From positions 32,001 to 96,000 of the IMG/VR virus record IMGVR_UViG_3300037485_001872: a stretch of 64,000 bases of DNA; one strand, 5' to 3'. The stretch comes from a virus. This document shows, piece after piece, positions 1 to 64,000 of the stretch. The translations under genes were made by a program, and so were the position numbers. Positions within the stretch are counted from its first letter, which is position 1. Each line of letters opens with the position of its first letter. The notes under the pieces were generated by a model, which worked only from the letters and a program-made list of their open reading frames with translations, searched no databases and was not told where the DNA came from.

Positions 1-191
1 TTTGTACGTGTTATTTTATTCATACCACATTTTAAACAAGGTATATTTAATAATTTATTTTGAAGATGAGAAAGATTTAATTCTTTAAACTCTCCACAAA
101 CACTGCATTCGCATTTAAACTTCCTATATATGTTAATAGTTACATCATCTACTATTCTCCAACCTTTATAATCTTTTCCTAGGTAATTCAT
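1..191 (-). CDS. N-terminus of zinc-ribbon / homing-endonuclease-like protein (runs off the window)
   Basis: Manual translation MNYLGKDYKGWRIVDD..KFKCECSVCG..PCLKCG; the CxCxxCG and CxxCG pattern is typical of phage HNH N-termini; TATATTTG promoter 4 nt before ATG. Confidence 0.55.
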   Translation of the reverse strand, partial: MNYLGKDYKGWRIVDDVTINIYRKFKCECSVCGEFKELNLSHLQNKLLNIPCLKCGMNKITRT

Positions 192-195
192 AACA

Positions 196-226
196 CAAAT
201 ATACGGCATTATTTTTAAATTTCCTA
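196..226 (-). promoter_or_regulatory. Leftward promoter TAGGAA-N17-TATATTTG
   Basis: Bacteroidota -7 element TAnnTTTG at 203-196. Confidence 0.6.
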
Positions 227-637
227 ATAGATAAAATTATATTATACAGGTGGGTATTTTATAAGTTGTGGTATTATTAAAAATTTCATATTAAAAAAAT
301 TTTTTAGGGGTCTAAAATTTAAAAATGTATTGTGTGATAGATGTACGGATAGACAATATCGTAGAAGGCCACGGCATTTTGCAAACTTGGTGCACCCCCT
401 ACCAACTTTTTACTAGCTTGTTTCTAATATCCTGCAAACCTTGTTAACCGCTTGCAAAAATATATTTATTTTAGCTCCTTTATATTTTGCCTTATAAGAC
501 CTTATTATTAGTTGGTAGGCTTATTTATATGCTAGGTTATTTATATTGCCTTATATGTTGCCTTGTTGCCTTGTTTAAGCATAATAGTTAACATGAATCT
601 ATTTAGGTTAATAGAGATTTTTATGCGGCAATTATTA

Positions 638-703
638 ATAACATTCATATGACATTCGCATGACAATTGCCTATTGCGGTTATGGTATTTAGTATTACCT
701 TTG
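638..703 (+). promoter_or_regulatory. First early promoter with triple (A)TGACA-like repeat
   Basis: ATAACA 638, ATGACA 649, ATGACA 660 (11-bp period); TACCTTTG 696-703. Confidence 0.75.
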
Positions 704-757
704 TATTGCCTTATTAATTAAACTACTTAGCACGGATTTACTCCGATGACTGAGGAA

Positions 758-769
758 CGCTCTTTGACA
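758..769 (+). promoter_or_regulatory. boxA-like antitermination element
   Basis: CGCTCTTTGACA resembles rrn boxA TGCTCTTTAACA; lies in the leader of the first early transcript. Confidence 0.45.
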
Positions 770-862
770 TCTTGGCAATTATATAGGGGGTTAACTAAGG
801 TTAACAACACAAAACCCCTATTCTATGCAAACTAATTTCAATTTTAAAGCAAATTAAAACAC

Positions 863-1768
863 ATGGAAACAAACACAATTTTAGACGGTATTTTAGCAGG
901 TAATGCGCACGTTGAATCGTTAAGGACTCAAGTAATTCAAGCCAAAAAAATGCAATTGCATTCAGGTGTTGAGGGGTTCGAAAGTCCCGAATCTTACGGG
1001 GTTTATAGACATACGGGGGGTGCACCTTTGGGGGTTGTTGGTTCAGTTTTTCAACCAATGGATTTAAACGTATTTATTGACTCGATTGAACAAAGTGTTG
1101 CTAATTGTGGCAATGGTTTGGATATATCTAAGTTACAATATGATGAGTTCAAAGGGGGTTCAAAAGTGGCCTTTTCTTTGCCCGTTAAATCTTACAAACT
1201 TAAAACCCCTCAAGTGGGGGACATAGTTGAAACGAAATTAATGTTTTCAACGGGGTTTGATGGACTAACTAAATGTAGCCTATCTTATATGACTAAGCGG
1301 TTATGGTGTACTAATGGAGCGGCTGCATGGGACAAAAAAACTAGCTTTGAACTTTCCTTTAAAAATACCATTGGGAACCAATTTAAGGTTATGATGTTTT
1401 GTGATGAGGTTATGAATTCAATTAACAATATAGAGGCTTATATTAAGCAACTAAATGAGTTGAATGAATTTAAAGTGACCAAGGAGCAACAAGACAGATT
1501 TGTGACCAAGCTAACAGGCTTTAACATGGGGGAGTATAAAGACCTTAACACTAACAAGCGAAATATTTTAGATAGAATAAATCGTGATATTCTTATTGAA
1601 AGCAATAACACGGGAATGACAGCCTTTAGCTTGTTGCAAGGTATTACAAGATACACCACTCATGAATTGGGCAAAGGGGATGTTAATGCTGTACTTTTTG
1701 ACAATGCAGCTAAACTAAACCAAAAAGCCCATGAACTTGTACTAGTGGAATCATCTAGTTGGAACTAA
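863..1768 (+). CDS. DUF932-family protein
   Basis: FSTGFDG..RLWCTNG motif and C-terminal TAFSLLQGITRYTTH helix typical of DUF932/DUF945. Confidence 0.75.
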   Translation: METNTILDGILAGNAHVESLRTQVIQAKKMQLHSGVEGFESPESYGVYRHTGGAPLGVVGSVFQPMDLNVFIDSIEQSVANCGNGLDISKLQYDEFKGGSKVAFSLPVKSYKLKTPQVGDIVETKLMFSTGFDGLTKCSLSYMTKRLWCTNGAAAWDKKTSFELSFKNTIGNQFKVMMFCDEVMNSINNIEAYIKQLNELNEFKVTKEQQDRFVTKLTGFNMGEYKDLNTNKRNILDRINRDILIESNNTGMTAFSLLQGITRYTTHELGKGDVNAVLFDNAAKLNQKAHELVLVESSSWN

Positions 1769-1774
1769 CAAAGG

Positions 1775-1798
1775 AAAGCCCCGAAAGGGGCTTTTTTT
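1775..1798 (+). terminator. Rho-independent terminator
   Basis: AAAGCCCC-GAAA-GGGGCTTT followed by T run. Confidence 0.9.
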
Positions 1799-1901
1799 AT
1801 GTCTAAATTTTAGCCCCTTTATTCTAGTTAATATAAATTAGTTAACACACATGTATAACACACACAGATTTAAACTAGTTAACACAAATATAAACACAAA
1901 T

Positions 1902-1937
1902 ATGACATTGTTATGACACAAAAAAGTTGTAACTTTG
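1902..1937 (+). promoter_or_regulatory. Promoter with ATGACA-N5-ATGACA box
   Basis: ATGACA 1902 and 1913; TAACTTTG 1930-1937. Confidence 0.75.
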
Positions 1938-1954
1938 AAGTCAAATATTAAATT

Positions 1955-2368
1955 ATGGAACCTATACTAATTACTACAGACATTGCCAAAGCTATTGGCA
2001 AGGCTATTGCCGAACAAAGCAAATCTATTCTAACTAACAGAGAAAAAGAATTCAAAGTTAGCTTTAACATTCGAGGGGATGTAAACGTAAAAAAAGGAAA
2101 CGATTTTCAACAAATAGTTAACTTTTCAATTGATTGGCAAAAAGCATTTTTATTCGCACTAAATAAGCTAAATAAAGACACGGCAAATACAGTGTTAAAG
2201 GAATTTTTACAAGCTCCTGAAATTGAAATTACAAAGGAATTCAAAACACGTTGTGATACTATCATTAAAGAAATTAAACAAGCTAGTTTAAAAACCGTAT
2301 CAGGTAAGGTTACAATTAATAATCCTTTTCTATCTACTAATGAAATAGAGGTTTGCGAAAATTGCTAA
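1955..2368 (+). CDS. Hypothetical early protein
   Basis: 137-aa ORF between promoter and terminator. Confidence 0.7.
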   Translation: MEPILITTDIAKAIGKAIAEQSKSILTNREKEFKVSFNIRGDVNVKKGNDFQQIVNFSIDWQKAFLFALNKLNKDTANTVLKEFLQAPEIEITKEFKTRCDTIIKEIKQASLKTVSGKVTINNPFLSTNEIEVCENC

Positions 2369-2386
2369 ATCGAAATAAGTTAAAAC

Positions 2387-2416
2387 AAAAAGCTCACAGA
2401 AATGTGGGCTTTTTTT
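2387..2416 (+). terminator. Rho-independent terminator
   Basis: AGCTCACA-GAAA-TGTGGGCT followed by T run. Confidence 0.85.
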
Positions 2417-2472
2417 ATGACACAAAGATGACATTAAAAAGCTTGTATAATTAAAAAATAGTTGTACCTTTG
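2417..2472 (+). promoter_or_regulatory. Promoter with ATGACA-N5-ATGACA box
   Basis: ATGACA 2417 and 2428; CTTG -33; TACCTTTG 2465-2472. Confidence 0.75.
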
Positions 2473-2491
2473 AGTAACAAATTAAAACATC

Positions 2492-2749
2492 ATGCATAAA
2501 AACTTAGTAGTAACTCGCACAGGCCAAACGGCCACAGGTAAATTAGGCAATTTAATCGGCCACAGTATGGACAGTTCAAACACTGTAAGACCTTTGTCAG
2601 CAAGTGACAAACATTTGCAGCAAATGAATTTAGCTCGTATACGTTTGGCCAAATCATTTGTAGAACCTGAATTGTCAAATGAATTAGCAAAATTCGAAGC
2701 TAGTTTAATTGAATCTAAGGAAGACTTTTATGACATTCAAACTAACTAA
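2492..2749 (+). CDS. Hypothetical early protein
   Basis: 85-aa ORF directly after promoter. Confidence 0.6.
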   Translation: MHKNLVVTRTGQTATGKLGNLIGHSMDSSNTVRPLSASDKHLQQMNLARIRLAKSFVEPELSNELAKFEASLIESKEDFYDIQTN

Positions 2750-2767
2750 AATGAAACGCTTAAAATT

Positions 2768-2794
2768 AGCTCGCTGTAAAAAGCGGGCTTTTTT
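2768..2794 (+). terminator. Rho-independent terminator
   Basis: AGCTCGCT-GTAAAA-AGCGGGCT followed by T run. Confidence 0.7.
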
Positions 2795-2882
2795 ATTGGT
2801 TGAAAGTATTAATATAGATAAGTTTGTTTATATCTATATTAGTTTGTGTACAATTATTGGTGGGCTTTCCTTACTTTATTTG

Positions 2883-2937
2883 ATGACAAAAAGATGACAA
2901 AACTATTTTGCAGTGTTATAATTAAGTTGTAAATTTG
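2883..2937 (+). promoter_or_regulatory. Promoter with ATGACA-N5-ATGACA box
   Basis: ATGACA 2883 and 2894; TTTG 2907; TAAATTTG 2930-2937. Confidence 0.75.
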
Positions 2938-3003
2938 TATCCTAATGATAGAGGTAATAATCCAAACGATAGTTATTTATTCAATCCTAATTTATAACCT
3001 CCT

Positions 3004-3645
3004 ATGTTTATAAAGTTTCAAACTAAGGTGGTAAAACGTAAACAAGTGGTTAAACGTTTGCTATTCTATTACGAGCAAGCCACAGCCACTGAATTAACGT
3101 ACAATTGGTATGTAGAAGCAAACCAATTTTGCCGTGAATTATCCACAGCTTTTAAAACACCATTGTTTCAAGTTGCTGGCATAGTTTCTGCAATGAGTCC
3201 CCAAAAAAATTGGCAAGAAAATAAAAAGCTTGCCTATCAATTCATGAAAGGTAAACGAGGTGGACAAACTAAGCAGCAAATTTTAAAAGCTGAAAGGTGC
3301 TTGATATGTGACAGTGAAACTGAAATATTTTCGTTGCTAACTAAGAAGGGATTAAAAACAAGTTACTTTTATACTAACTTATTACACCCTGATTTTGACA
3401 GTGGGGTGACAATTGATAGACATGCAATCGGTGCTAGTTTAAATGAATTAAAAGACATTAACACAAACATGAAAGCTGCCGTGTTAACAAAGCCACAGTA
3501 CGATTTTTTTGCCTCATGCTTCAATGATGTAGCAAAGGTCAAAAAAGTATTACCATTACAAGTACAAGCCACAGTTTGGCAAAGCTACAGACGGTTGAAA
3601 GGACTTGTTGAAAGTTATAACACAAACGAAGATATTCCATTTTAG
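3004..3645 (+). CDS. Conserved phage protein (DUF7178-like, possibly HhH-glycosylase-like fold)
   Basis: WY..A, VAGIVSAMSPQKNW..N, G.KT..FY.N, VTIDRHA, P.QVQA.VW motifs. Confidence 0.55.
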   Translation: MFIKFQTKVVKRKQVVKRLLFYYEQATATELTYNWYVEANQFCRELSTAFKTPLFQVAGIVSAMSPQKNWQENKKLAYQFMKGKRGGQTKQQILKAERCLICDSETEIFSLLTKKGLKTSYFYTNLLHPDFDSGVTIDRHAIGASLNELKDINTNMKAAVLTKPQYDFFASCFNDVAKVKKVLPLQVQATVWQSYRRLKGLVESYNTNEDIPF

Positions 3646-3647
3646 TT

Positions 3648-3884
3648 ATGATAGATTGTAGTACTTATTACGTTTATGCTAATGGTGAAAGGATTGGTAA
3701 AACCATTACGGTTAATGATGGTGTAGATGTTATGGAAAGCATCATGCAAAAAATCAATTCAATTAAGCATTCAAATTATTACACCACAGAATTCAAATCC
3801 AAACTAACTAATATAACCTTCAAAAGGATATATGGTGGACACAGAAATGAAGGAGTTAATTACCACAATGACTTTATATTTTAA
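3648..3884 (+). CDS. Hypothetical protein
   Basis: 78-aa ORF abutting previous gene. Confidence 0.55.
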   Translation: MIDCSTYYVYANGERIGKTITVNDGVDVMESIMQKINSIKHSNYYTTEFKSKLTNITFKRIYGGHRNEGVNYHNDFIF

Positions 3885-3938
3885 TGACAAAAAAATGACA
3901 CAGAAACTTTTTTAATTCAAAAATGTTTCGTACCTTTG
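3884..3938 (+). promoter_or_regulatory. Promoter with ATGACA-N5-ATGACA box, leaderless start
   Basis: ATGACA 3884 and 3895; TACCTTTG 3931-3938; ATG at 3943. Confidence 0.75.
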
Positions 3939-3942
3939 AATC

Positions 3943-4449
3943 ATGGAAGTAATATATAAAGAAGATGGCCGAGGTACTATCATCACTCCTTTTTTTCATG
4001 AGGTTTATAATAAAAAGGAAAGGATTGAAGTGAATTTTAGCTCATTAGCTAAAGAAATCTTTTCGTTTGCTAAATATGGTGTTATTCAATTTATCATTGA
4101 AACAGACTCTTTAGAAAAAGCAGTTGAATTAGCCAAGGATAGAATAAATCTATTATTTCCTATGTATCCTAAACAAAATGAAATTATAAAGGTTACGGGC
4201 TTTAAATATAATAATGAAAATGTAAAAGTTCCATTTGAGTTATCATTCATGGAAAATACACATCACCAAAATCAATTCACTGCTAATTCCTATAAAACTA
4301 AAATAGGTGACTTATTAAGATATGATTGTAACGGAGATGGTTGGGGATTTTGGTATATTGTAGATGACAATGGAAAAAGAATTTCTGAAAGGTTAAAAGG
4401 AACAACATTTTTAGGTGCAATATCTGATGGTATAATTACAAAGAAATAA
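3943..4449 (+). CDS. Hypothetical protein
   Basis: 168-aa ORF. Confidence 0.65.
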   Translation: MEVIYKEDGRGTIITPFFHEVYNKKERIEVNFSSLAKEIFSFAKYGVIQFIIETDSLEKAVELAKDRINLLFPMYPKQNEIIKVTGFKYNNENVKVPFELSFMENTHHQNQFTANSYKTKIGDLLRYDCNGDGWGFWYIVDDNGKRISERLKGTTFLGAISDGIITKK

Positions 4450-4504
4450 GTGACAAAAAAATGACAAAAAGATTTTGTAGTGTAACGAAAAAATCGTACC
4501 TTTA
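4450..4504 (+). promoter_or_regulatory. Promoter of non-coding island, with TGACA box
   Basis: GTGACA 4450, ATGACA 4461; TTTG 4474; TACCTTTA 4497-4504 (one mismatch to -7 consensus). Confidence 0.6.
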
Positions 4505-4689
4505 AATCATCCAAAACTTGGCTTAGTATCCAAAATACAGAGTAGGGGAGCCATGGTTGAAACAAATTGGGTAAAGGAAACAGTTAATCAATATAAACAA
4601 AAATAGTTGTCCATGATGTTGAGAAATGTAGGGGGAATAATGTAGATTTCCCCAAAGTTTCTTTCTTAGGACTAAAAAATAATTAAAAT

Positions 4690-4826
4690 GGGGGATTAGT
4701 AGTAGCGGTTAGAATAGCTAACGTGTAAAGGATAACAAAAGTGGAGTAATTACCCACCATGTTAAACTTCGGATAAACCGAAAAAATACACTTTAGAAGA
4801 CACGGGTTCAAATCCCGTATCCCTCT
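4690..4826 (+). ncRNA. tRNA-like RNA with structured insert replacing the anticodon loop
   Basis: Acceptor stem GGGGGAT 4690-4696 / ATCCCTC 4819-4825; T-arm ACGGG-TTCAAAT-CCCGT 4802-4818; D-loop-like TAGCGGTTAG; stem CTAACGTGTA 4718-4727 / TACACTTTAG 4787-4796. Confidence 0.6.
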
Positions 4827-5212
4827 GCCCAAATTTATATTCCGAAAGGAACGAACAACGAGGCGTCAGCACACGCCTACAATCTAACCTAGTTAGAAGA
4901 GAATTTGGGGTAAAAACACTGCACCGCCCAATATATGTGGCCATCGCAAAGTTGAATTTAGTTCAACAACAAGCCTCGCCTCGTTGAAATTCACAGCGGG
5001 GTTGAGGTAGTGAAATGAAATCAGGAATGTACGTTAAACTAGGGGAACTAAAATACATGTTCCTAGGATTTACAGACTATAAACAAAAATATTGTTTCTT
5101 AGCTGATATACATGGTAACACACATACACAACTTCGTAAAAATTTAACCATATGCATATAATCACCATCCTTGTTATCTTATTTCTTTTATCTGTAATTA
5201 CAGCAAACCGAA

Positions 5213-5404
5213 ATGGAAGCAGAAATAATTAAGAAGCTTGAACGTGGTATTTTTAGAATAACACAAGGTACTGGCACAGCAGTTTCTGAGCGTTGTGGGT
5301 TCTATTTTAAGCTATTAAAGCCACTGAATGAGTTTATGTATGAGGATTTATTTGAAAAATATAAAAAAGCATTACAATTCCGTGACAATAAATTGAAAAA
5401 ATAG
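5213..5404 (+). CDS. Hypothetical protein
   Basis: 63-aa ORF. Confidence 0.5.
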   Translation: MEAEIIKKLERGIFRITQGTGTAVSERCGFYFKLLKPLNEFMYEDLFEKYKKALQFRDNKLKK

Positions 5405-5415
5405 TTGTAGCTTTG
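5371..5415 (+). promoter_or_regulatory. Promoter with degenerate TKACA box
   Basis: ATTACA 5371, GTGACA 5382; TAGCTTTG 5408-5415. Confidence 0.65.
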
Positions 5416-5433
5416 AAGCATAATATTTAACAC

Positions 5434-5736
5434 ATGAACATACAAGAAAACATCATCAGAGAAAAAATCACCTTTAGAGGTGGAGGAGTTGAAATCAGTC
5501 TTAACTCAGTTGGATTTGAAGGAGAAAAAATGACTGCCTACCAAAATTATTTAGGAGGAGGTATGCTAGGTAGAATAGCAAATGACTGCACCATTAAAAA
5601 TTGGAGAGATAATTCTGAGCTAGTTAAAATAGCAGACGAGCTTAGTAGATATATGTTTGAGGTTACAAATCCTGAGGGAGATTGGGAGAGTACTACCTAT
5701 GAACAGAACCAAAACCTACCTATATCAGCTTATTAA
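5434..5736 (+). CDS. Hypothetical protein
   Basis: 100-aa ORF after promoter. Confidence 0.65.
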   Translation: MNIQENIIREKITFRGGGVEISLNSVGFEGEKMTAYQNYLGGGMLGRIANDCTIKNWRDNSELVKIADELSRYMFEVTNPEGDWESTTYEQNQNLPISAY

Positions 5737-5792
5737 TCATGAACAAAGAATTGGTAATGTAGTAACTTTTTATCGTTAAAATAAATAATAAA

Positions 5793-5999
5793 ATGAGAAC
5801 ATTTAAAGAATTAAAACAGTCGATTGACAATAACGAAGAATTGGTGTGGAATGACCCAGACCCGATAAAAAACAATGATTATACTATCACATACATTGAA
5901 CCGATTAATGAGGACTTTGATGAATATACACCTATATTAATACAATATGGTGGTGGTAGTGAGGCTGAAGTATTTTTACATGAAATTTTAAAAAAGTAA
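5793..5999 (+). CDS. Hypothetical acidic protein
   Basis: 68-aa ORF with A-rich leader. Confidence 0.6.
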   Translation: MRTFKELKQSIDNNEELVWNDPDPIKNNDYTITYIEPINEDFDEYTPILIQYGGGSEAEVFLHEILKK

Positions 6000-6003
6000 T
6001 ACA

Positions 6004-6411
6004 ATGAATAAGCAAGAAACAATAAAAACAATCAGAGAAATCATCAGTAATTGGGGAAGTCCGATTACTGACGCAGATATGGAACTAATCAGTTCACCCA
6101 TCATCAACCAGGTGAGCAAAGACCATTTTAGTTTGGCAGAAAGTTTCCATCTCGACTATGTGGGTGTAACAACTTATGTACACGAAATTGTAACCGATGA
6201 AACCGATATGTCATACGAAGACCTTTCGGAAGATATACTAAAAAAAGTAATCATTGCGTTTGTTATTGAAAACTTCAATGAGTTTCAATTGGTTAATACC
6301 ACTAAAGAAAAATTTCGTCCTTACATATATGACAGTGAGGGAGAATATTTAATTGGTGGTGAAGAAGTGGCCGTGTTTATTGAAAGTTTCATAAAACTTT
6401 ATAGTAACTAA
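6004..6411 (+). CDS. Hypothetical acidic protein
   Basis: 135-aa ORF, tight operon spacing. Confidence 0.65.
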   Translation: MNKQETIKTIREIISNWGSPITDADMELISSPIINQVSKDHFSLAESFHLDYVGVTTYVHEIVTDETDMSYEDLSEDILKKVIIAFVIENFNEFQLVNTTKEKFRPYIYDSEGEYLIGGEEVAVFIESFIKLYSN

Positions 6412-6412
6412 G

Positions 6413-6730
6413 ATGAAAACAGAAGATATTTTTTTCGAAAATTATACACCCGAATATAATCAGGTGTTATTAAAAGAACTACAAGCCAAAGAAGATACGG
6501 GTTCAACGCTACCCGAAGATATGTGTTCGTGGAATGGTTGTATGTATGAAACATATGGAGAAGAATTAGATTATGTTATAAAACAACCGAGTAACCGTAT
6601 ATGGACAATCATAGAAGAGGATGGAGTAATGTATATTTCAGCAGGTTATCATATAGTTAACAGATTGGGCTATTTTATTACTAATGAGGAAATCACTGAC
6701 TTTTCAGAAGACTATTTAATAGAGGAATAA
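6413..6730 (+). CDS. Hypothetical acidic protein
   Basis: 105-aa ORF with YETYGEE..IWT..GYH.VNRLGY motif. Confidence 0.65.
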   Translation: MKTEDIFFENYTPEYNQVLLKELQAKEDTGSTLPEDMCSWNGCMYETYGEELDYVIKQPSNRIWTIIEEDGVMYISAGYHIVNRLGYFITNEEITDFSEDYLIEE

Positions 6731-7032
6731 TGCAAATAGTATTCAATAAAGAAACCGCTGTAGTTGGTAGCATGGATGGTATACATGTATTCAATACCAT
6801 TAACATTGAAAAGCCTGAATACAACTGCCCCGAAGAAGTTGTGGATAAGGTGGTGGAAATGTTTAATGAGGGATATGACTTATCTTGTATAGATGAATGT
6901 TTATTATATGCTAATTGCACAACAGAAGCAAGAGAGGTAATGGTGGAGGGGTTATATAAAATAATGTACCAACCAAAGCTTAATATTGGTAATGATACTT
7001 TTGACACTTATACAGGAGAACTATGCAAATAA
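6730..7032 (+). CDS. Hypothetical acidic protein
   Basis: 100-aa ORF, TAATG overlap with previous stop. Confidence 0.65.
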   Translation: MQIVFNKETAVVGSMDGIHVFNTINIEKPEYNCPEEVVDKVVEMFNEGYDLSCIDECLLYANCTTEAREVMVEGLYKIMYQPKLNIGNDTFDTYTGELCK

Positions 7033-7247
7033 TATTCGGAAACATAACCTTTAACCACCTGAGCCAAGGAGAGCTTAGTTTGTTTAAAACCAAAAAAGAT
7101 TTGAAGGCTCTTATACACCGTGTAGACCTTACATTGGATGTGAAGGAGGAGAAGCTTGTGGATGTAATTGATTTGAATGAAGGAAACTATTCAGCATGGA
7201 TTGTTCCCGCAAAATTTGAAGGAGAAATTATTTATGAACAAAAATAA
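7023..7247 (+). CDS. Hypothetical protein
   Basis: 74-aa ORF overlapping previous stop. Confidence 0.55.
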   Translation: MQIIFGNITFNHLSQGELSLFKTKKDLKALIHRVDLTLDVKEEKLVDVIDLNEGNYSAWIVPAKFEGEIIYEQK

Positions 7248-7458
7248 ATTAACACAACAGGAACGTGATGAAATTAGCAAGGCTAAGAGTACACACAAAG
7301 GACGACTGAAAAATCAAGCAGCAGAAATGCAAGCAGCAAGCCATGACTTAATTCGTCAGGTGCTTCTAAATGATACTCCTAATTGGGGTGGAATGAAACT
7401 AAATGGGATAGATATTGACACGCCATCTCGTAGTGTTTACAAAACATTCAAAAGATAA
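7234..7458 (+). CDS. Hypothetical protein
   Basis: ORF-track 7177..7458; likelier start ATG 7234 (MNKNKL). Confidence 0.55.
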   Translation: MNKNKLTQQERDEISKAKSTHKGRLKNQAAEMQAASHDLIRQVLLNDTPNWGGMKLNGIDIDTPSRSVYKTFKR

Positions 7459-7675
7459 TGGGAGGCTTTGTATTTATTATGGCTGTAGGAATATTTTTTT
7501 ATTGGCTTGGAACGTATGCCGAAAAATAAAATTTATTTCAGTGAAGCTCAACAAGGCTATTGTGAGGGAACTCTCTCAGGTAACAGAAGTGGGAACCAAA
7601 AGGAAATCATTTTGCCCAATGGTAAAAGCATACTACTTTATGAGTATCAATATAGCACGACAATGGTTACGTATC

Positions 7676-7732
7676 CTGACAGAAAATTGACAAAGTGTTT
7701 GTGCGGAAATTCAACTAAATAACGTATCTTTG
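7676..7732 (+). promoter_or_regulatory. Promoter with TGACA box, leaderless start
   Basis: CTGACA 7676, TTGACA 7687; TATCTTTG 7725-7732; ATG 7737. Confidence 0.7.
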
Positions 7733-8057
7733 TAACATGAAACACTATCAATATTTTTTCAAAACAGAAAGTGGAGAAACTAAGTTGGCTTGGGGTGTAG
7801 CAAAAAGTGAGACGGCATTAAGAAGTAGCCTAGCTAATTTAGATATTCACGGCATCTCTAGGGGACGAGCTAAAACACACAAAAAATGTATTTCCATCTA
7901 ATCTTATATTGCATTTCTCTTCTCTTTAAAAAGAGGACAAATAATATATAATTTTATTGATTTGGATATTCCAATTAATTGTTGTACATTTGTACTTCGT
8001 TATTGGTTCGATTAATACTATAACTTAGGCCGTTCGCAAAACTTGATAAATCCTAAG

Positions 8058-8095
8058 AAACCCTGTTGGAAATCGAACTTCTAGCAGGGTTTTTT
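8058..8095 (+). terminator. Terminator/attenuator hairpin
   Basis: AAACCCTGTTGGAA / TTCTAGCAGGGTTT followed by T run; promoter TACATTTG at 7985-7992. Confidence 0.7.
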
Positions 8096-8410
8096 ATTGC
8101 CCGTTGTTGTATTGGATTAAACAAGTTAAAATAAATCCTCGGTGGCGAAAACGGAAATACATACTAATAAATAAAGGTGGTTGAAGTCCATATGTGTCTT
8201 GTAAACGGTTTGACATTTATGGCGGGTGATAGAAATTAATAAGGCCGCATTTATTAAAAGACAATAAAAGAAAGTAAGTCTGGATGATTTGCTTCTCCTG
8301 AAAGGGAACTCAAGTATTGTTATTTAGCTTAATGATTCTAATAGAATGACAATCGGGGAAGGTATCACCCAAGATAAAAACCGTTTTATGCAAACTAGGG
8401 TAGAATTCAA

Positions 8411-8466
8411 ATGACAAACAAATGACAATTTCCCTATTGTAATTCCCAAATATAGTTGTAGCTTTG
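8411..8466 (+). promoter_or_regulatory. Promoter with ATGACA-N5-ATGACA box
   Basis: ATGACA 8411 and 8422; TAGCTTTG 8459-8466. Confidence 0.75.
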
Positions 8467-8485
8467 TGTTGTAATATTATAGCAT

Positions 8486-8842
8486 ATGACATTCACAGAC
8501 AAACTAATCAAAGACATTCGTAATGGTAAGGGGTTCTCTAAAACCCTAAGAGGTAAATCACCCAAGTCAGGGTACATGGTTGCTCTCTCAGACTATCGTG
8601 AGCGTACAATTCCCCGTACAAAAAATATAGAACGTATTGGATACGAGCTTCAAGAATTTATCAAGGCTAACTTATTTCCATTATTAAATGGAGCATACCT
8701 AGGTGTATGGGTTACAGATAAAAACATTGTATTTGATGTCTCCGAGAATCTTGCCTCCGAGGTTCTTACAAAAGAACTAGGAAGGGTTCGTAAGCAACAA
8801 GCAATTTGGGATGTGGTTAATGGATGCGAAATATTTATATAA
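8486..8842 (+). CDS. Conserved phage protein (GFS..SGYMVA..YLG.W..FDVS..QQAIWD family)
   Basis: Recognisable motif string; function unassigned, possibly SAM-lyase-like fold. Confidence 0.6.
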   Translation: MTFTDKLIKDIRNGKGFSKTLRGKSPKSGYMVALSDYRERTIPRTKNIERIGYELQEFIKANLFPLLNGAYLGVWVTDKNIVFDVSENLASEVLTKELGRVRKQQAIWDVVNGCEIFI

Positions 8843-8848
8843 GGTAGT

Positions 8849-9313
8849 ATGTATATATTAACTAAAATCGCACGGGAGGCATCATTAGATGTTCCATTCA
8901 TAAACGCAGGGGGTTGTGCTATATTTGCATTAAACATGGCAAAAGAGTTAGCTCCTCTTCGTCCTGAGATTTATAATATTAGTTCACTGATACCAAAATT
9001 TGCAAAACAATACAGTAAGCAAAAAACCCTCTTAGCCACTTCTTGTGACCATGTTGTAATTAAAGTTGCAGGAGTTTATTTAGATAGTAATGGTGTAGCA
9101 CATAATAAAGATGCCGTTAGAAAACCATGGTATGGTAGAACATTCACCAAGGTGAGTTTAAAGGAGACACAGGAAGCTGTACAACATAAATCAAATTGGA
9201 ATCCTAAATTTGACCGTGATGAATATAAGAGTGTATTAGAGGAGCAGATTAAATTGGCCGTATCAAAAAACCTATGCCCCTTACTTAAAGACAAATTTAT
9301 AACAAAGAAATGA
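8849..9313 (+). CDS. Putative papain/transglutaminase-fold protein
   Basis: GGCAIFA..DHVVI..YLDSNG gives Cys-His-Asp order. Confidence 0.5.
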   Translation: MYILTKIAREASLDVPFINAGGCAIFALNMAKELAPLRPEIYNISSLIPKFAKQYSKQKTLLATSCDHVVIKVAGVYLDSNGVAHNKDAVRKPWYGRTFTKVSLKETQEAVQHKSNWNPKFDRDEYKSVLEEQIKLAVSKNLCPLLKDKFITKK

Positions 9314-9513
9314 AAGCAACTAGAATACAAAGAGACTTCTGTTATGCCTATGATTTTCTATTCACTACAGAAGCAGAACAACTAGCAAGGAAAGCTATTA
9401 TACGTTCCTTCTCTTTAAGTGTAGAAATTCCACGAAGAAACTTCTTTGAATATAATAATGTTTATGACAAATTAATGACAAAAAAACTTGTTTGCATCAA
9501 AAAAATAATATAA
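9310..9513 (+). CDS. Hypothetical protein
   Basis: 67-aa ORF, ATGA overlap. Confidence 0.5.
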   Translation: MKATRIQRDFCYAYDFLFTTEAEQLARKAIIRSFSLSVEIPRRNFFEYNNVYDKLMTKKLVCIKKII

Positions 9514-9518
9514 CTTTG
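9464..9518 (+). promoter_or_regulatory. Promoter with ATGACA-N5-ATGACA box, leaderless start
   Basis: ATGACA 9464 and 9475; TAACTTTG 9511-9518; ATG 9523. Confidence 0.75.
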
Positions 9519-9522
9519 TACC

Positions 9523-10071
9523 ATGTTAAAAGAGTTCGGAATTAAATCAGAAAGTTTTGCTTTATTGGAAGCATTCAAAAAAGAAAGTGAAAAGTTAGGT
9601 GCTGAATATCATACAGTGTTCAATGCTTTCACAGAAGAGAAATTTAAAGATAAGGAGGGGATGTTTTTTGCACAGGCCATTGATGGTACTTGGAGTTTAA
9701 GGTCAGAAGAACAAGAAGGTAAAATACTTTTTGCTTTAACAGGAAGTATTTGTTTAGCTCCTAATTTAGTATTCACTCTTCCTGAGCAGTGGAATGAAGG
9801 AATTGCCGCTATAAAAAATCTTGTAACAGATAGTAAAAAAGTATTTAACCCAAAGAAAATTTATGGGTATGATGCTAAGACTAAGCTTAAAGGAAAATGT
9901 AAACTACATAGCATAGATGAACTTGATAACGTATGGGCATTTGTATCTTGTGAGAACTCAGACTGTTGGGCAGAATCTTTTACAACGGCTCAAGCAGCAT
10001 TGGATTATGTAGGAGAGCGTTTGATGGTGTTCGATGATGTGAAGGAGTTTGGTAAGTGGTTGGCGGCATAA
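9523..10071 (+). CDS. Hypothetical protein
   Basis: 182-aa ORF. Confidence 0.7.
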   Translation: MLKEFGIKSESFALLEAFKKESEKLGAEYHTVFNAFTEEKFKDKEGMFFAQAIDGTWSLRSEEQEGKILFALTGSICLAPNLVFTLPEQWNEGIAAIKNLVTDSKKVFNPKKIYGYDAKTKLKGKCKLHSIDELDNVWAFVSCENSDCWAESFTTAQAALDYVGERLMVFDDVKEFGKWLAA

Positions 10072-10190
10072 AAATCTCTTTTCATAACTCATTGATAATC
10101 ACACCCCAAGTCAGGTTTCTCCACCGTACGGAGACAAGTTTTTGGTGGGGAAAATGGCCGCATTGAAAAATCTTAACTACTTGATAATCA

Positions 10191-10403
10191 ATGAAAGAAC
10201 TAATTGCATATTACACAGAAATAGGTAGACATGATGTCGTTGCCAATTTAAAGGAAGTACAAATTGACCAAACCATAATAGATAACGAGAATTATTCACG
10301 CCTATCGGATGAATTAGAGAACAGTTTCTATTGGAAATATACCGAAATGGGTTACGATTATTGGAATAATTTGTTTTCTGAATTACTTACGTTAAATTTG
10401 TAA
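10191..10403 (+). CDS. Hypothetical protein
   Basis: 70-aa ORF with F.W..T..GYDYW motif common in Bacteroidota phages. Confidence 0.6.
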   Translation: MKELIAYYTEIGRHDVVANLKEVQIDQTIIDNENYSRLSDELENSFYWKYTEMGYDYWNNLFSELLTLNL

Positions 10404-10596
10404 AGCCTTGGTATCAGGGGGTTGGAGGAGGATGGAGAACCCCCTAATATTGTATTCTTGGTACTGTGCAATACCTAGTACCGTGTTTGGCATATTTCCA
10501 AATTGCATATACCATTTTCTCCCACGTCTTTTTCATGTTATTTTATTTGGATACCTCTCTTACTATGTAGGAGGGTTGCTTTCAATTTATGGGGAA

Positions 10597-10675
10597 AGAG
10601 ATTTTGTTGCGGCAATTTTCTTACAATAACATGACACAATATGTTTGGTGGTTTAAATATCTAGTTGTATCTTTG
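10597..10675 (+). promoter_or_regulatory. Promoter with AGAGATTTT-N3-GCGG motif plus TKACA box
   Basis: AGAGATTTTGTTGCGG 10597; CTTACA 10620, ATGACA 10631; TATCTTTG 10668-10675. Confidence 0.7.
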
Positions 10676-10694
10676 TTCTGTTAATAATCAACAT

Positions 10695-10886
10695 ATGAAT
10701 CCAAAATTAAGAATCCAAAACATTGACGGAGTTACCAAGGAATTTGATAAGAAAGAAGATGCCATTGAGTTTATTCAAAATCTCTTTATAGAAAATGAGG
10801 ATTGGTCAGAAATGAAAAACCCCAATACATATGCAGAATGTGTAAATTACCTAGTAAAGTTTTGTGATAATTGGATATTGATATGA
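10695..10886 (+). CDS. Hypothetical protein
   Basis: Start moved to ATG 10695 because the ORF-track start lies inside the promoter. Confidence 0.6.
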   Translation: MNPKLRIQNIDGVTKEFDKKEDAIEFIQNLFIENEDWSEMKNPNTYAECVNYLVKFCDNWILI

Positions 10887-11122
10887 ACATACACGAATTA
10901 AAAAAAGAGCATTCTAAGCTAACTAGTATAAATGACCATACAGGGGCAGCTCAGTTAATAATAAATCAATTTGGAACTTTTGATGATAAGTTTAATATGG
11001 GAGTGCTTGCTAGTAAACATGAGAAGCAAGGGTATATGACTCCATGGGATTTAGAGATTAGAGACCAATTGGTTAAGAAGTGGTGGCCTTTCTTTAAGAT
11101 GTTATGTAATGAGGTGGTATAA
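10883..11122 (+). CDS. Hypothetical protein
   Basis: ATGA overlap with previous stop. Confidence 0.6.
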   Translation: MNIHELKKEHSKLTSINDHTGAAQLIINQFGTFDDKFNMGVLASKHEKQGYMTPWDLEIRDQLVKKWWPFFKMLCNEVV

Positions 11123-11136
11123 AAGAGAATGTTAAA

Positions 11137-11215
11137 AGAGATTTTTAAGCGGCCAAATCCTGATGATAATATGACAATACTTATTTGGTGATGTCAATTA
11201 GTAGTTGTAACTTTG
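11137..11215 (+). promoter_or_regulatory. Promoter with AGAGATTTT-N3-GCGG motif plus TGACA half-box
   Basis: AGAGATTTTTAAGCGG 11137; ATGACA 11171; TAACTTTG 11208-11215; ATG 11220. Confidence 0.7.
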
Positions 11216-11219
11216 AGCT

Positions 11220-11402
11220 ATGAAAGAATCTAAAAAAGAATTTATTAAACGTAACATTAAATCTTATGGTAGAGAGGATTTTATCTCTTTGCTTAATGAA
11301 AATATTCAAAATCTAGCTGAGGATGGAATGGCTAATGAGAATAAGTTTCAGATTAAATGGTTTTGTGATATGTTAATTCAAATAGAAAAAGATGAACTTT
11401 AA
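11220..11402 (+). CDS. Hypothetical protein
   Basis: 60-aa leaderless ORF. Confidence 0.55.
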   Translation: MKESKKEFIKRNIKSYGREDFISLLNENIQNLAEDGMANENKFQIKWFCDMLIQIEKDEL

Positions 11403-11646
11403 AAAACAATACCGAGACTTTGAAATGCGTATTCTACGAGAACTAGAAACTCGTGTTCTTAGAAGTACCTATAAGTCAAAGCATGTTGATACCCATGCTA
11501 TACGAGTTAATATATTTGGGTACACTGAGCTAGTTCATCTAAATGGTAAGTTAGTTTTCCTAGATGATTCAGGCTATGCTTATTCTATATTTTCTGATTG
11601 TACCTTGGAGGATTTGATTGATGTTCTTAATTCTTGTATAGACTAG
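11392..11646 (+). CDS. Hypothetical protein
   Basis: 84-aa ORF. Confidence 0.6.
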   Translation: MNFKKQYRDFEMRILRELETRVLRSTYKSKHVDTHAIRVNIFGYTELVHLNGKLVFLDDSGYAYSIFSDCTLEDLIDVLNSCID

Positions 11647-11653
11647 ATGGATA

Positions 11654-11732
11654 AGAGATTTTTTAGCGGAATTTTCCTGACAATAAAATGACAAAATAAG
11701 CTTGGTGGTGTGAAACCCTTGTCGTACCTTTG
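11654..11732 (+). promoter_or_regulatory. Promoter with AGAGATTTT-N3-GCGG motif plus TGACA box
   Basis: AGAGATTTTTTAGCGG 11654; CTGACA 11677, ATGACA 11688; TACCTTTG 11725-11732. Confidence 0.7.
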
Positions 11733-11750
11733 AAAGACAATAAAAACAAC

Positions 11751-12431
11751 ATGAAAAAAGTATTATATCTTAATTATGGCAGACCATTCCCAACTGCTGA
11801 ACCTGATGGGGAAAGTGTAAAATTTCTTGATATTAAGTCATTTAGAATTGTTTGGGGAAATATTGAGGTGACGGATTTGAAGGGGGAGATACATTACCTA
11901 CCCATGGTGTGTAATTTGTTTTATTACAATGGTGTATACTACTCAGATATTTGGGTGGAAATGATTCATGATAATGTCGCCTCAGAACAATTCGACATTA
12001 ATAAAACTAAGCTAACTAATCCACTTCCTATTCAACACCCAAGTTTAGGCGAGGTGCTTCAAATACTAACAGATGAAATTGAGGTGGATGGGGAAACTAT
12101 GCAATACATTTTGGAGGAGTGTAATATGGACGAGCAAATGTTCAAGCAACTTCTAAATACCAAGGACTATGTTTCAAATTACCTAGCAGAGTATTTAGCT
12201 GAAAGAAAGGAAGGGAAAGGAAAGAATAAGGAGCTGAAACACCGCCTAAAAATGATTGAGGAAGATATGGCCGCCATTGTATCCTTTATAAAAGAGGGGG
12301 GTTTATCTGAAACATTTAAAAACCCAACACCTTTCACTGATGAAGCTTGGACTCATATAAGCAACATTGAAATAGCTTGTAACCTACAGGCAGATGAATC
12401 TTTGAATTGGAAGCCTTTTAGAAAGAACTAG
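11751..12431 (+). CDS. Hypothetical protein
   Basis: Long ORF; likelier start ATG 11751. Confidence 0.7.
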   Translation: MKKVLYLNYGRPFPTAEPDGESVKFLDIKSFRIVWGNIEVTDLKGEIHYLPMVCNLFYYNGVYYSDIWVEMIHDNVASEQFDINKTKLTNPLPIQHPSLGEVLQILTDEIEVDGETMQYILEECNMDEQMFKQLLNTKDYVSNYLAEYLAERKEGKGKNKELKHRLKMIEEDMAAIVSFIKEGGLSETFKNPTPFTDEAWTHISNIEIACNLQADESLNWKPFRKN

Positions 12432-12432
12432 T

Positions 12433-12702
12433 ATGAATCCAGAAGAAGAATCATTAAAGACTTTTTGGAGAGATGTGAGGAATCAGGAGATGACAATTAG
12501 ATATGCAGCAGAACTAGTATGGAACTATCTTTACTCCCACCCGAAAGAATTCTTAACTCGGAAGCAGTTCATAGAGGATAACCACCTCAATAGTCAATTG
12601 GAATTTATAGTAGTTAATCAGGTTTGGAATGATATTGAGAATAATGACACCCTTATATATTGGGACTTTAAATCTTATTATGAAAACCTTACACTAATAT
12701 GA
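12433..12702 (+). CDS. Hypothetical protein
   Basis: 89-aa ORF. Confidence 0.6.
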   Translation: MNPEEESLKTFWRDVRNQEMTIRYAAELVWNYLYSHPKEFLTRKQFIEDNHLNSQLEFIVVNQVWNDIENNDTLIYWDFKSYYENLTLI

Positions 12703-12742
12703 CATTAAAAGTTTGTAGTGTAATAAATTAGTTGTAGCTTTG
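12688..12742 (+). promoter_or_regulatory. Promoter with TKACA box
   Basis: CTTACA 12688, ATGACA 12699; TTTG 12712; TAGCTTTG 12735-12742. Confidence 0.7.
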
Positions 12743-12762
12743 TATCAACAAATAGAAACAAC

Positions 12763-13296
12763 ATGAACCTACCGACAACTTGGCTAGAAGCCCTAGAAAA
12801 AAAGAAACAAGAAGCAGAAAGTAACCCAACAGCCTTTAAATTTAATGATGGTGGAAGAGCCTCAGCAGGATTTAAGGGAACCACGGGAGATTGCGTTGTA
12901 AGAGCCATTGCCATTGCTACTAAGCAAGAGTATAAATTGGTGTATGACGAACTGACAGAACGTATTAAATCTTTCGCCACCTCCTCTCGGAGTAGAGCCG
13001 CCAAGAGTATTAAAACGCATTCACCATCTAAAGGAGTTCACAGGGAGGTTTATGAAAAATATCTATCTGAACTAGGATGGAAGTTTGTTCCCACCATGGG
13101 AATTGGAACAGGATGCACATTACATATCGGGGATGTAGTGAAGAAGGAGGGGGAAATTCTTTGCTCCTCTAATCGGATTATTGCTAGAGTGAGCAAGCAT
13201 TTAGTGGCCATTGTAGAAGGGGTTGTTGAAGACACCTATGATTGTACAAGAGGAGGTAACAGATGTATCTATGGATATTACACTCAGCTGACATAA
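12763..13296 (+). CDS. Putative papain-fold peptidase-like phage protein
   Basis: GDCVVRAIAIA..KHLVAIVEG..EDTYD (Cys-His-Asp order). Confidence 0.6.
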   Translation: MNLPTTWLEALEKKKQEAESNPTAFKFNDGGRASAGFKGTTGDCVVRAIAIATKQEYKLVYDELTERIKSFATSSRSRAAKSIKTHSPSKGVHREVYEKYLSELGWKFVPTMGIGTGCTLHIGDVVKKEGEILCSSNRIIARVSKHLVAIVEGVVEDTYDCTRGGNRCIYGYYTQLT

Positions 13297-13331
13297 ATAT
13301 TTTGGTATTTAAAAATTAAGTTGTAACTTTG
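13277..13331 (+). promoter_or_regulatory. Promoter with TKACA box, leaderless start
   Basis: ATTACA 13277, CTGACA 13288; TAACTTTG 13324-13331; ATG 13336. Confidence 0.7.
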
Positions 13332-13482
13332 AATCATGGAAGAAATAGTAAAAGCATTAGAAATTGAAATGTTAAGACTTGTTCGAAAGTTACAAGATAA
13401 ATCAGCAACTAAGCAAGATGCTATAAATTTGGCAGTGCTTACTGAGTGTTTAGAAAAAATAAATAAATTCATTAAATAAATC

Positions 13483-13896
13483 ATGTTTATAGTTAATTAC
13501 AAAAGAAAAGACAATGGTGAGTCATTGGGTTATCACTTGGATACATTTGGTAGTTTAGGTAAGAAAGAACACGCTAAATGTTATGGTGATGATACTGACA
13601 CTCAGGAAGATATTGATAGTCAATTAGCGGTGATTAGAAAAAACTTAAACCATCGCCTAAGTGAAGGTGGTGGAGGTGGAATGTTTGCTGAGATATTTAT
13701 TAAGCAAAAGGAGCAATCATATCAAGGATTAAATGCCGACCAAATTGATATTGTTGCAGAAGCAGTTGTTTATAAAGAACAAGAGTTAGTTGCTCATACA
13801 ATAGTTGATGAAAATGGTGTACATAAAATTCGTAAACCATTGGTTGATGTTGTTGTGGACATGGTTAAAAAAGTTGCAGGTTATGGCAAAGATTAA
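13483..13896 (+). CDS. Hypothetical protein
   Basis: 137-aa ORF. Confidence 0.65.
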   Translation: MFIVNYKRKDNGESLGYHLDTFGSLGKKEHAKCYGDDTDTQEDIDSQLAVIRKNLNHRLSEGGGGGMFAEIFIKQKEQSYQGLNADQIDIVAEAVVYKEQELVAHTIVDENGVHKIRKPLVDVVVDMVKKVAGYGKD

Positions 13897-14069
13897 TTTA
13901 GATAGACACGTTTGGGAGGATGTTAAAGATTATGAATCTTTATATCAAATTAACCAAGAAGGTGTGGTGATTCAAAGTACAGGAGTCTCAATAATGGAGT
14001 CTAAACTTTATTCCCCTCTACCTGAGAATGAGAGACAAGGTAAATTAGGTTGTATAAATACTCAACTTC

Positions 14070-14125
14070 TTGACAAATAAATGACAATACTTTCTTGTTT
14101 ATATCAAACATCGGTTGTAGCTTTG
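14070..14125 (+). promoter_or_regulatory. Promoter with TGACA box, leaderless start
   Basis: TTGACA 14070, ATGACA 14081; TAGCTTTG 14118-14125; ATG 14130. Confidence 0.75.
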
Positions 14126-14129
14126 TTCT

Positions 14130-14384
14130 ATGCAAATGAAACACTTTAATATCATTGCCGAGGATGGAAAGGTTGTAGGAACAATTGTAAATTGCTCCTC
14201 AGACCCACACGGAAGACTCTCGTTAACTAAAAGGATGAAGGTGGCACTAGAGGAACACTTTGATGTAGATGTTGTCTTAAATGAGCTCCCTGACGTTTTT
14301 ACAAACTCTCCTAAATACACTATGAAAATTTTTAGAGGTGGGTATAGGGAGGAAATATCAATAATGGAAACTTGGATATATTAA
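14130..14384 (+). CDS. Hypothetical protein
   Basis: 84-aa ORF. Confidence 0.6.
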   Translation: MQMKHFNIIAEDGKVVGTIVNCSSDPHGRLSLTKRMKVALEEHFDVDVVLNELPDVFTNSPKYTMKIFRGGYREEISIMETWIY

Positions 14385-14394
14385 ACAAATTAAA

Positions 14395-14877
14395 ATGAAA
14401 ACAGAGATAACAAAAGGAAAATGGCAAGTAAGGGATGAAGGAAGTAATGGTATTTACATTAAATCTGAGGAACACACTAGTGCCATAGGTAAATTTTTTA
14501 CTAATAACGAAGTGATAAAGAATAGAGAAGAAGCCTTGGCGAATGCTAACTATATAGTGAATGCTGTAAATTCTCATGAAGAATTAAAGGCAGCATTGGT
14601 TGAAGCTAAAAGATGTTTATTAAATAGTACATATGATGAACTTTGCACACCTATCAAAATAATAGACCGAGCTCTTAAAAACTGTGTACCTGAATGCCCT
14701 TATAAAGAAGGGGAGTTAATATGGGCGAAAACTGCTCTTGGATTAGAGGTATTACCATGTACAGGAAAAATAGTTGATGGAGATATTGAAATTTGGCTTT
14801 GGATGGATAAGAGGAGTGATAGAAAAACTACGACTAAATTCCATGCTTCAACAAATGGATTAACTTTCCCTGAGTAA
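14395..14877 (+). CDS. Hypothetical phage protein (T.G.W..EA.ANA..IV.AVN family)
   Basis: Common small phage motif at N-terminus. Confidence 0.6.
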   Translation: MKTEITKGKWQVRDEGSNGIYIKSEEHTSAIGKFFTNNEVIKNREEALANANYIVNAVNSHEELKAALVEAKRCLLNSTYDELCTPIKIIDRALKNCVPECPYKEGELIWAKTALGLEVLPCTGKIVDGDIEIWLWMDKRSDRKTTTKFHASTNGLTFPE

Positions 14878-14879
14878 TT

Positions 14880-15200
14880 ATGACAAATTTTAAAGTAGGC
14901 TACCATAAAAGATTCTCAAAGGACGGAACGGTTTATACCCAATCTGTACGAATTAATATGAATACATTAATATCTTTGAGAGAAGTTAGACAGAGTGAAA
15001 TTGATTTAGGTTTTCCTAGGCGAAAAGAATATGACCCAACAGGCTACCATGATATTCCTCATTTTAGTTGTAGGTATGAAGGAGTCGGTAAGAAAGCTAC
15101 ATGCTATTCTTATATGACCCTAACTCAGACACGTTTTTCTAATTTATTTTTGAAGCTAAATTTAAAAGACAGGAACACTTATTTAATAATTGAAAAATAA
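14880..15200 (+). CDS. Hypothetical protein
   Basis: 106-aa ORF. Confidence 0.6.
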   Translation: MTNFKVGYHKRFSKDGTVYTQSVRINMNTLISLREVRQSEIDLGFPRRKEYDPTGYHDIPHFSCRYEGVGKKATCYSYMTLTQTRFSNLFLKLNLKDRNTYLIIEK

Positions 15201-15436
15201 TGGAAGGCTTTTCAGGAGATTTAGAAAAATATAAAAAATGTCGAGACTTTTTAAAAGCATGTGGTTATGACGTAAACTCAGCTATACATGTTGGTGGTAA
15301 CAGGTTTGAATTTGAAGAGGCATCATTTAATAGTGAAAAGAAAGGATGTCGTAATATTCATAAGATTTTAGCCTGGGTGGGGGATAATGGTGTTGGGTAT
15401 AAAGTAAAGAAAATAGGTTGGATTTGTATTGATTAA
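15200..15436 (+). CDS. Hypothetical protein
   Basis: 78-aa ORF, TAATG overlap. Confidence 0.6.
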   Translation: MEGFSGDLEKYKKCRDFLKACGYDVNSAIHVGGNRFEFEEASFNSEKKGCRNIHKILAWVGDNGVGYKVKKIGWICID

Positions 15437-15439
15437 AAT

Positions 15440-15931
15440 ATGAGAAGAGTACTTTTTAAAAAATGGAAAGATTTTCCTGACAATAAGGTTAGATGTGGTA
15501 TGGTAGGAATGTTTGAAGAAGATTTTACACATGAGGGTGATTTTCATCAGTGGGCTCCCGCATATGAAGAGTTTGAATCTGGGGCTGGAAATTACATAGT
15601 AGCTTTAATCGAAACAACTGATGGAACTATAGAGGAAGTGCTTCCTAAAAATATGAAAATAAAATTCGGAGTGTTTTGTAATCAAATGGTGGGAAGAATG
15701 GTGAGGGCTAATTCCTTAGTTGAGGCCATAAATAACCTACCCATTAAGCTTAAAAAGCATTGGAGTGTTATTATGTACCGAGATGAAGATGGTCTCTCTA
15801 TTAGCGTTAGAAAAGAGTTTTTAGAGGATATGTCTCTTGCAGAAGTTGTAGAAGACCATGTGCTTTTTGGTGATACAGATGCCGATATTATTGTTTTAAA
15901 TCCTAGTGGAGTAGGAGTAATTTATTTATAA
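15440..15931 (+). CDS. Hypothetical protein; N-terminal half paralogous to 33046..33297
   Basis: Shared EG.FHQWA..YEEFE.GAGN..VAL.E...GTIEEVLPK. Confidence 0.65.
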   Translation: MRRVLFKKWKDFPDNKVRCGMVGMFEEDFTHEGDFHQWAPAYEEFESGAGNYIVALIETTDGTIEEVLPKNMKIKFGVFCNQMVGRMVRANSLVEAINNLPIKLKKHWSVIMYRDEDGLSISVRKEFLEDMSLAEVVEDHVLFGDTDADIIVLNPSGVGVIYL

Positions 15932-15934
15932 ACT

Positions 15935-16372
15935 ATGATAAATCTTGATAATTTTGACGGCCATTTAGTATTGTATTGCAAAAATAATTACTATGTACCC
16001 AATATAGACTTTTTAACAGGGTTAAGAAGGATTTGGGCTATTCGCTGTGGATATGACTATAAGGATGGTAACACCTCTGTAGATAGATATATAGCAGACC
16101 ATTTGTATGATGTTTTGAAATTAACAGATTTTCATCCTAGCTTACAAGAACTTTTACATAATTACATCGTAAACAATTATTATGATGATGGTAAAACTGC
16201 CATTGAAAATATAATTATGTTTTATAGGAGTAGAATAAGTATGCTTATAATAAGGGAAAAGGTAAACACCTATTGGAAACCTCTAATACATCTACCTAAA
16301 ACTCAAAGAAGAGTGTTTAAGAGAATAGTTAGAGGGAATGGTCGCTATAATGATTACAAGTTAATAAACTAG
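15935..16372 (+). CDS. Hypothetical protein
   Basis: 145-aa ORF. Confidence 0.65.
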   Translation: MINLDNFDGHLVLYCKNNYYVPNIDFLTGLRRIWAIRCGYDYKDGNTSVDRYIADHLYDVLKLTDFHPSLQELLHNYIVNNYYDDGKTAIENIIMFYRSRISMLIIREKVNTYWKPLIHLPKTQRRVFKRIVRGNGRYNDYKLIN

Positions 16373-16434
16373 ATAAATGAACACACCTGTAAATTTTGAA
16401 AACTTTTTTGTATATTTGTATGTACATACAAAAT

Positions 16435-16671
16435 ATGATAGGAATTTATAAAATTACATCTCCATCTGGTAAAATTTACATTGGTAGTTCTAAAAACATA
16501 GAAAGAAGAAAAGAAGACTATCGCTATAAACGATTTAAATATCAAATAAACCAACCCAAACTAATCTCAATAGAGATAGAAATGGAAGATATAAGCAATG
16601 AAGAATGTTTTATTATAAAAGCACCAAAAATAACCAACAATCAATTAAAAATAACTAAAATACTATGGTAA
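16435..16671 (+). pseudogene. Truncated GIY-YIG endonuclease fused to unrelated tail
   Basis: MIGIYKITSPSGKIYIGSSKNIERR, then the rest of the catalytic domain is missing. Confidence 0.6.
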
Positions 16672-16856
16672 TATTCAGCATAATCGTATTAATAATTTTT
16701 ATCTTAACCACCCCACATTTAATAAATTGGATGTGGAGAAATATTCTTGATGATTTAATCGTGCTAGGAATATTTATTTCAATCATATACACTGTAACAA
16801 CAGCGTATGCACTAAAGTACTTAATCATATGGGCTTACCCATTACTAGTAGCATAA
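16665..16856 (+). CDS. Small two-helix membrane protein
   Basis: Two hydrophobic stretches. Confidence 0.55.
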   Translation: MVIFSIIVLIIFILTTPHLINWMWRNILDDLIVLGIFISIIYTVTTAYALKYLIIWAYPLLVA

Positions 16857-16860
16857 TAAA

Positions 16861-16915
16861 GAGACATAAAAATGACAAAAAAATCTTGTAGCGTAACAAA
16901 AAAGTTGTACATTTG
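16861..16915 (+). promoter_or_regulatory. Promoter with TGACA box
   Basis: GAGACA 16861, ATGACA 16872; TACATTTG 16908-16915. Confidence 0.7.
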
Positions 16916-16929
16916 TATCATCAAATAAC

Positions 16930-17112
16930 ATGAAACTATCTACAGAAATAATTGAAGGAATCACATACACCAAAGTGGAAGGAGTGGGACAAACGTTTTC
17001 AGTGAAAGGAGTTAAGTCTATCAAAGAAGTACTTTCTATATTAGATAAGATAGAAAAGGACTCAGAACGGTTTTTTACTAAAGTGGCTAGTATTTCTATT
17101 TTGGAGGTGTAA
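16930..17112 (+). CDS. Hypothetical protein
   Basis: 60-aa ORF whose stop overlaps the TAAC of the attC-like site. Confidence 0.55.
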   Translation: MKLSTEIIEGITYTKVEGVGQTFSVKGVKSIKEVLSILDKIEKDSERFFTKVASISILEV

Positions 17113-17237
17113 CGGTATTTGGCTTTACGCAGGTGGGGCTAAATAGCGCAAAACTTTCAACCTGCACAAATGATTATTAAAAGCACTCAAGCTGGGTTTA
17201 AGCACTAACCCCCACTTGCGTAAAACCAATGTTAGGC
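17107..17237. repeat. attC-like imperfect inverted repeat
   Basis: TAAC..TTGGCTTTACGCAGGTGGGG 17119-17138 pairs 18/20 with CCCCACTTGCGTAAAACCAA 17210-17229; ends in GTTAGGC (GTTRRRY). Confidence 0.65.
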
Positions 17238-17248
17238 GAAGTTAAATT

Positions 17249-17452
17249 ATGGAAGCAAGAGATTTTTACAACAAACGAATTAATGAAGATTCAACTATTG
17301 GAAGTGTTCAATTAATGGAAGAATACGCAAAGCATATTATTGAAATAAATTTTTGCGATGGTACTTCTTCTGATTTTGAAAAGCTAACAGTTGATGAATT
17401 GCAGAAGATACATAAAAATATAAATCTATGTGTCGATTGGGTGAACGCTTAA
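17249..17452 (+). CDS. Hypothetical protein in cassette-like unit
   Basis: 67-aa ORF bracketed by GTTAGGCGAA 17231 and TTCGCCTAAC 17454. Confidence 0.6.
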   Translation: MEARDFYNKRINEDSTIGSVQLMEEYAKHIIEINFCDGTSSDFEKLTVDELQKIHKNINLCVDWVNA

Positions 17453-17494
17453 TTTCGCCTAACTAGTAGATTAGAGAAATAAAACCCAACTTTA

Positions 17495-17719
17495 ATGGTA
17501 ACAATATCAACGACTTATAATATAGATTTCACTTTAAAAAACTATCCGAATTACGGGGTAACAAATAAAGGGATTGTTATTAGTCTACAACGATGTAAAA
17601 TTTTAAAAAGAACAGTTGTCGGTTATTCAAAGGGTTATTATATTGGAGGAAAATTTATAACTCTTACTAAGTTAAGAACCATGTTAGTTAAGGTAGAAAA
17701 GATAAAATGCCCATTTTAA
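17495..17719 (+). CDS. Small basic protein, NUMOD4-like
   Basis: YPNYGVTNKG.V.S....ILK......GY pattern. Confidence 0.45.
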   Translation: MVTISTTYNIDFTLKNYPNYGVTNKGIVISLQRCKILKRTVVGYSKGYYIGGKFITLTKLRTMLVKVEKIKCPF

Positions 17720-17763
17720 TAATTAAATTTGTAAAATAGAAATAAAAATATTATATTTGCACC

Positions 17764-17964
17764 ATGATAAAAAAACAAGGAATATTTACAGGAACTGACA
17801 CAGCTGGTTATGAAAACGGCTCAACGTACACAATCTTAATCAATCAATCTGAAATCGGTTGTCCCATCTCAATTGTAGCCATAGGAGAAACTTTTGTAGG
17901 AAGTGTTTCTTACAATACAATCAACTTATTTTTAACGGATTGGAATAATCTAAAAAATATCTAG
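17764..17964 (+). CDS. Hypothetical protein
   Basis: 66-aa leaderless ORF after TATATTTG 17752-17759. Confidence 0.55.
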   Translation: MIKKQGIFTGTDTAGYENGSTYTILINQSEIGCPISIVAIGETFVGSVSYNTINLFLTDWNNLKNI

Positions 17965-17971
17965 AGGAACT

Positions 17972-18187
17972 ATGAACATCTTATTAGCAATTACATTTGT
18001 ATTTGGGGTATTACGATTATTTACGGCAACTAAGCTATTTGACATAACTTTAGGTTATTTTTTCGGAAGTTTATTTGGAGTGCATAATAAGCGTAATAAC
18101 TTATTTGAAGGTTTACTAGTAGCTTTTGATGTATGGTTTTTTTATTTTAGTTTAATATTTCAGAGTTGGTGGTGGTTATTTAAATAA
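17972..18187 (+). CDS. Small membrane protein
   Basis: Hydrophobic 71-aa ORF. Confidence 0.55.
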   Translation: MNILLAITFVFGVLRLFTATKLFDITLGYFFGSLFGVHNKRNNLFEGLLVAFDVWFFYFSLIFQSWWWLFK

Positions 18188-18190
18188 AAT

Positions 18191-19279
18191 ATGGATTTAA
18201 GAAGAATAGCCTTTAATTATTTATCGAAGGGATTGAGTGTGATTCCTATAGATAACCTAAAACGCCCTACAATCCACTCATGGTATGAATTCCAAAAGCG
18301 TTATATGACCCCAGAGGAAGTTGAAAAGTATTTTAAAGATGCATGGGGTATCGCAGTTTTAGGAGGCACAATTAGTTCTGATATTGAGGGTTATTCTCTT
18401 ATAATGATTGACGTAGATACTAAAAACTTCGATGACCAAATAACATATAAGCAAGTAGTTGACGCTATTCCAGAAGATATTTTTAAAAAATTAGTAGTGG
18501 TGAGTACTATGAACGGTGGGTATCATTGGTATTTGAGAGCACCTATAGCTGGAAGGAATCAGAAATTTGCAATGCGTCCAACATCAGAAGAGGAACGTAA
18601 AGAAAATCCAAAGGAACTTATGAGAGTACTTTTGGAATCAAGAGCCAATGGAGGCTACTGCTTGGCTCCTGTAACCCCAGGTTATGAAGTTATTTCAAAT
18701 AATAAGAAAATTCATATCTTGGATTTAGATGAGTATTACTCCATATCTGACTCATTAGGTTCCTTTAATAGGGTTATAAATGAAGGACTTTTATTCGAAC
18801 AATTTCAAGAAGAAAAGAAAAATAAATTTTTAGTCTCACCCTTCGATGATTATAATAAGAGAGAAAATGCATTAAATATATTGATGCGAAATGGGTATAG
18901 TGTTGTGGGAGATACTCGTGGGGATAAGATTATGGTAAAGAGACAAGGCAACAGTAGCAGTAAACATTCAGGATATATTGTAGAGCAAGGTAGTAGATAT
19001 ATAAATTTTAGCACTAGTACTGGTTTTGACAGTTCAAAGTCATATAGTTGTTCAGAATTATTTACCTTATTAGAGTGTGAAAATAATTGGAGTAAAAGCT
19101 ATAAAGCCCTTATAGAAATGGGGTATGGTCACTCAGTAAATATGGATAAAAATGTGAGAGAGTTTGTGGATGCGTTTAGGAAAGGAAATCTTATGAGACT
19201 TTTAGAAATTCAATTTGCTGCAACTAAAACAGATAAAGGTATAGAAATAAATAATAAGACTTTTAATATCAAATTATAA
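18191..19279 (+). CDS. Bifunctional primase-polymerase (Prim-Pol, AEP superfamily)
   Basis: GLSVIPI..KRP, IDVD, TMNGGYHWY, ESRANGGYCLAP motifs. Confidence 0.85.
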   Translation: MDLRRIAFNYLSKGLSVIPIDNLKRPTIHSWYEFQKRYMTPEEVEKYFKDAWGIAVLGGTISSDIEGYSLIMIDVDTKNFDDQITYKQVVDAIPEDIFKKLVVVSTMNGGYHWYLRAPIAGRNQKFAMRPTSEEERKENPKELMRVLLESRANGGYCLAPVTPGYEVISNNKKIHILDLDEYYSISDSLGSFNRVINEGLLFEQFQEEKKNKFLVSPFDDYNKRENALNILMRNGYSVVGDTRGDKIMVKRQGNSSSKHSGYIVEQGSRYINFSTSTGFDSSKSYSCSELFTLLECENNWSKSYKALIEMGYGHSVNMDKNVREFVDAFRKGNLMRLLEIQFAATKTDKGIEINNKTFNIKL

Positions 19280-19433
19280 TATCTAATTTTATAGATTAGG
19301 AATATTTTATAAAAATGTATTTGAAGCTGGAAAAGCTATTAATAAAACTGGTTTTGAAATTCACGAATTAATATTAAAAAATAATGAATCTTTTATATAT
19401 GTATGATTTACAAACAAAGGATAAAGTTTTAAC

Positions 19434-19478
19434 ATTACAATATAATGACAATACTTTCAAATATTAATTGTATCTTTG
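19434..19478 (+). promoter_or_regulatory. Promoter with TKACA box, leaderless start
   Basis: ATTACA 19434, ATGACA 19445; TATCTTTG 19471-19478; ATG 19483. Confidence 0.7.
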
Positions 19479-19549
19479 TACTATGAATCAATTTATAATA
19501 CTCACAGCACTATGTTTTATTGTACCAATGTTTTTAGGAAGGAAGAAAG

Positions 19550-19741
19550 ATGAAGCTTAAAATTGTAATTTTAATAGCTCTCTGCTCATTACTATCTAAC
19601 TGCCAAAGTGTTTTTGTATGGACAGTACAAGATGTTATTGGTTTAGGTTTTCTAGGTCTAATAATAATTATTGGTTTATTTATTGGGTTGTTAATCCTCC
19701 TTGATAAATTTAAAATGTGGTGGAAAAATAATTTTAAATAA
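19550..19741 (+). CDS. Small membrane protein
   Basis: Signal/lipobox-like LSNC and one TM helix. Confidence 0.5.
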   Translation: MKLKIVILIALCSLLSNCQSVFVWTVQDVIGLGFLGLIIIIGLFIGLLILLDKFKMWWKNNFK

Positions 19742-19742
19742 A

Positions 19743-20069
19743 ATGATTAAAGTTTATATAGCAAGTCCCTACACTAAAGGGGATGTTTCAGAAAATGTAC
19801 GTCTTCAAATGACTACTATGAATACATTAATAGAAGAAGGGTATTCCCCATTTTGTCCTCTTTTATTTCACTTTCAGGATTTAATGTTTCCTCAAGCTTA
19901 TAATAAGTGGATAGCTCTTTCAGCAGATTGGGTACTTAGTTGTGATGTTCTTTTAAGATTAGAAGGAGAAAGTGCTGGAGCAGATGGGGAAGTGCGTTTA
20001 ACCACTGAAAATAATATCCCTGTAGTGTTTTCTCTTACTGAATTATATTCGATGTATGAACCCACCTAA
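19743..20069 (+). CDS. Nucleoside-deoxyribosyltransferase-fold protein (DUF1937/DUF4406-like)
   Basis: VYIASPY..SPFCP..CDVLLRL.GESAGADGE. Confidence 0.7.
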   Translation: MIKVYIASPYTKGDVSENVRLQMTTMNTLIEEGYSPFCPLLFHFQDLMFPQAYNKWIALSADWVLSCDVLLRLEGESAGADGEVRLTTENNIPVVFSLTELYSMYEPT

Positions 20070-20589
20070 AAAATATCCCTGTAAAGAATGCGGAACTTTA
20101 GTTGTCATTAGAAGTAAGGGAAAATGTCCGTTATGTCGGTCATTAGAGTTAAAATCAGCCTCAATGGGGGATATTTCATACAAAACACCTAAAAAAGGGG
20201 AAAGTAAACAACAAAAAGCAAGAAAAGAAAAAAGAGATTGTCTCTCACAATTCTTTAAAGAGCAAATTGAATTATTGGCACAGAATCCATATTGTAGAGA
20301 GACAGGAGTTCAAATTATACCGAGCTCTTTTTCAGTTTGTCATATTCTCCCTAAGAGAAATCATTTTTCTATACAATGCCACCCAGACAATGTAATATTT
20401 CTACATGTGGATGTACATTCTCGCTTTGATAGGCTCCTAGATGAACATAGATTTTCTGAGCTAACTAAGATGAATATATGGCCTATAGTTAAATTTAAAT
20501 TAGAGAGGCTACTTCCTGAGTTAAAGGAGGTGACAAAACTAGGGGAAGCCTTAAAAGATTTTCTTTATGAAATTAATGCACAAAAATGA
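20056..20589 (+). CDS. Zinc-ribbon plus HNH-like nuclease
   Basis: CKECG..CPLC; C.E.G..CHILPK..HPDNV.FL...H..FD. Confidence 0.65.
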   Translation: MNPPKKYPCKECGTLVVIRSKGKCPLCRSLELKSASMGDISYKTPKKGESKQQKARKEKRDCLSQFFKEQIELLAQNPYCRETGVQIIPSSFSVCHILPKRNHFSIQCHPDNVIFLHVDVHSRFDRLLDEHRFSELTKMNIWPIVKFKLERLLPELKEVTKLGEALKDFLYEINAQK

Positions 20590-20633
20590 CAAATAAATTT
20601 TGTAATAACAATAAAAACTTGTAAATTTGCACT

Positions 20634-20939
20634 ATGAATTTATATAACGATTTAAAAGAAGGAGACAAAGTACGTGTATTAAGAAGTGGAAGTCGCTATA
20701 ATACACATCCAGAGTTAGCTAAAGAGCTAGATGTTTTAGTTGATGCTAAATGTTATTTTAAAGTAGAGGAACCTAAAACAGGAATTTACACCTTCATGAG
20801 ATACATTTCTTTTTCTAATTGTAAAAGGGTGTTATTAATGAGGACAGGGGTTAAAAGATTTAAGTATTATGCTTTCGGTATAGAAAATAACTATGAATTA
20901 TATGACAACCCACCATTTGAATTATACAAACAAAAATGA
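20634..20939 (+). CDS. Hypothetical protein
   Basis: Leaderless after ATGACA 20586 and TAAATTTG 20622-20629. Confidence 0.6.
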   Translation: MNLYNDLKEGDKVRVLRSGSRYNTHPELAKELDVLVDAKCYFKVEEPKTGIYTFMRYISFSNCKRVLLMRTGVKRFKYYAFGIENNYELYDNPPFELYKQK

Positions 20940-21108
20940 ATAGATACTACTGCCACTCAAAACTAAAAGGACTAGAAGGATTTTTTCCTAGAGAAAAGAC
21001 TTTCAAGTGTACTGAAGAAAGGTTTGCATTAATACAAAATGATGCTCGGTATAAGTATTTAGATGCATTATTTTCAACCCATAATTATACATTACAATTT
21101 CAACTAAT

Positions 21109-21558
21109 ATGAACAGAAAACAAAGACTAGCCTATGATTTGGCTATAGAAAAACAGGAAAGAGTGAATGTCATTTCAGCAAAGTTTGCAGAGTTTGATGG
21201 CTTTGAATTTTTGGATGATGCTCCGACATTATATCCTGATGGTTATTGGTATCTAGAGGTGGACGGTGAAAAAATCCACATGGAAATTGAAGACTTTGAC
21301 TATCTAAATAACTATGGGTTACTCATGGAGTTTGTAAATAATATTGAAGAGTTCTATCCATATAACATTGTAGTAGTTCGCTCACAGTGCCAAATTTTCC
21401 GTCAAGAGGATGGTAAACCAATAATAGAAGTGATGGCCACATCTAAACCAGAAGCTATTTTTGAAGCTGTAGGACAACTTTTAGATGTTTTGGCCGATGC
21501 AGCTCTTGAACAAATTGCTCAAGAAAACACTTCACTTAATAAATTAGACGTAAACTAA
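21109..21558 (+). CDS. Hypothetical acidic protein
   Basis: 149-aa ORF. Confidence 0.65.
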   Translation: MNRKQRLAYDLAIEKQERVNVISAKFAEFDGFEFLDDAPTLYPDGYWYLEVDGEKIHMEIEDFDYLNNYGLLMEFVNNIEEFYPYNIVVVRSQCQIFRQEDGKPIIEVMATSKPEAIFEAVGQLLDVLADAALEQIAQENTSLNKLDVN

Positions 21559-22316
21559 TGAAAATAGAAAGACCAATAATAGTATTTGACCTTGAAACTA
21601 CCTCGGTGGATACAGAAACAGCTAGAATTGTACAAATTGCGGCTATAAAAATAAACCATGATGGTAGTACAGAAGAAAAAAATCTTCTTATAAACCCCAC
21701 TATTCCAATTCCTCTTGAAACATCTGAAATTCATGGGATTACAGATGAAATGGTGAAGAATGCTCCTACATTTAAACAAGTGGCTCAGAGTATGAAAAAT
21801 TGGTTTAAGGGTTGTGATGTTGCTGGGTTTAATTCAGATAGTTATGATATTCCTGTTATAAGTGCTGAGATGGAACGTTGTGGTATTACATTTCTAGATT
21901 GGGAATTTAATTTAGTGGATGTGATGAAGATGTACAGACACTTCTATCCAAATAAACTAACAGACATTTATAAACGTTTTACAGGAAAAGAACTAGAGGA
22001 TGCCCACGATGCACTGGGAGATGTTAAAGCCACCATGGTAGTGATGAAACATATTTTAGAAAACCATTTTGATAGTATACCGACTCCCGAAGAAGTTGAT
22101 GTTTTATTGCAGGGTGAGAAGTTCAGGGTGGACATTGGAGGTAAAATGTATAAAGATGCTGAAGGAGTTGTAAGATGGAATTTTTCAAAGAATGTGGGAC
22201 AACCCGTTCTTGCCGACCCAGGATTCTATAATTGGTTCCTAAAACAAAGCTTCCCAAAAGACTCAAAAGATAAACTTTTAAATTTAATTCAAAATAATAA
22301 AGAAAGACATGCCTAA
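21558..22316 (+). CDS. DEDDh 3'-5' exonuclease (DnaQ/epsilon-like, Bacteroidota type)
   Basis: FDLETT, IHGITDEMV, FNSDSYD, AHDALGD. Confidence 0.9.
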   Translation: MKIERPIIVFDLETTSVDTETARIVQIAAIKINHDGSTEEKNLLINPTIPIPLETSEIHGITDEMVKNAPTFKQVAQSMKNWFKGCDVAGFNSDSYDIPVISAEMERCGITFLDWEFNLVDVMKMYRHFYPNKLTDIYKRFTGKELEDAHDALGDVKATMVVMKHILENHFDSIPTPEEVDVLLQGEKFRVDIGGKMYKDAEGVVRWNFSKNVGQPVLADPGFYNWFLKQSFPKDSKDKLLNLIQNNKERHA

Positions 22317-23250
22317 TTTATATTGGAAATTACAATCAATTAATCAAACAGAGGAATTAGAAGTGGATTCCCTAGAATACAACCTATACAGGGAGCATTT
22401 TAAGAAAGATTTTAACACACGGGAATTAATGTCAATGCAGGAAACTATAGAGCACTATAGGCTTAATGCTTGGCGAACACCACTTTATTCCCGTATATAT
22501 TCTCTTACAGTAGCTTATGTAGAAAAAGAACAAGTTCGTATAGTGTATTATACAGGGGATGAAAAAGACATTATTCAAACCTTCTTAAACACCCTAAAAA
22601 ACGATTATTTTAAAGACTATATTGTTACACATTATGGGGCAGAATATATACTTCCATATTTGGGTACTAGGATAGATAAGAGTGGTATAGTTTCTTCGGT
22701 TCCAAACGGCCTACAATACAAAAATATGAAGCCATGGAATTTGACGGGATGCTGTGTTAGGGATTATTATACAGGAGCTGGAGCTTATAAACACAATTTA
22801 AAGGAATTAGCATGGATTTATAATATTCCTTGTAATTTTATTGACCCTGTAGATGAGTTTACATACTTTCAAATGAAAGAGTTGGAAGCTTTAAAAGAAA
22901 GTGCTATTGATGAAATTTTCACCCTAGTTAATGTACATAGATGTATGATGGGAGAATCTAAAATAGAATCCTTAACTTATTCGGAAGTAAGGGTGGAATC
23001 TGTGGAAGAAATAAAACCAACAAACTTTTTAGCTCTCCTATATGAATCTCAGGCAATGACCCTTGAAGTTAGAGAAGGGCTTGAGAGACAACTGAAAAAG
23101 AAAAAGATGACCAAGAGAGACCGAGAAATTGTTAGAGAGATACTTTTGGGAACCTATTTATTAACAGACTTTATTAACGGAAGTCAAGATACAAAAGCAG
23201 TGATAGAAAAGAAAACAAAAGAAGTGGATAATTTTTTAGCAACAATATAA
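22309..23250 (+). CDS. PolB-exonuclease-like protein, probably inactive
   Basis: DEK..IQ.F, TH....YILPYL..R, KPW, L.ELA pattern, without the full set of acidic catalytic residues. Confidence 0.45.
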   Translation: MPNLYWKLQSINQTEELEVDSLEYNLYREHFKKDFNTRELMSMQETIEHYRLNAWRTPLYSRIYSLTVAYVEKEQVRIVYYTGDEKDIIQTFLNTLKNDYFKDYIVTHYGAEYILPYLGTRIDKSGIVSSVPNGLQYKNMKPWNLTGCCVRDYYTGAGAYKHNLKELAWIYNIPCNFIDPVDEFTYFQMKELEALKESAIDEIFTLVNVHRCMMGESKIESLTYSEVRVESVEEIKPTNFLALLYESQAMTLEVREGLERQLKKKKMTKRDREIVREILLGTYLLTDFINGSQDTKAVIEKKTKEVDNFLATI

Positions 23251-23957
23251 TGGGAAAAATAAATTTAATAAATAAACTAACTACCGACTGTTGGTTCTAT
23301 GAGGATAATAAAGAATTATTGGCTCCTCATATGGGGAAGTTTTATATAAGTTACTCCTCGATTTCTTCATGGGAGGATTATCGTAGTGATTTTATAAAAC
23401 AAAAACTTGTAGGTATTTCTTTACCAGAGTCTGTGTATTCGAACTTCGGCTCGTGGGTGGGTGAAAGTGTTGAGCACGGGAAAGTACAAACTAATAATTA
23501 TGGCTTTACAGGACACGAAAACATTTCTTTAATTGAACGTAAACCAAATGCCAAATATGAAAGGATGGTGTTGATTGATATGGGGGAATATTGCATTATT
23601 GGCTTCATAGATATTCTAGAAGAAAAAACAAATAAGGTGGTGGATTTGAAGGATGTAAAGACTGGAGGTAGTAAAAAAGAGGAAGAATATAAAAAAGAAA
23701 GTTATGTTCAATTACTTATATATGCACATGCTCTAGTCTTAGAAGGGTATACAATAGATAGTATGGGTGTTTGGTTCTGTAGACGTACGGGCTCCCACAT
23801 AAAACCGCCCTTACATTTATCAAATGAGCAGTTTTATATTCCTTTGGTGTATGATGCGAAAAGAGTGAAGTATGCCCTAGATAAGGTAGAAAGAGTAGTG
23901 AAAGAAATTAGTGAATTTTACACTACTTTTACAAAATTCTTTGGTGATTCAAAATAA
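23250..23957 (+). CDS. PD-(D/E)XK nuclease (Cas4/RecB-like)
   Basis: ISYS, GFID..DVKTG, QLLIYA. Confidence 0.8.
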   Translation: MGKINLINKLTTDCWFYEDNKELLAPHMGKFYISYSSISSWEDYRSDFIKQKLVGISLPESVYSNFGSWVGESVEHGKVQTNNYGFTGHENISLIERKPNAKYERMVLIDMGEYCIIGFIDILEEKTNKVVDLKDVKTGGSKKEEEYKKESYVQLLIYAHALVLEGYTIDSMGVWFCRRTGSHIKPPLHLSNEQFYIPLVYDAKRVKYALDKVERVVKEISEFYTTFTKFFGDSK

Positions 23958-24440
23958 TTAACGTATCTTTGTATTATGGAAATTTTAGATAGAGCTATAA
24001 AGGGGGAATCCCTTAACGCAAAGGAAAAAGAGGAACTTACAAAACACCTCTCCCAATACGATGGAACCCCCTACTTGCAGGAAATCCTAAACAAAATACC
24101 GAGTTTAAAATATATTGAATTACCAGAAATTCCACTATGACAATTATAATAACAATCCTCCTAATTCTATTCATCACCAAACTAATGTGGAGATGGAATT
24201 TAGACTTCTCTGAAACAAGTGATGGTGAATGGTATGTACGTGGATTCTGGAGTACAAGAAATCCAGATGGTAGTTTTAATAGACATGATAAACTTTTAAT
24301 GAGAATGTAATGAATAAAATAGTTAAAATTTACGACTTTTTGGTTGATATAGTGTTAATAGGCACTATTGGGGGTATAATTGTCTATTATCTATTTCACA
24401 TATTACAATTTATTTACTACACCCTTACTAATTTTTTTAT

Positions 24441-24827
24441 ATGAAAAAAGATGATTTTGGAACCATCACTGATTTTGGTGATAGATATACAACCTGCGAT
24501 AGATGTGTTTACAAAGATTTAGGTATGGGTGGTTTTAATACTGTATGTAGACATTGTATGAAAACTCATACAGAAACAGAGGGCTATTCAGCACTACCTG
24601 AGAAGGAAGATGTATTTAGTACTCTTGGAAATATGTTAGACCCCACAACAAAGTTTGTAAATAATATAGGCTCATGTTTTCCTACTGAGGCAAAATATGG
24701 AGAAGAAAGGACTGTAGTTAATAGTGGTAAAGAATTTATAGAATACTTTGCTAACACTGGAGAAAAACGTTGGTTAGCTCCAAATGAATCGGCAACATAT
24801 AAACTAAAATGGGTGTTATGCGAATAG
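24441..24827 (+). CDS. Hypothetical protein with CxxC pairs
   Basis: CDRC..CRHC. Confidence 0.6.
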   Translation: MKKDDFGTITDFGDRYTTCDRCVYKDLGMGGFNTVCRHCMKTHTETEGYSALPEKEDVFSTLGNMLDPTTKFVNNIGSCFPTEAKYGEERTVVNSGKEFIEYFANTGEKRWLAPNESATYKLKWVLCE

Positions 24828-24981
24828 AATGGACTTTTGAAGAAGACCACATGTTTGTTAAACTAGCTGGGAAAACATTTCAAGCAGATGTTTTATTTAT
24901 TGATAATGAGGAAAAGCATTATGGGGTTGTGGCTGAGTATGGACAAGATTATATTGATTTTAACGTAGCAAGAATATTATA

Positions 24982-25179
24982 ATGGAAAAAACAGCAGTAG
25001 ACTATTTAATAGAAATTCTAGAAGCACCTTGCAGGGGTATACCAACCTTCGTCATTGAAAAAGCTAAAGAGATTCATAAACAGCAGCTATTAGATGCGTG
25101 GAAACAAGGTAATAATGAAGGATATTTAAATACTCTCATAACAGCAGAGGATTATTATAATGACACCTATGGAAAATAA
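24982..25179 (+). CDS. Small phage protein (KTAV..AKE..KQQ..DA..AE.YY..TY family)
   Basis: Tandem paralog of next ORF. Confidence 0.65.
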   Translation: MEKTAVDYLIEILEAPCRGIPTFVIEKAKEIHKQQLLDAWKQGNNEGYLNTLITAEDYYNDTYGK

Positions 25180-25399
25180 AACAGCTTTACAGCAATTAAT
25201 AGAAGAATTAAGTATAGTTAACCCACATTCAGTAGGTCAGGTTATTTTAATGGTTAAACACTATTTAAAAACTGAAAAAGAACAGATTTGTGATGCTTAC
25301 TTTCAGGGGATAGGTTTTTGTCTAAATGAACGAGAGGGTACGGGAGATACTGATGATGCTAGTGCTGAGTTTTACTTTACAGAAACCTTTAAACAATGA
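25169..25399 (+). CDS. Small phage protein, paralog of 24982..25179
   Basis: KTALQ..EKEQICDAY..AEFYF.ETF. Confidence 0.65.
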   Translation: MENKTALQQLIEELSIVNPHSVGQVILMVKHYLKTEKEQICDAYFQGIGFCLNEREGTGDTDDASAEFYFTETFKQ

Positions 25400-25541
25400 A
25401 ATATTTAACAATAGACAAAACAGCTAAAATTTCTATTTACTCAAAGTCTATTAAACCTACAACTAATTCAGAATTAATTATAGTGGATTTAGTTGAAAAT
25501 CAGGTGAGTTATGATGGAGGAAATTTGTGGGTACTTACTAA

Positions 25542-26549
25542 GTGGGCAAGATAATGATACTACAACAAGGTGATGTTATTAAATTTTCTAGCGATGCTAC
25601 ATTTCTAGAAGAAATACCAAAAGGTAATTGGCTCCTTAACTTGGACACAGTGTCCATGTATTTGTCCAAGCTTCCTCAATTTACCCTTCCATCAAAGATT
25701 TATGGGGATTATTTGACCACCAGTAAACATTACTTATCGTCCTTTAATTCCCTTCCAAACTCCACTGGGGTGTTACTATCGGGGAGTTCGGGTAGTGGAA
25801 AAAGCTTACTAGCTAAGATGGTTTGCGAAATGTCCAACCTTCCTGTAATTATTATTAGTGAATACTATACAGGAACACAGTTTCATAAGGTTTTAAATGA
25901 AATATCACAGGATGTTGTAATTTTCATTGATGAGTTTGAGAAGATTTATGACACCCATGAGAAGCAAAATGAATTTTTGCCAATTTTAGATGGTGTTTTT
26001 CAGAATAAAAAACTGTTTATTTTCACCACAAATAATCCTTCGGTGAATAAATTCCTTTTAAATCGGCCAGGTAGAGTCAGATACCATAGGCATTTCACAG
26101 GGCTTTCTGAAGAGCTTATTGAAGAAGTACTTTCGGATAATGTAACCGATGTAGATGTTAAGAAGCAAATATCTGAAATCTGTCTTACGTTAGGTGATGT
26201 TTCCTATGACGCTTTACAGTCTATTTTACAAGAAGTTAATATGTATAGCATTTCCCCAGCTGAGGCTGTAAATCTTTTGAATATAGAGGTGCAATCTTCG
26301 CATTACAGAGTGTTTCTCATAATAAAGGGAAAACATTACACTTCTTCCTTTGAAGGCCATCCTGTGGTAAATGAGGAGTACTCAGTGGGGTATAAAGACG
26401 ATGGGGGTTGGTGGGATAAGTCGTACATTGTAAAATTAAGGGATTTTGATATTTATTATGAATCTGGGGGACGTGTTGAGTTAAGACATAAAGAGGAAAC
26501 CACTGTTCTTAGGTTTGAAAAAATAGTTCCATATAAATTTGAACTATGA
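25542..26549 (+). CDS. AAA+ ATPase
   Basis: Walker A GSSGSGKS, Walker B IFIDEFEK, sensor TTN, Arg finger RPGR. Confidence 0.9.
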   Translation: MGKIMILQQGDVIKFSSDATFLEEIPKGNWLLNLDTVSMYLSKLPQFTLPSKIYGDYLTTSKHYLSSFNSLPNSTGVLLSGSSGSGKSLLAKMVCEMSNLPVIIISEYYTGTQFHKVLNEISQDVVIFIDEFEKIYDTHEKQNEFLPILDGVFQNKKLFIFTTNNPSVNKFLLNRPGRVRYHRHFTGLSEELIEEVLSDNVTDVDVKKQISEICLTLGDVSYDALQSILQEVNMYSISPAEAVNLLNIEVQSSHYRVFLIIKGKHYTSSFEGHPVVNEEYSVGYKDDGGWWDKSYIVKLRDFDIYYESGGRVELRHKEETTVLRFEKIVPYKFEL

Positions 26550-26581
26550 CATTGTTTTTACACAAAATATTCGTACCTTTG
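26546..26581 (+). promoter_or_regulatory. Promoter of sigma factor, with TKACA box
   Basis: ATGACA 26546, TTTACA 26557; TACCTTTG 26574-26581. Confidence 0.65.
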
Positions 26582-26588
26582 TATTGTA

Positions 26589-27092
26589 ATGTCTGATGAA
26601 GAATATTTAAAAGGGTGTAAGCAAAATTCACAATTTCACCAGAAAGCCCTATACGATGCTTTTTCCAAGCAAATGTTTGGAGTGTGTTTGCAATATTGTA
26701 AAAATAAACACCAAGCTGAGGATGCATTGCAGGAAGGGTGGTTGAAGGTATTTAAGTATATTAAATCTCTAACTCTTACAGGTTTGTTAGTGGGATGGAT
26801 TCGTAAAATCATGGTGCACACCTGTCTAGATATTAATAGAAAAAATAACAATAATTTAGTTGAATATAATGATGCAATGGGTGTAATGGTGTCCCCGTCA
26901 AATAATATGGATGCTAAATACCTTCTCTCTGTTATAAATAAACTCCCAGAAGGTTATAAACAAGTGTTTTTATTATTTGCTGTTGAGGGATGGAGTCATA
27001 AACAAATAGCAGAACAATTAAATATTCAGGAGGCGACATCACGGACACAGTACTTGAGGGCTAGAAATATGTTACGTAAAATATTATGTTAA
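26589..27092 (+). CDS. ECF sigma factor (Bacteroidota type)
   Basis: Region 2 AEDALQEGWLKVF..GWIRKIMV; region 4 LPEGYKQVFLLFAVEGWSHKQIAEQLNI. Confidence 0.9.
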   Translation: MSDEEYLKGCKQNSQFHQKALYDAFSKQMFGVCLQYCKNKHQAEDALQEGWLKVFKYIKSLTLTGLLVGWIRKIMVHTCLDINRKNNNNLVEYNDAMGVMVSPSNNMDAKYLLSVINKLPEGYKQVFLLFAVEGWSHKQIAEQLNIQEATSRTQYLRARNMLRKILC

Positions 27093-27280
27093 AATGTAAG
27101 TGGAATTCGGGAAACCTAGCGATTCTTTGCTCATTCTGTTCTAAAATCTTAAAAACAGGGAATGAGTTTTCAGAAGAGGAACATAAATGTATAAGAGGGG
27201 ATGTTGAACTCCCAGCACAATATTGTACAACTTGTAATAACAGCCTTTGGAAAATTCTTAGGAATAATACAAAAAAATGA
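27086..27280 (+). CDS. Small zinc-finger protein
   Basis: CSFC..CTTC. Confidence 0.55.
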   Translation: MLKCKWNSGNLAILCSFCSKILKTGNEFSEEEHKCIRGDVELPAQYCTTCNNSLWKILRNNTKK

Positions 27281-27314
27281 CAATACTCTCAACTATTAAT
27301 TGTATATTTGCACT

Positions 27315-27659
27315 ATGAAATTATCAATAAATCCCCCACCAAATGACCGTAAATGTATGCGATGTGGAAAACCTTCCTCAGAATGTTTACCCTTTAGAAA
27401 AGAAGGAGACCCTTTAGTTGGAAATTTTGAGGGAGCCAAGTTAGTTAAAATCTTTAGAGATATGGGTGATAACTTGGATATTCCTGATGAACAGAGAGTT
27501 TTATATGATAAAATTATAGACGCATATTGTCATGTTACAGACTTTACCATTCTTGAAGAGGAATTTGGAGTAGAACAAGTAAAATCAGCAATGATGTATG
27601 ACCAACTATGTAGTACAGTAGCTTCCTCATGGGAGTGTAGAGATTGTATAATATTATGA
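27315..27659 (+). CDS. Zinc-finger protein
   Basis: CMRC..CRDC; leaderless after ATGACA 27277 and TATATTTG 27303-27310. Confidence 0.65.
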   Translation: MKLSINPPPNDRKCMRCGKPSSECLPFRKEGDPLVGNFEGAKLVKIFRDMGDNLDIPDEQRVLYDKIIDAYCHVTDFTILEEEFGVEQVKSAMMYDQLCSTVASSWECRDCIIL

Positions 27660-27985
27660 AAGAATATATATTGTGTGCCGCAATTTGGTATAAAGATATT
27701 CCACTAAAAAAAGTGATTGAAGGGGTATTACCAAAAAACTGTAATGTTGGAATAGTTGTACTAGGACATAGACATGGACAATGTATGTGGACAATGGGAA
27801 GCTTAACAGGATTACGAAGTGTTACAAATGGGGAAGATAGTGTAGGAGAATATGAACAAGGTTTTTTGACTAATACGAATAAATTTGTAGGAAGGAAAGA
27901 AGCGTGGGTAATAGCAAAGGAGGCTAATCAAATAATTAAACAGTCTGGTGGTGAAGGTATATTATATAGCGAAGATTTATATTAA
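27656..27985 (+). CDS. Conserved phage protein (G.RH..EQGF.T..FV.R.EA..LYSEDL family)
   Basis: Recognisable motif string, function unknown. Confidence 0.7.
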   Translation: MKEYILCAAIWYKDIPLKKVIEGVLPKNCNVGIVVLGHRHGQCMWTMGSLTGLRSVTNGEDSVGEYEQGFLTNTNKFVGRKEAWVIAKEANQIIKQSGGEGILYSEDLY

Positions 27986-27987
27986 AA

Positions 27988-28470
27988 ATGAACATAAGAA
28001 TAAAAAAACTAAACGAATTAGCACAGATTCCAAAACAAGCCCATGCATTTGATGGGGGATGGGATGTTGTATGTACAGAAATTGAGCAAGTGGCCGAGGA
28101 TTTTGTTATATGTAAACTTGGGTTTGCATTAGAGGTTCCTGAACGCTATAAGTTAACTCTTGTACCAAGGAGTTCCCTCACTAGTACACATTGGATTGTA
28201 CAGAACTCGCCAGGATTGGGAGATGCCCACTACAGAGGAGAATATCAATATAGATTTAGAGCTCTACCTACAGGGGTTTTTAGAAAGTCTAATGCAGTTT
28301 ATAAGTTATCATATCCAGAATTTCCATATAAAGTGGGAGACAGAATTGGTCAGGTGTATTTGGAGGAAGTGATTCCTATGACCTTTAAGGAGGTTGACTA
28401 TTTATATGAAAGTGAAAGAAATACAGGTGGTTATGGTAGTACAGGAAATTCACCCTTAATTACTGACTAA
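27988..28470 (+). CDS. dut: Trimeric dUTPase
   Basis: GWD, PRSS, NSPGLGDAHYRGE, GDRIGQ, R.TGGYGSTG. Confidence 0.92.
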   Translation: MNIRIKKLNELAQIPKQAHAFDGGWDVVCTEIEQVAEDFVICKLGFALEVPERYKLTLVPRSSLTSTHWIVQNSPGLGDAHYRGEYQYRFRALPTGVFRKSNAVYKLSYPEFPYKVGDRIGQVYLEEVIPMTFKEVDYLYESERNTGGYGSTGNSPLITD

Positions 28471-28799
28471 TGAGTGGTGGACATTACGACTACAGGTATC
28501 ATGCACTCAATGAGTTAGCTGACGCTATAGAGCAAGATTTTTTGCAAGACGGAAAATACATGACAGGTGATTATTCTGCTCCTCACATTGGCTTTAGTAG
28601 ACACCCACAAGTAGGAGCCGATAGAATTGGTGATGCCACAGAGGAAGAACGCCCTTTAATATTGGCAGAAATAAAATCATTAATAGCAGATTTAAAAAAA
28701 TGTGCTTTTAGGGCTAGAGAAATTGAATGGTATATGTCTGGAGACACTGGAGCAACTTCTTATTTAAAAAGATTGAATACATATGAAAACAGGAATTAA
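28470..28799 (+). CDS. Hypothetical protein
   Basis: MSGGHYDY..IEWYMSGD family; TAATG overlap. Confidence 0.65.
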   Translation: MSGGHYDYRYHALNELADAIEQDFLQDGKYMTGDYSAPHIGFSRHPQVGADRIGDATEEERPLILAEIKSLIADLKKCAFRAREIEWYMSGDTGATSYLKRLNTYENRN

Positions 28800-29112
28800 A
28801 GACTTCTTTAAACAACTACGAGAAAAGGAAAGATTTGAAAAGAGGGTGGAGGAACTTCATTATACTTCAGGGACAGAAACAGAAAAATTCACACCTTTGT
28901 ACAGACAAAGAATGTTAGGAATACCAAACATAACATTTTCTATTTGTTATAAGGAGACTATCCCAGGTCAACTAACTATACCAAATAGTGAAACGTTTCT
29001 ATTTAGATTAGATGATGAAGATTTAAAATACTTTGCTGACAAATACCGACCTCAATTACAAAAAGAACTTGAAGAAAATATAGCTACATTAAAGAATGAA
29101 TATGACATCTAA
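28783..29112 (+). CDS. Hypothetical protein
   Basis: 109-aa ORF. Confidence 0.6.
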   Translation: MKTGIKDFFKQLREKERFEKRVEELHYTSGTETEKFTPLYRQRMLGIPNITFSICYKETIPGQLTIPNSETFLFRLDDEDLKYFADKYRPQLQKELEENIATLKNEYDI

Positions 29113-29350
29113 AGATAAAGCAATACTAGAATGTTGGAAAATCTGGCAACTAACAGAAACTGACGAAGATTTAAAGAATGTAAGTATGGAATGGCTTGAT
29201 GCAGTGTGGCAAGCTATTTTCATTTTTAATAATGTAGATGTTGACCTTTGTGATGAAATGTTAGAAGAGTTAAACTCAGTGGATAAGTTTAAAAATTATT
29301 CTAAATTTAGAGAAGTTTTTTATTTTATTCCCTTGGAAGACTTTAATTAA
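29102..29350 (+). CDS. Hypothetical protein
   Basis: Acidic ORF. Confidence 0.55.
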   Translation: MTSKDKAILECWKIWQLTETDEDLKNVSMEWLDAVWQAIFIFNNVDVDLCDEMLEELNSVDKFKNYSKFREVFYFIPLEDFN

Positions 29351-29389
29351 AATTGTATATTTGCATTATTAAAAATTATTATAAAAAAC

Positions 29390-31606
29390 ATGAGTAAAGG
29401 AAAACAATTACTATCAGATTTAAAATTATACTCTGATTATTTGAAATGGAATGAGGATTTGGGACGTTATGAAACATGGGCGGAGGCGTGTAAAGATGTG
29501 TTAGATACACACTTACTAAAATATGGAGAAAAGGTTCAACCTCTTATTAATGAGGTGTTACCACATTATATAAATAAAGAGTTCTTAACATCACAAAGAA
29601 ATCTTCAGTTTAGGAAAGAAAGTATTGCAAAAAATAATGCTAAACTTTACAATTGCTCTGTACTATATGCTTATGCCCCTGACTGTTTTAATAAGGGGTT
29701 TTTTATGTTATTATCTGGTTGTGGACTAGGTGTTAATTTAAAAAATAAATACACCTCCCAAATGCCAAATATTGAGAAAAGAACAGAAGAAACTGTTACT
29801 TTTGTAGTTCCCGACAGTATTGAGGGTTGGGCAGAATCAATGAAAGTTCTTATTAGTTCATATTGTCAACACCCATCTCTCTATCCACAATATTTTGGAA
29901 AGAAAATAAGAATGGATTATTCTTTAATAAGAGAAGAGGGTAGTTATATAACAGGAGGGTTTTCGGCTCCTGGGCACATGGGTTTGAGGCAATCAATAGA
30001 TTTAATTGAAAAACTTTTTGATAAAGAACTTTCTAAAGCAGATAGTATTGAATTTAGAAGCTATTTAATATATAATGTATTTATGTATATATCGGATGCT
30101 GTTCTATCTGGTGGTGTAAGGAGGTCGGCCATGAATGTTATAATTGATGAAGATGATACTGAGATGGTTTACGCTAAAACAGGTGATTGGAGAACAACCC
30201 ATCCACATTTTGCAAGAAGTAATAATTCGGTGGGTTTGATGAAATACTCTTTCTCAAAAGAGAAGTTTCAAGAACTAATTGATTTAAATGTTGGTGATAA
30301 TGATATTGGTTTTGTTTTATTAGAATCTGAAAATCAGATGTTTAACCCCTGTTTCGAGATTGGCTTTGATTTCTATGATAAAATTAAAGATAGAAACTAC
30401 ACTGTAATTCAGCTTTGTAATCTATGTGAAGGTAATGCAATGTCTTGTTACAATAATAGAGGAAAATTTGAGGAAGAACGTTTCTATAGATTATGTCGTA
30501 ATTTAGCCATTGTGGGGTCATTGCAGGCTGGATACACATCTTTTCCATACTTGGGTAAGGAAACGGAAGAAATAGTGGCTGGAGAGGCTTTATTGGGTTG
30601 TAGTATAACAGGGTGGATGAATGTTCCCGAATTATTTAACCCTGAAATTTTATCCAAGGGGGTAGAAATAATTAGACAAACAAATAAAGAAGTGACCGAG
30701 CTTATTGGTATCAGTATTGCAGCTAGATTAACCTGTACAAAACCATCTGGAAATGCCTCAGTTATTTTACAAACACCTTCTGGAATACACCCAGAGCATT
30801 CTGAGAGATATTTTAGAATAATGCAACTAAATAAAAATTCTGAAGTTGCCAAGTATTTAGAAGAAAAACAACCTTTCTTAATAGAAGAATCTGTATGGAG
30901 CCGTACAAATACTGATTATGTTGTTTTTATTCCTGTAGAAAATCCAAAACAAGGGTATTTTAAGGAAAATTTAACAGATATTGAGCATTTGAGGTTAATA
31001 AACATGGTACAAGAGCATTGGGTTTTTAAGGGGAATAACCCAGAGGTGGCCTATAACCCTAATATCCACCATAACGTATCTAATACAGTGTTAATAGATG
31101 ACAAAGAGGCCATTGTAGATTATATTTTTAATAATCAGAAATACTTTGTAGCAGTTTCTTTTTTAGATAGAAGTGGTGATAAGGATTTTAATCAAGCTCC
31201 ATTTACATCGGTGTTAACATCGGAGGAATTACTAAAAGAATATGGGGATGCAGCTTTATTAGCATCAGGTTTAATAGTAGATGGTTTAGATGTTTTTGAT
31301 AATAATTTATGGGAAGCTTGTGATTACATATTAGATAGGGATAAAAAACTCTATGGTATTAGAAAAGAAAAGCTGTTAAAGAAAGACTGGTTAGAAAGGG
31401 CTAGAAAGTTTGCAAAAAACTATTTTAAAAATGATTTAAAGAAGTTAATATATTGCCTTAAAGATTTACACCTATACCATAAATGGTGTACTGTAAATAG
31501 AGAGTTGAAACCAATTAACTTTTTTGAAATACTATCGGCTCCCACATTTAAAAATGTGAACACTATGGGGGCTGTAGCATGTTCTGGGGGTAGTTGTGAA
31601 ATATAA
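29390..31606 (+). CDS. nrdJ: Class II (adenosylcobalamin-dependent) ribonucleotide reductase
   Basis: RYETW, YNC, GCGLG, GGVRRSA, NPCFEI, CNLCE, KPSGNAS, C-terminal ACSGGSCEI; no NrdB in window. Confidence 0.85.
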   Translation: MSKGKQLLSDLKLYSDYLKWNEDLGRYETWAEACKDVLDTHLLKYGEKVQPLINEVLPHYINKEFLTSQRNLQFRKESIAKNNAKLYNCSVLYAYAPDCFNKGFFMLLSGCGLGVNLKNKYTSQMPNIEKRTEETVTFVVPDSIEGWAESMKVLISSYCQHPSLYPQYFGKKIRMDYSLIREEGSYITGGFSAPGHMGLRQSIDLIEKLFDKELSKADSIEFRSYLIYNVFMYISDAVLSGGVRRSAMNVIIDEDDTEMVYAKTGDWRTTHPHFARSNNSVGLMKYSFSKEKFQELIDLNVGDNDIGFVLLESENQMFNPCFEIGFDFYDKIKDRNYTVIQLCNLCEGNAMSCYNNRGKFEEERFYRLCRNLAIVGSLQAGYTSFPYLGKETEEIVAGEALLGCSITGWMNVPELFNPEILSKGVEIIRQTNKEVTELIGISIAARLTCTKPSGNASVILQTPSGIHPEHSERYFRIMQLNKNSEVAKYLEEKQPFLIEESVWSRTNTDYVVFIPVENPKQGYFKENLTDIEHLRLINMVQEHWVFKGNNPEVAYNPNIHHNVSNTVLIDDKEAIVDYIFNNQKYFVAVSFLDRSGDKDFNQAPFTSVLTSEELLKEYGDAALLASGLIVDGLDVFDNNLWEACDYILDRDKKLYGIRKEKLLKKDWLERARKFAKNYFKNDLKKLIYCLKDLHLYHKWCTVNRELKPINFFEILSAPTFKNVNTMGAVACSGGSCEI

Positions 31607-31611
31607 TAATT

Positions 31612-31683
31612 TGTAATATTACTGTCATGAAAGCGAAATGTAAAAGTTTCGCTTTTTTGTTTAATAAATTTTTCGTATATTTG
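31612..31683 (+). promoter_or_regulatory. Inverted (TGTCA-sense) box, terminator hairpin and promoter
   Basis: TGTAAT 31612, TGTCAT 31623; hairpin AAGCGAAA/TTTCGCTT; TATATTTG 31676-31683. Confidence 0.6.
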
Positions 31684-31707
31684 TACCATAGATTAAAACA
31701 CTACACA

Positions 31708-32031
31708 ATGATACCATGTATTTGTATAGACGACAAAAATAAACCCTCCATCATCCCTGATAGTTTATGGGTGAAGGAAGGGGAGCGTTACACTATTAGC
31801 CACATATATCAACATCAAAATTCTGAACAAAAAGGACTTCAGAGTTGTGACCTGGCCGAATTAGATATTTCAGCCTACATTCCCTATAAGCATTTTCTAT
31901 TAACTCGTTTTGCTATTAATGCAAATGACCTAGAGAAATTAAAAGCTTTATTAAAGGATTGTACGGATATGAATGATGCCGACATTAGTGAGTTAATTGA
32001 AATTTTAGAAACTGAAGAAGTAGAATTATGA
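31708..32031 (+). CDS. Hypothetical protein
   Basis: MIPCICIDD..WVKEG..YT; start moved downstream of promoter. Confidence 0.65.
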   Translation: MIPCICIDDKNKPSIIPDSLWVKEGERYTISHIYQHQNSEQKGLQSCDLAELDISAYIPYKHFLLTRFAINANDLEKLKALLKDCTDMNDADISELIEILETEEVEL

Positions 32032-32246
32032 CCAAAGAAGAAAAAGAATTTAATGTAAAGTTTAATGAAAGGATGCAAGAAATTCTATCCGAAGGATTTT
32101 CATTACATCACGATTCAAATCAATATATAATTCAATGTACAGGGTATGGTGAAAAAGATTTTACAGCAATGGAGTGGAATGGAGATAAACCAAAAGATTT
32201 TGATACAGTTGAAAAAGCAATGAATTATATAAACAAAAAGTCATGA
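32028..32246 (+). CDS. Hypothetical protein
   Basis: 72-aa ORF, ATGA overlap. Confidence 0.6.
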   Translation: MTKEEKEFNVKFNERMQEILSEGFSLHHDSNQYIIQCTGYGEKDFTAMEWNGDKPKDFDTVEKAMNYINKKS

Positions 32247-32680
32247 GCCTAATTGATATTTTATTTGCAGATGATGAACATGAAGAAAGTATTCTAAGTA
32301 AGAGGAGAATATATTTTGCTCATCCAATAAACACCTATAACACTATTCTGGAAACATTCTTTCTAGATTATATGAAGAAATACCCTGATGTGTTTATTGT
32401 AAATCCAAATAGTGCTGAACATGAGAAACAATATAAATTAAAAGGGATGTCTTATTTTAAAACCCTAGTACGTTCTTGTGATAAACTAATTGCTTTTGGT
32501 TTTGGGGATAACTCTATTGGAGCTGGAATAGCTAAGGAGATGGATTGGATGAGGGAAAAGGGTGGAACAGTTATTTTTATGCCCTTTTTTAGGGAATGGG
32601 ATGAAATGGTGGTTCCATGTGCCAAGCAATTTAATGTGCTTTCGGTGGAGGAAACAAGAGAAAAACTTAAACAATTCTAA
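32243..32680 (+). CDS. Nucleoside-deoxyribosyltransferase-fold protein
   Basis: IYFAHP..IVNP..CDKLIAF..GAGIAKE. Confidence 0.5.
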   Translation: MSLIDILFADDEHEESILSKRRIYFAHPINTYNTILETFFLDYMKKYPDVFIVNPNSAEHEKQYKLKGMSYFKTLVRSCDKLIAFGFGDNSIGAGIAKEMDWMREKGGTVIFMPFFREWDEMVVPCAKQFNVLSVEETREKLKQF

Positions 32681-32883
32681 TGAGCTATTTTAAACAAGTT
32701 AGAGAAGAGCTAGGTTTAGATGCCGCAGATTTTCATACCTATTTTACAAAGTATGGTGGGGAATTTATGTTTATATATAATCCTTTATATGATGCAGGTA
32801 CTAATAAAATTTTAAAGGACAACCATAATAAAGCAAATCAAACTGCTATAAATATGATGAGAATTACATTTAATAAATTATAA
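32680..32883 (+). CDS. Hypothetical protein
   Basis: 67-aa ORF. Confidence 0.5.
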   Translation: MSYFKQVREELGLDAADFHTYFTKYGGEFMFIYNPLYDAGTNKILKDNHNKANQTAINMMRITFNKL

Positions 32884-33045
32884 AATAATGAAACAAGTAT
32901 TATTAAAGTGGAGACCCCTAGAAGACATCACTACTTATGAATTAGCATTATGTATTCCTACATTATTATTAGGAGAAGAACATGTTCATATGGATGTAAT
33001 TTATTTTGACCAAAGGGTTTTGAGAAATTTTAAAGTGATTGATTT

Positions 33046-33297
33046 ATGAGACAAGTACTTTTTAAAAGGTGGATACCATCTGAATTTATAACAACTAGTA
33101 CAAATCCTCCACAAAGACAAAAAGTGGAAGGAACAGGGGGGTTTGAGCCTGAATTTATAAATGAGGGTCTTTTTCATCAATGGGCTTCTTCTTATGAAGA
33201 ATTTGAACATGGTGCTGGTAACTTCACAGTGGCTTTAGTTGAACTACAAAATGGCACAATTGAGGAAGTGCTGCCGAAACATATAAAATTTATATAA
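33046..33297 (+). CDS. Hypothetical protein, paralog of N-terminal half of 15440..15931
   Basis: Shared motif EGLFHQWA..GAGNFTVAL. Confidence 0.65.
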   Translation: MRQVLFKRWIPSEFITTSTNPPQRQKVEGTGGFEPEFINEGLFHQWASSYEEFEHGAGNFTVALVELQNGTIEEVLPKHIKFI

Positions 33298-33524
33298 TGA
33301 CAGAAGAACAAATAATCACTTACGAATACTGTAAAAAAGATATTGCACAACTAAAGGGGTGGAAAGAAAAACTACCTTTCGGTCATCAAAACCATGGATG
33401 TGGGAGCCAAGTTCCAAATATAGAACATGAGCTTGAACAAATACATAGAACAATGTATGAAGTAGTTCGGTCTGCAATGAACGCTGCGATTGAGGAAATT
33501 GAGAAGAAAATAAATAGTATATGA
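33297..33524 (+). CDS. Hypothetical protein
   Basis: 75-aa ORF. Confidence 0.55.
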   Translation: MTEEQIITYEYCKKDIAQLKGWKEKLPFGHQNHGCGSQVPNIEHELEQIHRTMYEVVRSAMNAAIEEIEKKINSI

Positions 33525-35779
33525 TTAAATTTGTAGCTAAATACTCTATAGAGGGGATTGAAAATAGTACTATTGAGGAATGCTTGAGCTACCTCTCGAC
33601 TTTAGAGGTAGTAGGAATAGATACTGAAACGAGTAAACATCCTAAGTATGGTCATCTAGAAACAGAGATTTATAAAGGAGGTCTTTGTCCCTTTTTAAGT
33701 AGGGTATTAATGCTTCAAATAGGGGACTTACACCAACAATTTGTTATAGATGTACGGGATTTTACCAAGGAAGAATTAAAACCCCTAATAGAGTTCTTAC
33801 ATTGGAATGATAAAGTTATTTTTGTAGGCCAAAACCTAAAATTTGATGGAAAGCACCTCAGACATAATTTTGGTATACGCCTTAAAAAAGTATATGATAC
33901 TATGCTTGCAGAAATTAGTCTATATAATGGGTTAAACATTCCCTTATCTTTAGCAGGATTAGCTAAAAAGTACTTAGGAGTAACTGAAGTAAAACAGAAA
34001 ACAGGTAATTTATTTGAAGAGAGTTTAGATATATCTGAACAAATAACACTGGATGAGGAGCTATTGAAGCTCGATGGGTATATATCCCCATTTGAGGTAG
34101 CAAATTTACTACAAATAAATAAAAGTACTCGTTTACAATTCATAAACTTAAAAGCCCAACCTTTCACTTATGAACAAGTTGCATATGGGGGAGATGATAT
34201 TATTTACCCACTCCTTATAAGAGATAAACAATCCTTGGGACATAATTTATTTGGATTTCATTTTTACAACGGGGATAATATCCGTTTTGAAAGTACTTAT
34301 ACTCAGGTAGGGGTAGATATGGAATATGTTGGGCTCCCTTTCTCTAAAAAAATATGGCAAGACTTATTTGAGGTAAATAAGATAGAATATGAGCAACGGT
34401 TAGCAGATTTAGATAAATATGTTATAGATACTTATGGAACAGCCGAACAGCTTGACTTATTTGAAGCTAAGTCTCATGGTATAGAATGGGGGTCTCCTAA
34501 ACAGGTAGTAAACTTTTTTAGGAAGCTAAACGCATGTCCAAGGGAAAAGTCAAAAAGCACTAAACAAATGGAGTGGTCAGTATCTGCTAAAGCGATGCTA
34601 CCCACCCTTTCAAATAAGTTAAAAGATTTTTATATGAAGGATAAGTGGCAACCGATTACAGATGTACCTTCTTTAAAGTTAGCTTACCTATTAGTGCGAA
34701 AAGCTAAAATGAATATCACTACTTATGGGGAAGAATTTTTACGTTATGTTCATCCTATCACAGGGAGACTACACCCATCATATCGGCTACATTTACTATC
34801 AGCTAGAACAGCCACCACCTCCCCAAATCTACTAGCAATTCCAGGAAGCCATAGAATAGCTTTCACCACTGAGGGTACAGATAAGGTGCTTATTACTAAC
34901 GATTTTTCATCACAAGAAAGTCGCATAATAGGGGCTTATAGTGCGGATATTTCTCTAACTTCCTTTTTCAATAATGGTCATCCTATATTTGGAGATGACT
35001 TCCATAGTTACACAGCCGACTTAGTAGAGAAAATACGTAATCCCAAATCTACCGATAAATTTTTTCCAAAAGGGCATCCTGAATTTACACATGATATGGA
35101 TGAAAAGAGGCAACGTACCAAGGCTACGAACTTTGGTTTAGCATACGGCATAACCGCAATTTCCCTATCTAAAACACTAGGTATAGATGAAGAAGATGCA
35201 GAACAATTAATGTCAGACTATTTTGAAGCCCTCCCACAACTTAAAGAATTTTTAAACAATTCCTCAGCAGATGCCCAAGATAAGGGTTACATCATTTTTG
35301 AGCCAAAACTTCAAGCTGTATTTTTGCAAGCTGGGTTTGGGGCAATGAAAAAGAAGAGAGAGAAGTGTATGGGTTATTTCTTCAATGACGAGTATAAGGC
35401 AATGAATAAAACTAATAGGGCTATTTACAAAGCAGATTTATATGCTAAAAATCCACAAATAAAAAAGGATTTTACAGATATAGGGGTGATGACCTCTCGT
35501 TTAGGAAACAGAGGGTGTAATCTAAAGATTCAGGGATGTGCTGCAAAACAATCTAAGTTAGCACAGATGAAAATGAGACAACATTCTATTATACATCCTG
35601 AATTAGGGTGGAATATTTGTTTATTATTACATGATGAGGTAGTTAGTGAATCAGATATTTTACATGCAGAAACTGTGTCTAAGTTACAAGGAAAATATAT
35701 GAAGGACTCCGCAGAATACTTTTGTGAAAATGTGATATTCGAAACTTCTGGTAAAATTTCTAAAGTTTGGGAACACTAA
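33521..35779 (+). CDS. polA: Family A DNA polymerase with 3'-5' exonuclease
   Basis: Exo DTET, NLKFD, YDTMLAE; motif A DFSSQESR, motif B RQRTKATNFGLAYG, motif C LHDE. Confidence 0.93.
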   Translation: MIKFVAKYSIEGIENSTIEECLSYLSTLEVVGIDTETSKHPKYGHLETEIYKGGLCPFLSRVLMLQIGDLHQQFVIDVRDFTKEELKPLIEFLHWNDKVIFVGQNLKFDGKHLRHNFGIRLKKVYDTMLAEISLYNGLNIPLSLAGLAKKYLGVTEVKQKTGNLFEESLDISEQITLDEELLKLDGYISPFEVANLLQINKSTRLQFINLKAQPFTYEQVAYGGDDIIYPLLIRDKQSLGHNLFGFHFYNGDNIRFESTYTQVGVDMEYVGLPFSKKIWQDLFEVNKIEYEQRLADLDKYVIDTYGTAEQLDLFEAKSHGIEWGSPKQVVNFFRKLNACPREKSKSTKQMEWSVSAKAMLPTLSNKLKDFYMKDKWQPITDVPSLKLAYLLVRKAKMNITTYGEEFLRYVHPITGRLHPSYRLHLLSARTATTSPNLLAIPGSHRIAFTTEGTDKVLITNDFSSQESRIIGAYSADISLTSFFNNGHPIFGDDFHSYTADLVEKIRNPKSTDKFFPKGHPEFTHDMDEKRQRTKATNFGLAYGITAISLSKTLGIDEEDAEQLMSDYFEALPQLKEFLNNSSADAQDKGYIIFEPKLQAVFLQAGFGAMKKKREKCMGYFFNDEYKAMNKTNRAIYKADLYAKNPQIKKDFTDIGVMTSRLGNRGCNLKIQGCAAKQSKLAQMKMRQHSIIHPELGWNICLLLHDEVVSESDILHAETVSKLQGKYMKDSAEYFCENVIFETSGKISKVWEH

Positions 35780-35820
35780 TAATATTAAATTTTATAAATT
35801 AGTAAATATAAAACAAGAAA

Positions 35821-36111
35821 ATGCAAGACAAAATAATTGATATAATTCTTTTTGTATTAAATGTGCCAAGAGAGTGGTTAACAAACCATTCTCAGAAAAC
35901 GGAATGTGTTAGACTTAGACAAGCTGTTTCTTTCTATTTAAAAAAATACACGGATAAGAGCTCTAGAGAAATCTCTAATGTTTTTGATAAAAACAACCAT
36001 GGGATAGTAAATAGCGGAGCCATTATATGGGAGCAAAATGTAGCTATTTCCTATGAGTACAAAATGTGGGATAAAAAAATTAAAGAACAAATAGAAAATG
36101 TCGGAATTTAG
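35821..36111 (+). CDS. DnaA domain-IV-like helix-turn-helix protein
   Basis: V..RQ..SFYLKKYT..S..EI...F.K.NH..V matches the Bac_DnaA_C pattern. Confidence 0.55.
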   Translation: MQDKIIDIILFVLNVPREWLTNHSQKTECVRLRQAVSFYLKKYTDKSSREISNVFDKNNHGIVNSGAIIWEQNVAISYEYKMWDKKIKEQIENVGI

Positions 36112-36316
36112 TAAAGAATGGTGTGAGGAAAATGACCCTCTAATGCCCTATGATTTCTCTATTAAAGAGGAATTTGAAAAATTAGAAGATGGCTACTTCA
36201 TATATATTATTTGTGAGGGGTATGGCTTTGTTGCTATAAATAATGACGGAGGCCAATGTAGACTTGGTTATGAGGATGTTATGGGAAATTTAGTTTGGAG
36301 GAAATATGACATTTAA
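36098..36316 (+). CDS. Hypothetical protein
   Basis: 72-aa ORF with ICEGYG motif. Confidence 0.6.
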   Translation: MSEFSKEWCEENDPLMPYDFSIKEEFEKLEDGYFIYIICEGYGFVAINNDGGQCRLGYEDVMGNLVWRKYDI

Positions 36317-36659
36317 AAGACTAACATATTTTCACATGGATGGTAGGAATGTAATATGTTTTCCGTATCTTTGCACCATGTTATTTATTCAAGTAATGTA
36401 TTTCCATATAAACTTCTGTCAAGTACCGTATAAATTTTATACAAGAAATGGTCTTTTCGAAAATTATGATATAATAAATTAATATGACAATAATTGATAT
36501 TTTAAAAGTGGAAACAGAAATGAAACGTTTCCAAGAAAGAATGGAGGCCGCTAAAACTAGAATCGCAGCAGATTCATGGGCAGTCCAAGGTTGTAAAGAA
36601 ACTGGAGCCCTAAAAAGGGCAGCTATGGATTTAAAGAATTGTTTAACAACACTTACAAA

Positions 36660-38276
36660 ATGAAAATAACAAAATACGACAAGGATGCACGAGTTTCGCT
36701 AAAAGCGGGAGTGGCCAAATTAACTAAAGCTGTAGGTTCTACTATGGGAGGAGCAGGTACACCTGTTATTATGGATAGTATTGTGAATGCTCCCGTTATC
36801 TCTAAAGATGGTGTGACAGTTTCAGAATTTTTTGAATTACAAGACCCTTATGAGCAAATGGGGGTGAATTTAATTCAGGAGGTTGGAAGGCTCACTAACA
36901 CAATTTCTGGTGATGGGACAAGTTCCGCTACAGTGTTAGCCAATGCTTTCCTTCAAAATGATGGGATGATTGCTTCTGAACGCCTATTTGAGGTGAAGAT
37001 GGGAATGGATAAGGCCATGAAAGAAACTCTGGCTTATTTAAAAAGCTTAGTGATTCCTTTAGATGTAACCGATACAGAAACAATTAAAAACATTGCTACA
37101 ATCTCCGCTGGCGGTGATGAAGAGATAGGAGACTTAATAGCAAAAGCCTATGCTCATACAGGAGAAGACGGCCAAGTGTTAATTCAAGAAGGACGTGGAG
37201 AAGCCTCCTATCTAGAAACAATTTCTGGGTATCAGATTGATAAGGGATATTTCTCTGATTTATTTGTAACGAATAAGAAAAGAGGAACTGTTGAGTTTGA
37301 TTCTCCTTATATTCTTATAACAAATCTTCCTTTGAATAGTCCTGAGCAGATGGTGGCATTTCTAAGTGTAATACCTGTTAATACTCCTGTGGTGTTGATT
37401 GCTCCAGAAGCTTCTGACCCATGCATTTTAACATTAAATACAAATGTGGGTAAAGGACTTTTACAAGCTGTTCTTATTGAGGCTCCAGAATTTGGTGATA
37501 AGCAAAATGCTATTCTTTCAGATTTAGCTATGATGGTGGGGGCAAGATTTATTTCAGTGGAACGTGGTGATGCTTTTAAAGATGTTAAGTTAGAAGATTT
37601 TGGTACATGTAAAACATTTGTTAGTTCTGAGTCTTCTACAATTTTTATAGAGGGAACCGCTACAGTGACTGAAGTGGATGAATACACTTCCAATATTGCT
37701 GAAGGAGCCGATAAAGACTTTTTTAAGAAAAGAACAGGCCGATTGAAAGGAAGACTTGCTAAAATATTTGTGGGAGCTAATTCACAATTAGAATTAAGAG
37801 AACGTGTAGACCGTGTGGAAGATGCCAAAAACGCAACCCGATGTGCCATAGAAGAAGGAATTGTAGTTGGAGGGGGAATTGCATTGTTTAGAGCTGCCAT
37901 GTCCTTAGAGAAGAAGAAACGTAGCTTAAATAGCTTAATATATGGATGGGGTGGTGAATATATGGGGTATTCTCTTGTCAGAGAAGCCATAAAAGCTCCT
38001 TTACGTCAAATTCTTTTTAACTTATTTAGAAATAACGATGATGTTAATAAAGTGATTGAACAACTAACAGATGTTTACAATGAAGATGATTGGGGATTTA
38101 ATGTTCGTAGTTTGCAATTTGAAAACTTAATTGATAGTGGGGTTATTGACCCCTATAAAGTGACAAGGACAGCTCTAGAGACAGCTTATAGTGTAGCTAG
38201 TACAATTCTTGATACAGACTGTGTGATAGCTATTACAGCGAATGAGAAACATGAAAGTACAAATATAAATTTTTAA
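36660..38276 (+). CDS. groEL: GroEL-like chaperonin
   Basis: SKDGVTV, GDGTSSATVLA, IATISA, EAPEFGD, RVEDA, GIVVGGG, GVIDP.KV. Confidence 0.95.
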   Translation: MKITKYDKDARVSLKAGVAKLTKAVGSTMGGAGTPVIMDSIVNAPVISKDGVTVSEFFELQDPYEQMGVNLIQEVGRLTNTISGDGTSSATVLANAFLQNDGMIASERLFEVKMGMDKAMKETLAYLKSLVIPLDVTDTETIKNIATISAGGDEEIGDLIAKAYAHTGEDGQVLIQEGRGEASYLETISGYQIDKGYFSDLFVTNKKRGTVEFDSPYILITNLPLNSPEQMVAFLSVIPVNTPVVLIAPEASDPCILTLNTNVGKGLLQAVLIEAPEFGDKQNAILSDLAMMVGARFISVERGDAFKDVKLEDFGTCKTFVSSESSTIFIEGTATVTEVDEYTSNIAEGADKDFFKKRTGRLKGRLAKIFVGANSQLELRERVDRVEDAKNATRCAIEEGIVVGGGIALFRAAMSLEKKKRSLNSLIYGWGGEYMGYSLVREAIKAPLRQILFNLFRNNDDVNKVIEQLTDVYNEDDWGFNVRSLQFENLIDSGVIDPYKVTRTALETAYSVASTILDTDCVIAITANEKHESTNINF

Positions 38277-38277
38277 T

Positions 38278-38640
38278 ATGGAACAAAATAATGTAACAAT
38301 GAGCGACTTCAGTACCTTTAGATTTTTTTGGTCAGATGCACCTAATTCGGCTCCCGCAAGTTCAAGCCTTATAACCTTTCCTTTAATTCAAGGTGTTGCT
38401 CAATCAACCTCCTCTGATAAAGACGTTGTAAATCCAGAACATTATAAAAAAGGAAAAGTGGAATGTATTGATGCTATTGAGTCGGCCACCGTTGGTAAGA
38501 CAGGGATTGAGGCTACTGATACAGGTAATGTTTTGAAATATTTGTGGAGGTTTGAGAGTAAGAATGGGTTAACAGATGTTAAAAAGGCTTTGTGGTATCT
38601 TAATCATTTAATAGCTCATTTAGAAAGTAAAAATGGATAG
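38278..38640 (+). CDS. DUF3310-family protein
   Basis: VNPEHY..ECIDAI..GNVLKYLWR..KNG..DVKKALWYL. Confidence 0.85.
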   Translation: MEQNNVTMSDFSTFRFFWSDAPNSAPASSSLITFPLIQGVAQSTSSDKDVVNPEHYKKGKVECIDAIESATVGKTGIEATDTGNVLKYLWRFESKNGLTDVKKALWYLNHLIAHLESKNG

Positions 38641-38875
38641 ACCTACATATATAAAATACTTAGAAGCAAATGCTGCTGTCAATATTTTATTTGAGTATTC
38701 TAATGAATTTGGGAAACGAAAACTTTCTATAATGGAATTCAATGATAAAGTGAATTTATTTATGCTCATTCCACAATTTCATTTCTTTAAAGATTGGGTG
38801 ATAAAGCATTATAACAATAAATTTCATATTAATTTCTTATTTGATGTTACGGGGGGTTTAATAAAGATTTCATGA
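38633..38875 (+). CDS. Hypothetical protein
   Basis: 80-aa ORF. Confidence 0.55.
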   Translation: MDRPTYIKYLEANAAVNILFEYSNEFGKRKLSIMEFNDKVNLFMLIPQFHFFKDWVIKHYNNKFHINFLFDVTGGLIKIS

Positions 38876-39849
38876 GTAAAATTAAACAATGGACAGATAG
38901 TGTAAATTTAGCAGTTAAAGAAATAGGTAGATTTCAGTCTGGAGAAAGTAGACCTTTGAGTTGTGGTATACCACATGTTGACATTAATTTAGTAGGTGGG
39001 TTACGTGGTAAAACTATTTTTACTCTTGCTGGGTATACAGGAATGGGAAAAACGTACCTAAGTCAACGTATTATTAATGGAACGATAGAAAATAATCCAA
39101 ACTCTAAGATAGCCGTGTTAAAAATGAATTTTGAAATGAGTGTTTCAGAACTTATATTACGTAGGTTACAAATGGAGACCCATCTATCAATTGAAGAAAT
39201 TTTATTATCTCCACCATCAGATGCTGCTCTTTTTAAGTCTATAATTGACAAAGAAAGAGGTTCATCTACAGTACATATTGAACAAGCACTTACCCCAGAA
39301 GAATTTGAAAAAGAGTGTAGAATATTTTTAGACAGTAATACAGATAAAGATTTAGCTATTATAGAGCTTGACCACTGCTCCCTCGTACAAGGAGAGGATA
39401 AAAAAAGAGCTGTGGATAAAATGGTGGAGATTTGTATAAAATTAAAGCAAGAATATGATAATTCTTTCTTTTTGCTACTAGCGCAATTAAATCGGTCTTT
39501 AGAAGGGCGTACTCTTATAACTGAGTTAGCTCCTAGGTTATCCGATGTTTATGCTAGTAGTACCATGGGGTTTGCTAGTACTGTTATATTAATAGTACAT
39601 CAACCTAGTAGAATGGGTATTCAAAAGTATTTGACACTAAATGTTGAAAAGTATCATTATCTTTCCGATTTTTTCATAGAGGGTAATAGTGATAGGTGGG
39701 CTTCTTTAGATACATATAAAACAATATTTTATCATTATGTTAAAAATAGGGTGTCTAGTGAAATACCTGATATTTTTGCTGAAAGGTATGGTGTGGCTCC
39801 TATAGAGAAGAAATATACAGATAGTGTAGAAAAATTAAATGATTTCTAA
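38872..39849 (+). CDS. dnaB: DnaB-like SF4 replicative helicase (C-terminal domain only)
   Basis: AGYTGMGKT, FEMS, ELDH, LAQLNR, P.LSD. Confidence 0.85.
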   Translation: MSKIKQWTDSVNLAVKEIGRFQSGESRPLSCGIPHVDINLVGGLRGKTIFTLAGYTGMGKTYLSQRIINGTIENNPNSKIAVLKMNFEMSVSELILRRLQMETHLSIEEILLSPPSDAALFKSIIDKERGSSTVHIEQALTPEEFEKECRIFLDSNTDKDLAIIELDHCSLVQGEDKKRAVDKMVEICIKLKQEYDNSFFLLLAQLNRSLEGRTLITELAPRLSDVYASSTMGFASTVILIVHQPSRMGIQKYLTLNVEKYHYLSDFFIEGNSDRWASLDTYKTIFYHYVKNRVSSEIPDIFAERYGVAPIEKKYTDSVEKLNDF

Positions 39850-39851
39850 AT

Positions 39852-39913
39852 TGTAATATTTTTGTCAGGAAAAAATAAAACTATTGTATATTTTAATAAT
39901 TATTGTATATTTG
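39852..39913 (+). promoter_or_regulatory. Promoter with inverted box, leaderless start
   Basis: TGTAAT 39852, TGTCAG 39863; TATATTTG 39906-39913; ATG 39918. Confidence 0.7.
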
Positions 39914-39917
39914 TATT

Positions 39918-40454
39918 ATGATTTTTAACGTAGAATTAGTGATTAAATCAGGAGTAAGTGATTCAGAAATAATTACACTCCTAACTATTAAAAACAAGGG
40001 TTATGAATACTTAGCCATTCGTACTGACCAATTAAATTCTCTCAAAGATAAGGAATTTGTGGAAATGGTGAAAGGTAAGGTTGGAACCCCTACTTATATG
40101 AATGCACGTCTTAGTAAAAAAGGAAAAGACTTTTTAAGGGATATTAGTATTCCTGGCGTTTCTGAAGAAGCAAAACAAGTATTAACTAATGCTTGTTCAT
40201 CTTATGAATCCAGAGGTTTTGGAGAAAAAATAGGGAATAAAAAAAGAGCTGTCTCTTTAATATCATGGTTTTTAATTGAAACAAGTTTTTCAGCTGAACA
40301 AGTCTGTAAAGCTATTTCGGATTATATATGGGGAGTAGGGGAACTTACCTATTGTACTCTTCTACCTAACCTTATATGGAAACCAATGTCTGTATTTGAG
40401 ACCAAGCCAAATACCGCAGATTCAAAACTATATAAATTGATGACACAAAAATAA
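39918..40454 (+). CDS. Hypothetical protein, winged-helix-like N-terminus
   Basis: L.SL..K.FV....RLSKKGK.FL wHTH wing pattern; next to helicase. Confidence 0.55.
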   Translation: MIFNVELVIKSGVSDSEIITLLTIKNKGYEYLAIRTDQLNSLKDKEFVEMVKGKVGTPTYMNARLSKKGKDFLRDISIPGVSEEAKQVLTNACSSYESRGFGEKIGNKKRAVSLISWFLIETSFSAEQVCKAISDYIWGVGELTYCTLLPNLIWKPMSVFETKPNTADSKLYKLMTQK

Positions 40455-40477
40455 TTCTCGATTCGCAAATCACAAAT

Positions 40478-40540
40478 TGTCATATTTTTGTAACAAAAAA
40501 AGAATAAATTTGTTACATTGAAAAAATTGTTGTATATTTG
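40478..40540 (+). promoter_or_regulatory. Promoter with inverted box, leaderless start
   Basis: TGTCAT 40478, TGTAAC 40489; TATATTTG 40533-40540; ATG 40545. Confidence 0.7.
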
Positions 40541-40544
40541 TAAT

Positions 40545-40688
40545 ATGGTTTTGAAAGTAAAAAGAAATAGAGAATCAAAATCGGTAAGGAGACAGCGACA
40601 ATTAATAAGAAGAAAGCTACTTCAAAGATGTGTGGCCTCTAAGAAAAAGTATAAACGTTCATTTTATAAAAATATTGAGAAGAATTAA
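40545..40688 (+). CDS. 47-aa highly basic peptide
   Basis: Manual translation MVLKVKRNRESKSVRRQRQLIRRKLLQRCVASKKKYKRSFYKNIEKN; below ORF-track cutoff. Confidence 0.55.
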   Translation: MVLKVKRNRESKSVRRQRQLIRRKLLQRCVASKKKYKRSFYKNIEKN

Positions 40689-40926
40689 AACACTTCTCAA
40701 AAATCGGTACTACTCCTCTGACAAAGGAGTGCTAAAAGACCTTATTACAACGTGAATAATAGAAATATTATAGGGCTGGTAGTTTAAGGTAGTACAGTGG
40801 AGGTGTCATCTCCTCACGGGAAAGCACCACTCTGCTTCTGTAATGAGTGAGCTAAAATAAGTCCGAGCATAAATAAGGCATAGCTTTCCTAATTTAAATT
40901 TTAGAAATTAAAAACAAAAAAAATAT

Positions 40927-41796
40927 ATGAAAAAACTATTAATACTAGCGTTATGCTTAATCGCTTACAATTCAAAAGCAGATAGTGAAAACTGTCCAAC
41001 CTCTGTCTCTTACAATAGTTCTAAGAAGCAGTTTACTTTTTATTATGCTGGAGGTATTCCAAAAGATGGTAATGGAAATTCTAACTATGACCGAATACAA
41101 ATTGAAAATAGTATTGGTCAAGGAAGTCAATGGTATACAAAAGGAGGGGTTAAAATAAAAATCCTTTCTAAAACCTCCACCACTTTAGTTACAAACAATG
41201 CCTCAGATTCTTTAGATGGAACCTCAGAAATGTATACATCAGGGAAGCATAAGGATAAGATAACTTATTGGCAGGGGAATGTTGATTTAAAACATGATTA
41301 TAGTTCTAGTGATAAACGCTTTATTAACCATTGTTATTATGATGCCCCACTTCCTGTTAAACTAATTTCTTTCTCCTATAGTAAAGAATTATTTAGTTTT
41401 AAATGGGTGACGGCCTCCGAAATTGATAATGAAAAATTTATGATTCAGGAGAGTGAAGATTGTACAAATTGGCATACTATACTGGAAATACAATCAAAAA
41501 ATTCAAATTCTACTTCTAATACTTATTATTCATGTATGTACTTACACCCCTCTGGATTTTATAGAATAGTACAGAGAGATTTTAATGGGGTGATGGAAAC
41601 TTTTCAACCCATTTACTTATATAAAGATGCTCCAAATATTTCAATAATAGATGATGTAATAACAACAGGGTCTCTTTCCACTATATTAAATATTGTTGGA
41701 GATGTTGTTTTTGAAGGAATTGGGAGTGTTAGACTTATCCCAGGTTATTATTTTATTCTTTCTGAGGATAAATGGTTTAAAATTCAAATTAAATAA
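40927..41796 (+). CDS. Secreted protein with T9SS-cargo-like C-terminal Ig domain
   Basis: Signal peptide MKKLLILALCLIAYNSKA; PLPVKLISF..W.TASEIDN..F.IQ.S.D...W..YRIVQ.D.NG. Confidence 0.7.
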   Translation: MKKLLILALCLIAYNSKADSENCPTSVSYNSSKKQFTFYYAGGIPKDGNGNSNYDRIQIENSIGQGSQWYTKGGVKIKILSKTSTTLVTNNASDSLDGTSEMYTSGKHKDKITYWQGNVDLKHDYSSSDKRFINHCYYDAPLPVKLISFSYSKELFSFKWVTASEIDNEKFMIQESEDCTNWHTILEIQSKNSNSTSNTYYSCMYLHPSGFYRIVQRDFNGVMETFQPIYLYKDAPNISIIDDVITTGSLSTILNIVGDVVFEGIGSVRLIPGYYFILSEDKWFKIQIK

Positions 41797-41841
41797 TATG
41801 AAATATAAACACGCAGATTACGAAAATATTTTTGAAGTGCT

Positions 41842-42186
41842 ATGAACGTTCTGTTTATTTGTACCTCAAACAAAGATAGGAGCGTTGCCCTAGAAAACTA
41901 TTTTGAAGATGTTTTTACCTCCCATAAGTATAGAAGTGCTGGAATTAACAAATACTTCACAGAGCAGAAGAAAACACACTATTTAACCTATAAGGATATT
42001 GAGTGGGCTGATTTTATTGTATTTGCAGAGGATATTCATAGAGAGGTGGTGAAACGTGATTTTGGTTATGAATGTATACAGTTTAAGCAATCTGAGATTC
42101 TTAATTTAGGTGAATACACTAAAGGAAATATTGAAGAAGATTATTTGACAAGAGCTGAGTTAAAATTATTTCGTTACTTGTCTTAA
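41842..42186 (+). CDS. Low-molecular-weight phosphatase (LMW-PTP/ArsC fold)
   Basis: VLFICTSNKDRS (CX5R), RSAG, IEWAD. Confidence 0.8.
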   Translation: MNVLFICTSNKDRSVALENYFEDVFTSHKYRSAGINKYFTEQKKTHYLTYKDIEWADFIVFAEDIHREVVKRDFGYECIQFKQSEILNLGEYTKGNIEEDYLTRAELKLFRYLS

Positions 42187-42297
42187 AGCTATTCCCAGAT
42201 GGGTGGGAATCTACGTTGATTAGGAATGCCCCAGGAGTTTATGCTCACTAAGTATTCGCCAGCGCATAAAGGCAAAAAAGCTATTTGTCCCCATACT

Positions 42298-42319
42298 AGC
42301 CTCCTTCGGGGGGCTTTTT
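42298..42319 (+). terminator. Rho-independent terminator
   Basis: AGCCTCC-TTCG-GGGGGCT followed by T run. Confidence 0.85.
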
Positions 42320-42324
42320 ATTTT

Positions 42325-42386
42325 TGTCATATTTATGTCAATTGAAAAATTAATGCTTGTTTATCTAACAAAATTTTGTATCTTTG
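42325..42386 (+). promoter_or_regulatory. Promoter with inverted (canonical Pho-box-sense) repeat, leaderless start
   Basis: TGTCAT 42325, TGTCAA 42336; TATCTTTG 42379-42386; ATG 42391. Confidence 0.75.
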
Positions 42387-42390
42387 TATC

Positions 42391-42816
42391 ATGAATTTAG
42401 GTATAGCGATTGCTCTTGCAGCAGAGAAATTTAAAAACAAAACAGATAAGGCTGGTCAACCCTACATCCTACACTGCCTTCGGGTTATGAATAAGATGAA
42501 TCATAATGATTTTGAGCTTATGTGTATAGCTGTTTTACATGATGTTGTAGAAGATACTGATGTTTCAATATCTAACCTATATGAAATGGGATTTTCAACC
42601 AGAATATGTCAAGCTGTTTACGTATTAACCCATAGTAAAGGAGAATCATATGATACTTATATCAAGTGTGTAGCAACTAATTCTGATGCTGTAAAGGTGA
42701 AATTAGCAGACTTAAAAGATAATTCTGATATTACACGCCTCAAGGGATTGACCAAAGCAGATTTCGATAGAATGGAAAAGTATCATAGAAGTTTTATTTA
42801 CCTATCTAAAATATAA
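42391..42816 (+). CDS. HD-domain hydrolase (RelA/SpoT hydrolase / Mesh1-like)
   Basis: DKAGQPYILH, AVLHDVVEDT, VKLADLKDN. Confidence 0.85.
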   Translation: MNLGIAIALAAEKFKNKTDKAGQPYILHCLRVMNKMNHNDFELMCIAVLHDVVEDTDVSISNLYEMGFSTRICQAVYVLTHSKGESYDTYIKCVATNSDAVKVKLADLKDNSDITRLKGLTKADFDRMEKYHRSFIYLSKI

Positions 42817-42818
42817 TC

Positions 42819-43139
42819 ATGGGAGAATTTGTAGAGTATAACGAAGCATTAGATTTACAGGAACTAGGAATGACTACAGATTATTTTGCAGTTTATTCTG
42901 TAGCTGATAAATCAAGGGTTTATGCTCCTGATTATATAAGGGGGGGTGCTATACCTGCCCCACTATACCAACAAGTAGTGGATTGGTTTGAAAAAGAACA
43001 TCAAATATTCATTGGTAAAACAGGATATAATGATGGTGTAACTCCTAAACGATTTGTATACCATGTTGACTCTCTATATTGTGATGAACAATCATATGAT
43101 GGAGCTATTAAAGAAGCAATAAAAATTATAAAACAATGA
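42819..43139 (+). CDS. Hypothetical protein
   Basis: EFV.Y..AL.L.ELG..APLYQQV..WF family. Confidence 0.65.
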   Translation: MGEFVEYNEALDLQELGMTTDYFAVYSVADKSRVYAPDYIRGGAIPAPLYQQVVDWFEKEHQIFIGKTGYNDGVTPKRFVYHVDSLYCDEQSYDGAIKEAIKIIKQ

Positions 43140-43306
43140 AAAATAGACGTTTAGAAAGAGAAGCCGATGGTGTTAGTAACATTATAATTGACTTAATTTC
43201 AGAGATTAATTCTCTGGAGGATGAGATTCAAAATTTAGAAGAGAAAGTTGAACGATTGGAAGATGAGTTGACTGACTTAAAAGCTTAACCTTATACCCAT
43301 TAAATG

Positions 43307-43336
43307 AAAAAAGCCCCTATTTGGGGCTTTTTCTTT
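43307..43336. terminator. Bidirectional terminator at convergence of the two gene blocks
   Basis: AAAAAAGCCCC-TATTT-GGGGCTTTTT. Confidence 0.9.
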
Positions 43337-43986
43337 TACATGCTCTCTGGAAAATAATATCGTAAATTACTAGTATTTGGTATTTGTTCCTTTAACATCT
43401 GTGTCACATAAAATCTACTACGGCCATAGTCTTTTGCAGCTAAATTTATAGAAGAGTAAATTTCGTTAGTCTCTATATTAATTACAGGTGTACCTTTTGT
43501 TTTAGATATTTTATCTCTACATTCTTTTGACTTAGGTATTCCTAATAGACTTTTCAACAATCCTCTTCTTGTTCCTTCTGCCATTTGTTTCCCTCTATTA
43601 GATGCTGCTCCTTTTGCTCTTGCTTCTGGAGTCCTTACTTTTCCAATTTGCCATTCTGACATTTTTCTTCTAGTTTCCTCTGAATATACTGGAGGTAATA
43701 AATCTGTGGCAGGTAGTATACAATTTAATCCTACTTCTGGGTCTAATACATTATAATACTCTCCCCAATATCTTTCCTTAATAAATCTATTATCAAAATT
43801 ACATTCTTCAATTATAGTGAAGATGTGGTTTTCCCATCCGTATTTTTGAATTGACCTGTATATGATGGTTTGTCCTACAACCTCACTTCTTTTATAGTTA
43901 CTTTTTCTCTTTGTTATATTTAAAGTAGAACCAACATAAATCCTTCCAGAAGGACTTGTAATCATATAAATCCATGCTTTTCTCAT
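43336..43986 (-). CDS. Free-standing GIY-YIG homing endonuclease with NUMOD3/NUMOD1 repeats
   Basis: WIYMITSPSGRIYVGS, SIQKYGWENH.F, KERYW, GLN, SEETRRKMS, YSSI..AAK. Confidence 0.85.
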   Translation of the reverse strand: MRKAWIYMITSPSGRIYVGSTLNITKRKSNYKRSEVVGQTIIYRSIQKYGWENHIFTIIEECNFDNRFIKERYWGEYYNVLDPEVGLNCILPATDLLPPVYSEETRRKMSEWQIGKVRTPEARAKGAASNRGKQMAEGTRRGLLKSLLGIPKSKECRDKISKTKGTPVINIETNEIYSSINLAAKDYGRSRFYVTQMLKEQIPNTSNLRYYFPESM

Positions 43987-46900
43987 TAGATACCTCCTGT
44001 TTTATCAATAGTATTTATGTTATTATCTAAGGCTTCTTTTTTAAGTTTTTCCTTTTCTAATTTAGATGGTTTTTGAACTGAAATTAAAACTTCACTATTT
44101 AACATACGATAGAAGGAAGTCTTCTCCCTAACCGCATCTGCGTTTCGTAAGTCCATATAGTGTTTGTAATACGTATTTCTCAATAATAGTCTAGCAACTT
44201 TAGGATAACCCTCCCATGTGCCAGAAGTTACAGGGTCAGAAGTCCAATCTTTCACTGTAAATAGTTGAGACATTGTATTACCAGCCATAATAGGTGATTT
44301 TATAATATCTATAACATTCAAGAATCCTGTTGGAGCCTGTGATGAACCAACTTCCGAAGTAGTTCTAAAGTAAATAAATGAAAGGTATTGGATAGCCCAG
44401 TTGTGTTTATTCTTGTCATCATCCGCAGCGGCCATCACTAACATTCCTAGCATCGTTAAAATAGTGAATGCGGCAACATCTAAAGCAATTAATTTCAAAT
44501 TGGCTTGTTCTGTCTTAGATAGACTTCTATAGTTAGACTTAATAGACGAAATAGCCTTTGTAAGCCCATCTTTATAGGCTAATGAGGTTAAGTCAGAGAT
44601 GAAGTGCTTAAATGTAATATAATGACCTTCTTCTTCAATTCCTTGGCGTAAATTTAAGTGCTTTCTCTTAAACCTTTTTTGAACTCCTAATGTAAACCAA
44701 TCCTTGAAGTTTGTAAAGAATTGCATCATAAAGTGTCGACTTGCTGCACTCTTATCGTCAGCTGAGGTTTTAGAATCTATTGTATTATTAGTAGAAATTA
44801 TTTTACTCTGTACACGACTTAATAAAGCATCTGCATATTCTTTACCTATAGCATTTTCTGTGGCTTCACTTAGTTGCATAATTCCCTCTCTATTTTCTAA
44901 TAGATTGTACAAGGAATCTTTACGAAGTGTGTTCCACTTAAATAATAAAGCCTTACTATCAATATTTGCATTATCTGCTCTAAGCTTAAACTCCTCGTAT
45001 GTTAAGAACTTATCACCAACAAGTCTAAAATCATCTAAAACACTAAGCATTACAATATTTGCGTGTGGGGTTGCCGCCATTTCCATAAATGCATATGGAC
45101 TGTCATTTAATGAACGCAATATTCTATTATACCCAGCACTCTTAGTCTTAGTAGCAATTTCATGCACTCCAAAGGTTTCACCTAGTTTGTACAATTTATT
45201 TTGTTTGTTAACCTTTCCTATCTCTGTAGTGTATTCTGGTAATAACTTAGATAGTTCTCCCCCAGCCCATCTACTTGAGTTAGTATTGATATATAAACCG
45301 ACACGGTTGTAAATAGCAAGTTGAATGTTAGATACTAAAGCAGAGGTGATGGCAATTGTTGGAGAAAATCCTAATGCCGCTTTCTTAATCAAATTATTAA
45401 AATGTACGGCCATTCTTGATACATCCACTTCCTTACCATTTTGTAATGTTATGGATGACTTCGCTGAGAGCCTTCTACCGTAGAAATATGCATCCATGGC
45501 TTCTCTATATGCTTCCGCTACATTGGTGGACGCTGGAGCCTTCCCTTTGTCAAATTTAGAGTTTAATAACTTATTCTGTATTACAGAAACATCGGCAATA
45601 GAGTTAATACGTTGTTCGAAGGTATTTGCTGCATTTTGTAATACGGCATAAGAATATATGAAATCATTTGAAACATCCTCCATATCATCCAAATCTCTTA
45701 AATAGTATTTTGGAATAATACGTATGTCTGTATCCTGTCCTTCCACTTGCTCTCCATAATCCTTTTCGTCCTCTCTATTATAGATGACATCTTTTACGCT
45801 ATTTTTAATAGCATCCCAACTTGCATTTTGAATACGTTCATATTTACCTCTTCTAACCTGTGGAATCTTGTTAATATTTCTTCCCTCTTCCTCATACTTA
45901 ATGTGAGCATCTTTGGTTACGGCCTTTAATTTTTGAAGCATTGTAAATTCTTCTAAATTAGTTGTGGCTTGCCCATTAGCATCAGGATTAAATCTACGGA
46001 AGTATTCATCATTTCTCCACTTACTGATTTTTGGTTGTTTAAATCCAAATTCAGAATCGGTTTTATAATCTGGGTTACGTAAATCTTCTCCCTCTTCCAC
46101 CCATTCAAATCTAGTTGAAATAGCCAGGTTATGTAAAATATTAGTTGGAGCATAAGCTGTTGCTTTAGCTGCTTCTAAATCATCCAATAATTTAGTGGTG
46201 GAATAGGTTCCGTCTTTTAGGTTTATTAAAAGCGCATCATATCCCATAGGAGCAAATCTCTTGAAGTAGCTAGTTACACGTTCTCTACTGTAATCGGCCA
46301 CTAACTCTTCCATCCCTCTATTTGTTAAAAGACTTCTAACATCGTCTGAAGAATTCACCCCATATTTTCTATCAAAATAGTCTTCATATGCTTTAAGGTT
46401 TTCTCCCCCACGTTGTACATTTTTAAGAGCTGAAGTGAAACGTCTAACCCGTGATTTATTCTCTTCTGTCATATGTAGAAGAAGAAACTCGGATTCTGGT
46501 TTACCTGAGTCGGCTAAAGCTTTAGTATAAGCTTCGTTTGTTGTATTTTCTGAATAGGAGAAAGGGTCTTCAATCTTCTCTTCATACTTACTTAAAATTG
46601 TATTAACATCTAGGAATAGTTCTTGAATACGGTCTTCTTTTTCAATTATATTCTTCTTTGTTAATTCCCCCATTAAATCGTATTCAATCTCCGCTGGCGA
46701 GTTAGCCGAAGTGAATTGACGTAAGATTTCTTTTTTAGAATTAAGAAGCTCTTCCAACTCATCCATACTAGCCTTCATAGTTCTACTATGCTCAGGTGTT
46801 ATACGGCTATCATTAAGTCTTATTGCATCCACTCTATCTACCATTTTGGTAGTGTTAGCAGTTATTGCATTCCAATAAGCATCACTAAAGTTTAATCCAC

Positions 46901-49900
46901 CATTGGCCATTAAGAATTTGAATGCGGCCTGGGAACCATCTGTAGATTCAATATCTCTCACTGCTGAGAAAAACTCATTTTTTATAGTTTTCTTTTTAGC
47001 CTCCTGTACTTTAACAACTTCGCTCGGTCTAAGTTCAGAGAAATTTTTAGAGAATAAACTTTGTGCCACCTTATTATTCATTTTAGTTTGCACAATTTCA
47101 TCCAGCTTTCTAAGTTGATTTGCAATCTCTAAATCCACTCCTGTTTTTTCCTCACCTGTTTCCGCATTGAAGAAACTTTTACGAGCTTTTCTGTCAGATA
47201 CAATTCTACTTAAATTATATTGGTCTTCCTCTTCAATTTTAGAATAATCCACTGAACCAGAAACACGATATTTTTCTAGTATTTCTGCTTTACGGGAAGC
47301 TAAATTAGCTAGGAACACTCTTAATTCATTTCCAACACCTGCTTCTGTATATAGATTTTCTTTATCTTGATAGTACTTAGCAACCATTGGTCTTTCAAGG
47401 TTTTCTTCATACCAATCATTTTTTGCTTTCAGAAATTTGTCTAATCCCTCATCGGTTAAGTCTGTTTCTACTGGGTATCGTTTTGCTTTTGCAATTTCTT
47501 CTTTTTTCTCATCGGTTAAATTAGCTTCATAAGCATCCTCAATCATTTTCTTTTCTGCATTGTCGAAGTCTTGGCTTCTAATAACAGAAATTAAATAATT
47601 GGACACTGAGGATTCTCTTAAACTTTTGAAACGAGTTATGTTCCAATTGTTTTTCTCAGCATAAGCTATAAGAGGGTTGATAATTTTTAATGTAGCTAGG
47701 TTAGCTAACATATTATTATTGGCAACAATCTTACCTAATAAATTTAAGAAAATATTTGGAGCATGTTCTAGCTGTCCAAAAACCTTTTGTAGAACATTAA
47801 CATCTCTTTGTACGGCATCAAAAGAAGCTTTAATATTCTCCTTAGTTACTACACCACTCTCTGTAGAAGAATCTGGAAGGTTAAGTCCCATTAATGTTCT
47901 ATCTACTATTTGCTCAACATCCTTATTTTCTTGTAAGTATGCTTCCCCCTGGATTCTATGTATCTCAATAGTTTGTTGTTCTAGTTGAGCTACAAGTTTA
48001 TCCTTATTTACATTTGGTTGATTTGGGAAGGTTTTAAATAAAGCAATAAGTCTATCTAACTGTGGAAGGGCTACAGTTGTTAAATATCTGTATTGTGATT
48101 GGTCTCCAAAGTTAAAAGCGGCTCCTGGGGTTTTTTTGTAAATACGAAGCTTGTTACTTAAATTGGTAATCTGTGCTTCATTCATACTAGCTATAACTTG
48201 AACAGCATGAAATTCATCCACTTCATTTAAAGAATTATTTAGAGCCTCTAATTTAACCTCCTCTGTTAAAGTATCATCAGCAAAAGCTTTGTTAAGTGTG
48301 GCTGTATTGGTTCCTATTTTTGCTATCGCTGCATTTAACCTACGAATATCTGATTTTAACGTCTGTGCGCCACTATCTTTAAGCTTTTGTAGAATACGTT
48401 GGTTACTTTGGATGTGTTGCTTCGCAACTTCTAATTCACCTAATAAACGTCTACGTGTTACATCTAATGTATTCACTACAGTGTTATTTACACTATATAG
48501 CACTAATGAACTTTGCTTTAATACATTTCTATCTAGAAACTCAGAATCCTCATTTAAAGCTATCCTTGTAGCCATATCCATATACTCCTGAAGAGCTGTT
48601 CTATGTCCTACATTTAAATGAGCTTGTATTCTATTAATGAAGGAGTTGATAATAGCAATTAACTTTTGAAATAAGGAGGGGTTCCCTGCTGTGTTAGCAA
48701 ATCCCTCTAGAATATTATTTAAAAGAATTTTTCCTAGGATTTCACGTCTAACGGCTTCCTCAAGTTCTTCTCCCTCATACAACTCAGAATACTTTTGATA
48801 GTACTCACCACTAAAAGTTTCCCATTCAGGTGTATTTTCAATTTCTTTTAATAAGTCACGGATTTCTTGTTGGTTTGGGTGCGCTTCTATTATTATATGC
48901 GCCACTTCTTCTGTTAAGTCTTGTAATGTAGCATTATCTGAAAGAGCTACAACACCATTAGCTAAATCTACTAAAGCATTTACCGATAGGTCAGTGCCTG
49001 TACGTACTTTATATTTGGCCGTATATTCTGTAATACTCACTACAGAAATTCCCATTTTATTAAGTAGGCCAAGTAATTTAGATTTTAGTAAATCCTGCTC
49101 CTGTTTTGAAATAGGAACTCCTTTAAATGGTGTGGACTTTTGATATGACAGGTTAAATAAAACATCATGCACCCCGTCTAAATCTGCATCAATTTTCCCT
49201 TTTTCTAAATCAGAGATTGACACTTGTTTAACCCCACCATCTTTGGTTGGTATTTCAATAACACTTTCATCTTTTTGATTAAGGGTGAATGTACCATCAT
49301 TAGAGAGTGTCATTCCTTCTCTACCTAAGTCGGCCAGAGCTTCATCAGAAAGGATGGCGGCACTAACAATTGAGTTTATAGCAAGTTCTCCCTTACCAGC
49401 TAATTTGAACTCTCCATTTGGCATTTGCTTCTTGTTAGGAGCTATTAAACCTTGGCGTAAGTATTTATTTATAAATCCACTAATTGACTTAGGATTACTA
49501 TTACTGTCAATAGCGGCCACCTTTAAAAAGCTGTCAGGATTTTCTAACTTGTATTGGTTATTCATCACCACTAAATCAGCAGTGGCTATATCGAATACAT
49601 CTGGGTTAGTTGTAATCATTATATCGTCTGTAGATATAAATCCCATTTCAATGCTACCAATATTTGTGTTATTTAAAGCATCTGCAAAATTAGTGAACAC
49701 TTTACCCTCTGGGGTACGATAGAATAGCTTAGGTTCTCCCCCTTTGTTTACTAGGGGATTTGCTTTTCCACTGATTTTAACCTTTGGATTTTTTATAACC
49801 ACCTGGGTTTCTCTTTTTCCTGCGGCATCAAAAGTACTTAGGAATACAACATCTGCTTTGGCTGCATTTATCTCAGTTGTTTCATTTTGTCTAGCTACAG

Positions 49901-52900
49901 AGAATGGTACATTAGTTTCTACCCTCACTGTCTCTACTTTTGGTGAATCTACTAGGTAGAAATCTACACCACTTCCTCTATCATACTCTTTGGCCATTTC
50001 ATAAGTTGTGGCCGCAAAAATACCCTCTACATCTGGGTGAGCATTAACTCCTGTCTTTCCATCTATTCCCTTAAAGTAAAGAGAAGGTGATTTCATTTTA
50101 GCCGCTGTAGATAGTATTAAGGCTTTTGCTGTAGGGTGTAATTTTTCTACAGGAACATTTTCTAGTTGTTTTTCAATATCTTCATTGGTAGATGGGGTTG
50201 TCCAATCTCCAAAGAATTTCTTAAATTTCTCTGAGAATACATTTTGGAAAATACCATTAGCATCTTCATTACTTTGGATGTGTGGGTTGGCAGCTATTTC
50301 TGAGAATAGTTCTGAAGCTACTTGAGGAGTTGGAGCTATTTTATTAGCATCAATCATATCCTCCACTGTTTTGTACATTTTCTTGAAATATTCAGCATGG
50401 AGTTGAGGATTAGAATGAAAAGATTTTTCTAACATATTTTCATTTCTATCTGCCTCCACTGTAACATTCATCATATCATCAAGGGCTGTTCCTTCATATA
50501 CGGCAAGATTATATATATTGGCGTGAGAAATAACATCAGCATTATCTTTTAAGAATTTAATTGTGTTCTCATACGTTGCTGCTGTTTCTTTTTCAAAACC
50601 AATGATTAAATTTGGAATAAATTTCATTCCATTTTTTCTAATAATTTGAACGGCTTCTGCATTTAATCTTTCAGAGTTTGGTTTACTCATACCACGCATT
50701 ACAGAGTCGTTATTAGACTCTACACCAATTTCTACTAAAGCTATACCAGCTTTTTGCCAAAATCCTGGATTACTATCAATCTTTTTAACAGTGGCTGAGG
50801 TAGTTTGGATAATGAACCCTTTAAATCCTGGTTGTTGCTCCTTAACTCTTTGGTAAACATCTTCCAAATAAGTATAATTATCTGCCTGGCCAAATGTTTT
50901 ATCATCTAAGTAGATGTATTTAGCATTTAATTTTGAAATATTTTCAACTTGCTCATCAATATTCTCCTTTGTTATTTTTTCAATCTTCTTAACAACAGTA
51001 CAGAAAGCACAATTAAATAAACATCCTTCTGACATTTTTAGACGAGGAATAATTTCCATCCCTTTGAAAACATCATACTTATATCCATCTTTAAAATCAT
51101 ATCCAGCTTCTAACACCCCGTCTTCCATTGTATCAAAAGTAGAAGCATTTGTAGTGTTAAATTTACTTGAAAGATTAGGAATATAACCTCCTAACATGAA
51201 GTTTATTGATGGGTTGTCTTTTACAAGTGTTTGAGCTGTAGATAAATTGGCATCTAATACAGAAAGCATTACCTTTTTATACCCTGCTTGTTGAATAAAG
51301 TTAAGGGTTTCCTCTGGGTCACGCATTACATACATGTCCATATCTTTCCCTACACTATTATTAACAGCTGCTATCCAGAATGGAACCTCCATAAAGTCAA
51401 CGCTTCTATCATACCCCTCCACTTTAGAATACACCTTATCAAAATAATCATCAAAGATTTGTCCTTGTTCTGTAACATTTCCTTCACGTTGTCTATCCAA
51501 TATGTATTGTGAGCTAACTTGAATAGTTAATACCTTATCGGCATTATCTTTTGAAGGATTTTGGTTTACATAAATATTCTTTTGATTTAAACCATCATGT
51601 GCTGCTAATGCTTCTGTATATGTAGGAAACCCTTTAGTATCTTTAAATGTAGATGATGGTGTTAATGATGTATTTTTTTCAAAACTAGAAAGTCCTTCAA
51701 TTTTAAAATTAGGACGGGTGGTTTCTTTCGAAAAATATGTGTTTGCTTCTTGTAATTTTTCTCTTACATTATCCCCACGGAACGTATTGAAATAAGCTAT
51801 TTCTTGTTGCATTGCTTTTACATCACCATTCACCACTGCTAATGCTAATTGACGAGCATGCTCTTGCGCAATTGACATTACAGGTTGTGCTTCATAAGCG
51901 GCTCTAAACAAGTCAAGGCGGTCTTGATTCATTGAAGATACTTGTGCATAACTATCTATTGGAGAAAGTCTATCTGAGGTAATTTTTCCTAAGAAATCTT
52001 CTATCTTATTTATCTTTTCAAATATATAAGACGGGTCTAAAAATGTATTTTTGTATTTTGCAAGTTCTCTTAATACATCTCCTGCATTCTCTATTTTATA
52101 TTTCCAAACATTTCCACCCTCTCCTTTAAAAGACACTTCTAAAAGTCTTTCTGCATTAGCATCTTGGTGGTCATATACATCAACTTCTTGTGGGGCTAAA
52201 TATTGAAAGTATTCTCCTTTAAGTATAGCTCCTGTAGAACGAGAAATAAATTCTCCTAAAGGCATGTTCGCTAATTCTTCTGATGAAGCATCTTTAAGTC
52301 CAAATTGCTTGGCCACCCATTCATAAATTGTAGAAAGCCAATCTTTTAGTTGTTGTAGGAAGCCTTTATCATTTGATAAATTGTCAAGTTCTTTTGCTCC
52401 ATACTTTCCAATTAAGTTAGCTCTCACCTCATCCACAAGTCTTTCAAGATGTTGCTCAGGAGATTCCTCTGCTGCCCTAGCATAAACAGGGTTGTTTAAA
52501 TCCATTCCTGTTGCTGTTGCTAAGTCACTAAGTTGGGTTTGTGAGTTTCTTACAACAAATTGTGTCATAATGTTATGTACATCAGTGTATTCCTTCTTTA
52601 ATTCTGTATAAGAAATATTAGATAGGTCTACCCCTGCAAATTTATGGTTTAAAATATCGGCCACTAATCTGGCTTCTACTTCCCCAAATAATAAAGAATA
52701 ATTTAAGTATTTGGCATCTGTCTTATTTGTATTAAAGAAGTAATCTAATTCATATTGTGCAGCACTTAAAATATTACTTTCATTTACTGAAGGAGAGTTA
52801 TTTTTTAGATAAATAGCAATAGCATCTCGTACTTCTCCTAATTTATTAGAAGAATTTCCTATTATTTTTTTGGCTTCGTTAAATATTGTATCACTATTTC

Positions 52901-55900
52901 CTCCTCTTGGAAAATTCTCTATTTCCTGAATAGCATGACTTACTTCATGTATAAGAGTTAAAGCATAATATTTACTCCCATTAAGGTCGCCAGACTCGAT
53001 ATTGTTGATGATATTTCGAACCTCTCCTCCGTTGTTCCCAACTCCTGATTCTCCAATATTTTGCTCTCGGCTACTAATACGAATAAGTCCATTAGAGTAA
53101 GACCCGTTAGCTGTGTCAGCTTCTGATTTTTTGTAGAAATGTACATTTATATTTTTTAATTGTGGATATAATGTGAATAAACTAGTGTTTTCTAATACTT
53201 GGTCTAGGGTGTATTCTTTCCCTGGAGATGTATCTAGTCCTTTTTTAATATTAAACTCTTGTAATAGTTCATTAGAGAAATATTTCCATTGGCCTTCCTC
53301 TTTAAACCATCCTGTTTTATTTTCTATCTGTTGTGGGGAAGCTCCTTGAATTTCTAACTCCTTTGCCTGATTAAATAAAGAATTTAGCACGTTTAGGTTT
53401 TTTGCTCCTTGCTCTCCTACTATTTGAAAAAGAGGAATATTGTGTTTACCTCCTAATACCTCTAATAGAATAAGTTGTTGTTCTCTCACAACATCCTCTG
53501 TTTTACTAAGTAATCTGTTTCTTCTAGCTTCGGGTGTAAAAATATTTCTATAAGTTACGTTACGAGCCTCTACTTCTCCTGCTAATTTTTGATATAAATT
53601 ATATGGGGAAAACTCTGAAATTCTATCTCTAATAGGATTTAAATATTCATCTAAAGCATAAAGAACATCCATATAATCCTCTCTAGCTGCAATTTCCATC
53701 TTAATACGTAGTCTTTCAGGAAGATTATCCCACTCTTCTTCTATTTGTTTTGCTAACTCTTCGGATATTACTAAATCCTCTTTAATTAAAAAATCAGCCT
53801 TAAAGATTTTGTTTAGTTTTTTTTCTGTAATATCATCTAATAGTTCCACTATATAAGACATTTCCCTTAATACGTTCTCCTGTACTCTTAGATTTTCAAT
53901 CTCATTTAGTTGTTCCTTGGTAAATATTTTATTTAAATTTTCTAATACTATTTCTGTGTTTCCACCTTTTGCAAAAAATTCTATAAATTGAATAGCATGT
54001 TGAAGCTCATGTATTAAATCTCCAAATATGAGTCTTTCTTCTTTAACATTTATTTCAATTGAGTTTGTTTCGGGGATATACCATGAATTATTTCTTACAC
54101 GTGGGTCTATAGATATGGTGACTTTCATATCTTTTAGTTGTGGGTATGCTTTAAATAGTTCTGAATTGTTTAACACTTGACTAAGTGTATACTCTCCATT
54201 AGTGCTTATTTTTAGGGTTCCATCTGCAATTTCATACTTCCACTTTCCTTCTACCCCCTTTTCCCAACCTGTAGCTAAAAGGATTTCTTTAGGTGTCTTA
54301 CCTAATTCTTCTAATTTTTGTGCCACACTTAGATTCTCTAACACGGCTGTAGCATTTTCTAGTCCTTTAGCCCCCTTTTCTCCTATAATTTGAAAAAGAG
54401 GAATACCTTGCTTTACCTCATTTTGTAGTTCTGGGGTGATGTCTATTTTATAAATAGATGGACTAATTGAATTTAATTCTTCCACTATCTTAGTAGCTTC
54501 ATCTTTAGTATATTCTATGTCTTTTCCATTTTTATTATTCCATTCCCTAGCAATACCATTCCATATAGAAAAATTACCATTTGGTTTTTCCTCTATATAT
54601 GATGCTGCAAGTAGTGCATTATCGTCTTCAAACTTAGTAGTGGTTGGGGTTTGTTTAAAAACACTCTTAGCGACCTCCCCAACAGTGCCTAATGTTCCTT
54701 TAACAGGATTTCCGTAAAAGGCATTCATCCCTTCTCTACGTGGCATAGAAACACCTGATTCCTCAGTTTGCATTCTATTCCATAACCTGTCAATTAATTT
54801 TTGTTTTTGTGCCTCGTTACGTTCTCTACTTAACACTTTATCAACAACTGCTGCAAGTTGTTCTTTAGTTTTAACTACAACATTATTAGCAGAAAGCATT
54901 AAATTATCAACATCTGTATTTTCAAATGCTGTTCCTCCCACTTGTTCTTTGATATTAATACTCCACCCCTCTAAAGGAGTGTATTTTGGTTTATCATTTA
55001 TTGATGAATACTGGGCTCTCTCTTCAGGAGTTAATTTATCCTCCCATCCATTTCCATATTTGTTATAAAGGTCATTAACTAAAGTTTGTCTTTCTTCATT
55101 CCTTTCTTTGTTTCTTTCTGTAGCTTTTTGCCATTGGATTTTTTCACTTCCCCAACGTTCAAATTGTTGTTCACCATTTGTCCAAGAAATACTATCAACA
55201 CCTTGTTTTACGGCTTCCTTTAAAGCAACTTTAAAGGCAAGTTTCACCCATTGTGGGGTACTTGTTATGAAAGGAGCTGTTGGTATTTTTGATTTAATGT
55301 TAAAATTATTATCAAATAAAGCATTGTAATCCTCCTTATTTTGATTAAAATTTAATATGGCTTCGCTATTAACATTTAATTGTCTTTCATATGCAATTAT
55401 TTCTGCCTTTATGAGTGTATCAGCAAATGCTTGTCTAGATGTATGATTAAAAAAGTGTGCATCATCTTTTCTATTATTAAAATCCAACATTTTTTCGTCA
55501 TGTCTTTGTTGAATCATCTCTAATCTAGTAGCAAGTGAGGTTTCAGAAAGTACTTTTATTCTATCTTCTGTTGCACTACTATTTAAATATTCAGATAGGT
55601 TTATTAATTTTGCATATTCCTTTTGACTATCTTCCCATCTAGTACGAATTTCTGATAGTTGTTCGGGGGATAATGCTGCTTTATCTGCTGTTATATTTTG
55701 AGCATTATATTTCTGACCCCAATCGCTCTGAAGCTCTTCGAGAAATAACGTAGATGCACCATTTATATCTGTACGGGTATCCATACGTAAATGTACTAAT
55801 ACGTTGGGTTCATCCCAATGTGCTGAAGAGAAGTTTTTTGATTTTGAAATATCTGTTCCTATGTCCTCTAAATATTTATTATACTCTTCTTCAACTCTCT

Positions 55901-58900
55901 CTGGACTCCCAAATAATATACCATTATTATTAGAGGCTACCATAAATTCATTTCGAGTCATTGGGGCTTGTTTTGGAAGCACCACTAATATTTCCCTATA
56001 ATTCTGTCTGGCTCCTTTTTCAGTATGTGCTCCCCACTTTACTTCTTTTTGTTCCTTAAAATACTCTGTAATTTGGTCTTTTGCTTCTGTGAGTGTTTCT
56101 GGATACAATCGCATATCCAATTTCATTCCCCCTGGTTTATAAACATGGAAATCCTTATCCCCTCTTTTTTCAATTCTCCACCCTGCATTTTTAAATTCAA
56201 CAATATTTCCTATAGGAGATGTTCGTTCACTTCTTACCCAAGCTTCAGTGTCTAATTCATTACCTGATATTTTAGCATCAAGTTCTTCCAGTTTTTTATA
56301 AATATCACCAAATTCTTGTTGGTATGTAGCCTCCATTTCTTCTCCTGCCTCTCTTAGGTCTTCTCCTAATTGTGCATATCCACTTTGAGAATAACTTCCA
56401 GTCCACTCATCCATTTCCCTTCGTATTCTTGTAACTTTTTCTTGTATTGCCTCTGCCGCTGGAGATACTCTATCCCTTATTTGTTGTTGCAGAGCTGCTT
56501 TTTGCTTATTGAATTCTTCTGCTTCTTTTAGTGTTAAACTACCCTTCACAACCTCAACCACCTGTACACGATTGTCCTTTAAGAATTGTTGTATTTCGGC
56601 TTTTGTAACACTTCTATTTTGTTCTTTCAACCAGGCGTTTAACCCAACCCATTCTGCTTCTGACCCTTTTCCAAATTTATCCAACCATTGTTTTGCTGGA
56701 ATTTTTTCCACCTTACTTTCAGAAATTAGTTTTTCTAATGGTGAATAAAAACCATTAACTACTTCTGCCGCAATTGGGCGTACTTCTGTCGGTACTCCTC
56801 CAATATTCATGGTGATAGTACTACCTACAGCTTCTGCATATTTTTCATCTAAAGCATTTTGCCATTGTTGGGCTATTGGTGTTAATAATTCATTCCCTCT
56901 TTCTAAAATAGCTTGTGCTTGTTTATTTCCATCTTTTGCTGCTTCTTTTAATAGGGCTTGGTGAAGATGCGCCACCTCATGAAGCGTAGTTTCATTAGAT
57001 AGTTTTTCAGGATTTAAATAAATCTTTCCGTCAAAATACATTCCATAAACAACCCCTACTGGAGTTTTTAATTCATATGTATCAAACTTTCTATCAAAGT
57101 TTAACTTAGTTACTACAGGAATACCCATAGCTTCTGCTTGTGCTTTTAGCTTATTAAAAACAGACGGCTCCATCTTAGTAGCATCTAGTTGTATACTTTT
57201 AATATACACCAAAGTATTCTCAATTCCTGCGTCTCCTCCTATTTTAAGTTCCTGTTCTCCTATAAAGGTTCCTATTTCTTCACTACCTTTTTCAATTTTA
57301 GTATTTTCTTTTAACTTTTGTAAGTCTAAATCAATTCTAACTCCTCCATCTGCAAATGTTACAGGAGACCCATCAGGTAGATACCAACGAGTAGTGGTAA
57401 GTTCTGGATGGTCAAATTGGTCAGAGGTAGTTGTAGATACTCCTGGATACTCTCCTTCATCTCCTACGATGATATTACTGTCAAGTATTGAAGCTAAATT
57501 CTTAGTTGTAGTGTAATGGTAAGTAGTGGGTGCATTAATATCTCCCTCAAGACCATATGGATTATCTTGAACATTTAATAGCTTATGAAAAGCCATTTGC
57601 TCTGTTCTAAGTGGTTTTGCAAACTCTCCTTTTCCAGGTTCCACTTGGTCATATGTAAGTTCTTTATTTTGCCATCTATCATAAAGCTTATTTTGTTCCC
57701 TTGTAAAATTCTCATCTACAACATTTCTTAAATCAATTAAATCTGATGGTGATAATTTTACTCCTTGTTTTAAAGCATCAATGTATTGTCTAAAATTTTC
57801 TAAAGTGATGCGTTCTCCTCCAAAAGTTGAGGGGGCATTAAATTTTAGTTGCTCTTTAATAGTGATGGCTTTATCATCAAATACAACGTAATTGCGTTCT
57901 TTAGAAATATTATCTGTAACTCCTGTTCCTAAACTATCAGGTGGGTATTGTATTCCATCAATTCCAGCTCTTAATAAAAATTCTGAGGCAGCTTTTGCTG
58001 AACCATCAAGACCTCTAAATTGTTTTTGTAGTTCTGAATATATTTCTGCGGCTGTATATTGAGGAGAAGCTAAACCTGATGTATTAATTCCTTCTTTTTT
58101 CCCTTGTTTTGCTATCTTTGCAGCTTGTGTTGGGGTTAGTTTTTGATACCAATCTAAGAAGTCATATTGGTCTGGTGTTTTTCCTTCATGTAACGCCACT
58201 TTATAAACCACCCCAGAATTTGTTAATTTTGTCTTTATAGTTTCATTTAACAATGTTTGGGCTTCATCAATGGCTTTCTGTTGATACTCAACATCATTTC
58301 CATATTCTAATTCCTTTTGAGAGTCCTTAATAAAATCACGGATGATATTTTTTATTTCTTCTTTAACAGATGCATTTTTATTAAATTCATTTTTTAAATC
58401 TATTTCTGCTATTGTAAGCTCATCTACAAGTCTTCTTTGAGTTTCATTTTTGGCATTTTTATATCCAACTACAACACCTTTTTCATAGATTTTCCACTTT
58501 CCAATAGAAATATCCTGAATCTCAGTGTCGGCCATTTCCTTTGCATAATTGTCTGCAATATTTTTAAGAGAAGTGAAATAAATTCCATGCCCAAATACGC
58601 TTCCACCTTGACCTTCTCCAACTTTTGACATATCAAAATTATCGAAAGTACGACCAGTACCATGAAATGCTTCCACCTGTGCTAGATAAGCTGAATGTTC
58701 CGCAATAATACGGTTCATCTCATTCACATCTGTAGAAATGACTTCATTCGGGGTGAACTTTTTGAAAAGGTCTTTGAAGTAGTTTATAAGTACCTCTGGA
58801 GAAGTTGATTCCGCTGTTGGTGTAGCTTGAAAACTAGGAATTTGTGCACTTAAATAGTTGTACACTTTACTAATAACACCTTTCTTGTCTCTTTTTATTA

Positions 58901-58910
58901 TGCAAGTCAT
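43986..58910 (-). CDS. Giant polyvalent protein (ADP-ribosyltransferase, zincin, LPD23-like and B12-radical SAM domains); probably virion-packaged
   Basis: 4974 aa; FHGT..F..F..GQG..FGHGIYFT; HEVAH, HELQH, HEVSH; TGW....G.WKY twice; CLFNCAFC. Confidence 0.8.
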   Translation of the reverse strand: MTCIIKRDKKGVISKVYNYLSAQIPSFQATPTAESTSPEVLINYFKDLFKKFTPNEVISTDVNEMNRIIAEHSAYLAQVEAFHGTGRTFDNFDMSKVGEGQGGSVFGHGIYFTSLKNIADNYAKEMADTEIQDISIGKWKIYEKGVVVGYKNAKNETQRRLVDELTIAEIDLKNEFNKNASVKEEIKNIIRDFIKDSQKELEYGNDVEYQQKAIDEAQTLLNETIKTKLTNSGVVYKVALHEGKTPDQYDFLDWYQKLTPTQAAKIAKQGKKEGINTSGLASPQYTAAEIYSELQKQFRGLDGSAKAASEFLLRAGIDGIQYPPDSLGTGVTDNISKERNYVVFDDKAITIKEQLKFNAPSTFGGERITLENFRQYIDALKQGVKLSPSDLIDLRNVVDENFTREQNKLYDRWQNKELTYDQVEPGKGEFAKPLRTEQMAFHKLLNVQDNPYGLEGDINAPTTYHYTTTKNLASILDSNIIVGDEGEYPGVSTTTSDQFDHPELTTTRWYLPDGSPVTFADGGVRIDLDLQKLKENTKIEKGSEEIGTFIGEQELKIGGDAGIENTLVYIKSIQLDATKMEPSVFNKLKAQAEAMGIPVVTKLNFDRKFDTYELKTPVGVVYGMYFDGKIYLNPEKLSNETTLHEVAHLHQALLKEAAKDGNKQAQAILERGNELLTPIAQQWQNALDEKYAEAVGSTITMNIGGVPTEVRPIAAEVVNGFYSPLEKLISESKVEKIPAKQWLDKFGKGSEAEWVGLNAWLKEQNRSVTKAEIQQFLKDNRVQVVEVVKGSLTLKEAEEFNKQKAALQQQIRDRVSPAAEAIQEKVTRIRREMDEWTGSYSQSGYAQLGEDLREAGEEMEATYQQEFGDIYKKLEELDAKISGNELDTEAWVRSERTSPIGNIVEFKNAGWRIEKRGDKDFHVYKPGGMKLDMRLYPETLTEAKDQITEYFKEQKEVKWGAHTEKGARQNYREILVVLPKQAPMTRNEFMVASNNNGILFGSPERVEEEYNKYLEDIGTDISKSKNFSSAHWDEPNVLVHLRMDTRTDINGASTLFLEELQSDWGQKYNAQNITADKAALSPEQLSEIRTRWEDSQKEYAKLINLSEYLNSSATEDRIKVLSETSLATRLEMIQQRHDEKMLDFNNRKDDAHFFNHTSRQAFADTLIKAEIIAYERQLNVNSEAILNFNQNKEDYNALFDNNFNIKSKIPTAPFITSTPQWVKLAFKVALKEAVKQGVDSISWTNGEQQFERWGSEKIQWQKATERNKERNEERQTLVNDLYNKYGNGWEDKLTPEERAQYSSINDKPKYTPLEGWSINIKEQVGGTAFENTDVDNLMLSANNVVVKTKEQLAAVVDKVLSRERNEAQKQKLIDRLWNRMQTEESGVSMPRREGMNAFYGNPVKGTLGTVGEVAKSVFKQTPTTTKFEDDNALLAASYIEEKPNGNFSIWNGIAREWNNKNGKDIEYTKDEATKIVEELNSISPSIYKIDITPELQNEVKQGIPLFQIIGEKGAKGLENATAVLENLSVAQKLEELGKTPKEILLATGWEKGVEGKWKYEIADGTLKISTNGEYTLSQVLNNSELFKAYPQLKDMKVTISIDPRVRNNSWYIPETNSIEINVKEERLIFGDLIHELQHAIQFIEFFAKGGNTEIVLENLNKIFTKEQLNEIENLRVQENVLREMSYIVELLDDITEKKLNKIFKADFLIKEDLVISEELAKQIEEEWDNLPERLRIKMEIAAREDYMDVLYALDEYLNPIRDRISEFSPYNLYQKLAGEVEARNVTYRNIFTPEARRNRLLSKTEDVVREQQLILLEVLGGKHNIPLFQIVGEQGAKNLNVLNSLFNQAKELEIQGASPQQIENKTGWFKEEGQWKYFSNELLQEFNIKKGLDTSPGKEYTLDQVLENTSLFTLYPQLKNINVHFYKKSEADTANGSYSNGLIRISSREQNIGESGVGNNGGEVRNIINNIESGDLNGSKYYALTLIHEVSHAIQEIENFPRGGNSDTIFNEAKKIIGNSSNKLGEVRDAIAIYLKNNSPSVNESNILSAAQYELDYFFNTNKTDAKYLNYSLLFGEVEARLVADILNHKFAGVDLSNISYTELKKEYTDVHNIMTQFVVRNSQTQLSDLATATGMDLNNPVYARAAEESPEQHLERLVDEVRANLIGKYGAKELDNLSNDKGFLQQLKDWLSTIYEWVAKQFGLKDASSEELANMPLGEFISRSTGAILKGEYFQYLAPQEVDVYDHQDANAERLLEVSFKGEGGNVWKYKIENAGDVLRELAKYKNTFLDPSYIFEKINKIEDFLGKITSDRLSPIDSYAQVSSMNQDRLDLFRAAYEAQPVMSIAQEHARQLALAVVNGDVKAMQQEIAYFNTFRGDNVREKLQEANTYFSKETTRPNFKIEGLSSFEKNTSLTPSSTFKDTKGFPTYTEALAAHDGLNQKNIYVNQNPSKDNADKVLTIQVSSQYILDRQREGNVTEQGQIFDDYFDKVYSKVEGYDRSVDFMEVPFWIAAVNNSVGKDMDMYVMRDPEETLNFIQQAGYKKVMLSVLDANLSTAQTLVKDNPSINFMLGGYIPNLSSKFNTTNASTFDTMEDGVLEAGYDFKDGYKYDVFKGMEIIPRLKMSEGCLFNCAFCTVVKKIEKITKENIDEQVENISKLNAKYIYLDDKTFGQADNYTYLEDVYQRVKEQQPGFKGFIIQTTSATVKKIDSNPGFWQKAGIALVEIGVESNNDSVMRGMSKPNSERLNAEAVQIIRKNGMKFIPNLIIGFEKETAATYENTIKFLKDNADVISHANIYNLAVYEGTALDDMMNVTVEADRNENMLEKSFHSNPQLHAEYFKKMYKTVEDMIDANKIAPTPQVASELFSEIAANPHIQSNEDANGIFQNVFSEKFKKFFGDWTTPSTNEDIEKQLENVPVEKLHPTAKALILSTAAKMKSPSLYFKGIDGKTGVNAHPDVEGIFAATTYEMAKEYDRGSGVDFYLVDSPKVETVRVETNVPFSVARQNETTEINAAKADVVFLSTFDAAGKRETQVVIKNPKVKISGKANPLVNKGGEPKLFYRTPEGKVFTNFADALNNTNIGSIEMGFISTDDIMITTNPDVFDIATADLVVMNNQYKLENPDSFLKVAAIDSNSNPKSISGFINKYLRQGLIAPNKKQMPNGEFKLAGKGELAINSIVSAAILSDEALADLGREGMTLSNDGTFTLNQKDESVIEIPTKDGGVKQVSISDLEKGKIDADLDGVHDVLFNLSYQKSTPFKGVPISKQEQDLLKSKLLGLLNKMGISVVSITEYTAKYKVRTGTDLSVNALVDLANGVVALSDNATLQDLTEEVAHIIIEAHPNQQEIRDLLKEIENTPEWETFSGEYYQKYSELYEGEELEEAVRREILGKILLNNILEGFANTAGNPSLFQKLIAIINSFINRIQAHLNVGHRTALQEYMDMATRIALNEDSEFLDRNVLKQSSLVLYSVNNTVVNTLDVTRRRLLGELEVAKQHIQSNQRILQKLKDSGAQTLKSDIRRLNAAIAKIGTNTATLNKAFADDTLTEEVKLEALNNSLNEVDEFHAVQVIASMNEAQITNLSNKLRIYKKTPGAAFNFGDQSQYRYLTTVALPQLDRLIALFKTFPNQPNVNKDKLVAQLEQQTIEIHRIQGEAYLQENKDVEQIVDRTLMGLNLPDSSTESGVVTKENIKASFDAVQRDVNVLQKVFGQLEHAPNIFLNLLGKIVANNNMLANLATLKIINPLIAYAEKNNWNITRFKSLRESSVSNYLISVIRSQDFDNAEKKMIEDAYEANLTDEKKEEIAKAKRYPVETDLTDEGLDKFLKAKNDWYEENLERPMVAKYYQDKENLYTEAGVGNELRVFLANLASRKAEILEKYRVSGSVDYSKIEEEDQYNLSRIVSDRKARKSFFNAETGEEKTGVDLEIANQLRKLDEIVQTKMNNKVAQSLFSKNFSELRPSEVVKVQEAKKKTIKNEFFSAVRDIESTDGSQAAFKFLMANGGLNFSDAYWNAITANTTKMVDRVDAIRLNDSRITPEHSRTMKASMDELEELLNSKKEILRQFTSANSPAEIEYDLMGELTKKNIIEKEDRIQELFLDVNTILSKYEEKIEDPFSYSENTTNEAYTKALADSGKPESEFLLLHMTEENKSRVRRFTSALKNVQRGGENLKAYEDYFDRKYGVNSSDDVRSLLTNRGMEELVADYSRERVTSYFKRFAPMGYDALLINLKDGTYSTTKLLDDLEAAKATAYAPTNILHNLAISTRFEWVEEGEDLRNPDYKTDSEFGFKQPKISKWRNDEYFRRFNPDANGQATTNLEEFTMLQKLKAVTKDAHIKYEEEGRNINKIPQVRRGKYERIQNASWDAIKNSVKDVIYNREDEKDYGEQVEGQDTDIRIIPKYYLRDLDDMEDVSNDFIYSYAVLQNAANTFEQRINSIADVSVIQNKLLNSKFDKGKAPASTNVAEAYREAMDAYFYGRRLSAKSSITLQNGKEVDVSRMAVHFNNLIKKAALGFSPTIAITSALVSNIQLAIYNRVGLYINTNSSRWAGGELSKLLPEYTTEIGKVNKQNKLYKLGETFGVHEIATKTKSAGYNRILRSLNDSPYAFMEMAATPHANIVMLSVLDDFRLVGDKFLTYEEFKLRADNANIDSKALLFKWNTLRKDSLYNLLENREGIMQLSEATENAIGKEYADALLSRVQSKIISTNNTIDSKTSADDKSAASRHFMMQFFTNFKDWFTLGVQKRFKRKHLNLRQGIEEEGHYITFKHFISDLTSLAYKDGLTKAISSIKSNYRSLSKTEQANLKLIALDVAAFTILTMLGMLVMAAADDDKNKHNWAIQYLSFIYFRTTSEVGSSQAPTGFLNVIDIIKSPIMAGNTMSQLFTVKDWTSDPVTSGTWEGYPKVARLLLRNTYYKHYMDLRNADAVREKTSFYRMLNSEVLISVQKPSKLEKEKLKKEALDNNINTIDKTGGI

Positions 58911-58917
58911 ATATTTT

Positions 58918-59244
58918 TTAACATGTTGAACATTCTTCCTGAGTGAAGCCTGTAATTACCACTGTATTTCCCTTAATTAGGGCATTTAAATCTAAATCAA
59001 TAATATTGTGTCCATCAAGACGTTTAACTTCAAACACCTTACTACGGCCTGAATGACCCATCCATTTAGCTATATAATATTGTTCTGCGGATTTTTTTAG
59101 GATGATGAAAACATCCCCCACTCCCCAAAACTCATTAATTTCAATAATTGTTTTATTGTTTTTTTGAAGAGCTGAAGCAGTTATCTTCGCTCTTTTAGCT
59201 CCATTATAAGAAGGAGAACTACTATCAGGCCAAATCCAATCCAT
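58918..59244 (-). CDS. Hypothetical protein
   Basis: 108-aa ORF after minus-strand promoter. Confidence 0.65.
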   Translation of the reverse strand: MDWIWPDSSSPSYNGAKRAKITASALQKNNKTIIEINEFWGVGDVFIILKKSAEQYYIAKWMGHSGRSKVFEVKRLDGHNIIDLDLNALIKGNTVVITGFTQEECSTC

Positions 59245-59255
59245 TATATTTTTTA

Positions 59256-59286
59256 CAAATATACGAAAATTTTATGAAAGTTCCTA
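59256..59286 (-). promoter_or_regulatory. Leftward promoter TAGGAA-N17-TATATTTG
   Basis: Same architecture and spacing as 196-226. Confidence 0.6.
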
Positions 59287-59303
59287 GATAATAAAAGTAA
59301 ATA

Positions 59304-61451
59304 TTATCCGCAGTGGTCTATTGTTTGTTCAATATTTTGACGCTCTGTTTCTGTGTAAAGTGGTGTACTTTTAAAAGAGGAAAATGCAGAGGATTTTAAT
59401 GTGGCATCTTTGGCAGAATAGTCTTCATTAACAGATACATTTTTATCAATAACGTTATATGTAGAATCATTGATACCAACTAATGGGGTGTAATGTGCTA
59501 TATTAGCTGTAGTTTCTATCTTCTCATAAACCCTACCATCAAGTCTTACAAAATCATCTTGTATATTCTCTATATTAATAATAGGGCTACCTATGGTTCC
59601 AGAAAATTTTCCTTTATATTCTCTCACTAGTTTTGGGTTATTTACATAGAATGAACGTAAAAATGGTGTTGTTGGACTCGCTGCTATTTCCTTTGGCTCA
59701 AAGATGTTTTCCAGATTTTTATTTATTATACTATAATTTTTTAAATCATTTAAATCAGAAACGGTTTTTATTTCTGCTATTGTAATGGGGTCATTATTTT
59801 TTAATACAATCTCACCATTTTCAATTTCAAATGCTTTACTTAAAATATCATTCCCCACCATTCTTTGGTAGAAGTCTGAAATAAATTCTCCTGTTAAATA
59901 TGTTACATCCCCAGTAAATTCTGAATAGTTATTAAATTCTTGCTTAACATCCACTTTATTTTGGGTGCTACTAAGTGGGTGGCCAAATAAAAGTTTATAT
60001 ATCACCATCTCAGGGGTGATGTTATTTAAAGAGGCTTTTTCATTTAAATACCTCTTAACATCTTCTCCTGCATTTTTTGCCTTATTTGGTCTAAATGTAT
60101 TTGTACCGTCATAAGCTGTTGGGTAGTATGCTACATCTGGTAGGATTGATGGGTCTTCTTCCACCATCACCATTAATTCATTAAATAACTCTTCTTGAGG
60201 TATTCTATCAATGAGTTGATACACATCATCTTTCACCTGTAGAAGGGAAGATATTTCAAATGTTTCTATGGCCGACTCTGTAGTTTTATTTACCACTAAA
60301 GATAGGTCTGATGTTTCTATCACCTTTGTCTTTTCTACAGGAGAAATAGAGAAGTACTCGTCATATATTTGACTAAAATTGTCAACATCTTCACTTGTAG
60401 GGGCTACACTTAAATTGGTTGTAAATTCAACTAGGGCATTTAAAAACTCTAAGGTTTGTGGTTGTGTTTTAGACTCCTGTACTTCTACTAAGTCAGAAAG
60501 GTTTATTCCCATTAGAAGAGACTCTTTGGAAATGTCTTCTAATATGGTGGCCACTTCCTTTGGATATGCATCCCACACTTCTGGTGATATTCTTAATAAG
60601 GTGTTAAAGTGTTTAATAATCATAGCATTACTCATGCCTGTCTTTAAAACACTCTCCAATAGATTACGGGTACTATCCACCACTTGTTTTTCATTTATTA
60701 AATAAGGAACCTTTTGTAGCTTTGAGTATTTCTCATATAATGATTTTGCATATGTAGCATCGGAATTATACTTATCTATTATAGATTGAAATGGGAGTGT
60801 TTGCACTACATCGCTGAATTGTTCTTCAGTTACACCTATTAAATAATTTTCTAGTTCCTTTTCTACTAAATAAGGATTTAAATGAGTTGTCTTACCAATG
60901 GGTGAAACTGAGTCTGTAGTGCTTAATACTTCTAATGAAGGTGAAAATTGGATATTAGGTGTCCTATCTAATTTTTTAATGACATTATAAATCTGTTCCC
61001 GTAAAGTTGGTGTAGTGATAATAACATCAATTTCACTATTGGTGTAAAGTTTAGATGCTATTAAGCTTTGTTTAGTGGGTTTAAAAACACCATTTGAAAT
61101 AAAAGCTGTTTTAAGTAGTGTGGAAAGCTGTGATAGGGATGTGATGGGAAGTCCTAAAACACTATTCTGTACCTCCACTATTTCTTTACTAGAAAGTCCT
61201 TGTTTTGCTGAGGAATTTTGTACATAATCTAACACTGTTTGGGCGTAATATTCCCCATTAGCATCTTTTTGTACATTATTATGAATAGTGGTAAATTCTG
61301 GGGTGTAGGAAATAGCAAAGTATTCGAGTGCTTTTTCTTCCTCACCCAATATGCTGAGTAAGTTTTTATATAATAAGGAATCTTCTCCATTTGGGGCATC
61401 TACGGATGTTATTTTTCCATCCACTCGCATTATCTGACAACTTATTGACAT
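59304..61451 (-). CDS. Large putative virion/cargo protein
   Basis: 715 aa; N-terminal C.I.R..G.I..V.APNG..S.LY..YTPEF..D.NGE motif shared in part with the 4974-aa protein. Confidence 0.7.
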   Translation of the reverse strand: MSISCQIMRVDGKITSVDAPNGEDSLLYKNLLSILGEEEKALEYFAISYTPEFTTIHNNVQKDANGEYYAQTVLDYVQNSSAKQGLSSKEIVEVQNSVLGLPITSLSQLSTLLKTAFISNGVFKPTKQSLIASKLYTNSEIDVIITTPTLREQIYNVIKKLDRTPNIQFSPSLEVLSTTDSVSPIGKTTHLNPYLVEKELENYLIGVTEEQFSDVVQTLPFQSIIDKYNSDATYAKSLYEKYSKLQKVPYLINEKQVVDSTRNLLESVLKTGMSNAMIIKHFNTLLRISPEVWDAYPKEVATILEDISKESLLMGINLSDLVEVQESKTQPQTLEFLNALVEFTTNLSVAPTSEDVDNFSQIYDEYFSISPVEKTKVIETSDLSLVVNKTTESAIETFEISSLLQVKDDVYQLIDRIPQEELFNELMVMVEEDPSILPDVAYYPTAYDGTNTFRPNKAKNAGEDVKRYLNEKASLNNITPEMVIYKLLFGHPLSSTQNKVDVKQEFNNYSEFTGDVTYLTGEFISDFYQRMVGNDILSKAFEIENGEIVLKNNDPITIAEIKTVSDLNDLKNYSIINKNLENIFEPKEIAASPTTPFLRSFYVNNPKLVREYKGKFSGTIGSPIINIENIQDDFVRLDGRVYEKIETTANIAHYTPLVGINDSTYNVIDKNVSVNEDYSAKDATLKSSAFSSFKSTPLYTETERQNIEQTIDHCG

Positions 61452-61455
61452 ATTG

Positions 61456-64000
61456 TTATTTCTTTTTACGTGTTTTACATTTTTTACTCAACTCTTCATT
61501 TGCGGCCTTAGTATTCTCTTGTGTTGGAGTTGACACTACATCGGGAGCTACATCTACAATTGATGGTTTCATTTTTCCAATGTAGTCCATTGAAAGTCCT
61601 CCAAAAATAGGAATTGTTTTGTCTATGTTCATGAATTTATCTAGAACGTCTTTAGAGTTCACAAATCCTCCTATGGTGTTTTCTCCTTCTGAGCTTCTAA
61701 TTATTATAGTGGCATTTAGTTTTGCTGTTTTCTTGATTTGCTCGAAAATAGCTTCTTTTTGTTCCACTGTAACTCCCGCTTCTAAACTAACTATTATAGT
61801 GTCGTGAGATGAATAATCATAATCTTCCCCTCTGGCTGTCACTAAATTAACTTTAGAACCCACTGCATCTAGAACTTTTTGTCCTAAAGCATTAGCTTCC
61901 TGTGAAATATCTACACCAGTTACTTTATGTTGTTTTTTCTCAATTAGTATTGGAGAAAGTGGAATGGCTCCTGAACCTATAAATACAACATTACCTTTCA
62001 TAAAACGGGTTTCTTTTTGTAAAGTTTCTACATAGTCAGCATAATATTCAAAATCTTCTAGTGTTTTAGTTCCCGCAATTATTTCATTTGCAAAAGCTAC
62101 TTCTCTATCATAGTCTTCTTGGTTTAGGTTTTGTAATAATTGGGGTGTTTCTTTGAGGGATTGTTCTACTGCCTTAACTTTCTTAAAAGCCAATATCTTT
62201 TTGCGACCTAATTCAACGTGTGATGCCATTCTATGTTGTCCATCATGGAAAAATCCGCTATAAATTACAGGTGGCAATTCTTCCCCTCTTTTTAATAGTT
62301 TCACCATATCATTGACTCTATCCATGTGTTCTAAATCACCATCGTAATCATCAACTAATTTATCTTTGTCGATTTTAGTATTGACAGAAACATAAGTTAA
62401 TTCATATTGACCACTAAATTTATTAGAGCTGTTATCAGCATAAGCCCCCATTCTGTCGTATATTTTAGTCAAATCTTCCGCAGAAACAACTTCACCTAAT
62501 TTAATGCCACCCCATTCGCTTCTAATATCTTCCTTCACATCTCCTACACCAACACCAACACTACCTGCTTGGGGTGTTTCTTTGAGGGATTGTTCTAAAA
62601 TTACATCAACTTGTTCACCTCCGACTACAAGTGTAGCTACTTTTTTACCATAAAAAGGAGATGACTTATCTGTTCCTTCACGAATTTCAGTAACTCTTAC
62701 TGGAATATTTTCCTTTCCTTGTGATTCTTTTATTGCTTGTATTAACTCTAATGCACTTTCATTTTCTTCGGATTTTAAATCTATGCCTAAATTTTCTACT
62801 GCTTCTTCAAACGTGTTAAAACCCTTATCATTTTGTTCTCTACTCTCTCCTTGTTTATTTGTAGTTTGTGTTTTAAATTTAGTTGTTTTTACACCATTTT
62901 TTTCTGTTGTAGTTACAACCACCTTAACCATTTTACCCGAGCCATCATTTACAGTTTTATATGGTTTTTCCAATTTACTTCCCACATCTCCCCCTACACC
63001 AACACTACCTACTTCTTCTTCGGTTTTACCTTGTTCTTTGGGTAACAGTAAATCTTCTACAGTTTTTACTAATTCAGGATTAGTGTCGTCTAATTTTGCT
63101 TTGTGGTATGCTTCCGAAACATCTCTTGCAGATTTATATTCATCTCCAAATTTATCTTGAAAATCATCAAACCAAGCAATATCTAAATTACCTAATGCAG
63201 TCCCTGTACTTTCAATATCTTTTAATGTATTATTAGATACCTCATTTGTAGTAGCATCTTCTCCCCCTACACCTACACTCCCTGCTTTTGGTAAAGCTGT
63301 TGCTTGACTTTTTGGGGCTTCAAGTAAAGGTGTAGCTTGACTTTTTAGTTGAGAAAGTATAGATAATTCGTTGCTGTACTTAGTAATTTCATCAAATGCT
63401 CTTTTGGGTTGTTCAAGTAATAATGTAAGTGTATCTCCTAAGTTATTTGTACCTCTTAACCAACCTATATAAGTACCTTTATCTAAATTTTCAGTAAATT
63501 TGGGAATACCTACCACCTCTGCAAAATAATCTAATATAATTTGAGTTGCTGTAGTTCTTGTATTAACTTGGGAATCAGGTAGTGAATTTCTTCTTATATC
63601 TACATCGGATACTTTTACTTCTTGGGTAGGGACTACTGGTTGAGCTTCTTCATCCACTCCTTCAAATAGTTCCACCTCCTCATTCGGCTCCCCAAAATCT
63701 AGTACAACCTTTGGTGAATGAAAAACATCCCCACGTAAATCTAAATGTATACTTGCATTTTCAATTAAAGTTTGTTCCATATCTGTTTCTGGTAAAAGCC
63801 AGTCCGACAAAGATACGAATTTATTTACATTAGACAATAAAGATTTTATTTTATCAATCTTTGCTTTATTAAGGTTTCCTGAAGTGATTTGTAGGGGCTG
63901 AACATCAATACCATTTCTCATTAATAAGAGATTTAGATTAGATGCTTTTTCAGCCTCTTCCACTTGTGTATTCATAATAGCATCCACTTCTCCTGAAACA
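61456..64000 (-). CDS. C-terminal part of a large modular protein with ParB/Srx-like and nicotianamine-synthase-like domains
   Basis: Frame open to window edge; LPPVI..DGQHR; FEYYADY..FIGSGAIPLS..VD..K.AIF..IIIRSSEG. Confidence 0.75.
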   Translation of the reverse strand, partial: VSGEVDAIMNTQVEEAEKASNLNLLLMRNGIDVQPLQITSGNLNKAKIDKIKSLLSNVNKFVSLSDWLLPETDMEQTLIENASIHLDLRGDVFHSPKVVLDFGEPNEEVELFEGVDEEAQPVVPTQEVKVSDVDIRRNSLPDSQVNTRTTATQIILDYFAEVVGIPKFTENLDKGTYIGWLRGTNNLGDTLTLLLEQPKRAFDEITKYSNELSILSQLKSQATPLLEAPKSQATALPKAGSVGVGGEDATTNEVSNNTLKDIESTGTALGNLDIAWFDDFQDKFGDEYKSARDVSEAYHKAKLDDTNPELVKTVEDLLLPKEQGKTEEEVGSVGVGGDVGSKLEKPYKTVNDGSGKMVKVVVTTTEKNGVKTTKFKTQTTNKQGESREQNDKGFNTFEEAVENLGIDLKSEENESALELIQAIKESQGKENIPVRVTEIREGTDKSSPFYGKKVATLVVGGEQVDVILEQSLKETPQAGSVGVGVGDVKEDIRSEWGGIKLGEVVSAEDLTKIYDRMGAYADNSSNKFSGQYELTYVSVNTKIDKDKLVDDYDGDLEHMDRVNDMVKLLKRGEELPPVIYSGFFHDGQHRMASHVELGRKKILAFKKVKAVEQSLKETPQLLQNLNQEDYDREVAFANEIIAGTKTLEDFEYYADYVETLQKETRFMKGNVVFIGSGAIPLSPILIEKKQHKVTGVDISQEANALGQKVLDAVGSKVNLVTARGEDYDYSSHDTIIVSLEAGVTVEQKEAIFEQIKKTAKLNATIIIRSSEGENTIGGFVNSKDVLDKFMNIDKTIPIFGGLSMDYIGKMKPSIVDVAPDVVSTPTQENTKAANEELSKKCKTRKKK
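62140..62597. repeat. 29-bp perfect direct repeat pair
   Basis: TTGGGGTGTTTCTTTGAGGGATTGTTCTA at 62140-62168 and 62569-62597; offset 429 bp = 143 codons. Confidence 0.9.

Follow-up and report, generated by a model that had tools for sequence, protein, structure and literature searches.

A radical SAM module in a giant, cargo-type protein of an uncultured crAss-type phage

Within a protein of 4974 amino acids encoded by an uncultured crAss-type phage, aa 2481-2867 are an intact radical SAM module. The DNA analysed, here called the window, is a stretch of 64,000 nucleotides, positions 32,001 to 96,000 of the IMG/VR record IMGVR_UViG_3300037485_001872. As the C-terminal scaffold of this very polypeptide has homologs that mass spectrometry detected in virions, the window is the cleanest link so far between such a module and proven cargo. 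Judging from its conservation, the module is best explained as a functional, selectively maintained enzyme. The fuller reading, that it is a functional enzyme carried as virion cargo, has a front domain resembling B12-binding domains and would act on a macromolecule after delivery, we give about an even chance of being right.

Layout of the giant protein and its cargo scaffold

The giant open reading frame is on the minus strand (Table 1), and reading the plus strand at the coordinates of the module gives stops throughout. Ahead of the scaffold are the ART-like stretch, LPD23 (its profile, PF18838, matches two stretches of the protein), the zincin motifs and, as last bead, the radical SAM module, which is itself built of a front Rossmann-like domain, the core and C-terminal helices; Pfam matches to SprT-like and DUF6782 domains are weak. 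The layout is best explained by an array of ~2800 aa having been spliced before a conserved cargo scaffold. Disparate domains, Radical_SAM and LPD23 both scoring above cut-off, are present in one large phage polypeptide, and in this it is like the giant phage proteins joining unrelated enzymatic domains that are termed polyvalent in the main text of PMC5512222 (Iyer, Burroughs, Anand, de Souza, Aravind 2017), with which it also shares a gene placed last in a block of virion genes and the prediction of being injected with the DNA. The main text of that paper nowhere has the word 'radical' and does not discuss a radical SAM domain; in the literature, no paper describing the phage module was found.

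The C-terminal ~1850 aa are homologous to, and collinear with, Cellulophaga phage phi17:2 gp036 and phi4:1 gp035 (gp35), and crAss001 gp49. With blastp, phi17:2 gp036 is matched over aa 3128-4911 (E 1e-106) and crAss001 gp49 matches this C-terminal part at E 9e-25, while the profile phrog_37651, 'virion structural protein', is matched at E 5.4e-99 over its positions 96-1893 of 1914. A csAssE-Sib structural protein is also a homolog of the scaffold, and the ORF directly upstream of it aligns with aa 2866-3129 of the giant protein (E 3e-13). Are these relatives in virions? The annotation of phi4:1 gp035 reads 'experimental MS/MS proteomics' and, according to parts of PMC10172136, mass spectrometry of crAss001 virions detected gp45, gp46, gp47, gp49 and gp50. 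Gene order agrees, the succession of 2354 aa, 715 aa, 108 aa and giant mirroring phi17:2 gp039, gp038, gp037 and gp036; the first of these proteins resembles both phi17:2 gp039 (E 1e-68) and crAss001 gp47 (E 8e-22) by blastp, and the giant gene has the neighbouring virion genes, of gp47/gp039 and gp038 type, that go with the gp49/gp35 family. The cargo proteins gp49, gp35 and gp036 differ in being 1349-1914 aa, without the ~2800-aa effector array and the radical SAM module, and for the gp49-type cargo of crAss001 the function is described, in passages of PMC10172136, solely as 'RNA polymerase-associated'. A tblastn search of 50,697 phage records gave no match to the module, and the cultured relatives with proteomic evidence lack it. 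The idea of virion packaging put forward in the initial annotation is nevertheless supported by homology to the MS-detected cargo phi4:1 gp35 and crAss001 gp49, and the 4974-aa protein is probably packaged.

A second feature is the avoidance of cysteine. The giant protein has four (positions 3, 2630, 2634 and 2637), of which the cluster motif supplies three; at the 1.41% Cys of the rest of the phage's predicted proteome, the binomial probability of at most one outside the motif is ~2e-29. Near-absence of cysteine is common to the giant protein and verified cargo, the counts being 1 in 2341 residues for crAss001 gp47, 1 in 1349 for gp49, 3 in 2412 for gp50 and 1 in 1914 for phi17:2 gp036, and the large proteins encoded next to it are likewise Cys-poor. 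Among the giant relatives, 64 of 66 have no more than 5 Cys in 2700-5500 aa, three of them always being those of CX3CX2C, and 52 of the 55 embedded IMG/VR copies have no more than 6; the stand-alone IMG/VR copies (n=23, 368-439 aa) have 3-12. Selection acting on the cluster ligands would best explain this. A purge sparing only the three ligands is a simple sequence signature that could help to recognise cargo proteins, and could also argue that the cluster is needed.

Table 1. Features of the window discussed in the text (aa, residues of the encoded protein)
Feature	Position	Strand	Basis
DUF7178 gene, separate, 213 aa, Ogg-like HhH glycosylase-type	3004..3645	+	PF23802 104.7 bits, cut-off 27
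RTPR-like gene, adenosylcobalamin-type class II ribonucleotide reductase-like, 738 aa	29390..31606	+	TIGR02505, 1L1L
Giant polyvalent-type protein, predicted cargo, 4974 aa	43986..58910	-	ORF without interruption; 4 Cys
C-terminal scaffold, aa 3128-4937	44100..49529	-	virion cargo homolog (tblastn, blastp, phrog_37651)
Hydrophobic, transmembrane-like stretch, aa 4805-4830	44421..44498	-	Kyte-Doolittle >1.8, 19-residue window
Conserved scaffold start, aa 2866-3129, directly after radical SAM module	49524..50315	-	csAssE-Sib alignment
Radical SAM module, aa 2481-2867	50310..51470	-	homology extent against 65 other giant proteins; AlphaFold2
Radical SAM core, aa 2626-2787	50550..51035	-	Pfam PF04055
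CLFNCAFC, CX3CX2C ligands of [4Fe-4S], aa 2630, 2634, 2637	51000..51023	-	sequence
Cys-free front domain, aa 2481-2615, Rossmann/flavodoxin-like, B12-binding-domain-like	51066..51470	-	61-sequence alignment
Three HExxH zincin motifs, from aa 644, 1634, 1988	52935..56981	-	regex search
LPD23 (large polyvalent-protein-associated domain 23), aa 1518-1567	54210..54359	-	PF18838 68 bits, cut-off 27
ART-PolyVal-like stretch, aa 82-135	58506..58667	-	PF18760 29.3 bits, slightly below cut-off 31.2
715-aa upstream neighbour, 2 Cys	59304..61451	-	homolog of phi17:2 gp038 (virion structural protein), blastp E 2.6e-18
2354-aa neighbour, C-terminal part (continues past window), 1 Cys	61456..64000	-	blastp, phrog_32390

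The radical SAM core and its front domain

With Pfam Radical_SAM (PF04055, cut-off 29.5), the score is 39.9 bits for the full-length protein and 44 bits (E 3.5e-11) for the 387 aa taken alone, the match extends over positions 3-166 of the 166 in the profile, and all 24 family members examined are matched too. The same 390-aa module is in 65 other giant proteins at 37-50% identity, and its presence is far outside what chance would give; the initial annotation of a giant polyvalent-type protein with a complete radical SAM enzyme in it holds up. CX3CX2C is kept in 66/66 giant relatives and in 71/71 distinct IMG/VR sequences. In an alignment of 24 sequences with 35-46% identity (~40%), 33 columns are invariant, with all cluster and SAM-motif positions included: in module numbering C150, C154, C157, Y187, D190, K191, E247, G249, E251, N287, G291 and E295, the SAM-motif positions being those of YLDDK, EIGVES and NxxxGxxxE. 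The AlphaFold2 model of the module has a pLDDT of 90.1, with helices following the core, and two-domain radical SAM enzymes match it with VIA Z 17.7-22.1 over 312-348 residues. All eight motifs from which the enzyme was initially recognised are in one minus-strand frame of the giant ORF (PFWIAAV at aa 2510-2516, KKVMLSVL 2545-2552, FMLGG 2571-2575, SEGCLFNCAFC 2627-2637, YLDDKTF 2667-2673, EIGVES 2727-2732, NLIIGF 2767-2772 and YEGT 2805-2808), and the CxxxCxxC placed at 51000-51023 maps exactly there, to aa 2630-2637; the span then proposed, 50370-51530, is shifted by roughly 60 nt from the 50310-51470 given by homology.

To which class does the module belong? Its motifs had been taken to identify it as one of the class B radical SAM methyltransferases. 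In that form this is unsupported, as the core motifs are common to methylthiotransferases, AprD4, ArsL, Elp3 and HemN-type enzymes, the NCBIfam matches are below their cut-offs, the best PDB match of the family profile is RimO, and the fold of the whole module is tied among classes (MgmA/QCMT, AprD4, CysS, RimO and MiaB being within about 2 Z units by VIA). The best NCBIfam matches are PhpK and BchE, and these, MiaB/RimO, TIGR04072 and others are far under cut-off and cover the core only. Close known systems are the class B enzymes of structural class I, QCMT/MgmA (9CCB), CysS (9N1D), OxsB (5UL4), TsrM (6WTF) and TokK (7KDX), which, like the module, have a Rossmann-type domain at the N-terminus and after it a partial TIM barrel with CX3CX2C; MgmA, CysS, OxsB and TsrM match it at VIA Z 22.1, 20.2, 18.8 and 17.7 over 315-348 residues, and a His ligand is absent from it as from all solved class B members according to parts of PMC12931638. 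Unlike them, it reaches no curated family cut-off, has PF02310 below threshold, has a short front domain of ~135 aa with three DSSP strands, is without a C-terminal substrate domain of the known types and sits in a 4974-aa phage protein. The two-domain fold as a whole is also that of RimO, MiaB and MtaB (Z 19-20).

Whether the front domain is of the cobalamin-binding kind is a finer matter. Its family motif is DFWE[IV]PxW ... FSxLDVNK ... GGY, and in 61 sequences G19, E28, P30, W32, S70, G94 and Y96 are invariant, with G95 nearly so. Aligned with MAFFT to MetH, the protein with which these invariants were compared, D25, S70 and G94-G95 fall on D757, S804 and G833-G834, S70 and G94-G95 coinciding with the MetH SxL and GG; the position equivalent to H759 has no His (M27 in the phage module, W in the family consensus), and solved class B enzymes, according to parts of PMC12931638, bind cobalamin base-off without a His ligand. 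When PDB representatives are ranked by VIA, 9 of the 11 with Z >= 8 are cobalamin or corrinoid binders, whose Z of 8.0-8.9 is on a level with 8.1 for a CheY-like and 8.0 for a designed Rossmann protein. Of the language-model neighbours, 28/30 carry PF02310. These three lines, each weak, put the domain nearest to B12-binding domains. The residues of the 'B12-binding pattern' initially reported are present, but the pattern is far weaker than was implied: in the HMM search for the two domains, Radical_SAM was found (44 against 29.5 bits) and the B12-binding domain PF02310 reached 14.2 bits (E 0.04) against a cut-off of 32.1, with a match at E <= 1 in just 2 of 24 family members. The 61-sequence profile retrieved no cobalamin protein from the PDB, its best match being unrelated (E 0.67); HMM comparison with MetH gave no alignment (score -1.4); Foldseek with the front domain alone gave nothing at E <= 0.001, CheY-like receivers ranking first. 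The AlphaFold2 model has only three DSSP strands there, and class I enzymes have five in the Rossmann domain (in the relevant passages of PMC12931638). From alignment and model, the domain is probably best explained as a His-less, Cys-free Rossmann-type relative of B12-binding domains. Use of cobalamin by the module we regard as about evenly balanced, and methyl transfer is what it might then perform.

Distribution of the family and its link to DUF7178

The module family is nearly virus-only, with 288 clusters (50% identity, E <= 1e-30), 78 IMG/VR loci (55 embedded, 23 stand-alone) and 7 loci in 185,579 species genomes. There is a frequent link to DUF7178, a DNA-glycosylase-type domain resembling Ogg: DUF7178 is found no more than 10 kb from the module at 38 of the 78 IMG/VR loci, in 27 of these 38 in the same ORF and downstream, and it is not found within that distance at the other 40. 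A six-sequence DUF7178 profile matches the M. jannaschii N-glycosylase/DNA lyase 3fhf (E 9.1e-5) and 3knt (E 1.6e-4), each over ~100 residues. The DUF7178 columns with Lys and Asp, which we take to be the catalytic residues of Ogg glycosylases, are invariant; 3knt has Q where 3fhf has K. In the phage's own DUF7178 protein, all 7 family invariants, K118 and D138 included, are kept, and its gene is ~47 kb from the module on the opposite strand. DNA would be the most likely target of the module. Points against a DNA target are the distance and opposite strand of the phage's own DUF7178 gene, the 40 loci with no DUF7178 nearby, and RimO, the closest core sequence match, which modifies a protein. 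A large, almost virus-only family repeatedly tied to a DNA-glycosylase-like domain may mark an undescribed DNA-directed pathway.

Alternative chemistries and the time of action

Could the enzyme be a radical SAM enzyme that is cobalamin-independent, its front domain being either a remnant that carries no cofactor or a domain for binding substrate, as in AprD4 and ArsL, and its chemistry e.g. elimination, lyase, repair or 3-amino-3-carboxypropyl transfer instead of B12-mediated methylation? This is a substantial possibility, if somewhat short of even. AprD4 (6FD2) has a fold match equal to that of any cobalamin enzyme (Z 21.8, rmsd 3.8, 342 residues, against 22.1 for the best of these) and is among the best PDB sequence matches, and AprD4 (E 7.7e-5) and ArsL (E 3.3e-4) are among the NCBIfam matches, these being weak sequence matches with an identity of about 14-15%. 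Homologs of AprD4 and ArsL do not bind cobalamin despite Rossmann-related domains, as parts of PMC12931638 relate, and the sub-threshold PF02310, the profile search without a cobalamin protein and the three DSSP strands would fit with that. The biology of AprD4 and ArsL is different, aminoglycoside and arsinothricin biosynthesis. On the other hand, the invariant E28, P30, W32, S70, G94 and Y96 are at loops that MAFFT aligns with the MetH B12 fingerprint, cobalamin binders lead the structural ranking and the language-model neighbours, and the phage appears reliant on host cobalamin for an RTPR-like reductase. Methylthiotransferases have three conserved Cys in an N-terminal UPF0004 domain, for an auxiliary [4Fe-4S], and a C-terminal TRAM domain. 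A MiaB/RimO/MtaB-like enzyme thiomethylating host tRNA or a ribosomal protein would be in keeping with RimO as best PDB match of the family profile (E 4e-11 over the core), with TIGR00089 MiaB/RimO at 40 bits and with MtaB, RimO and MiaB among the top fold matches (Z 19.2-20.0), but 40 bits is far below the cut-off of 251, the front domain is without any Cys, no extra conserved Cys column exists in 22 stand-alone and 49 embedded sequences (maximum 8/22), and UPF0004 (PF00919) or TRAM gave no Pfam match at E <= 10, 0 of 24 members matching either; the missing second cluster site contradicts such an identity, which is to be considered extremely improbable. Given that the protein is a prediction from an uncultured phage, a decayed or purely structural relic devoid of catalysis might also be envisaged, but we attach hardly any credence to it in view of the 33 invariant columns at such divergence, cluster and SAM-motif positions among them, the sparing of the cluster cysteines alone in proteins otherwise purged of Cys, and the size of the family.

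Timing is a separate issue from chemistry. The module could work late in the producing cell and be packed afterwards as an inert passenger, its substrate being a small molecule, virion proteins or progeny DNA. An oxygen-labile [4Fe-4S] cluster is unlikely to outlast virion storage, and at tail constrictions under 50 Angstrom cargo must partly unfold to pass (parts of PMC10172136); since partial unfolding would strip the cluster, post-ejection activity would depend on re-loading. Further, the stand-alone copies at 23 of the 78 IMG/VR loci are cytoplasmic genes of the ordinary kind with normal Cys content, which means that delivery is not needed for the chemistry. Against this, embedding in the cargo scaffold at 55/78 loci together with the strict Cys purge suggests that it is the packaged form that is under selection, and the polyvalent-protein model, in the main text of PMC5512222, assigns such domains to the first phase of infection. 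Action confined to the producing cell we see as rather unlikely.

Action after delivery, the preferred reading, would start with the giant protein packed in the virion and then extruded in a partly unfolded state, before the DNA or along with it. The protein would refold in the host cytoplasm, the module drawing on host pools for an iron-sulfur cluster and possibly for cobalamin, and applying SAM-derived radical chemistry to a macromolecule, most likely DNA, together with the phage's Ogg-like DUF7178 protein; ejection and cofactor loading are steps that we infer. The most specific version, that the phage injects a cobalamin-dependent radical SAM enzyme which edits DNA in the first minutes with the Ogg-like DUF7178 protein as partner, is quite improbable. 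If true, the partner would be base-flipping or base-excising, and there would be a new radical-based route of DNA modification or of DNA repair/anti-restriction, with Fe-S and B12 scavenged from the host post-delivery. It would also be the first known case of virion cargo that is an iron-sulfur radical enzyme. Injected enzymes include ADP-ribosyltransferases, acetyltransferases, peptidases, methylases and RNA polymerases, and to our knowledge the injected phage proteins known are cofactor-free or nucleotide-using enzymes. How would an oxygen-sensitive cargo enzyme cope with storage in air, threading through the tail and re-metallation in the host, and what target would call for radical chemistry as soon as infection begins?

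As to the reductase, a B12-dependent ribonucleotide reductase had been ascribed to this genome. No Pfam match at 1e-4 was obtained with the 738-aa ORF, and TIGR02505 RTPR scores 75.8 bits, far below its cut-off of 340; the part of the claim that stands, weakly, is likeness to the enzyme of PDB 1L1L (E 6e-6).

The radical SAM module and its carrier

Is the radical SAM enzyme that the initial annotation read within a 4974-aa polyvalent-type protein, here P0001, really there? All eight of its motifs are present, in order, at P0001 aa 2510-2808 on the minus strand, the plus-strand translation of the coordinates first quoted being full of stops, and the CX3CX2C motif falls exactly where it had been placed. 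Pfam Radical_SAM is matched over its gathering score, with 39.9 bits on the whole of P0001 and, on the excised 387-aa module (aa 2481-2867), 44 bits (E 3.5e-11, cut-off 29.5, profile positions 3-166 of 166). The cysteines of P0001 number four, residue 3 and the three of CX3CX2C; the remaining 155 ORFs of the phage have 1.41% Cys (our own ORF call on the 134,122-bp virus record), and the binomial probability of one or none outside the motif among 4971 P0001 residues is ~2e-29. The N-terminal 2480 aa gave no match by phmmer against PDB sequences.

Positions of the features discussed
Feature	Position	Strand	Remarks
P0001, 4974 aa	window 43986..58910	minus	single unbroken ORF
CLFNCAFC, P0001 aa 2630-2637	window 51000-51023	minus	CX3CX2C motif
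P0001 aa 2866-3129	window 49524-50315	minus	aligned by csAssE-Sib ORF, E 3e-13
P0001 aa 2-14	window 58869-58907	minus	weakly resembled by residues 4-17 of the same csAssE-Sib ORF (14 aa, E 0.1)
GIY-YIG-type homing endonuclease, 216 aa	window 43336-43986	minus	phrog_314, E 2e-24
Cpn60/GroEL-like chaperonin, 545 aa	window 36639-38276	plus	PF00118, E 3e-51
DUF7178 gene, 213 aa	window 3004-3645	plus	4 Cys; 104.7 bits
RTPR-like class II ribonucleotide reductase, very diverged, 738 aa	window 29390-31606	plus	17 Cys; TIGR02505, 1L1L
Block of large, almost Cys-free proteins (L004)	G000:C1:93456-108381 (window 61456 onward)	minus	
'Virion structural protein', 2018 aa (L005)	G000:C1:108381-114437		phrog_37948; 36 Cys
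Genes immediately upstream of stand-alone modules	L067:9156-9956; L078:1256-2062; L079		one cluster

Across 24 module sequences at 35-46% identity 33 columns are invariant, among them the three cysteines as well as Y187/D190/K191 (YLDDK), E247/G249/E251 (EIGVES) and N287/G291/E295 (module numbering), the last three sets being what we take to be the SAM-binding motifs of the radical SAM superfamily. An AlphaFold2 model of the module built on that alignment has a mean pLDDT of 90.1, and by Foldseek and VIA-align it matches two-domain enzymes across both domains, namely QCMT/MgmA (9ccb; VIA Z 22.1), AprD4 (21.8), CysS (20.2), RimO (20.0), MiaB (19.9), an MtaB model (19.6), OxsB (18.8) and TsrM (17.7). 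Sequence searches do not decide among these either. The NCBIfam matches (PhpK 54 bits, BchE 46, MiaB/RimO 40, ladderane B12-radical SAM 38, also AprD4 and ArsL) all cover the core only and lie far under their cut-offs; against PDB, the family profile finds RimO best, at E 4e-11, then 9ccb and AprD4. At the level of sequence the module is shown to be intact and under strong purifying selection, with catalysis predicted, and its conservation contradicts an inactive relic. Identity as a methylthiotransferase fails the defining test, the auxiliary-cluster cysteines, a UPF0004 hit and a TRAM hit all being lacking.

P0001 as probable virion cargo

The C-terminal scaffold of P0001 has its PHROG counterpart, over aa 3128-4937, in phrog_37651 ('virion structural protein', E 5e-99). 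With the last 2107 aa as tblastn query 54 phage records were matched, query cover being 99% for csAssE-Sib and 85% for the Cellulophaga phages phi17:2 and phi4:1, and in crAss001-like Bacteroides phages the last ~600 aa of P0001 were covered. By local blastp phi17:2 gp036 aligns at E 1e-106 (P0001 aa 3128-4911 with 96-1866 of 1914) and crAss001 gp49 gives collinear matches at E 9e-25 and 5e-7, and the genes upstream of P0001 are homologs, in conserved order, of phi17:2 gp038 and gp039 / crAss001 gp47. The annotation of phi4:1 gp035 reads 'experimental MS/MS proteomics analysis', and for crAss001 the mass spectrometry passages of Bayfield et al. 2023 (PMC10172136) place gp45, gp46, gp47, gp49 and gp50 in the virion; in its passages on cargo the same paper argues that partial unfolding is needed for tail constrictions under 50 Angstrom. 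The verified cargo proteins, too, are almost Cys-free, with 0/534 in crAss001 gp46, 1/2341 in gp47, 1/1349 in gp49 and 3/2412 in gp50, and 1/1914 and 1/1957 in phi17:2 gp036 and gp039, as are the large proteins adjoining P0001 (2/715, 1/2354, 0/831, 1/1036, 0/694). That P0001 is packaged in the virion, which the initial annotation had put forward as a condition of its injection idea, is a prediction well supported by this homology, synteny and composition. None of the cultured relatives has the radical SAM module.

How might the module have come to be there? The scaffold starts directly behind the module: in csAssE-Sib, the ORF just ahead of the structural protein gene is alignable with P0001 aa 2866-3129, with a weak resemblance also at the extreme N-terminus (table). 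This would fit an ancestral cargo protein into which the ~2800-aa effector array was inserted, behind an N-terminal motif. NCBIfam found nothing in P0001 aa 2868-3099 or the 715-aa neighbour. The C-terminal half may yet be the crAss virion RNA polymerase itself, a reading set aside here since the C-terminal 1875 aa had no match by phmmer to PDB sequences.

The last four adjoining proteins counted above make up the Cys-poor block of the table, and at its border with the Cys-rich gene that comes after it there is a sharp compositional boundary within the virion module. At the other side, the start codon of the GIY-YIG endonuclease overlaps the stop of the P0001 gene.

A mobile module and its probably Ogg-like partner

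The same ~390-aa module, front domain included, recurs at 37-50% identity in 65 other proteins of 2735-8705 aa, which match about 90-99% of it. When 1.84 billion cluster representatives were searched exhaustively with HMMER, 2320 passed E <= 0.001, 392 passed 1e-10 and 288 passed 1e-30; of the best 150, nearly all lie within long proteins. CX3CX2C is present in 66/66 giants, with total Cys <=5 in 64 (the exceptions have 7 and 10). The 78 module loci in IMG/VR, which are not de-replicated and in part near-identical, comprise 55 embedded copies, in ORFs up to >5200 aa (52 with <=6 Cys), and 23 stand-alone genes, whose 368-439-aa products have 3-12 Cys; no extra conserved Cys column exists in the family, the maximum being 8/22 stand-alone sequences. 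Embedded copies with the motif CRHQCTFC (L026, L037 and L056) are not Cys-depleted, having 11, 63 and 14 Cys respectively, and these giants, as exceptions to the purge, may perhaps be unpackaged.

Only 7 module loci, five of them on MAG contigs, were found with one genome per species for 185,579 prokaryotic species, and given this rarity the family is essentially viral. Two of the cellular hits (L094, L097) come from assembled isolates, the aerobic Alphaproteobacteria Halovulum marinum and Aliirhizobium smilacinae; presumably these are prophages, and with them the module extends beyond phages of anaerobes. By tblastn the module had no match at E <= 1e-3 in 50,697 phage records. As the C-terminal scaffold has no homolog by phmmer or blastp among 208 other module-family proteins, elsewhere the module must be in different scaffolds; by tblastn the phage's proteins have few genes in common with the 78 IMG/VR loci, and a Pfam scan of six other giants bearing the module added only GNAT, SprT-like and DUF7178 domains. 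On these comparisons the module is a mobile bead set in varied scaffolds, and outside it P0001 has hardly anything in common with its fellow giants.

The sole recurrent neighbour of the stand-alone copies, within eight genes at 8/23 loci, is a ~170-270-aa protein, Pfam DUF7178. With our own HMM it was found <=10 kb from the module at 38/78 IMG/VR loci (9/23 stand-alone and 29/55 embedded, 27 of them in the same ORF, downstream of the module), counts that are raw, uncorrected for a background rate, and lower bounds, since contig ends truncate many of the loci. DUF7178 is the usual fused or adjacent partner in other phages; that HMM found none within P0001, and the phage has it as a separate gene, whose product keeps all seven family-invariant residues, including K118 and D138. 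That gene is ~47 kb from the module, amid plus-strand genes. A six-sequence DUF7178 profile matches, over ~100 residues, 3fhf (E 9.1e-5), a Methanocaldococcus N-glycosylase/DNA lyase, and 3knt (E 1.6e-4), the invariant Lys aligning with that of GYKEAS (Gln in 3knt) and the invariant Asp with that of IIDRH, which supports an Ogg-like HhH fold. At three stand-alone loci the genes directly preceding the module fall into one cluster (table), whose L067 member, the one of the three scanned, is a D12-class N6-adenine DNA methyltransferase (PF02086, E 4.5e-20). The DUF7178 linkage and this neighbour tilt the likely target toward DNA.

Each of the three ingredients is familiar: polyvalent proteins, cargo proteins of crAss phages, and radical SAM enzymes with two domains. 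The literature searched, mostly outside subscription journals, gave no account of their combination, nor any paper placing a radical SAM domain within a polyvalent or cargo protein. Iyer et al. 2017 (PMC5512222), whose supplementary/FTP domain lists could include radical SAM, never use the word 'radical' in their main text; 'radical SAM' is likewise absent from PMC7824862, and the literature search gave no paper on DUF7178. What the present case contributes is a carrier directly homologous to mass-spectrometry-verified cargo, Cys counts that extend to verified cargo and stand-alone copies, an alignment to the MetH fingerprint, and a DUF7178 partner split off as a separate gene.

The cobalamin question and possible action

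Does the front domain (aa 2481-2615) bind cobalamin, as the initial annotation had it? Here the profile evidence falls short: PF02310 (B12-binding) reaches 14.2 bits on the module against a cut-off of 32.1, and 2/24 members match it at E <= 1. A 61-sequence front-domain profile found no cobalamin protein, and nothing meaningful, among PDB sequences, and gave no alignment by HMM to E. coli MetH. A separate model (pLDDT 93.0) has three strands by DSSP versus five in class I B12-radical SAM enzymes, according to the passages of PMC12931638 on these folds, where AprD4 and ArsL homologs appear with Rossmann-related domains that do not bind cobalamin. One of the two main rivals is just such a cobalamin-free AprD4/ArsL-like enzyme. 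Foldseek gave the front-domain model no hit at E <= 0.001, CheY-like receivers being ranked first. With VIA, 11 of 48,161 representative chains reach Z >= 8, and 9 of the 11 come from proteins that bind cobalamin or a corrinoid: photocobilins (8.9, 8.5), MetH (8.7, 8.5, 8.2), 4jgi (8.6), MtaC (8.3), AerR (8.2) and 1y80 (8.0), photocobilins and AerR being, we take it, B12 binders; tied with them are one CheY-like protein (8.1) and one designed Rossmann protein (8.0). Language-model neighbours of module residues 1-135 belong to B12-binding clusters in 28/30 cases (scores 0.92-0.94), a lead, as just 127-145 of 256 features are shared.

The classical B12-binding fingerprint is DxHxxG...SxL...GG. 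When MetH 740-900 was added to the family with MAFFT, three modes placed D25 on D757, M27 (W in the family consensus) on H759, P30 on G762, S70 on S804 and G94-G95 on G833-G834; all of 61 front-domain sequences keep S70 and G94, and nearly all keep G95. The DxHxxG part is stated in PMC12931638, which also has, in its account of solved structures, the cofactor of all solved B12-radical SAM enzymes base-off and without a His ligand, so that absence of the His is to be expected here. The front domain is probably a diverged homolog of B12-binding domains, and on whether it actually binds cobalamin the chances seem about even. The B12-dependent ribonucleotide reductase that had been claimed for the phage has a possible counterpart in the RTPR-like protein, which finds 1L1L at E 6e-6; TIGR02505, at 75.8 bits, is far under its cut-off of 340, and Pfam gives nothing at 1e-4. 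It would be a weak hint that the phage lives on host cobalamin.

What is observed is a radical SAM module in a cargo-type protein, a Cys purge sparing only the cluster ligands, and a recurrent linkage to a probably Ogg-like domain. P0001 would be packed in the virion, extruded partly unfolded, and then refold, its cluster being loaded by host Fe-S machinery and cobalamin possibly coming from the host pool, and SAM-radical chemistry, possibly B12-mediated methylation, would act, at an early stage of infection, on DNA or some other macromolecule. Beside the cobalamin-free enzyme, the other main rival has the module acting in the producer cell ahead of packaging. The phage also encodes a chaperonin (table), which could be relevant to folding the giant or refolding cargo proteins.

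Follow-up and report, generated by a model that had tools for sequence, protein, structure and literature searches.

The last enzymatic module of a 2354-amino acid virion protein of a crAss-like phage is, at a probability of roughly 55%, an active, shortened member of the nicotianamine synthase (NAS)/CntL family that would transfer aminocarboxypropyl groups within the infected host. To our knowledge, the only role described for NAS-family enzymes, which occur in plants, fungi, archaea and a few bacteria, is the synthesis of metal chelators. The phage domain represents a shortened, catalytically intact-looking branch of this family that recurs as a module of giant virion and polyvalent proteins and, if active, would add aminocarboxypropyl transfer, or another reaction of SAM that releases 5'-methylthioadenosine (MTA), to the chemistries that phages bring with them at entry.

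The analyzed window, a 64,000-nucleotide stretch of a 134-kb virus record that is estimated to be 88% complete, includes only the C-terminal part of the gene. The full ORF continues upstream past the end of the window and encodes 2354 amino acids (L002:1457-8521, minus strand; the identical protein is recorded as P0003). The features of the window part are as follows.

61456..64000, minus strand: window part of the ORF (the last 847 codons and the stop), an open frame without stops
61459..61563, minus strand: 35-amino acid C-terminal tail with a lysine/arginine-rich run at its end, from the translation
61564..62127, minus strand: shortened NAS-like ("mini-NAS") domain, from the PF03059 match, the AF2 model and the top fold match to MtNAS
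62140..62168, no strand assigned: linker repeat copy 1, encoding EQSLKETPQ, directly upstream of the NAS-like domain in the protein
62169..62568, minus strand: inter-linker module with a DGxHR motif (FHDGQHRM) seen in the translation
62569..62597, no strand assigned: linker repeat copy 2 (29-bp repeat), EQSLKETPQ

The two linker copies form a perfect 29-bp direct repeat with a spacing of 429 bp, and the C-terminal ~800 amino acids consist of accessory modules strung together by such repeated linkers. The NAS-like domain, residues 42-229 of the last 264 amino acids (residues 2132-2319 of the protein; the numbering of the 264-residue segment is used below), is the only Pfam-recognized domain in the protein, and the Pfam scan detected no LPD domain in it. 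The inter-linker module has no Pfam match at E<=1 and no PDB sequence match, its single-sequence AF2 model has a pLDDT of 39.9, and the suggestion that it is ParB-like comes from an Atlas hit and is taken here as a lead only. The C-terminal tail is modeled by AF2 as a low-confidence helix (pLDDT 53-65).

The first-pass annotation, made from the letters of the window, had placed a NAS-like domain at the C-terminus of a phage cargo-type protein on the basis of five strings, all of which are present in the translation of the minus strand: LEDFEYYADY (62032-62061), VVFIGSGAIPLSPIL (61945-61989), VDIS (61903-61914), IIVSLEAG (61774-61797) followed by KEAIF (61744-61758), and IIIRSSEG (61684-61707). 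The interval assigned to the domain, 61570-62120, corresponds to residues 44-227 and covers essentially the whole folded domain. The proposed assignment to the NAS/CntL family holds up in profile searches: the NAS family model PF03059 matches the window part of the protein with 42.1 bits (E 8.8e-11; curated cut-off 27.1), the excised domain with 45.2 bits and the domain within the full protein with 40.7 bits, and the only strong PDB sequence matches are the thermonicotianamine synthase of Methanothermobacter thermautotrophicus (MtNAS) and CntL. A phmmer search against PDB yielded MtNAS at 5.5e-8 and CntL at about 4e-4, and none of its 9 matches at E<=1 is named a methyltransferase; with the profile of the clade described below, the values are 2.5e-16 for MtNAS and 3.9e-11 for CntL, followed by the first ordinary methyltransferase at 3.3e-5. 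Assignment to the CntL equivalog was rejected, given the score of 26.7 bits (29.5 for the excised domain) against the cut-off of 350 for NCBIfam model NF033601. Taken together with the structural model, these profile matches identify the product of 61564-62127 as a NAS/CntL family member that is shortened at the N-terminus. The PF03059 match spans only positions 50-235 of the 276 profile positions, so that the phage domain has an incomplete N-terminal helical domain and is missing the portion that contributes to the buried reaction chamber of MtNAS; in a full-length NAS, this helical domain closes the chamber. The loss of this portion might alter the canonical reaction or eliminate it.

The shortening is shared with numerous relatives. 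A search for homologs produced 261 representative hits at E<=1e-3, of which the best 150 were analyzed. The clade profile splits these 150 sequences in two: 46 of them reach 155 bits or more, and the other 104 do not exceed 126 bits. A tree of 146 rows unites all 46 clade members and one other sequence in a single split with SH-aLRT support of 100, and PF03059 is carried by 101 of the 104 hits outside the clade. By sequence comparison, the phage domain belongs to a well-separated clade, here denoted "mini-NAS" (46 of the best 150 representative hits). In the members of this clade, the NAS helical domain is about 50 residues shorter at the N-terminus: the median position of the catalytic glutamate is residue 25 in 24 stand-alone clade members compared to residue 74 in 83 canonical proteins, and the median length is 208 amino acids for the stand-alone members compared to 265 for the canonical ones. 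Nearly half of the clade members (22 of 46) lie within proteins of 382-3842 amino acids. All 11 large clade proteins that were scanned pass the NAS cut-off, and the other domains found in them include LPD22 together with GGDEF, LPD38, an N-terminal SLT domain, GNAT, DUF3293, a second methyltransferase domain and, in 6 of the 11, DUF7178. Viral and metagenomic DNA also contains clade members as small stand-alone genes, in heterogeneous contexts with no consistent partner among the contexts examined. A literature search found no publication on this clade or on a NAS-like phage module.

The predicted active-site and other conserved positions of the domain, as derived from the alignments and the AF2 model, are the following.

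62101..62103, minus strand: Glu50 (E2140), predicted catalytic base, aligned to MtNAS Glu81
62032..62034, minus strand: Tyr73 (Y2163), predicted second catalytic residue, the last Y of FEYYADY, aligned to MtNAS Tyr107
61960..61977, minus strand: G92-S-G94-A-I-P97, predicted glycine-rich SAM-binding motif (GxGxxP), from conservation and the model
61909..61911, minus strand: Asp114, acidic residue that ends strand 2 (strand 110-114 in the AF2 model)
61774..61785, minus strand: L156-E157-A158-G159, clade-specific LEAG motif after strand 4, from the clade alignment
61756..61758, minus strand: Lys165, conserved lysine of the NAS family
61696..61698, minus strand: Arg185 of the IIIRSS motif, conserved arginine of the NAS family

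E50, Y73, E80, G92, G94, P97, K165 and R185 are invariant in all 46 clade members. Among the canonical hits, Glu50 is retained in 86 of 86 ungapped sequences, G92, G94 and P97 each in 103 of 104, Lys165 in 98 of 101 ungapped and Arg185 in 100 of 100 ungapped. In the alignment of the clade profile with PDB sequences, Glu50 also corresponds to the glutamate mutated in the CntL E84Q entry. In MtNAS, Glu81 (in the role described in passages of PMC10491745) and Tyr107 deprotonate the acceptor amine, and the AtNAS1 variants Y106F and E77Q are reported in PMC10248798 as inactive. In the AF2 model, the GxGxxP motif occupies the loop that follows strand 1 of the Rossmann fold. Position 114 is occupied by D in 33 and by E in 13 of the 46 clade members and by D or E in 103 of the 104 canonical hits; this residue would provide the contact with the SAM ribose that is usual for class I folds. 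The clade differs from the canonical proteins at position 157, which is E in 43 of the 46 members, whereas L is found there in 61 of 80 ungapped canonical hits. Because the active-site positions are intact and invariant across 46 members that are 26-53% identical to the domain in the window, purifying selection appears to act on the active site, and the domain is apparently a catalytically active, SAM-dependent enzyme.

The AF2 model of the last 264 amino acids (mean pLDDT 87.4, and 92-99 across the NAS-like domain, residues 42-229) shows a Rossmann domain of the class I methyltransferase type, with the alternating strand-helix topology. MtNAS is the first match in each of three fold searches, namely Foldseek (E 5.3e-13, TM 0.60), VIA (Z 21.4) and a wide VIA search of 48,161 chains (Z 21.1, rmsd 5.6 A over 204 residues). 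Ordinary methyltransferases are not the best match; however, judged on the model, the structural margin over ordinary methyltransferase-fold proteins is small (Z 21.1-21.4 compared to 19.2), given that PH0226 reaches Z 19.2 in the wide search with an rmsd of 2.5 A over 174 residues and many methyltransferases have Z of 15-19 in the VIA searches. A rival to be weighed is an ordinary methyltransferase that uses a NAS-like scaffold and would transfer the methyl group of SAM to DNA, RNA or protein, producing SAH. Apart from the shared class I fold, such a reading could appeal to the Methyltransf_25 score close to the cut-off (23.4-26.1 bits compared to 27), to the frequency of DNA methylases among polyvalent modules, as described in parts of PMC5512222, and to the loss of the N-terminal lid, which might have altered the chemistry. 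We nevertheless consider it unlikely: in sequence profile searches, more than 10 orders of magnitude in E-value separate methyltransferases from the clade, the NAS-specific catalytic Glu and Tyr are invariant in 46 of 46 members along with the family Lys and Arg, and no generic methyltransferase model in Pfam scores above the cut-off on the window protein.

The context of the domain is that of a virion protein. The N-terminal ~1500 amino acids, which make up the conserved virion/ejection part, are similar to virion proteins found in Cellulophaga phages and, among crAss-like phages, to the gp47-type, "RNA-polymerase-associated" cargo protein. A match to phrog_32390 spans residues 32-868 (E 6.9e-93), and the neighboring genes match families labeled "virion structural protein", "DNA transfer protein" or "tail spike". 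In tblastn searches, residues 52-1539 align with the "structural protein" of phages phi17:2 and phi4:1 (phi17:2 gp039, 7e-58, 26.8% identity), and residues about 100-490 align with "RNA-polymerase subunit" genes of crAss-like phages (E 1e-10 to 1e-16). From homologs at 24-27% identity, we infer that the 2354-amino acid protein is a virion protein of an uncultured crAss-like phage, in agreement with the "cargo-type" label of the first-pass annotation. The C-terminal 815 amino acids have no match in the phage collection, and since the phi17:2 and crAss-like homologs are unmatched at residues 1540-2354, the NAS-like module is an accessory addition of this lineage. Mass spectrometry of the PhicrAss001 virion, as presented in parts of PMC10172136, detected gp47, gp49 and gp50, regarded by the authors as cargo destined for ejection; each large cargo protein was estimated at only about 6 copies per virion. 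Two genes downstream of the NAS-like domain, on the same strand, another giant protein is encoded.

43986..58910, minus strand: 4974-amino acid polyvalent-type protein

In this protein, LPD23 (68 bits, two stretches) and Radical_SAM (39.9 bits, residues 2626-2787) pass the cut-offs, and ART-PolyVal (29.3 compared to 31.2) and DUF6782 stay below theirs. The initial reading of the DNA was right about the family and the cargo context, and overlooked the shortened variant, the recurrent mobile-element clade and the extension of the ORF beyond the window.

We propose that the protein would be packaged into the capsid, pass into the host in an extruded form upon infection and refold there. The domain would bind SAM via the GxGxxP Rossmann site; Glu50 and Tyr73, the counterparts of Glu81 and Tyr107 of MtNAS, would deprotonate an acceptor amine, which would attack the gamma-carbon of SAM, resulting in the transfer of the 3-amino-3-carboxypropyl group and the release of MTA. 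We infer this aminocarboxypropyl transfer from homology; entry into the host cell and the kind of acceptor are likewise proposals. Given that most of the helical lid, which buries the acceptor site in MtNAS, is lost and a second acidic residue, E157, is gained, the acceptor is probably other than the glutamate or histidine used by the metallophore enzymes. A larger or cationic amine of limited copy number, either a macromolecule of the host or phage or something resembling a polyamine, seems more likely. Among the three roles originally envisaged, namely drainage of SAM, attachment of aminocarboxypropyl groups to a macromolecule and production of a metal chelator, modification of a specific acceptor is our best guess.

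Drainage of SAM would be carried out by an enzyme that has no external acceptor, or uses an abundant metabolite such as glutamate, and lowers the SAM level of the host, yielding MTA and a small molecule, for example, azetidine-2-carboxylate or a homoserine-lactone-like product; like the T3 SAM lyase, such an enzyme would blunt SAM-dependent defenses such as type I restriction and BREX. A bacterial cell contains on the order of 10^5 SAM molecules, and NAS enzymes are not known for very high turnover. A few injected copies acting on such a pool would need very high turnover, so that on quantitative grounds bulk drainage is doubtful; in addition, the conserved acceptor-deprotonating Glu and Tyr and the extra E157 point to a bound amine acceptor, and azetidine-carboxylate synthases and SAM lyases are absent from the best 50 matches listed in each of the three fold searches. 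The chemistry of the NAS family does use up SAM and release MTA, as described in parts of PMC10491745 and PMC10248798, the nearby 4974-amino acid protein contains a second SAM-using (radical SAM) domain, and no MTA nucleosidase (PF01048) was detected in the phage record by a search whose control was positive in 14 of 14 genomes. On balance, we regard SAM depletion as improbable. The metal-chelator role, in which a nicotianamine- or opine-type metallophore would supply metals to phage enzymes such as the Fe-S radical SAM domain of the nearby giant protein, is the least likely of the three given the virion-protein setting and the failure to match the CntL equivalog, and appears highly improbable: although all characterized NAS/CntL enzymes covered in parts of PMC10491745 and PMC10248798 yield metal chelators, the relatives of the phage domain are modules of giant polyvalent proteins and not members of metal-uptake operons, the clade has lost part of the substrate chamber, and no opine dehydrogenase (CntM, PF10100) was found in the 134-kb record by a search that was equally silent in its control (0 of 14 genomes). 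Modules of giant phage proteins can decay, but that the domain is a catalytically dead or structural remnant, serving as a spacer or binding module of the virion protein, is very unlikely considering the intact and invariant SAM-binding and catalytic positions.

Going beyond an active transferase in this single phage, we tentatively raise the possibility that the mini-NAS comprise an undescribed class of injected effectors of phages and mobile elements that, delivered by the virion, draw on host SAM as the phage enters and attach aminocarboxypropyl groups to a specific host or phage macromolecule or a defense-related amine. If so, candidate targets would be DNA, proteins of translation or defense, and polyamine-like or signaling molecules, the covalent modification would be new to the phage-host conflict, and the open active site and E157 would be adaptations in the transition from small amino-acid acceptors to a new target. 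With about 190 amino acids, the domain would, if active, be a defined, easily expressed object for testing of targets, and it exemplifies the addition of accessory enzymes to conserved crAss-type cargo proteins via repeated linkers.

Among the known systems, MtNAS (PDB 3FPE/3FPF/3FPG/3FPJ/3O31) is the best match in both sequence and fold. The two proteins have in common the Rossmann SAM site, the GxGxxP motif and the family Lys and Arg, and MtNAS Glu81, Tyr107 and Glu114 align with E50, Y73 and E80 of the phage domain; however, the identity is only 21-25%. Unlike MtNAS, the phage domain lacks roughly the first 50 NAS-profile positions, which form part of the helical domain, contains LEAG where canonical proteins mostly have A-L-(A/V)-G, possesses a clade-specific C-terminal F-x-G hairpin motif, and is fused to a virion protein, whereas MtNAS is a free cytoplasmic enzyme. 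CntL, the aminobutanoyltransferase of the staphylopine, pseudopaline and yersinopine pathways (PDB 7C7M, 7C9M, 8ZX0), belongs to the same family and has the catalytic Glu aligned, but in the profile alignment contains Ile at the position of the catalytic Tyr of MtNAS and the phage clade. Its partners CntM and CntK were not seen in the 134-kb record, in a search with a silent control. CntL performs a single aminocarboxypropyl transfer to an amine acceptor, as described in parts of PMC10491745. Plant and fungal NAS of the AtNAS1 type belong to the same Pfam family, and their essential E77 and Y106, reported in parts of PMC10248798, correspond to the conserved Glu and Tyr. The plant enzymes differ in that they join three aminocarboxypropyl units, form an azetidine ring, are larger and have plant-specific motifs and C-terminal extensions, none of which are seen here.

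The T3 SAM lyase, a phage enzyme of unrelated fold that is expressed early and not packaged, destroys SAM and releases MTA as well; it is a functional analog only, with no sequence or fold relation to the phage domain in our searches. With the polyvalent proteins described by Iyer, Burroughs, Anand, de Souza and Aravind in 2017 (PMC5512222), the main text of which contains neither "nicotianamine" nor "aminocarboxypropyl" (0 occurrences each), the phage protein shares the giant size, the multi-module organization and the location in a block of virion genes; the relatives of the domain occur with LPD22, LPD38, GGDEF, GNAT and SLT domains and the nearby 4974-amino acid protein contains LPD23, whereas the 2354-amino acid protein itself has no LPD match. 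The closest counterparts of the carrier protein are the gp47-type cargo of PhicrAss001, phi17:2 gp039 and phi4:1 gp38, which have a homologous N-terminal region and occupy the same place among the virion genes, and the crAss-like homologs of residues about 100-490 include "RNA-polymerase subunit" genes of Kehishuvirus.

The first-pass annotation had recognized a nicotianamine synthase (NAS)-like domain at the C-terminus of a phage protein from a series of short motifs. Translation recovers every one of the quoted motif strings, at 61684-62061 in the minus-strand frame ending at 61456, and an hmmscan search against Pfam indicates that the domain is real rather than a chance motif match, because the NAS model, PF03059, scores above its curated cut-off (42.1 bits against 27.1; E 8.8e-11; profile positions 50-235 of 276) whereas the generic models Methyltransf_25, Methyltransf_11 and Methyltransf_12 each fall below their own Pfam cut-offs. 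The ORF that carries the domain is open at the end of the window. In the source record, which is linear, 134,122 bp long, with an estimated completeness of 88%, and of which the window represents bases 32001-96000, the full ORF encodes a protein of 2354 aa (L002:1457-8521, a stretch of the phage's own record). The C-terminal end of this protein is organized as follows.

C-terminal end of the 2354-aa protein
61564-62127, minus strand: NAS-like domain, residues about 2132-2319 of the protein, followed by a 35-aa basic tail
61459-61563, minus strand: the C-terminal tail of 35 aa, with a lysine/arginine-rich terminus (translation)

When the last 264 aa were compared with all PDB sequences using phmmer, the archaeal NAS enzyme (MtNAS; entries 3FPE, 3O31 and 3FPG) was matched at E-values of 5.5e-8 to 6.9e-8 and its staphylopine-type relative CntL at about 4e-4, and none of the 9 matches at E<=1 was a chain named methyltransferase. 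A profile built from 23 sequences of the clade of shortened domains described below (the A1 profile) matched MtNAS at 2.5e-16 and CntL at 3.9e-11, with the first ordinary methyltransferase, Rv0560c, at 3.3e-5. With the NCBIfam CntL equivalog model the domain reaches only 26.7 bits, where 350 would be needed, and it is therefore not a CntL orthologue. Among 50,697 phage records, there was no match to positions 58000-64000 of the window with megablast and none to the NAS-like domain with tblastn; a PHROGs search assigned no family to this domain, nor to either of the two ORFs downstream. A word-indexed protein search with the last 263 aa returned one weak match, P0002, that covers 13% of the query, and an Atlas search with the NAS-like domain, with scores of 0.87 or less, gives leads only.

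In the profile alignment, the residues that act on the acceptor in characterized enzymes have counterparts (numbering within the last 264 aa of the protein).

Predicted catalytic residues
62101-62103, minus strand: codon of E50, the clade-invariant Glu, aligned with MtNAS Glu81
62032-62034, minus strand: codon of Y73, aligned with MtNAS Tyr107

The Glu81 column is recognizable by the MtNAS E81Q mutant entry, which departs from the wild type exactly there, and the same column holds the CntL Glu that is altered in the E84Q entry; E80 falls on MtNAS Glu114. According to a 2023 review (PMC10491745), MtNAS uses Glu81 and Tyr107 to deprotonate the acceptor's nucleophilic amine, and a 2023 JBC paper (PMC10248798) gives the E77Q and Y106F variants of AtNAS1 as inactive. 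The SAM site and the catalytic Glu and Tyr are intact in the phage domain.

Comparison of folds points in the same direction. The AlphaFold2 model built on the A1 alignment has a mean pLDDT of 87.4, with values of 92-99 across residues 41-230. Foldseek places MtNAS chains at ranks 1-4 (E 5.3e-13 to 2.2e-11, TM 0.60-0.62), with the first ordinary methyltransferase-fold protein at E 4.4e-10 and CntL at ranks 11 and 20. Realignment of the Foldseek list with VIA-align gives Z-scores of 21.1-21.4 for MtNAS, 19.2 for PH0226, 18.1 for CntL and at most 17.2 for other methyltransferases. When 48,161 chains were searched independently, MtNAS (Z 21.1; 204 residues at an rmsd of 5.6 A) again came out ahead of PH0226 (Z 19.2; 174 residues at an rmsd of 2.5 A). 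Because MtNAS heads all three comparisons, ordinary class I methyltransferases, the alternative that the first-pass annotation had set against its own reading, are not the best structural matches. The margin over methyltransferases is small, about 2 Z units, and most of the weight lies with the sequence comparisons. Azetidine-carboxylate synthases, SAM lyases, spermidine synthases, Tyw2 and Tsr3 are absent from the 50 matches listed in each of these three comparisons.

HMMER, run in full against 1.84 billion representatives, detected 261 proteins at E<=1e-3, and we analyzed the best 150 of these, the window's own protein included. The A1 profile splits the 150 into 46 proteins, again with the phage protein among them, that reach 155 bits or more across the entire profile, and 104 that do not exceed 126 bits; PF03059 is detected at E<=1e-3 in 101 of the latter, canonical proteins. 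In a tree inferred by maximum likelihood from 146 domain rows (4 rows with a domain of less than 150 aa were left out), a single branch with an SH-aLRT support of 100 sets apart the 46 proteins together with one low-scoring protein, P0065. We refer to this clade as mini-NAS. Nine positions, E50, Y73, E80, G92, G94, P97, L156, K165 and R185, are invariant in all 46 members, and all but L156 are also shared by the canonical group. Two features are specific to the clade: E157 of the LEAG motif, present in 43 of the 46, as against Leu in 61 of 80 ungapped canonical sequences, and a C-terminal motif, F216-x-G218. The 24 stand-alone members have a median length of 208 aa, compared with 265 aa in 83 canonical proteins, and the catalytic Glu lies at a median residue of 25 versus 74; thus, the two helices that bear the Glu and the Tyr are kept and most of the helical domain ahead of them has been lost.

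The settings of mini-NAS domains are diverse. Nearly half of the clade members (22 of 46) are embedded in proteins of 382-3842 aa, and these embedded forms are scattered over several subclades of the 146-row tree. All 11 large clade proteins that were scanned against Pfam pass the NAS cut-off, and 6 of them contain DUF7178; the following combinations are found.

Other Pfam domains in large mini-NAS proteins
P0011: LPD22 and GGDEF
P0021: LPD38
P0020: SLT lytic transglycosylase, N-terminal
P0037: GNAT and DUF7178
P0013: DUF3293 and DUF7178
P0004: a second methyltransferase domain

Searches of viral contigs for relatives with the single domain (15 pattern matches) and with alignment A2 (57) returned none, and alignment A3 returned one locus, L003, in which the domain is embedded in an ORF of 2998 aa. 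In genome contigs, A2 detected no relatives and A3 detected a single locus, L053, which belongs to a Saccharibacteria MAG and has nothing recognizable in its neighborhood. A metagenome scan yielded 45 loci, of which only L004-L008 match the full clade length; the others look canonical. In L004 (1609-3831), the genes immediately after a stand-alone mini-NAS gene encode a glycosyltransferase of family GT8 and a deacetylase of PIG-L type, and a PcfJ-like gene comes next; at L005/L006, the stand-alone gene has as neighbors a TFIIB-like gene and one for a class II glutamine amidotransferase. Among L004, L005/L006 and L053, there is no recurrent partner gene. Several stand-alone relatives start with a basic PKMSAKKK-like N-terminus, to be compared with the basic C-terminal tail of the 2354-aa protein.

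The carrier had been called a cargo-type protein, and this description is supported by virion-protein homology over the first 1500 aa or so in PHROGs and tblastn searches. Residues 32-868 match phrog_32390 (E 6.9e-93), and residues 52-1539 show 26.8% identity to gp039 of Cellulophaga phage phi17:2, a 1957-aa 'structural protein', and also match gp38 of Cellulophaga phage phi4:1. Residues from about 100 to 490 match crAss-like 'RNA-polymerase subunit' genes, including a 2310-aa Kehishuvirus gene. In PHROGs, the neighboring genes hit families labeled 'virion structural protein', 'DNA transfer protein' and 'tail spike'. An HNH endonuclease gene (L049:15927-16886; phrog_1271, E 5.3e-30) lies outside the window in the same record, inside the block of virion genes, with a 'DNA transfer protein' gene on one side and a tail-spike-like gene on the other. 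No LPD domain is detected by Pfam in the 2354-aa protein, a point against the reading given below. Residues 1540-2354 have no tblastn match anywhere in the phage collection; the C-terminal third, the NAS-like domain included, is an accessory addition, and phi17:2 and phi4:1, the closest cultured relatives found, lack the mini-NAS module. Repeats and neighboring modules add to this picture.

Linker repeats, adjacent module and nearby giant ORF
62140-62168 and 62569-62597: perfect 29-bp direct repeat coding for EQSLKETPQ, copies 429 bp apart
62544-62570, 62988-63014 and 63261-63287: 27-nt repeat coding for GSVGVGG, three copies, 81-100% identity
62169-62568, minus strand: module ahead of the NAS-like domain, with a DGxHR motif (FHDGQHRM)
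43986-58910, minus strand: 4974-aa ORF, two genes downstream of the 2354-aa ORF

The 29-bp pair flanks one 143-codon module, and the linker repeats mark off the C-terminal modules as if in-frame cassettes had been inserted. The DGxHR module recalls ParB/sulfiredoxin-type domains; a ParB-like assignment at 62169-62568 finds no support from Pfam at E<=1 or from a PDB sequence search, the single-sequence AlphaFold2 model (pLDDT 39.9) is uninformative, and the Atlas offers a weak lead in the form of a single cluster, 18% of which carries ParB_N. In the 4974-aa ORF, LPD23 (two stretches) and, at residues 2626-2787, a radical SAM domain score above Pfam cut-offs, and hence a second SAM-using enzyme lies within a nearby giant protein of the virion block; ART-PolyVal (29.3 versus 31.2 bits) and the DUF6782 metallopeptidase are below the Pfam cut-offs in this ORF.

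By homology, mini-NAS would move the aminocarboxypropyl arm of SAM onto an amine with the release of 5'-methylthioadenosine (MTA), and this transfer would take place in the newly infected cell; the missing portion of the N-terminal domain may alter the reaction. No MTA nucleosidase was found in the phage record, in a search whose control was positive in 14 of 14 genomes. We favor an acceptor that is specific and present in limited copy number, and a bulkier acceptor would fit the loss of the lid. Bulk depletion of SAM in the host is less favored. The SAM pool is on the order of 10^5 molecules, and a handful of injected molecules would need to turn over about that number; in addition, the acceptor-activating residues are strictly conserved, with an extra acidic residue added beside them. 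The few injected copies and this strict conservation are the reasons for preferring the specific acceptor. Synthesis of a metallophore is the least likely role because the domain falls outside the CntL equivalog, a search of the phage record for an opine dehydrogenase came back empty (with a control that was also silent), and the domain keeps company with virion and polyvalent proteins.

In a full-text literature search, no account of a phage NAS-like enzyme was apparent from titles and the openings of abstracts, and the paper on polyvalent proteins (PMC5512222) uses neither 'nicotianamine' nor 'aminocarboxypropyl' in its main text. The domain is a true member of the NAS family, in a new, shortened variant that is associated with mobile elements and, here, is attached to a predicted crAss-type virion cargo protein. 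In PhicrAss001, according to PMC10172136, virions contain gp47 (262.5 kDa), gp49 and gp50 by mass spectrometry, and these proteins are treated there as cargo that enters the host by extrusion in a partly unfolded state, with about 6 copies of each as an illustrative figure. Because the 2354-aa protein is homologous, over its first 1500 aa or so only, to phi17:2 gp039 and to crAss-like gp47-type genes, the uncultured 134-kb phage is placed close to the phi4:1/phi17:2 group of Cellulophaga phages, with a more distant link to the crAss-like phages.

What the first reader, a model, noticed from the sequence alone, without database searches (positions are those of the whole stretch)
62140..63290. 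In-frame domain cassettes delimited by repeated linker DNA inside one ORF
Seen: a perfect 29-bp direct repeat (EQSLKETPQ) at 62140 and 62569, 429 bp (143 codons) apart, exactly brackets the ParB-like domain, so recombination between the copies would excise or insert it in frame. A second linker GSVGVG(G/V) occurs three times with conserved DNA (~62538-62569, ~62984-63012, ~63259-63286), each opening a different 90-140-aa module. The pattern is [GSVGVGG]-domain-[EQSLKETPQ]. Inference: a recombination-based plug-in system that shuffles effector domains within a virion protein, like a cassette array at sub-gene scale.
Basis: partly seen in the sequence, partly recalled or inferred. Interest (0 to 1): 0.72.

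Follow-up and report, generated by a model that had tools for sequence, protein, structure and literature searches.

The report
Shared junction motifs frame swappable phage effector domains
The repeated linkers are real and belong to a conserved junction found in giant virion-type proteins of many uncultured phages, where it frames enzyme domains that are exchanged, in frame, between otherwise unrelated genes.

Summary
Observation confirmed. The 29-nt perfect repeat (62140, 62569; 429 nt = 143 codons apart) and three GSVGVG-coding copies exist. They lie in the C-terminal third of a 2354-aa minus-strand ORF that runs off the window.

The two "linkers" are the outer parts of one junction. I name its parts: C-cap (…AYHKAKxDGxNPELVKAVEQSLKETPQ), spacer (AGSVGVGG) and N-cap (DVExTAKAL…). 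The C-cap occurs in 52 IMG/VR contigs and 258 database proteins. These include bona fide polyvalent proteins carrying ART-PolyVal, ParB, PBECR3 or LPD domains.

In 195 sequences I found 106 cap–cargo–cap modules whose cargos fall into 64 clusters. Thirteen near-identical cargos sit in unrelated contexts. In the 12 I measured, identity breaks inside the caps. Module M2 of this gene is 433/436 nt identical to contigs in wastewater and freshwater runs that lack its neighbours.

Best reading: evolutionary in-frame module exchange at a conserved structural junction. It is not a programmed intragenomic cassette switch: the genome holds no spare cassettes and no deletion variants were shown. The junction appears undescribed. 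New variant of a known kind; interest about 0.6.

The parts
61456..64000 (-). 3' part (847 codons) of a 2354-aa ORF. The gene continues beyond the window to coordinate 68520 (G000:C1:93456-100520).
   Evidence: The N-terminal body matches phrog_32390 (E 2e-93). It is 24-29% identical to the 1957-aa 'structural protein' of Cellulophaga phage phi17:2_18.
61456..62139 (-). Module 4: SAM-methyltransferase / nicotianamine-synthase-like domain plus a basic C-terminal tail (aa 2128-2354, with stop codon)
   Evidence: Pfam NAS PF03059, 40.7 bits (cutoff 27.1), E 2.3e-10; Methyltransf_25 E 1.4e-5
62140..62168 (-). 29-nt repeat, copy 2, encoding (V)EQSLKETPQ (aa 2119-2127). It closes the ParB-like module.
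62167..62541 (-). Module 3: ParB/Srx-fold cargo domain (about aa 1994-2118) with a DGQHR motif
   Evidence: AF2 pLDDT 78.7. Foldseek top rows are ParB-N/sulfiredoxin/Noc. Homologues include a solo 190-aa protein (72% id, no linkers) and a 3430-aa protein with the same two linkers.
62544..62570 (-). GSVGVGV spacer, copy 3 (aa 1986-1992)
   Evidence: (D1 reference copy). Disordered in the model (pLDDT <50).
62569..62597 (-). 29-nt repeat, copy 1, encoding (L)EQSLKETPQ (aa 1976-1984). It closes M2.
62596..62988 (-). Module 2 (M2): 131-aa domain of unknown function (aa 1845-1975). It circulates as a cassette.
   Evidence: 127/129 aa identical to P0003. 433/436 nt identical to contigs of runs X3 and X6. 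64-73% identical copies lie in 5 other metagenome loci and in P0004-P0008. No Pfam hit.
62988..63014 (-). GSVGVGG spacer, copy 2 (aa 1838-1844)
63010..63261 (-). Module 1 (M1): minimal helical cap module (aa 1754-1837). N-cap DIESTGTAL lies at 63193-63219; C-cap AYHKAKLDDTNPELVKTVEDLL lies at 63046-63111.
   Evidence: Alignment A2 with 7 short modules from IMG/VR loci has 24 invariant columns. The AF2 model has four helices, residues 25-91, pLDDT 81-89.
63261..63287 (-). GSVGVGG spacer, copy 1 (aa 1747-1753)
63284..63346 (-). 33-nt tandem near-duplication (KSQAT.L..A twice) in the low-complexity stretch before spacer copy 1
   Evidence: D3, 83% identity

Best explanation
The gene encodes a large protein of the virion/ejected 'polyvalent' type from a crAss-like / Cellulophaga-phi17:2-like phage. 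A conserved N-terminal body of about 1540 aa is followed by a variable C-terminal string of four modules. These are a small helical cap module, an unknown domain (M2), a ParB/Srx-like domain and a SAM methyltransferase-like domain.

The modules are joined by a junction shared with hundreds of giant proteins of uncultured phages. Its full form has three parts. The names are mine.
- C-cap helices: …(I/V)(S/A)EAYHKAKADGSNPELVKAVE(Q/D/S)(S/L)L(KETPQ).
- A short disordered spacer: AGSVGVGG, or …NPAL(K/R).
- An N-cap helix: DVE(S/A)TAKAL….
In this gene, M2 and the ParB module keep only the outer parts: GSVGVGGDV–cargo–(KAV)EQSLKETPQ.

Shown:
- The junction is conserved as a peptide across otherwise unalignable genes.
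- Known effector domains sit between an N-cap and the next C-cap.
- M2 of this gene is 99.3% identical in DNA to a copy in other metagenomes that carries exactly the two substitutions of P0003, a protein otherwise unrelated to this one.

Inferred:
- The caps and spacer insulate each cargo structurally, so that any domain can be tolerated.
- Their conserved coding DNA (exact matches of 20 nt or more in about a fifth of pairs) gives the short homology for in-frame exchange between co-infecting phages.
- The 29-nt perfect repeat around the ParB module is the footprint of such an insertion. It could also mediate an in-frame 429-nt deletion.
For: Repeat reality and shared ancestry:
- (6e-5 for identical rare codons).

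Junction breadth:
- 52 IMG/VR contigs carry the C-cap pattern, all in ORFs of 486-3876 aa.
- 258 proteins reach E<=1e-3 among 723 candidates of 183-2000 aa.

Polyvalent nature of the bearers:
- ddrB-ParB plus SNF2 helicase, ART-PolyVal, PBECR3 and LPD38.
- Precomputed ART-PolyVal, ParBc, GNAT, NUDIX and LPD1/5/23/38.

Grammar in 195 sequences:
- 172 C-caps and 139 N-caps.
- N-cap followed by C-cap 106 times; C-cap followed by N-cap 29-30 times; C-cap followed by C-cap 3-4 times.
- Cargos are 22-287 aa (median 139.5). The 104 cargos of 25 aa or more fall into 64 clusters.
- 6 of 8 ART-PolyVal/ParB_N Pfam stretches in 8 proteins lie wholly between an N-cap and the next C-cap.

Mosaics among 27 near-identical cargo pairs:
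- 7 have both flanks unrelated.
- 5 have their only testable flank unrelated.
- 1 has one flank identical and the other unrelated.
- In the 12 mosaic pairs examined, identity ends 0-18 aa before the N-cap and 4-17 aa after NPELV.

Specific cases:
- L003 and L012 share only a 212-aa block (94.8% aa; 636 bp at 94.3%), at positions 40-251 and 965-1176.
- P0010 and L014 share 283 aa at 99.6%, running from GSVGVGG to KAVE.
- For this gene, M2 is 127/129 aa identical to P0003. The only other similarity is a 29-aa cap.
- X3 (wastewater) and X6 (freshwater) hold contigs covering 62575-63010 with 3 differences: Q1970K, I1930V and one synonymous change. The first two are P0003's two substitutions. The bins covering the ParB and methyltransferase modules and most of M1 have zero or near-zero depth in these runs.
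- Summed depth on the linker bins is 40-70 times that of M2 in X6, with many different loose ends.

Same linkers around other cargos:
- P0138: AGSVGVGGDV–ParB-like–KAVEQSLKETPK.
- Also P0009, P0017, P0027, P0086 and P0124.

Structure and context:
- The spacers are disordered and the M1 caps are helical in AF2 models.
- The gene lies in a same-strand block with virion structural, DNA-transfer and tail-spike genes.
- Its phi17:2 homologue is annotated 'structural protein'.
Against: - No recombination event was observed directly.
- The source-run unitigs for the ParB module and its flanks have equal depth (18 against 18.1 and 18), so a ParB-less variant is not abundant there. The 'joints' have sides of only 19-35 nt with unknown content between them, so they cannot be read as deletions.
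- Codon identity at identical residues in the C-cap (0.555, against a codon-usage null of 0.426, sd 0.009) is no higher than in the ordinary M2 domain (0.52-0.78). Nothing shows selection on the DNA itself.
- Exact DNA matches between C-cap copies are short: median 14 nt, 20 nt or more in 250 of 1175 pairs, 26 nt or more in 73 of 1175.
- The near-invariance of the cap peptide implies a protein-level function that I could not identify. There is no Pfam family and no informative fold match.
- Breakpoints may cluster in linkers simply because only such junctions give working proteins.
- The DNA of P0003, P0009, P0010 and P0138 could not be fetched, so most mosaics rest on protein comparison.
- Packaging in the virion is inferred from context and homology only.
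Confidence: 0.65

Rival explanations
1. The junction is conserved mainly as a proteolytic processing site. The giant protein would be cut at each junction, during virion maturation or after ejection, to release separate effector domains. Module exchange would be a side effect.
For: - Polyvalent proteins are proposed to be processed by zincin-like peptidase domains, and P1 DdrB/DarA are cleaved before packaging (passages of PMC5512222 read).
- The spacers are predicted disordered.
- The neighbouring 4974-aa ORF has three HExxH motifs. Two overlap weak Pfam peptidase hits: DUF6782 (E 0.002) and SprT-like (E 0.062).
Against: - This protein has no HExxH motif. Only 9 of 101 cap-bearing proteins have one, against 2 in one shuffle each.
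- The conserved element is about 25-30 aa of predicted helix on each side, far longer than a typical cleavage site.
- N-cap and C-cap come as matched pairs around a cargo (106 N-cap-to-C-cap; cross-type pairs 0 and 1). That fits a structural pair better than a site.
- No cleavage data exist.
Confidence: 0.15
2. There is a selection filter only. The caps are conserved for a protein function such as folding, solubility, packaging or ejection. Exchange happens by illegitimate recombination anywhere, and breakpoints are seen in the junction only because other junctions destroy the protein. The conserved DNA plays no part.
For: - Synonymous conservation does not exceed that of an ordinary domain.
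- The median exact match is only 14 nt.
Against:
- The same cargo is found behind alternative spacers (GSVGVGG or NPALK), with the switch inside DVEATAKAL (P0027, P0042, P0086).
- The 29-nt perfect repeat with shared rare codons flanks the ParB module exactly. Homology-guided insertion would leave this; random joining would not.
Confidence: 0.12
3. This is an active, programmed cassette system within this phage. Recombination between the repeated linkers would switch effector domains in and out at high frequency within the population, as in shufflons or silent-cassette systems.
For: - The exact 29-nt direct repeat is in frame.
- A GIY-YIG homing endonuclease ORF lies at 43336-43986 in the same gene block.
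Against: - No other copy of either linker or of the cap motifs exists in the 134-kb record, which is 88% complete.
- No recombinase lies beside the gene.
- Unitig depths in the source run are equal.
- The GSVGVG copies differ at synonymous sites (81-85% identity).
Confidence: 0.05

Closest known systems
Polyvalent proteins of phages and conjugative elements (Iyer, Burroughs, Anand, de Souza, Aravind 2017; PMC5512222, passages read)
   Same: Giant multi-domain proteins that combine unrelated enzymatic effector domains (ParB-like, methylase, ART, GNAT, PBECR, LPDs). They lie next to virion genes and are thought to enter the host with the DNA. Domain accretion and mosaicism are noted in the paper. 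Proteins sharing this junction carry the signature Pfam families, and so does the neighbouring 4974-aa ORF.
   Different: In its main text, the paper does not contain the words 'linker', 'spacer', 'boundar*' or 'shuffl*', and its uses of 'flank' and 'repeat' concern other things. A conserved cap–spacer–cap junction framing each domain is not described there. I could not see its supplementary files. This protein itself has no LPD or ART-PolyVal hit.
Conserved-motif ('His box') recombination in T-even distal tail-fibre/adhesin genes (Tétart, Desplats, Krisch 1998). The content is recalled. The title phrase was found only in reference lists (search listing).
   Same: Short conserved motifs inside an ORF flank variable segments and serve as sites of in-frame recombination that swaps functional modules between phages.
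   Different: Those motifs swap host-range determinants of one fibre protein. Here the cargo is a wide set of enzymatic domains (64 clusters). The junction is a matched helix pair plus a spacer, and it is reused many times per protein.
Pre-toxin / demarcation motifs of polymorphic toxin systems (for example VENN in CdiA, PxxxxDPxGL in Rhs). Recalled. The polymorphic-toxin cassette analogy is mentioned in PMC5512222.
   Same: A conserved peptide motif marks the border of a variable module. Its coding DNA gives the homology for replacing that module.
   Different: Those systems vary one C-terminal toxin and keep silent orphan cassettes nearby. Here modules are internal and multiple, no orphan cassettes are present, and the carriers are lytic-type phages.
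Mobile regulatory cassettes (PeSLs) mediating modular shuffling in T4-type genomes (PMC2839356; search listing and abstract only)
   Same: Short conserved sequences at module borders promote the shuffling of modules between related phages.
   Different: Those are intergenic regulatory DNA between genes. Here the borders are translated, in-frame and inside one ORF.

Membership tests
Polyvalent proteins (Iyer et al. 2017) | Two or more unrelated effector/enzymatic domains in one large polypeptide | tested here: met
   A ParB/Srx-fold module and a NAS/SAM-methyltransferase-like module lie in a 2354-aa protein.
Polyvalent proteins (Iyer et al. 2017) | Encoded by a phage or conjugative element, linked to virion or transfer genes | tested here: met
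   The source is a virus record. The same-strand block holds virion structural, DNA-transfer and tail-spike PHROGs. Gene order is syntenic with Cellulophaga phage phi17:2_18 structural genes.
Polyvalent proteins (Iyer et al. 2017) | Signature families (LPDs, ART-PolyVal, ddrB-ParB, MPTase, SNF2) | tested here: not met
   None was found in this protein at E<=0.1, and it has no HExxH motif. They are present in proteins sharing its junction and in the neighbouring ORF. I therefore file it as a polyvalent-type protein by architecture, not by signature domains.
Polyvalent proteins (Iyer et al. 2017) | Packaged and delivered into the host with the DNA | not testable with these tools
   There is only context and a homologue annotated 'structural protein'.
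ParB/Srx superfamily (module 3) | ParB/Srx fold | tested here: inconclusive
   Foldseek top rows are almost all ParB-N, sulfiredoxin, Noc or SerK (prob up to 0.97), but the best E is 0.027 and TM is 0.33-0.38.
ParB/Srx superfamily (module 3) | Conserved DGxHR-type motif | tested here: met
   The motif here is DGQHR. D108, G109, H111 and R112 are invariant in alignment A3 of 10 sequences.
ParB/Srx superfamily (module 3) | Match to Pfam ParB models or to solved ParB sequences | tested here: not met
   No Pfam family at E<=1. No ParB chain by phmmer or by profile against the PDB.
Programmed cassette / shufflon-like switching systems | Spare (silent or orphan) cassettes with the same border repeats elsewhere in the genome | tested here: not met
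   Six-frame motif scans of the 134-kb record find the linkers and caps only in this ORF. The record is 88% complete.
Programmed cassette / shufflon-like switching systems | Dedicated recombinase or reverse transcriptase at the locus | tested here: inconclusive
   The adjacent ORFs of 715 and 108 aa have no Pfam or PHROG hit. A GIY-YIG homing endonuclease lies 17 kb away. The genome was not scanned exhaustively.
Programmed cassette / shufflon-like switching systems | Coexisting rearranged variants in one population | tested here: inconclusive
   Only contigs could be laid. Unitig depths are equal (18.1, 18, 18), and the joints are ambiguous, with sides of 19-35 nt.
Motif-mediated in-frame module exchange (T-even adhesin type) | Short conserved motifs inside ORFs flanking variable segments | tested here: met
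Motif-mediated in-frame module exchange (T-even adhesin type) | Mosaic relatives with breakpoints in the motifs | tested here: met
   13 of 27 near-identical cargo pairs are mosaic. In the 12 examined, breakpoints lie 0-18 aa before the N-cap and 4-17 aa after the C-cap. At DNA level this holds for L003/L012, L014/L031, L015/L033 and window M2 against X3/X6.
Motif-mediated in-frame module exchange (T-even adhesin type) | Recombination at the motifs shown experimentally | not testable with these tools
   It needs crosses between cultured phages. No cultured phage carries the cap (0 matches in 50,697 GenBank phage records).

The most novel reading that the evidence does not exclude
The cap–spacer–cap junction is a community-wide 'standard connector'. 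On this reading it is a peptide and DNA adaptor kept by selection because it makes anti-host effector domains plug-and-play. It would do this structurally, as a self-closing helical clasp that insulates any cargo. It would do it genetically, as a shared in-frame homology patch. Uncultured crAss-like and Flavobacteriia-type phages would then draw on a common pool of effector cassettes and re-string them on their ejected virion proteins. A second, parallel connector type (KADIERRRQEEL … INAKYDAELxALE) would serve the same role.
Probability: 0.3. Interest if true: 0.8.

Novelty: new variant of a known kind. Interest (0 to 1): 0.6.

Why it matters
Polyvalent proteins are thought to be the multi-tool with which phages and plasmids disarm host defences on entry. 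How they gain and reshuffle their domains has only been described as 'accretion' and 'mosaicism'.

A conserved, recognisable junction that frames each domain gives three things.
- A simple sequence handle (the cap motifs) for delimiting and cataloguing unknown effector domains in metagenomes. Here that yields 64 cargo clusters, most without any Pfam family.
- A concrete, testable mechanism for in-frame domain exchange between phages.
- A natural design rule for stringing folded domains on one polypeptide.

It also shows that one cassette (M2) is circulating almost unchanged between unrelated genes. Its near-identical copy was confirmed in one wastewater and one freshwater run. Part of the stretch (about a sixth of the sampled words) was indexed in runs of 14 studies, most of which I did not lay.

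Tried and rejected
Searches that found nothing:
- Exact degenerate-DNA scans of IMG/VR for KETPQAGSVGVG and for EQSLKETPQ gave 0 contigs. The window's own record may be left out.
- blastn of the gene against GenBank phages gave no match.
- The search for related loci with the 847-aa C-terminus in IMG/VR confirmed no relative.
- tblastn of a cap module against 50,697 GenBank phage records gave none.

Searches that gave little:
- A word search with the 42-aa junction among proteins of 1294-4120 aa gave only 15 candidates. It did not even list P0009, so it was uninformative.
- The one metagenome scan (M2 profile A1) returned 5 loci at 64-73% identity but not P0003's contig. DNA-level comparison with P0003 was therefore possible only indirectly, through runs X3 and X6.

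- The excess over a codon-usage null is real (0.555 against 0.426).
- It is matched by an ordinary domain control (0.52-0.78), so I reject it as evidence of DNA-level selection.

Read mapping for deletion junctions:
- Only Logan contigs were available.
- The source assembly simply breaks at the repeats.
- The listed joints most likely come from other cargos framed by the same linkers in other organisms.
- Parts of the stretch without cover in X2, X3 and X6 are not evidence of absence.

Identity of the cap module:
- Pfam: 0 families for the window member and only scattered single hits among 8 members.
- Foldseek against the PDB: nothing at E<=0.001.
- VIA-align wide: best Z 5.2, generic helices.
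- ESM Atlas: best score 0.85, below the useful range.

Identity of the ParB module by sequence:
- There was no Pfam or PDB match.

Other points:
- Chance origin of the 29-nt repeat is rejected.
- The earlier-findings tool was not open.
- No complex prediction was run, because no protein–protein binding is claimed.
Full report
**1. What is in the sequence**

The finding lies on the minus strand, in an ORF that runs from 61456 off the end of the window. The window is G000:C1:32001-96000 of a 134,122-bp IMG/VR virus record estimated 88% complete. In the laid genome the ORF continues to window coordinate 68520 and encodes 2354 aa, stored as P0002.

The repeat finder confirms both repeat families.
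- A 29-nt perfect direct repeat lies at 62140-62168 and 62569-62597, 429 nt apart.
- Three 27-nt copies lie at 62544, 62988 and 63261, 85% and 81% identical to the reference copy.

The 29-mer has exactly two matches in the window even with 3 mismatches allowed. None of 100 shuffles gave two.

In protein terms, GSVGVG(G/V) sits at residues 1747, 1838 and 1986, and EQSLKETPQ at 1976 and 2119. Neither peptide occurs anywhere else in the six frames of the record.

Both EQSLKETPQ copies use the same three codons that are rare in this gene: TCC (9%), CTC (4%) and CCC (15%). The chance of identical codons given the peptide is 6e-5. The two copies therefore share recent DNA ancestry.

**2. The four modules**

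- M1 (aa 1754-1837) is a small helical unit.
- M2 (aa 1845-1975) has no Pfam family.
- Module 3 (about aa 1994-2118) carries DGQHR.
  - It gave no Pfam or PDB sequence match.
  - An AF2 model built on 10 homologues has pLDDT 78.7 and pTM 0.72, with both linkers disordered.
  - Its Foldseek list is headed by ParB-N, sulfiredoxin and Noc, but weakly (best E 0.027, prob 0.96-0.97).
  - I accept 'ParB/Srx-like' at fold and motif level.
- Module 4 (aa 2128-2354) matches Nicotianamine synthase / SAM methyltransferase above Pfam's cutoff (40.7 bits against 27.1).

**3. Context**

The plus-strand half of the window holds replication genes: DNA polymerase, primase, exonuclease, helicase, RNR and GroEL.

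The gene of interest lies in a long minus-strand block.
- Upstream are virion structural proteins, a 'DNA transfer protein' and tail-spike-like proteins.
- Downstream are ORFs of 715 and 108 aa without hits.
- Next is a 4974-aa ORF with LPD23 (twice), radical SAM, ART-PolyVal and weak metallopeptidase hits. Its C-terminal 1800 aa match a 'virion structural protein' PHROG.
- Last is a GIY-YIG homing endonuclease.

The N-terminal body of P0002 matches phrog_32390 (E 2e-93). It is 24-29% identical (aa 52-847 and 1080-1539) to the 1957-aa 'structural protein' Phi17218_039 of Cellulophaga phage phi17:2_18, which has the same gene order. crAss-like phages also match. Similarity stops at about residue 1540.

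The protein is thus a conserved body with a variable C-terminal extension.

**4. The linkers are parts of a widespread junction**

A search with the C-terminal 655 aa found large proteins sharing only M2 (P0003-P0008). It also found two proteins (P0009, P0010) that carry the same linkers around other sequences. P0009 has several copies of KAVEQSLKETPQAGSVGVGGDVE. These proteins also showed that EQSLKETPQ is the tail of a longer motif, …AYHKAKxDGxNPELVKAVEQSLKETPQ.

The evidence for breadth is as follows.
- A degenerate DNA pattern for AYHKAKxDxxNPELV found 52 IMG/VR contigs. Every hit lies in an ORF of 486-3876 aa, and many of these ORFs are cut by contig ends.
- A second motif, (A)L(K/R)DVESTAKAL, lies 34-295 aa upstream in 29 modules of 28 loci.
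- M1 of the window aligns with seven short modules, with 24 invariant columns.
- Its AF2 model is four helices (residues 25-91, pLDDT 81-89) with disordered flanks.
- A word-index search with one short module found 258 proteins (E<=1e-3, of 723 candidates, lengths 183-2000 only).

The bearers are polyvalent proteins in the sense of Iyer et al. 2017.
- ddrB-ParB with an SNF2 helicase (L003).
- ART-PolyVal (L012).
- ddrB-ParB (L036).
- PBECR3 (L020).
- LPD38 (L008).
- Precomputed ART-PolyVal, ParBc, GNAT, NUDIX and LPD1/5/23/38 in the 258-protein set.

The cap motif is in no Pfam family. It appears in no paper of the searched library: 0 papers for eight motif strings. The 2017 paper does not use 'linker', 'spacer', 'boundar*' or 'shuffl*' in its main text. 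Its supplements were not visible to me.

No cultured phage in 50,697 GenBank records has the cap. Among 185,579 species genomes only 8 contigs have it, all from MAGs. Four of the 8 are labelled Flavobacteriales, Sediminibacterium or Bacteroidetes.

**5. Grammar and cargo**

I worked with all 195 sequences in hand: 143 database proteins and 52 ORFs, with some duplicates between the two sets. The motif regular expressions are my own.

- There are 172 C-caps and 139 N-caps.
- An N-cap is followed by a C-cap 106 times, and a C-cap by an N-cap 29-30 times (median gap 24 aa). A C-cap is followed by another C-cap 3-4 times.
- Cargos are 22-287 aa long (median 139.5).
- The 104 cargos of 25 aa or more form 64 clusters, the largest with 8 members.
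- In eight multi-module proteins, 6 of 8 ART-PolyVal/ParB_N Pfam stretches lie wholly between an N-cap and the next C-cap. One ends just before a C-cap, and one lies outside any cap pair.
- A second cap pair, KADIERRRQEEL … (I)NAKYDAELxALE, frames 9 further modules. Cross-type pairs are nearly absent (0 and 1). This second pair frames M2 in P0004-P0008.
- GSVGVGG is followed by the N-cap in about half of its 20 occurrences and by other cargo in the rest.
- EQSLKET follows a full C-cap in about half of its 23 occurrences and a bare cargo end in the rest.

The window's M2 and ParB modules are of the bare kind. The same bare frame surrounds a 40%-identical ParB-like domain in the 3430-aa P0138. 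By contrast, the closest relative of the window's ParB module (P0131, 72% identical, 190 aa) is a solo protein without linkers.

**6. Evidence for exchange**

Of 27 cargo pairs with at least 90% identity:
- 10 are the same gene seen twice.
- 1 has related flanks (72-75%).
- 3 are ambiguous, because only neighbouring caps match.
- 7 have both flanks unrelated.
- 5 have their only testable flank unrelated.
- 1 has one flank identical and the other unrelated.

I examined 12 of the 13 mosaic pairs and left out P0043/P0066 as redundant with P0025/P0066. In these 12, identity ends 0-18 aa before the N-cap and 4-17 aa after NPELV.

One cargo (P0027, P0042, P0086) is found behind either GSVGVGG or NPALK, and before either EQSLKETT or EDALTPQ. 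The switch points therefore lie inside the caps.

At DNA level:
- L003 and L012 share only 636 bp (94.3%).
- L014 and L031 share only 504 bp (95.8%).
- L015 and L033 share 533 bp (94.9%) at this module.
- Many other locus pairs share only a 67-121-bp island of 86-95% identity on the C-cap.

For the window itself:
- M2 is 127/129 aa identical to P0003. That protein otherwise shares only a 29-aa cap with P0002.
- Part of the 1.9-kb stretch (16-25% of the sampled words) is indexed in runs of 14 studies.
- I laid four of those runs. A wastewater run (X3) and a freshwater run (X6) each hold a contig covering 62575-63010 with three differences.
- Those differences are Q1970K, I1930V and one synonymous change. 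The first two are exactly P0003's two substitutions.
- The bins covering the ParB and methyltransferase modules and most of M1 have zero or near-zero depth in those runs.
- The linker bins collect 40-70 times the summed depth of M2, with many different continuations.

**7. What was not shown**

- The source run's contigs simply break at the repeats. The unitigs are 62143-62597 and 62568-63023, with equal depths of 18 against 18.1 and 16.2 for the flanks.
- The listed joints have short sides (19-35 nt) and unknown content between them. They are not proof of deletion variants.
- Synonymous conservation in the C-cap (0.555 against a null of 0.426) is within the range of the ordinary M2 domain (0.52-0.78).
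- Exact matches between cap copies are short. The median is 14 nt; 21% of pairs reach 20 nt and 6% reach 26 nt.
- The caps and linkers occur nowhere else in this genome.
- The protein lacks a peptidase motif, whereas its giant neighbour has three HExxH.
- The fold of the cap unit matched nothing informative.

**8. Verdict**

There is a conserved, apparently undescribed junction grammar in polyvalent virion-type proteins of uncultured crAss-like / Flavobacteriia-type phages. The units framed by this junction move between genes.

The mechanism I favour (confidence about 0.65) is homology-assisted, in-frame exchange at a junction conserved for a protein-level role, probably as a structural insulator. 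The 29-nt repeat would be the footprint of the ParB module's insertion.

A role as processing sites (0.15) and a pure selection filter (0.12) remain open. The first of these is not exclusive of my reading. A programmed within-genome cassette switch is unlikely (0.05).

Noticed in passing
window 43986-58910 (-): A 4974-aa ORF, a polyvalent protein in its own right. It has LPD23 twice, a radical SAM domain (aa 2626-2787), ART-PolyVal (aa 82-135) and three HExxH motifs (aa 644, 1634, 1988; two overlap weak peptidase hits). Its C-terminal 1800 aa match a 'virion structural protein' PHROG. A radical SAM domain inside a virion-type giant protein is unusual. The ORF uses none of the cap motifs.
   Followed up: partly
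C-termini of P0009, P0014, P0015, P0020, P0024, P0039, P0064, P0139 and others; window 61459-61530 (-): Many cap-bearing proteins end in a conserved tail (…QLEEKGLIxKKGxCP or similar) with a Cys within the last few residues. The window protein ends …ELSKKCKTRKKK. This may be a shared C-terminal signal.
   Followed up: no
P0004-P0008, P0026, P0032, P0056, P0068, P0069, P0138: A second matched pair of border motifs, KADIERRRQEEL at the start and (I)NAKYDAELxALE at the end, frames other modules of 82-136 aa (9 found). It hardly ever pairs with the first type.
   Followed up: partly
window 43336-43986 (-); G000:C1:119924-120862 (-): A GIY-YIG homing endonuclease ORF abuts the end of the 4974-aa gene. 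An HNH endonuclease ORF sits inside the structural gene block.
   Followed up: no
window 36639-38276 (+), 29390-31606 (+): The phage encodes a GroEL-like chaperonin (phrog_5725, E 1e-114) and a ribonucleotide reductase.
   Followed up: no
window 63284-63346 (-): A 33-nt tandem near-duplication (83% identity) encodes KSQAT.L..A twice, just before the first GSVGVGG.
   Followed up: no
window 59304-61451 (-) and 58918-59244 (-): ORFs of 715 and 108 aa lie between the two giant genes and have no Pfam or PHROG match. Cellulophaga phage phi17:2_18 has genes of 517 and 119 aa at the same positions.
   Followed up: partly
L015 versus L033: Two related genes (67% identical over about 1880 aa) share a 94.9%-identical cap module. 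L033 has about 280 extra residues between that module and the shared body, so it is an insertion variant at a junction.
   Followed up: partly
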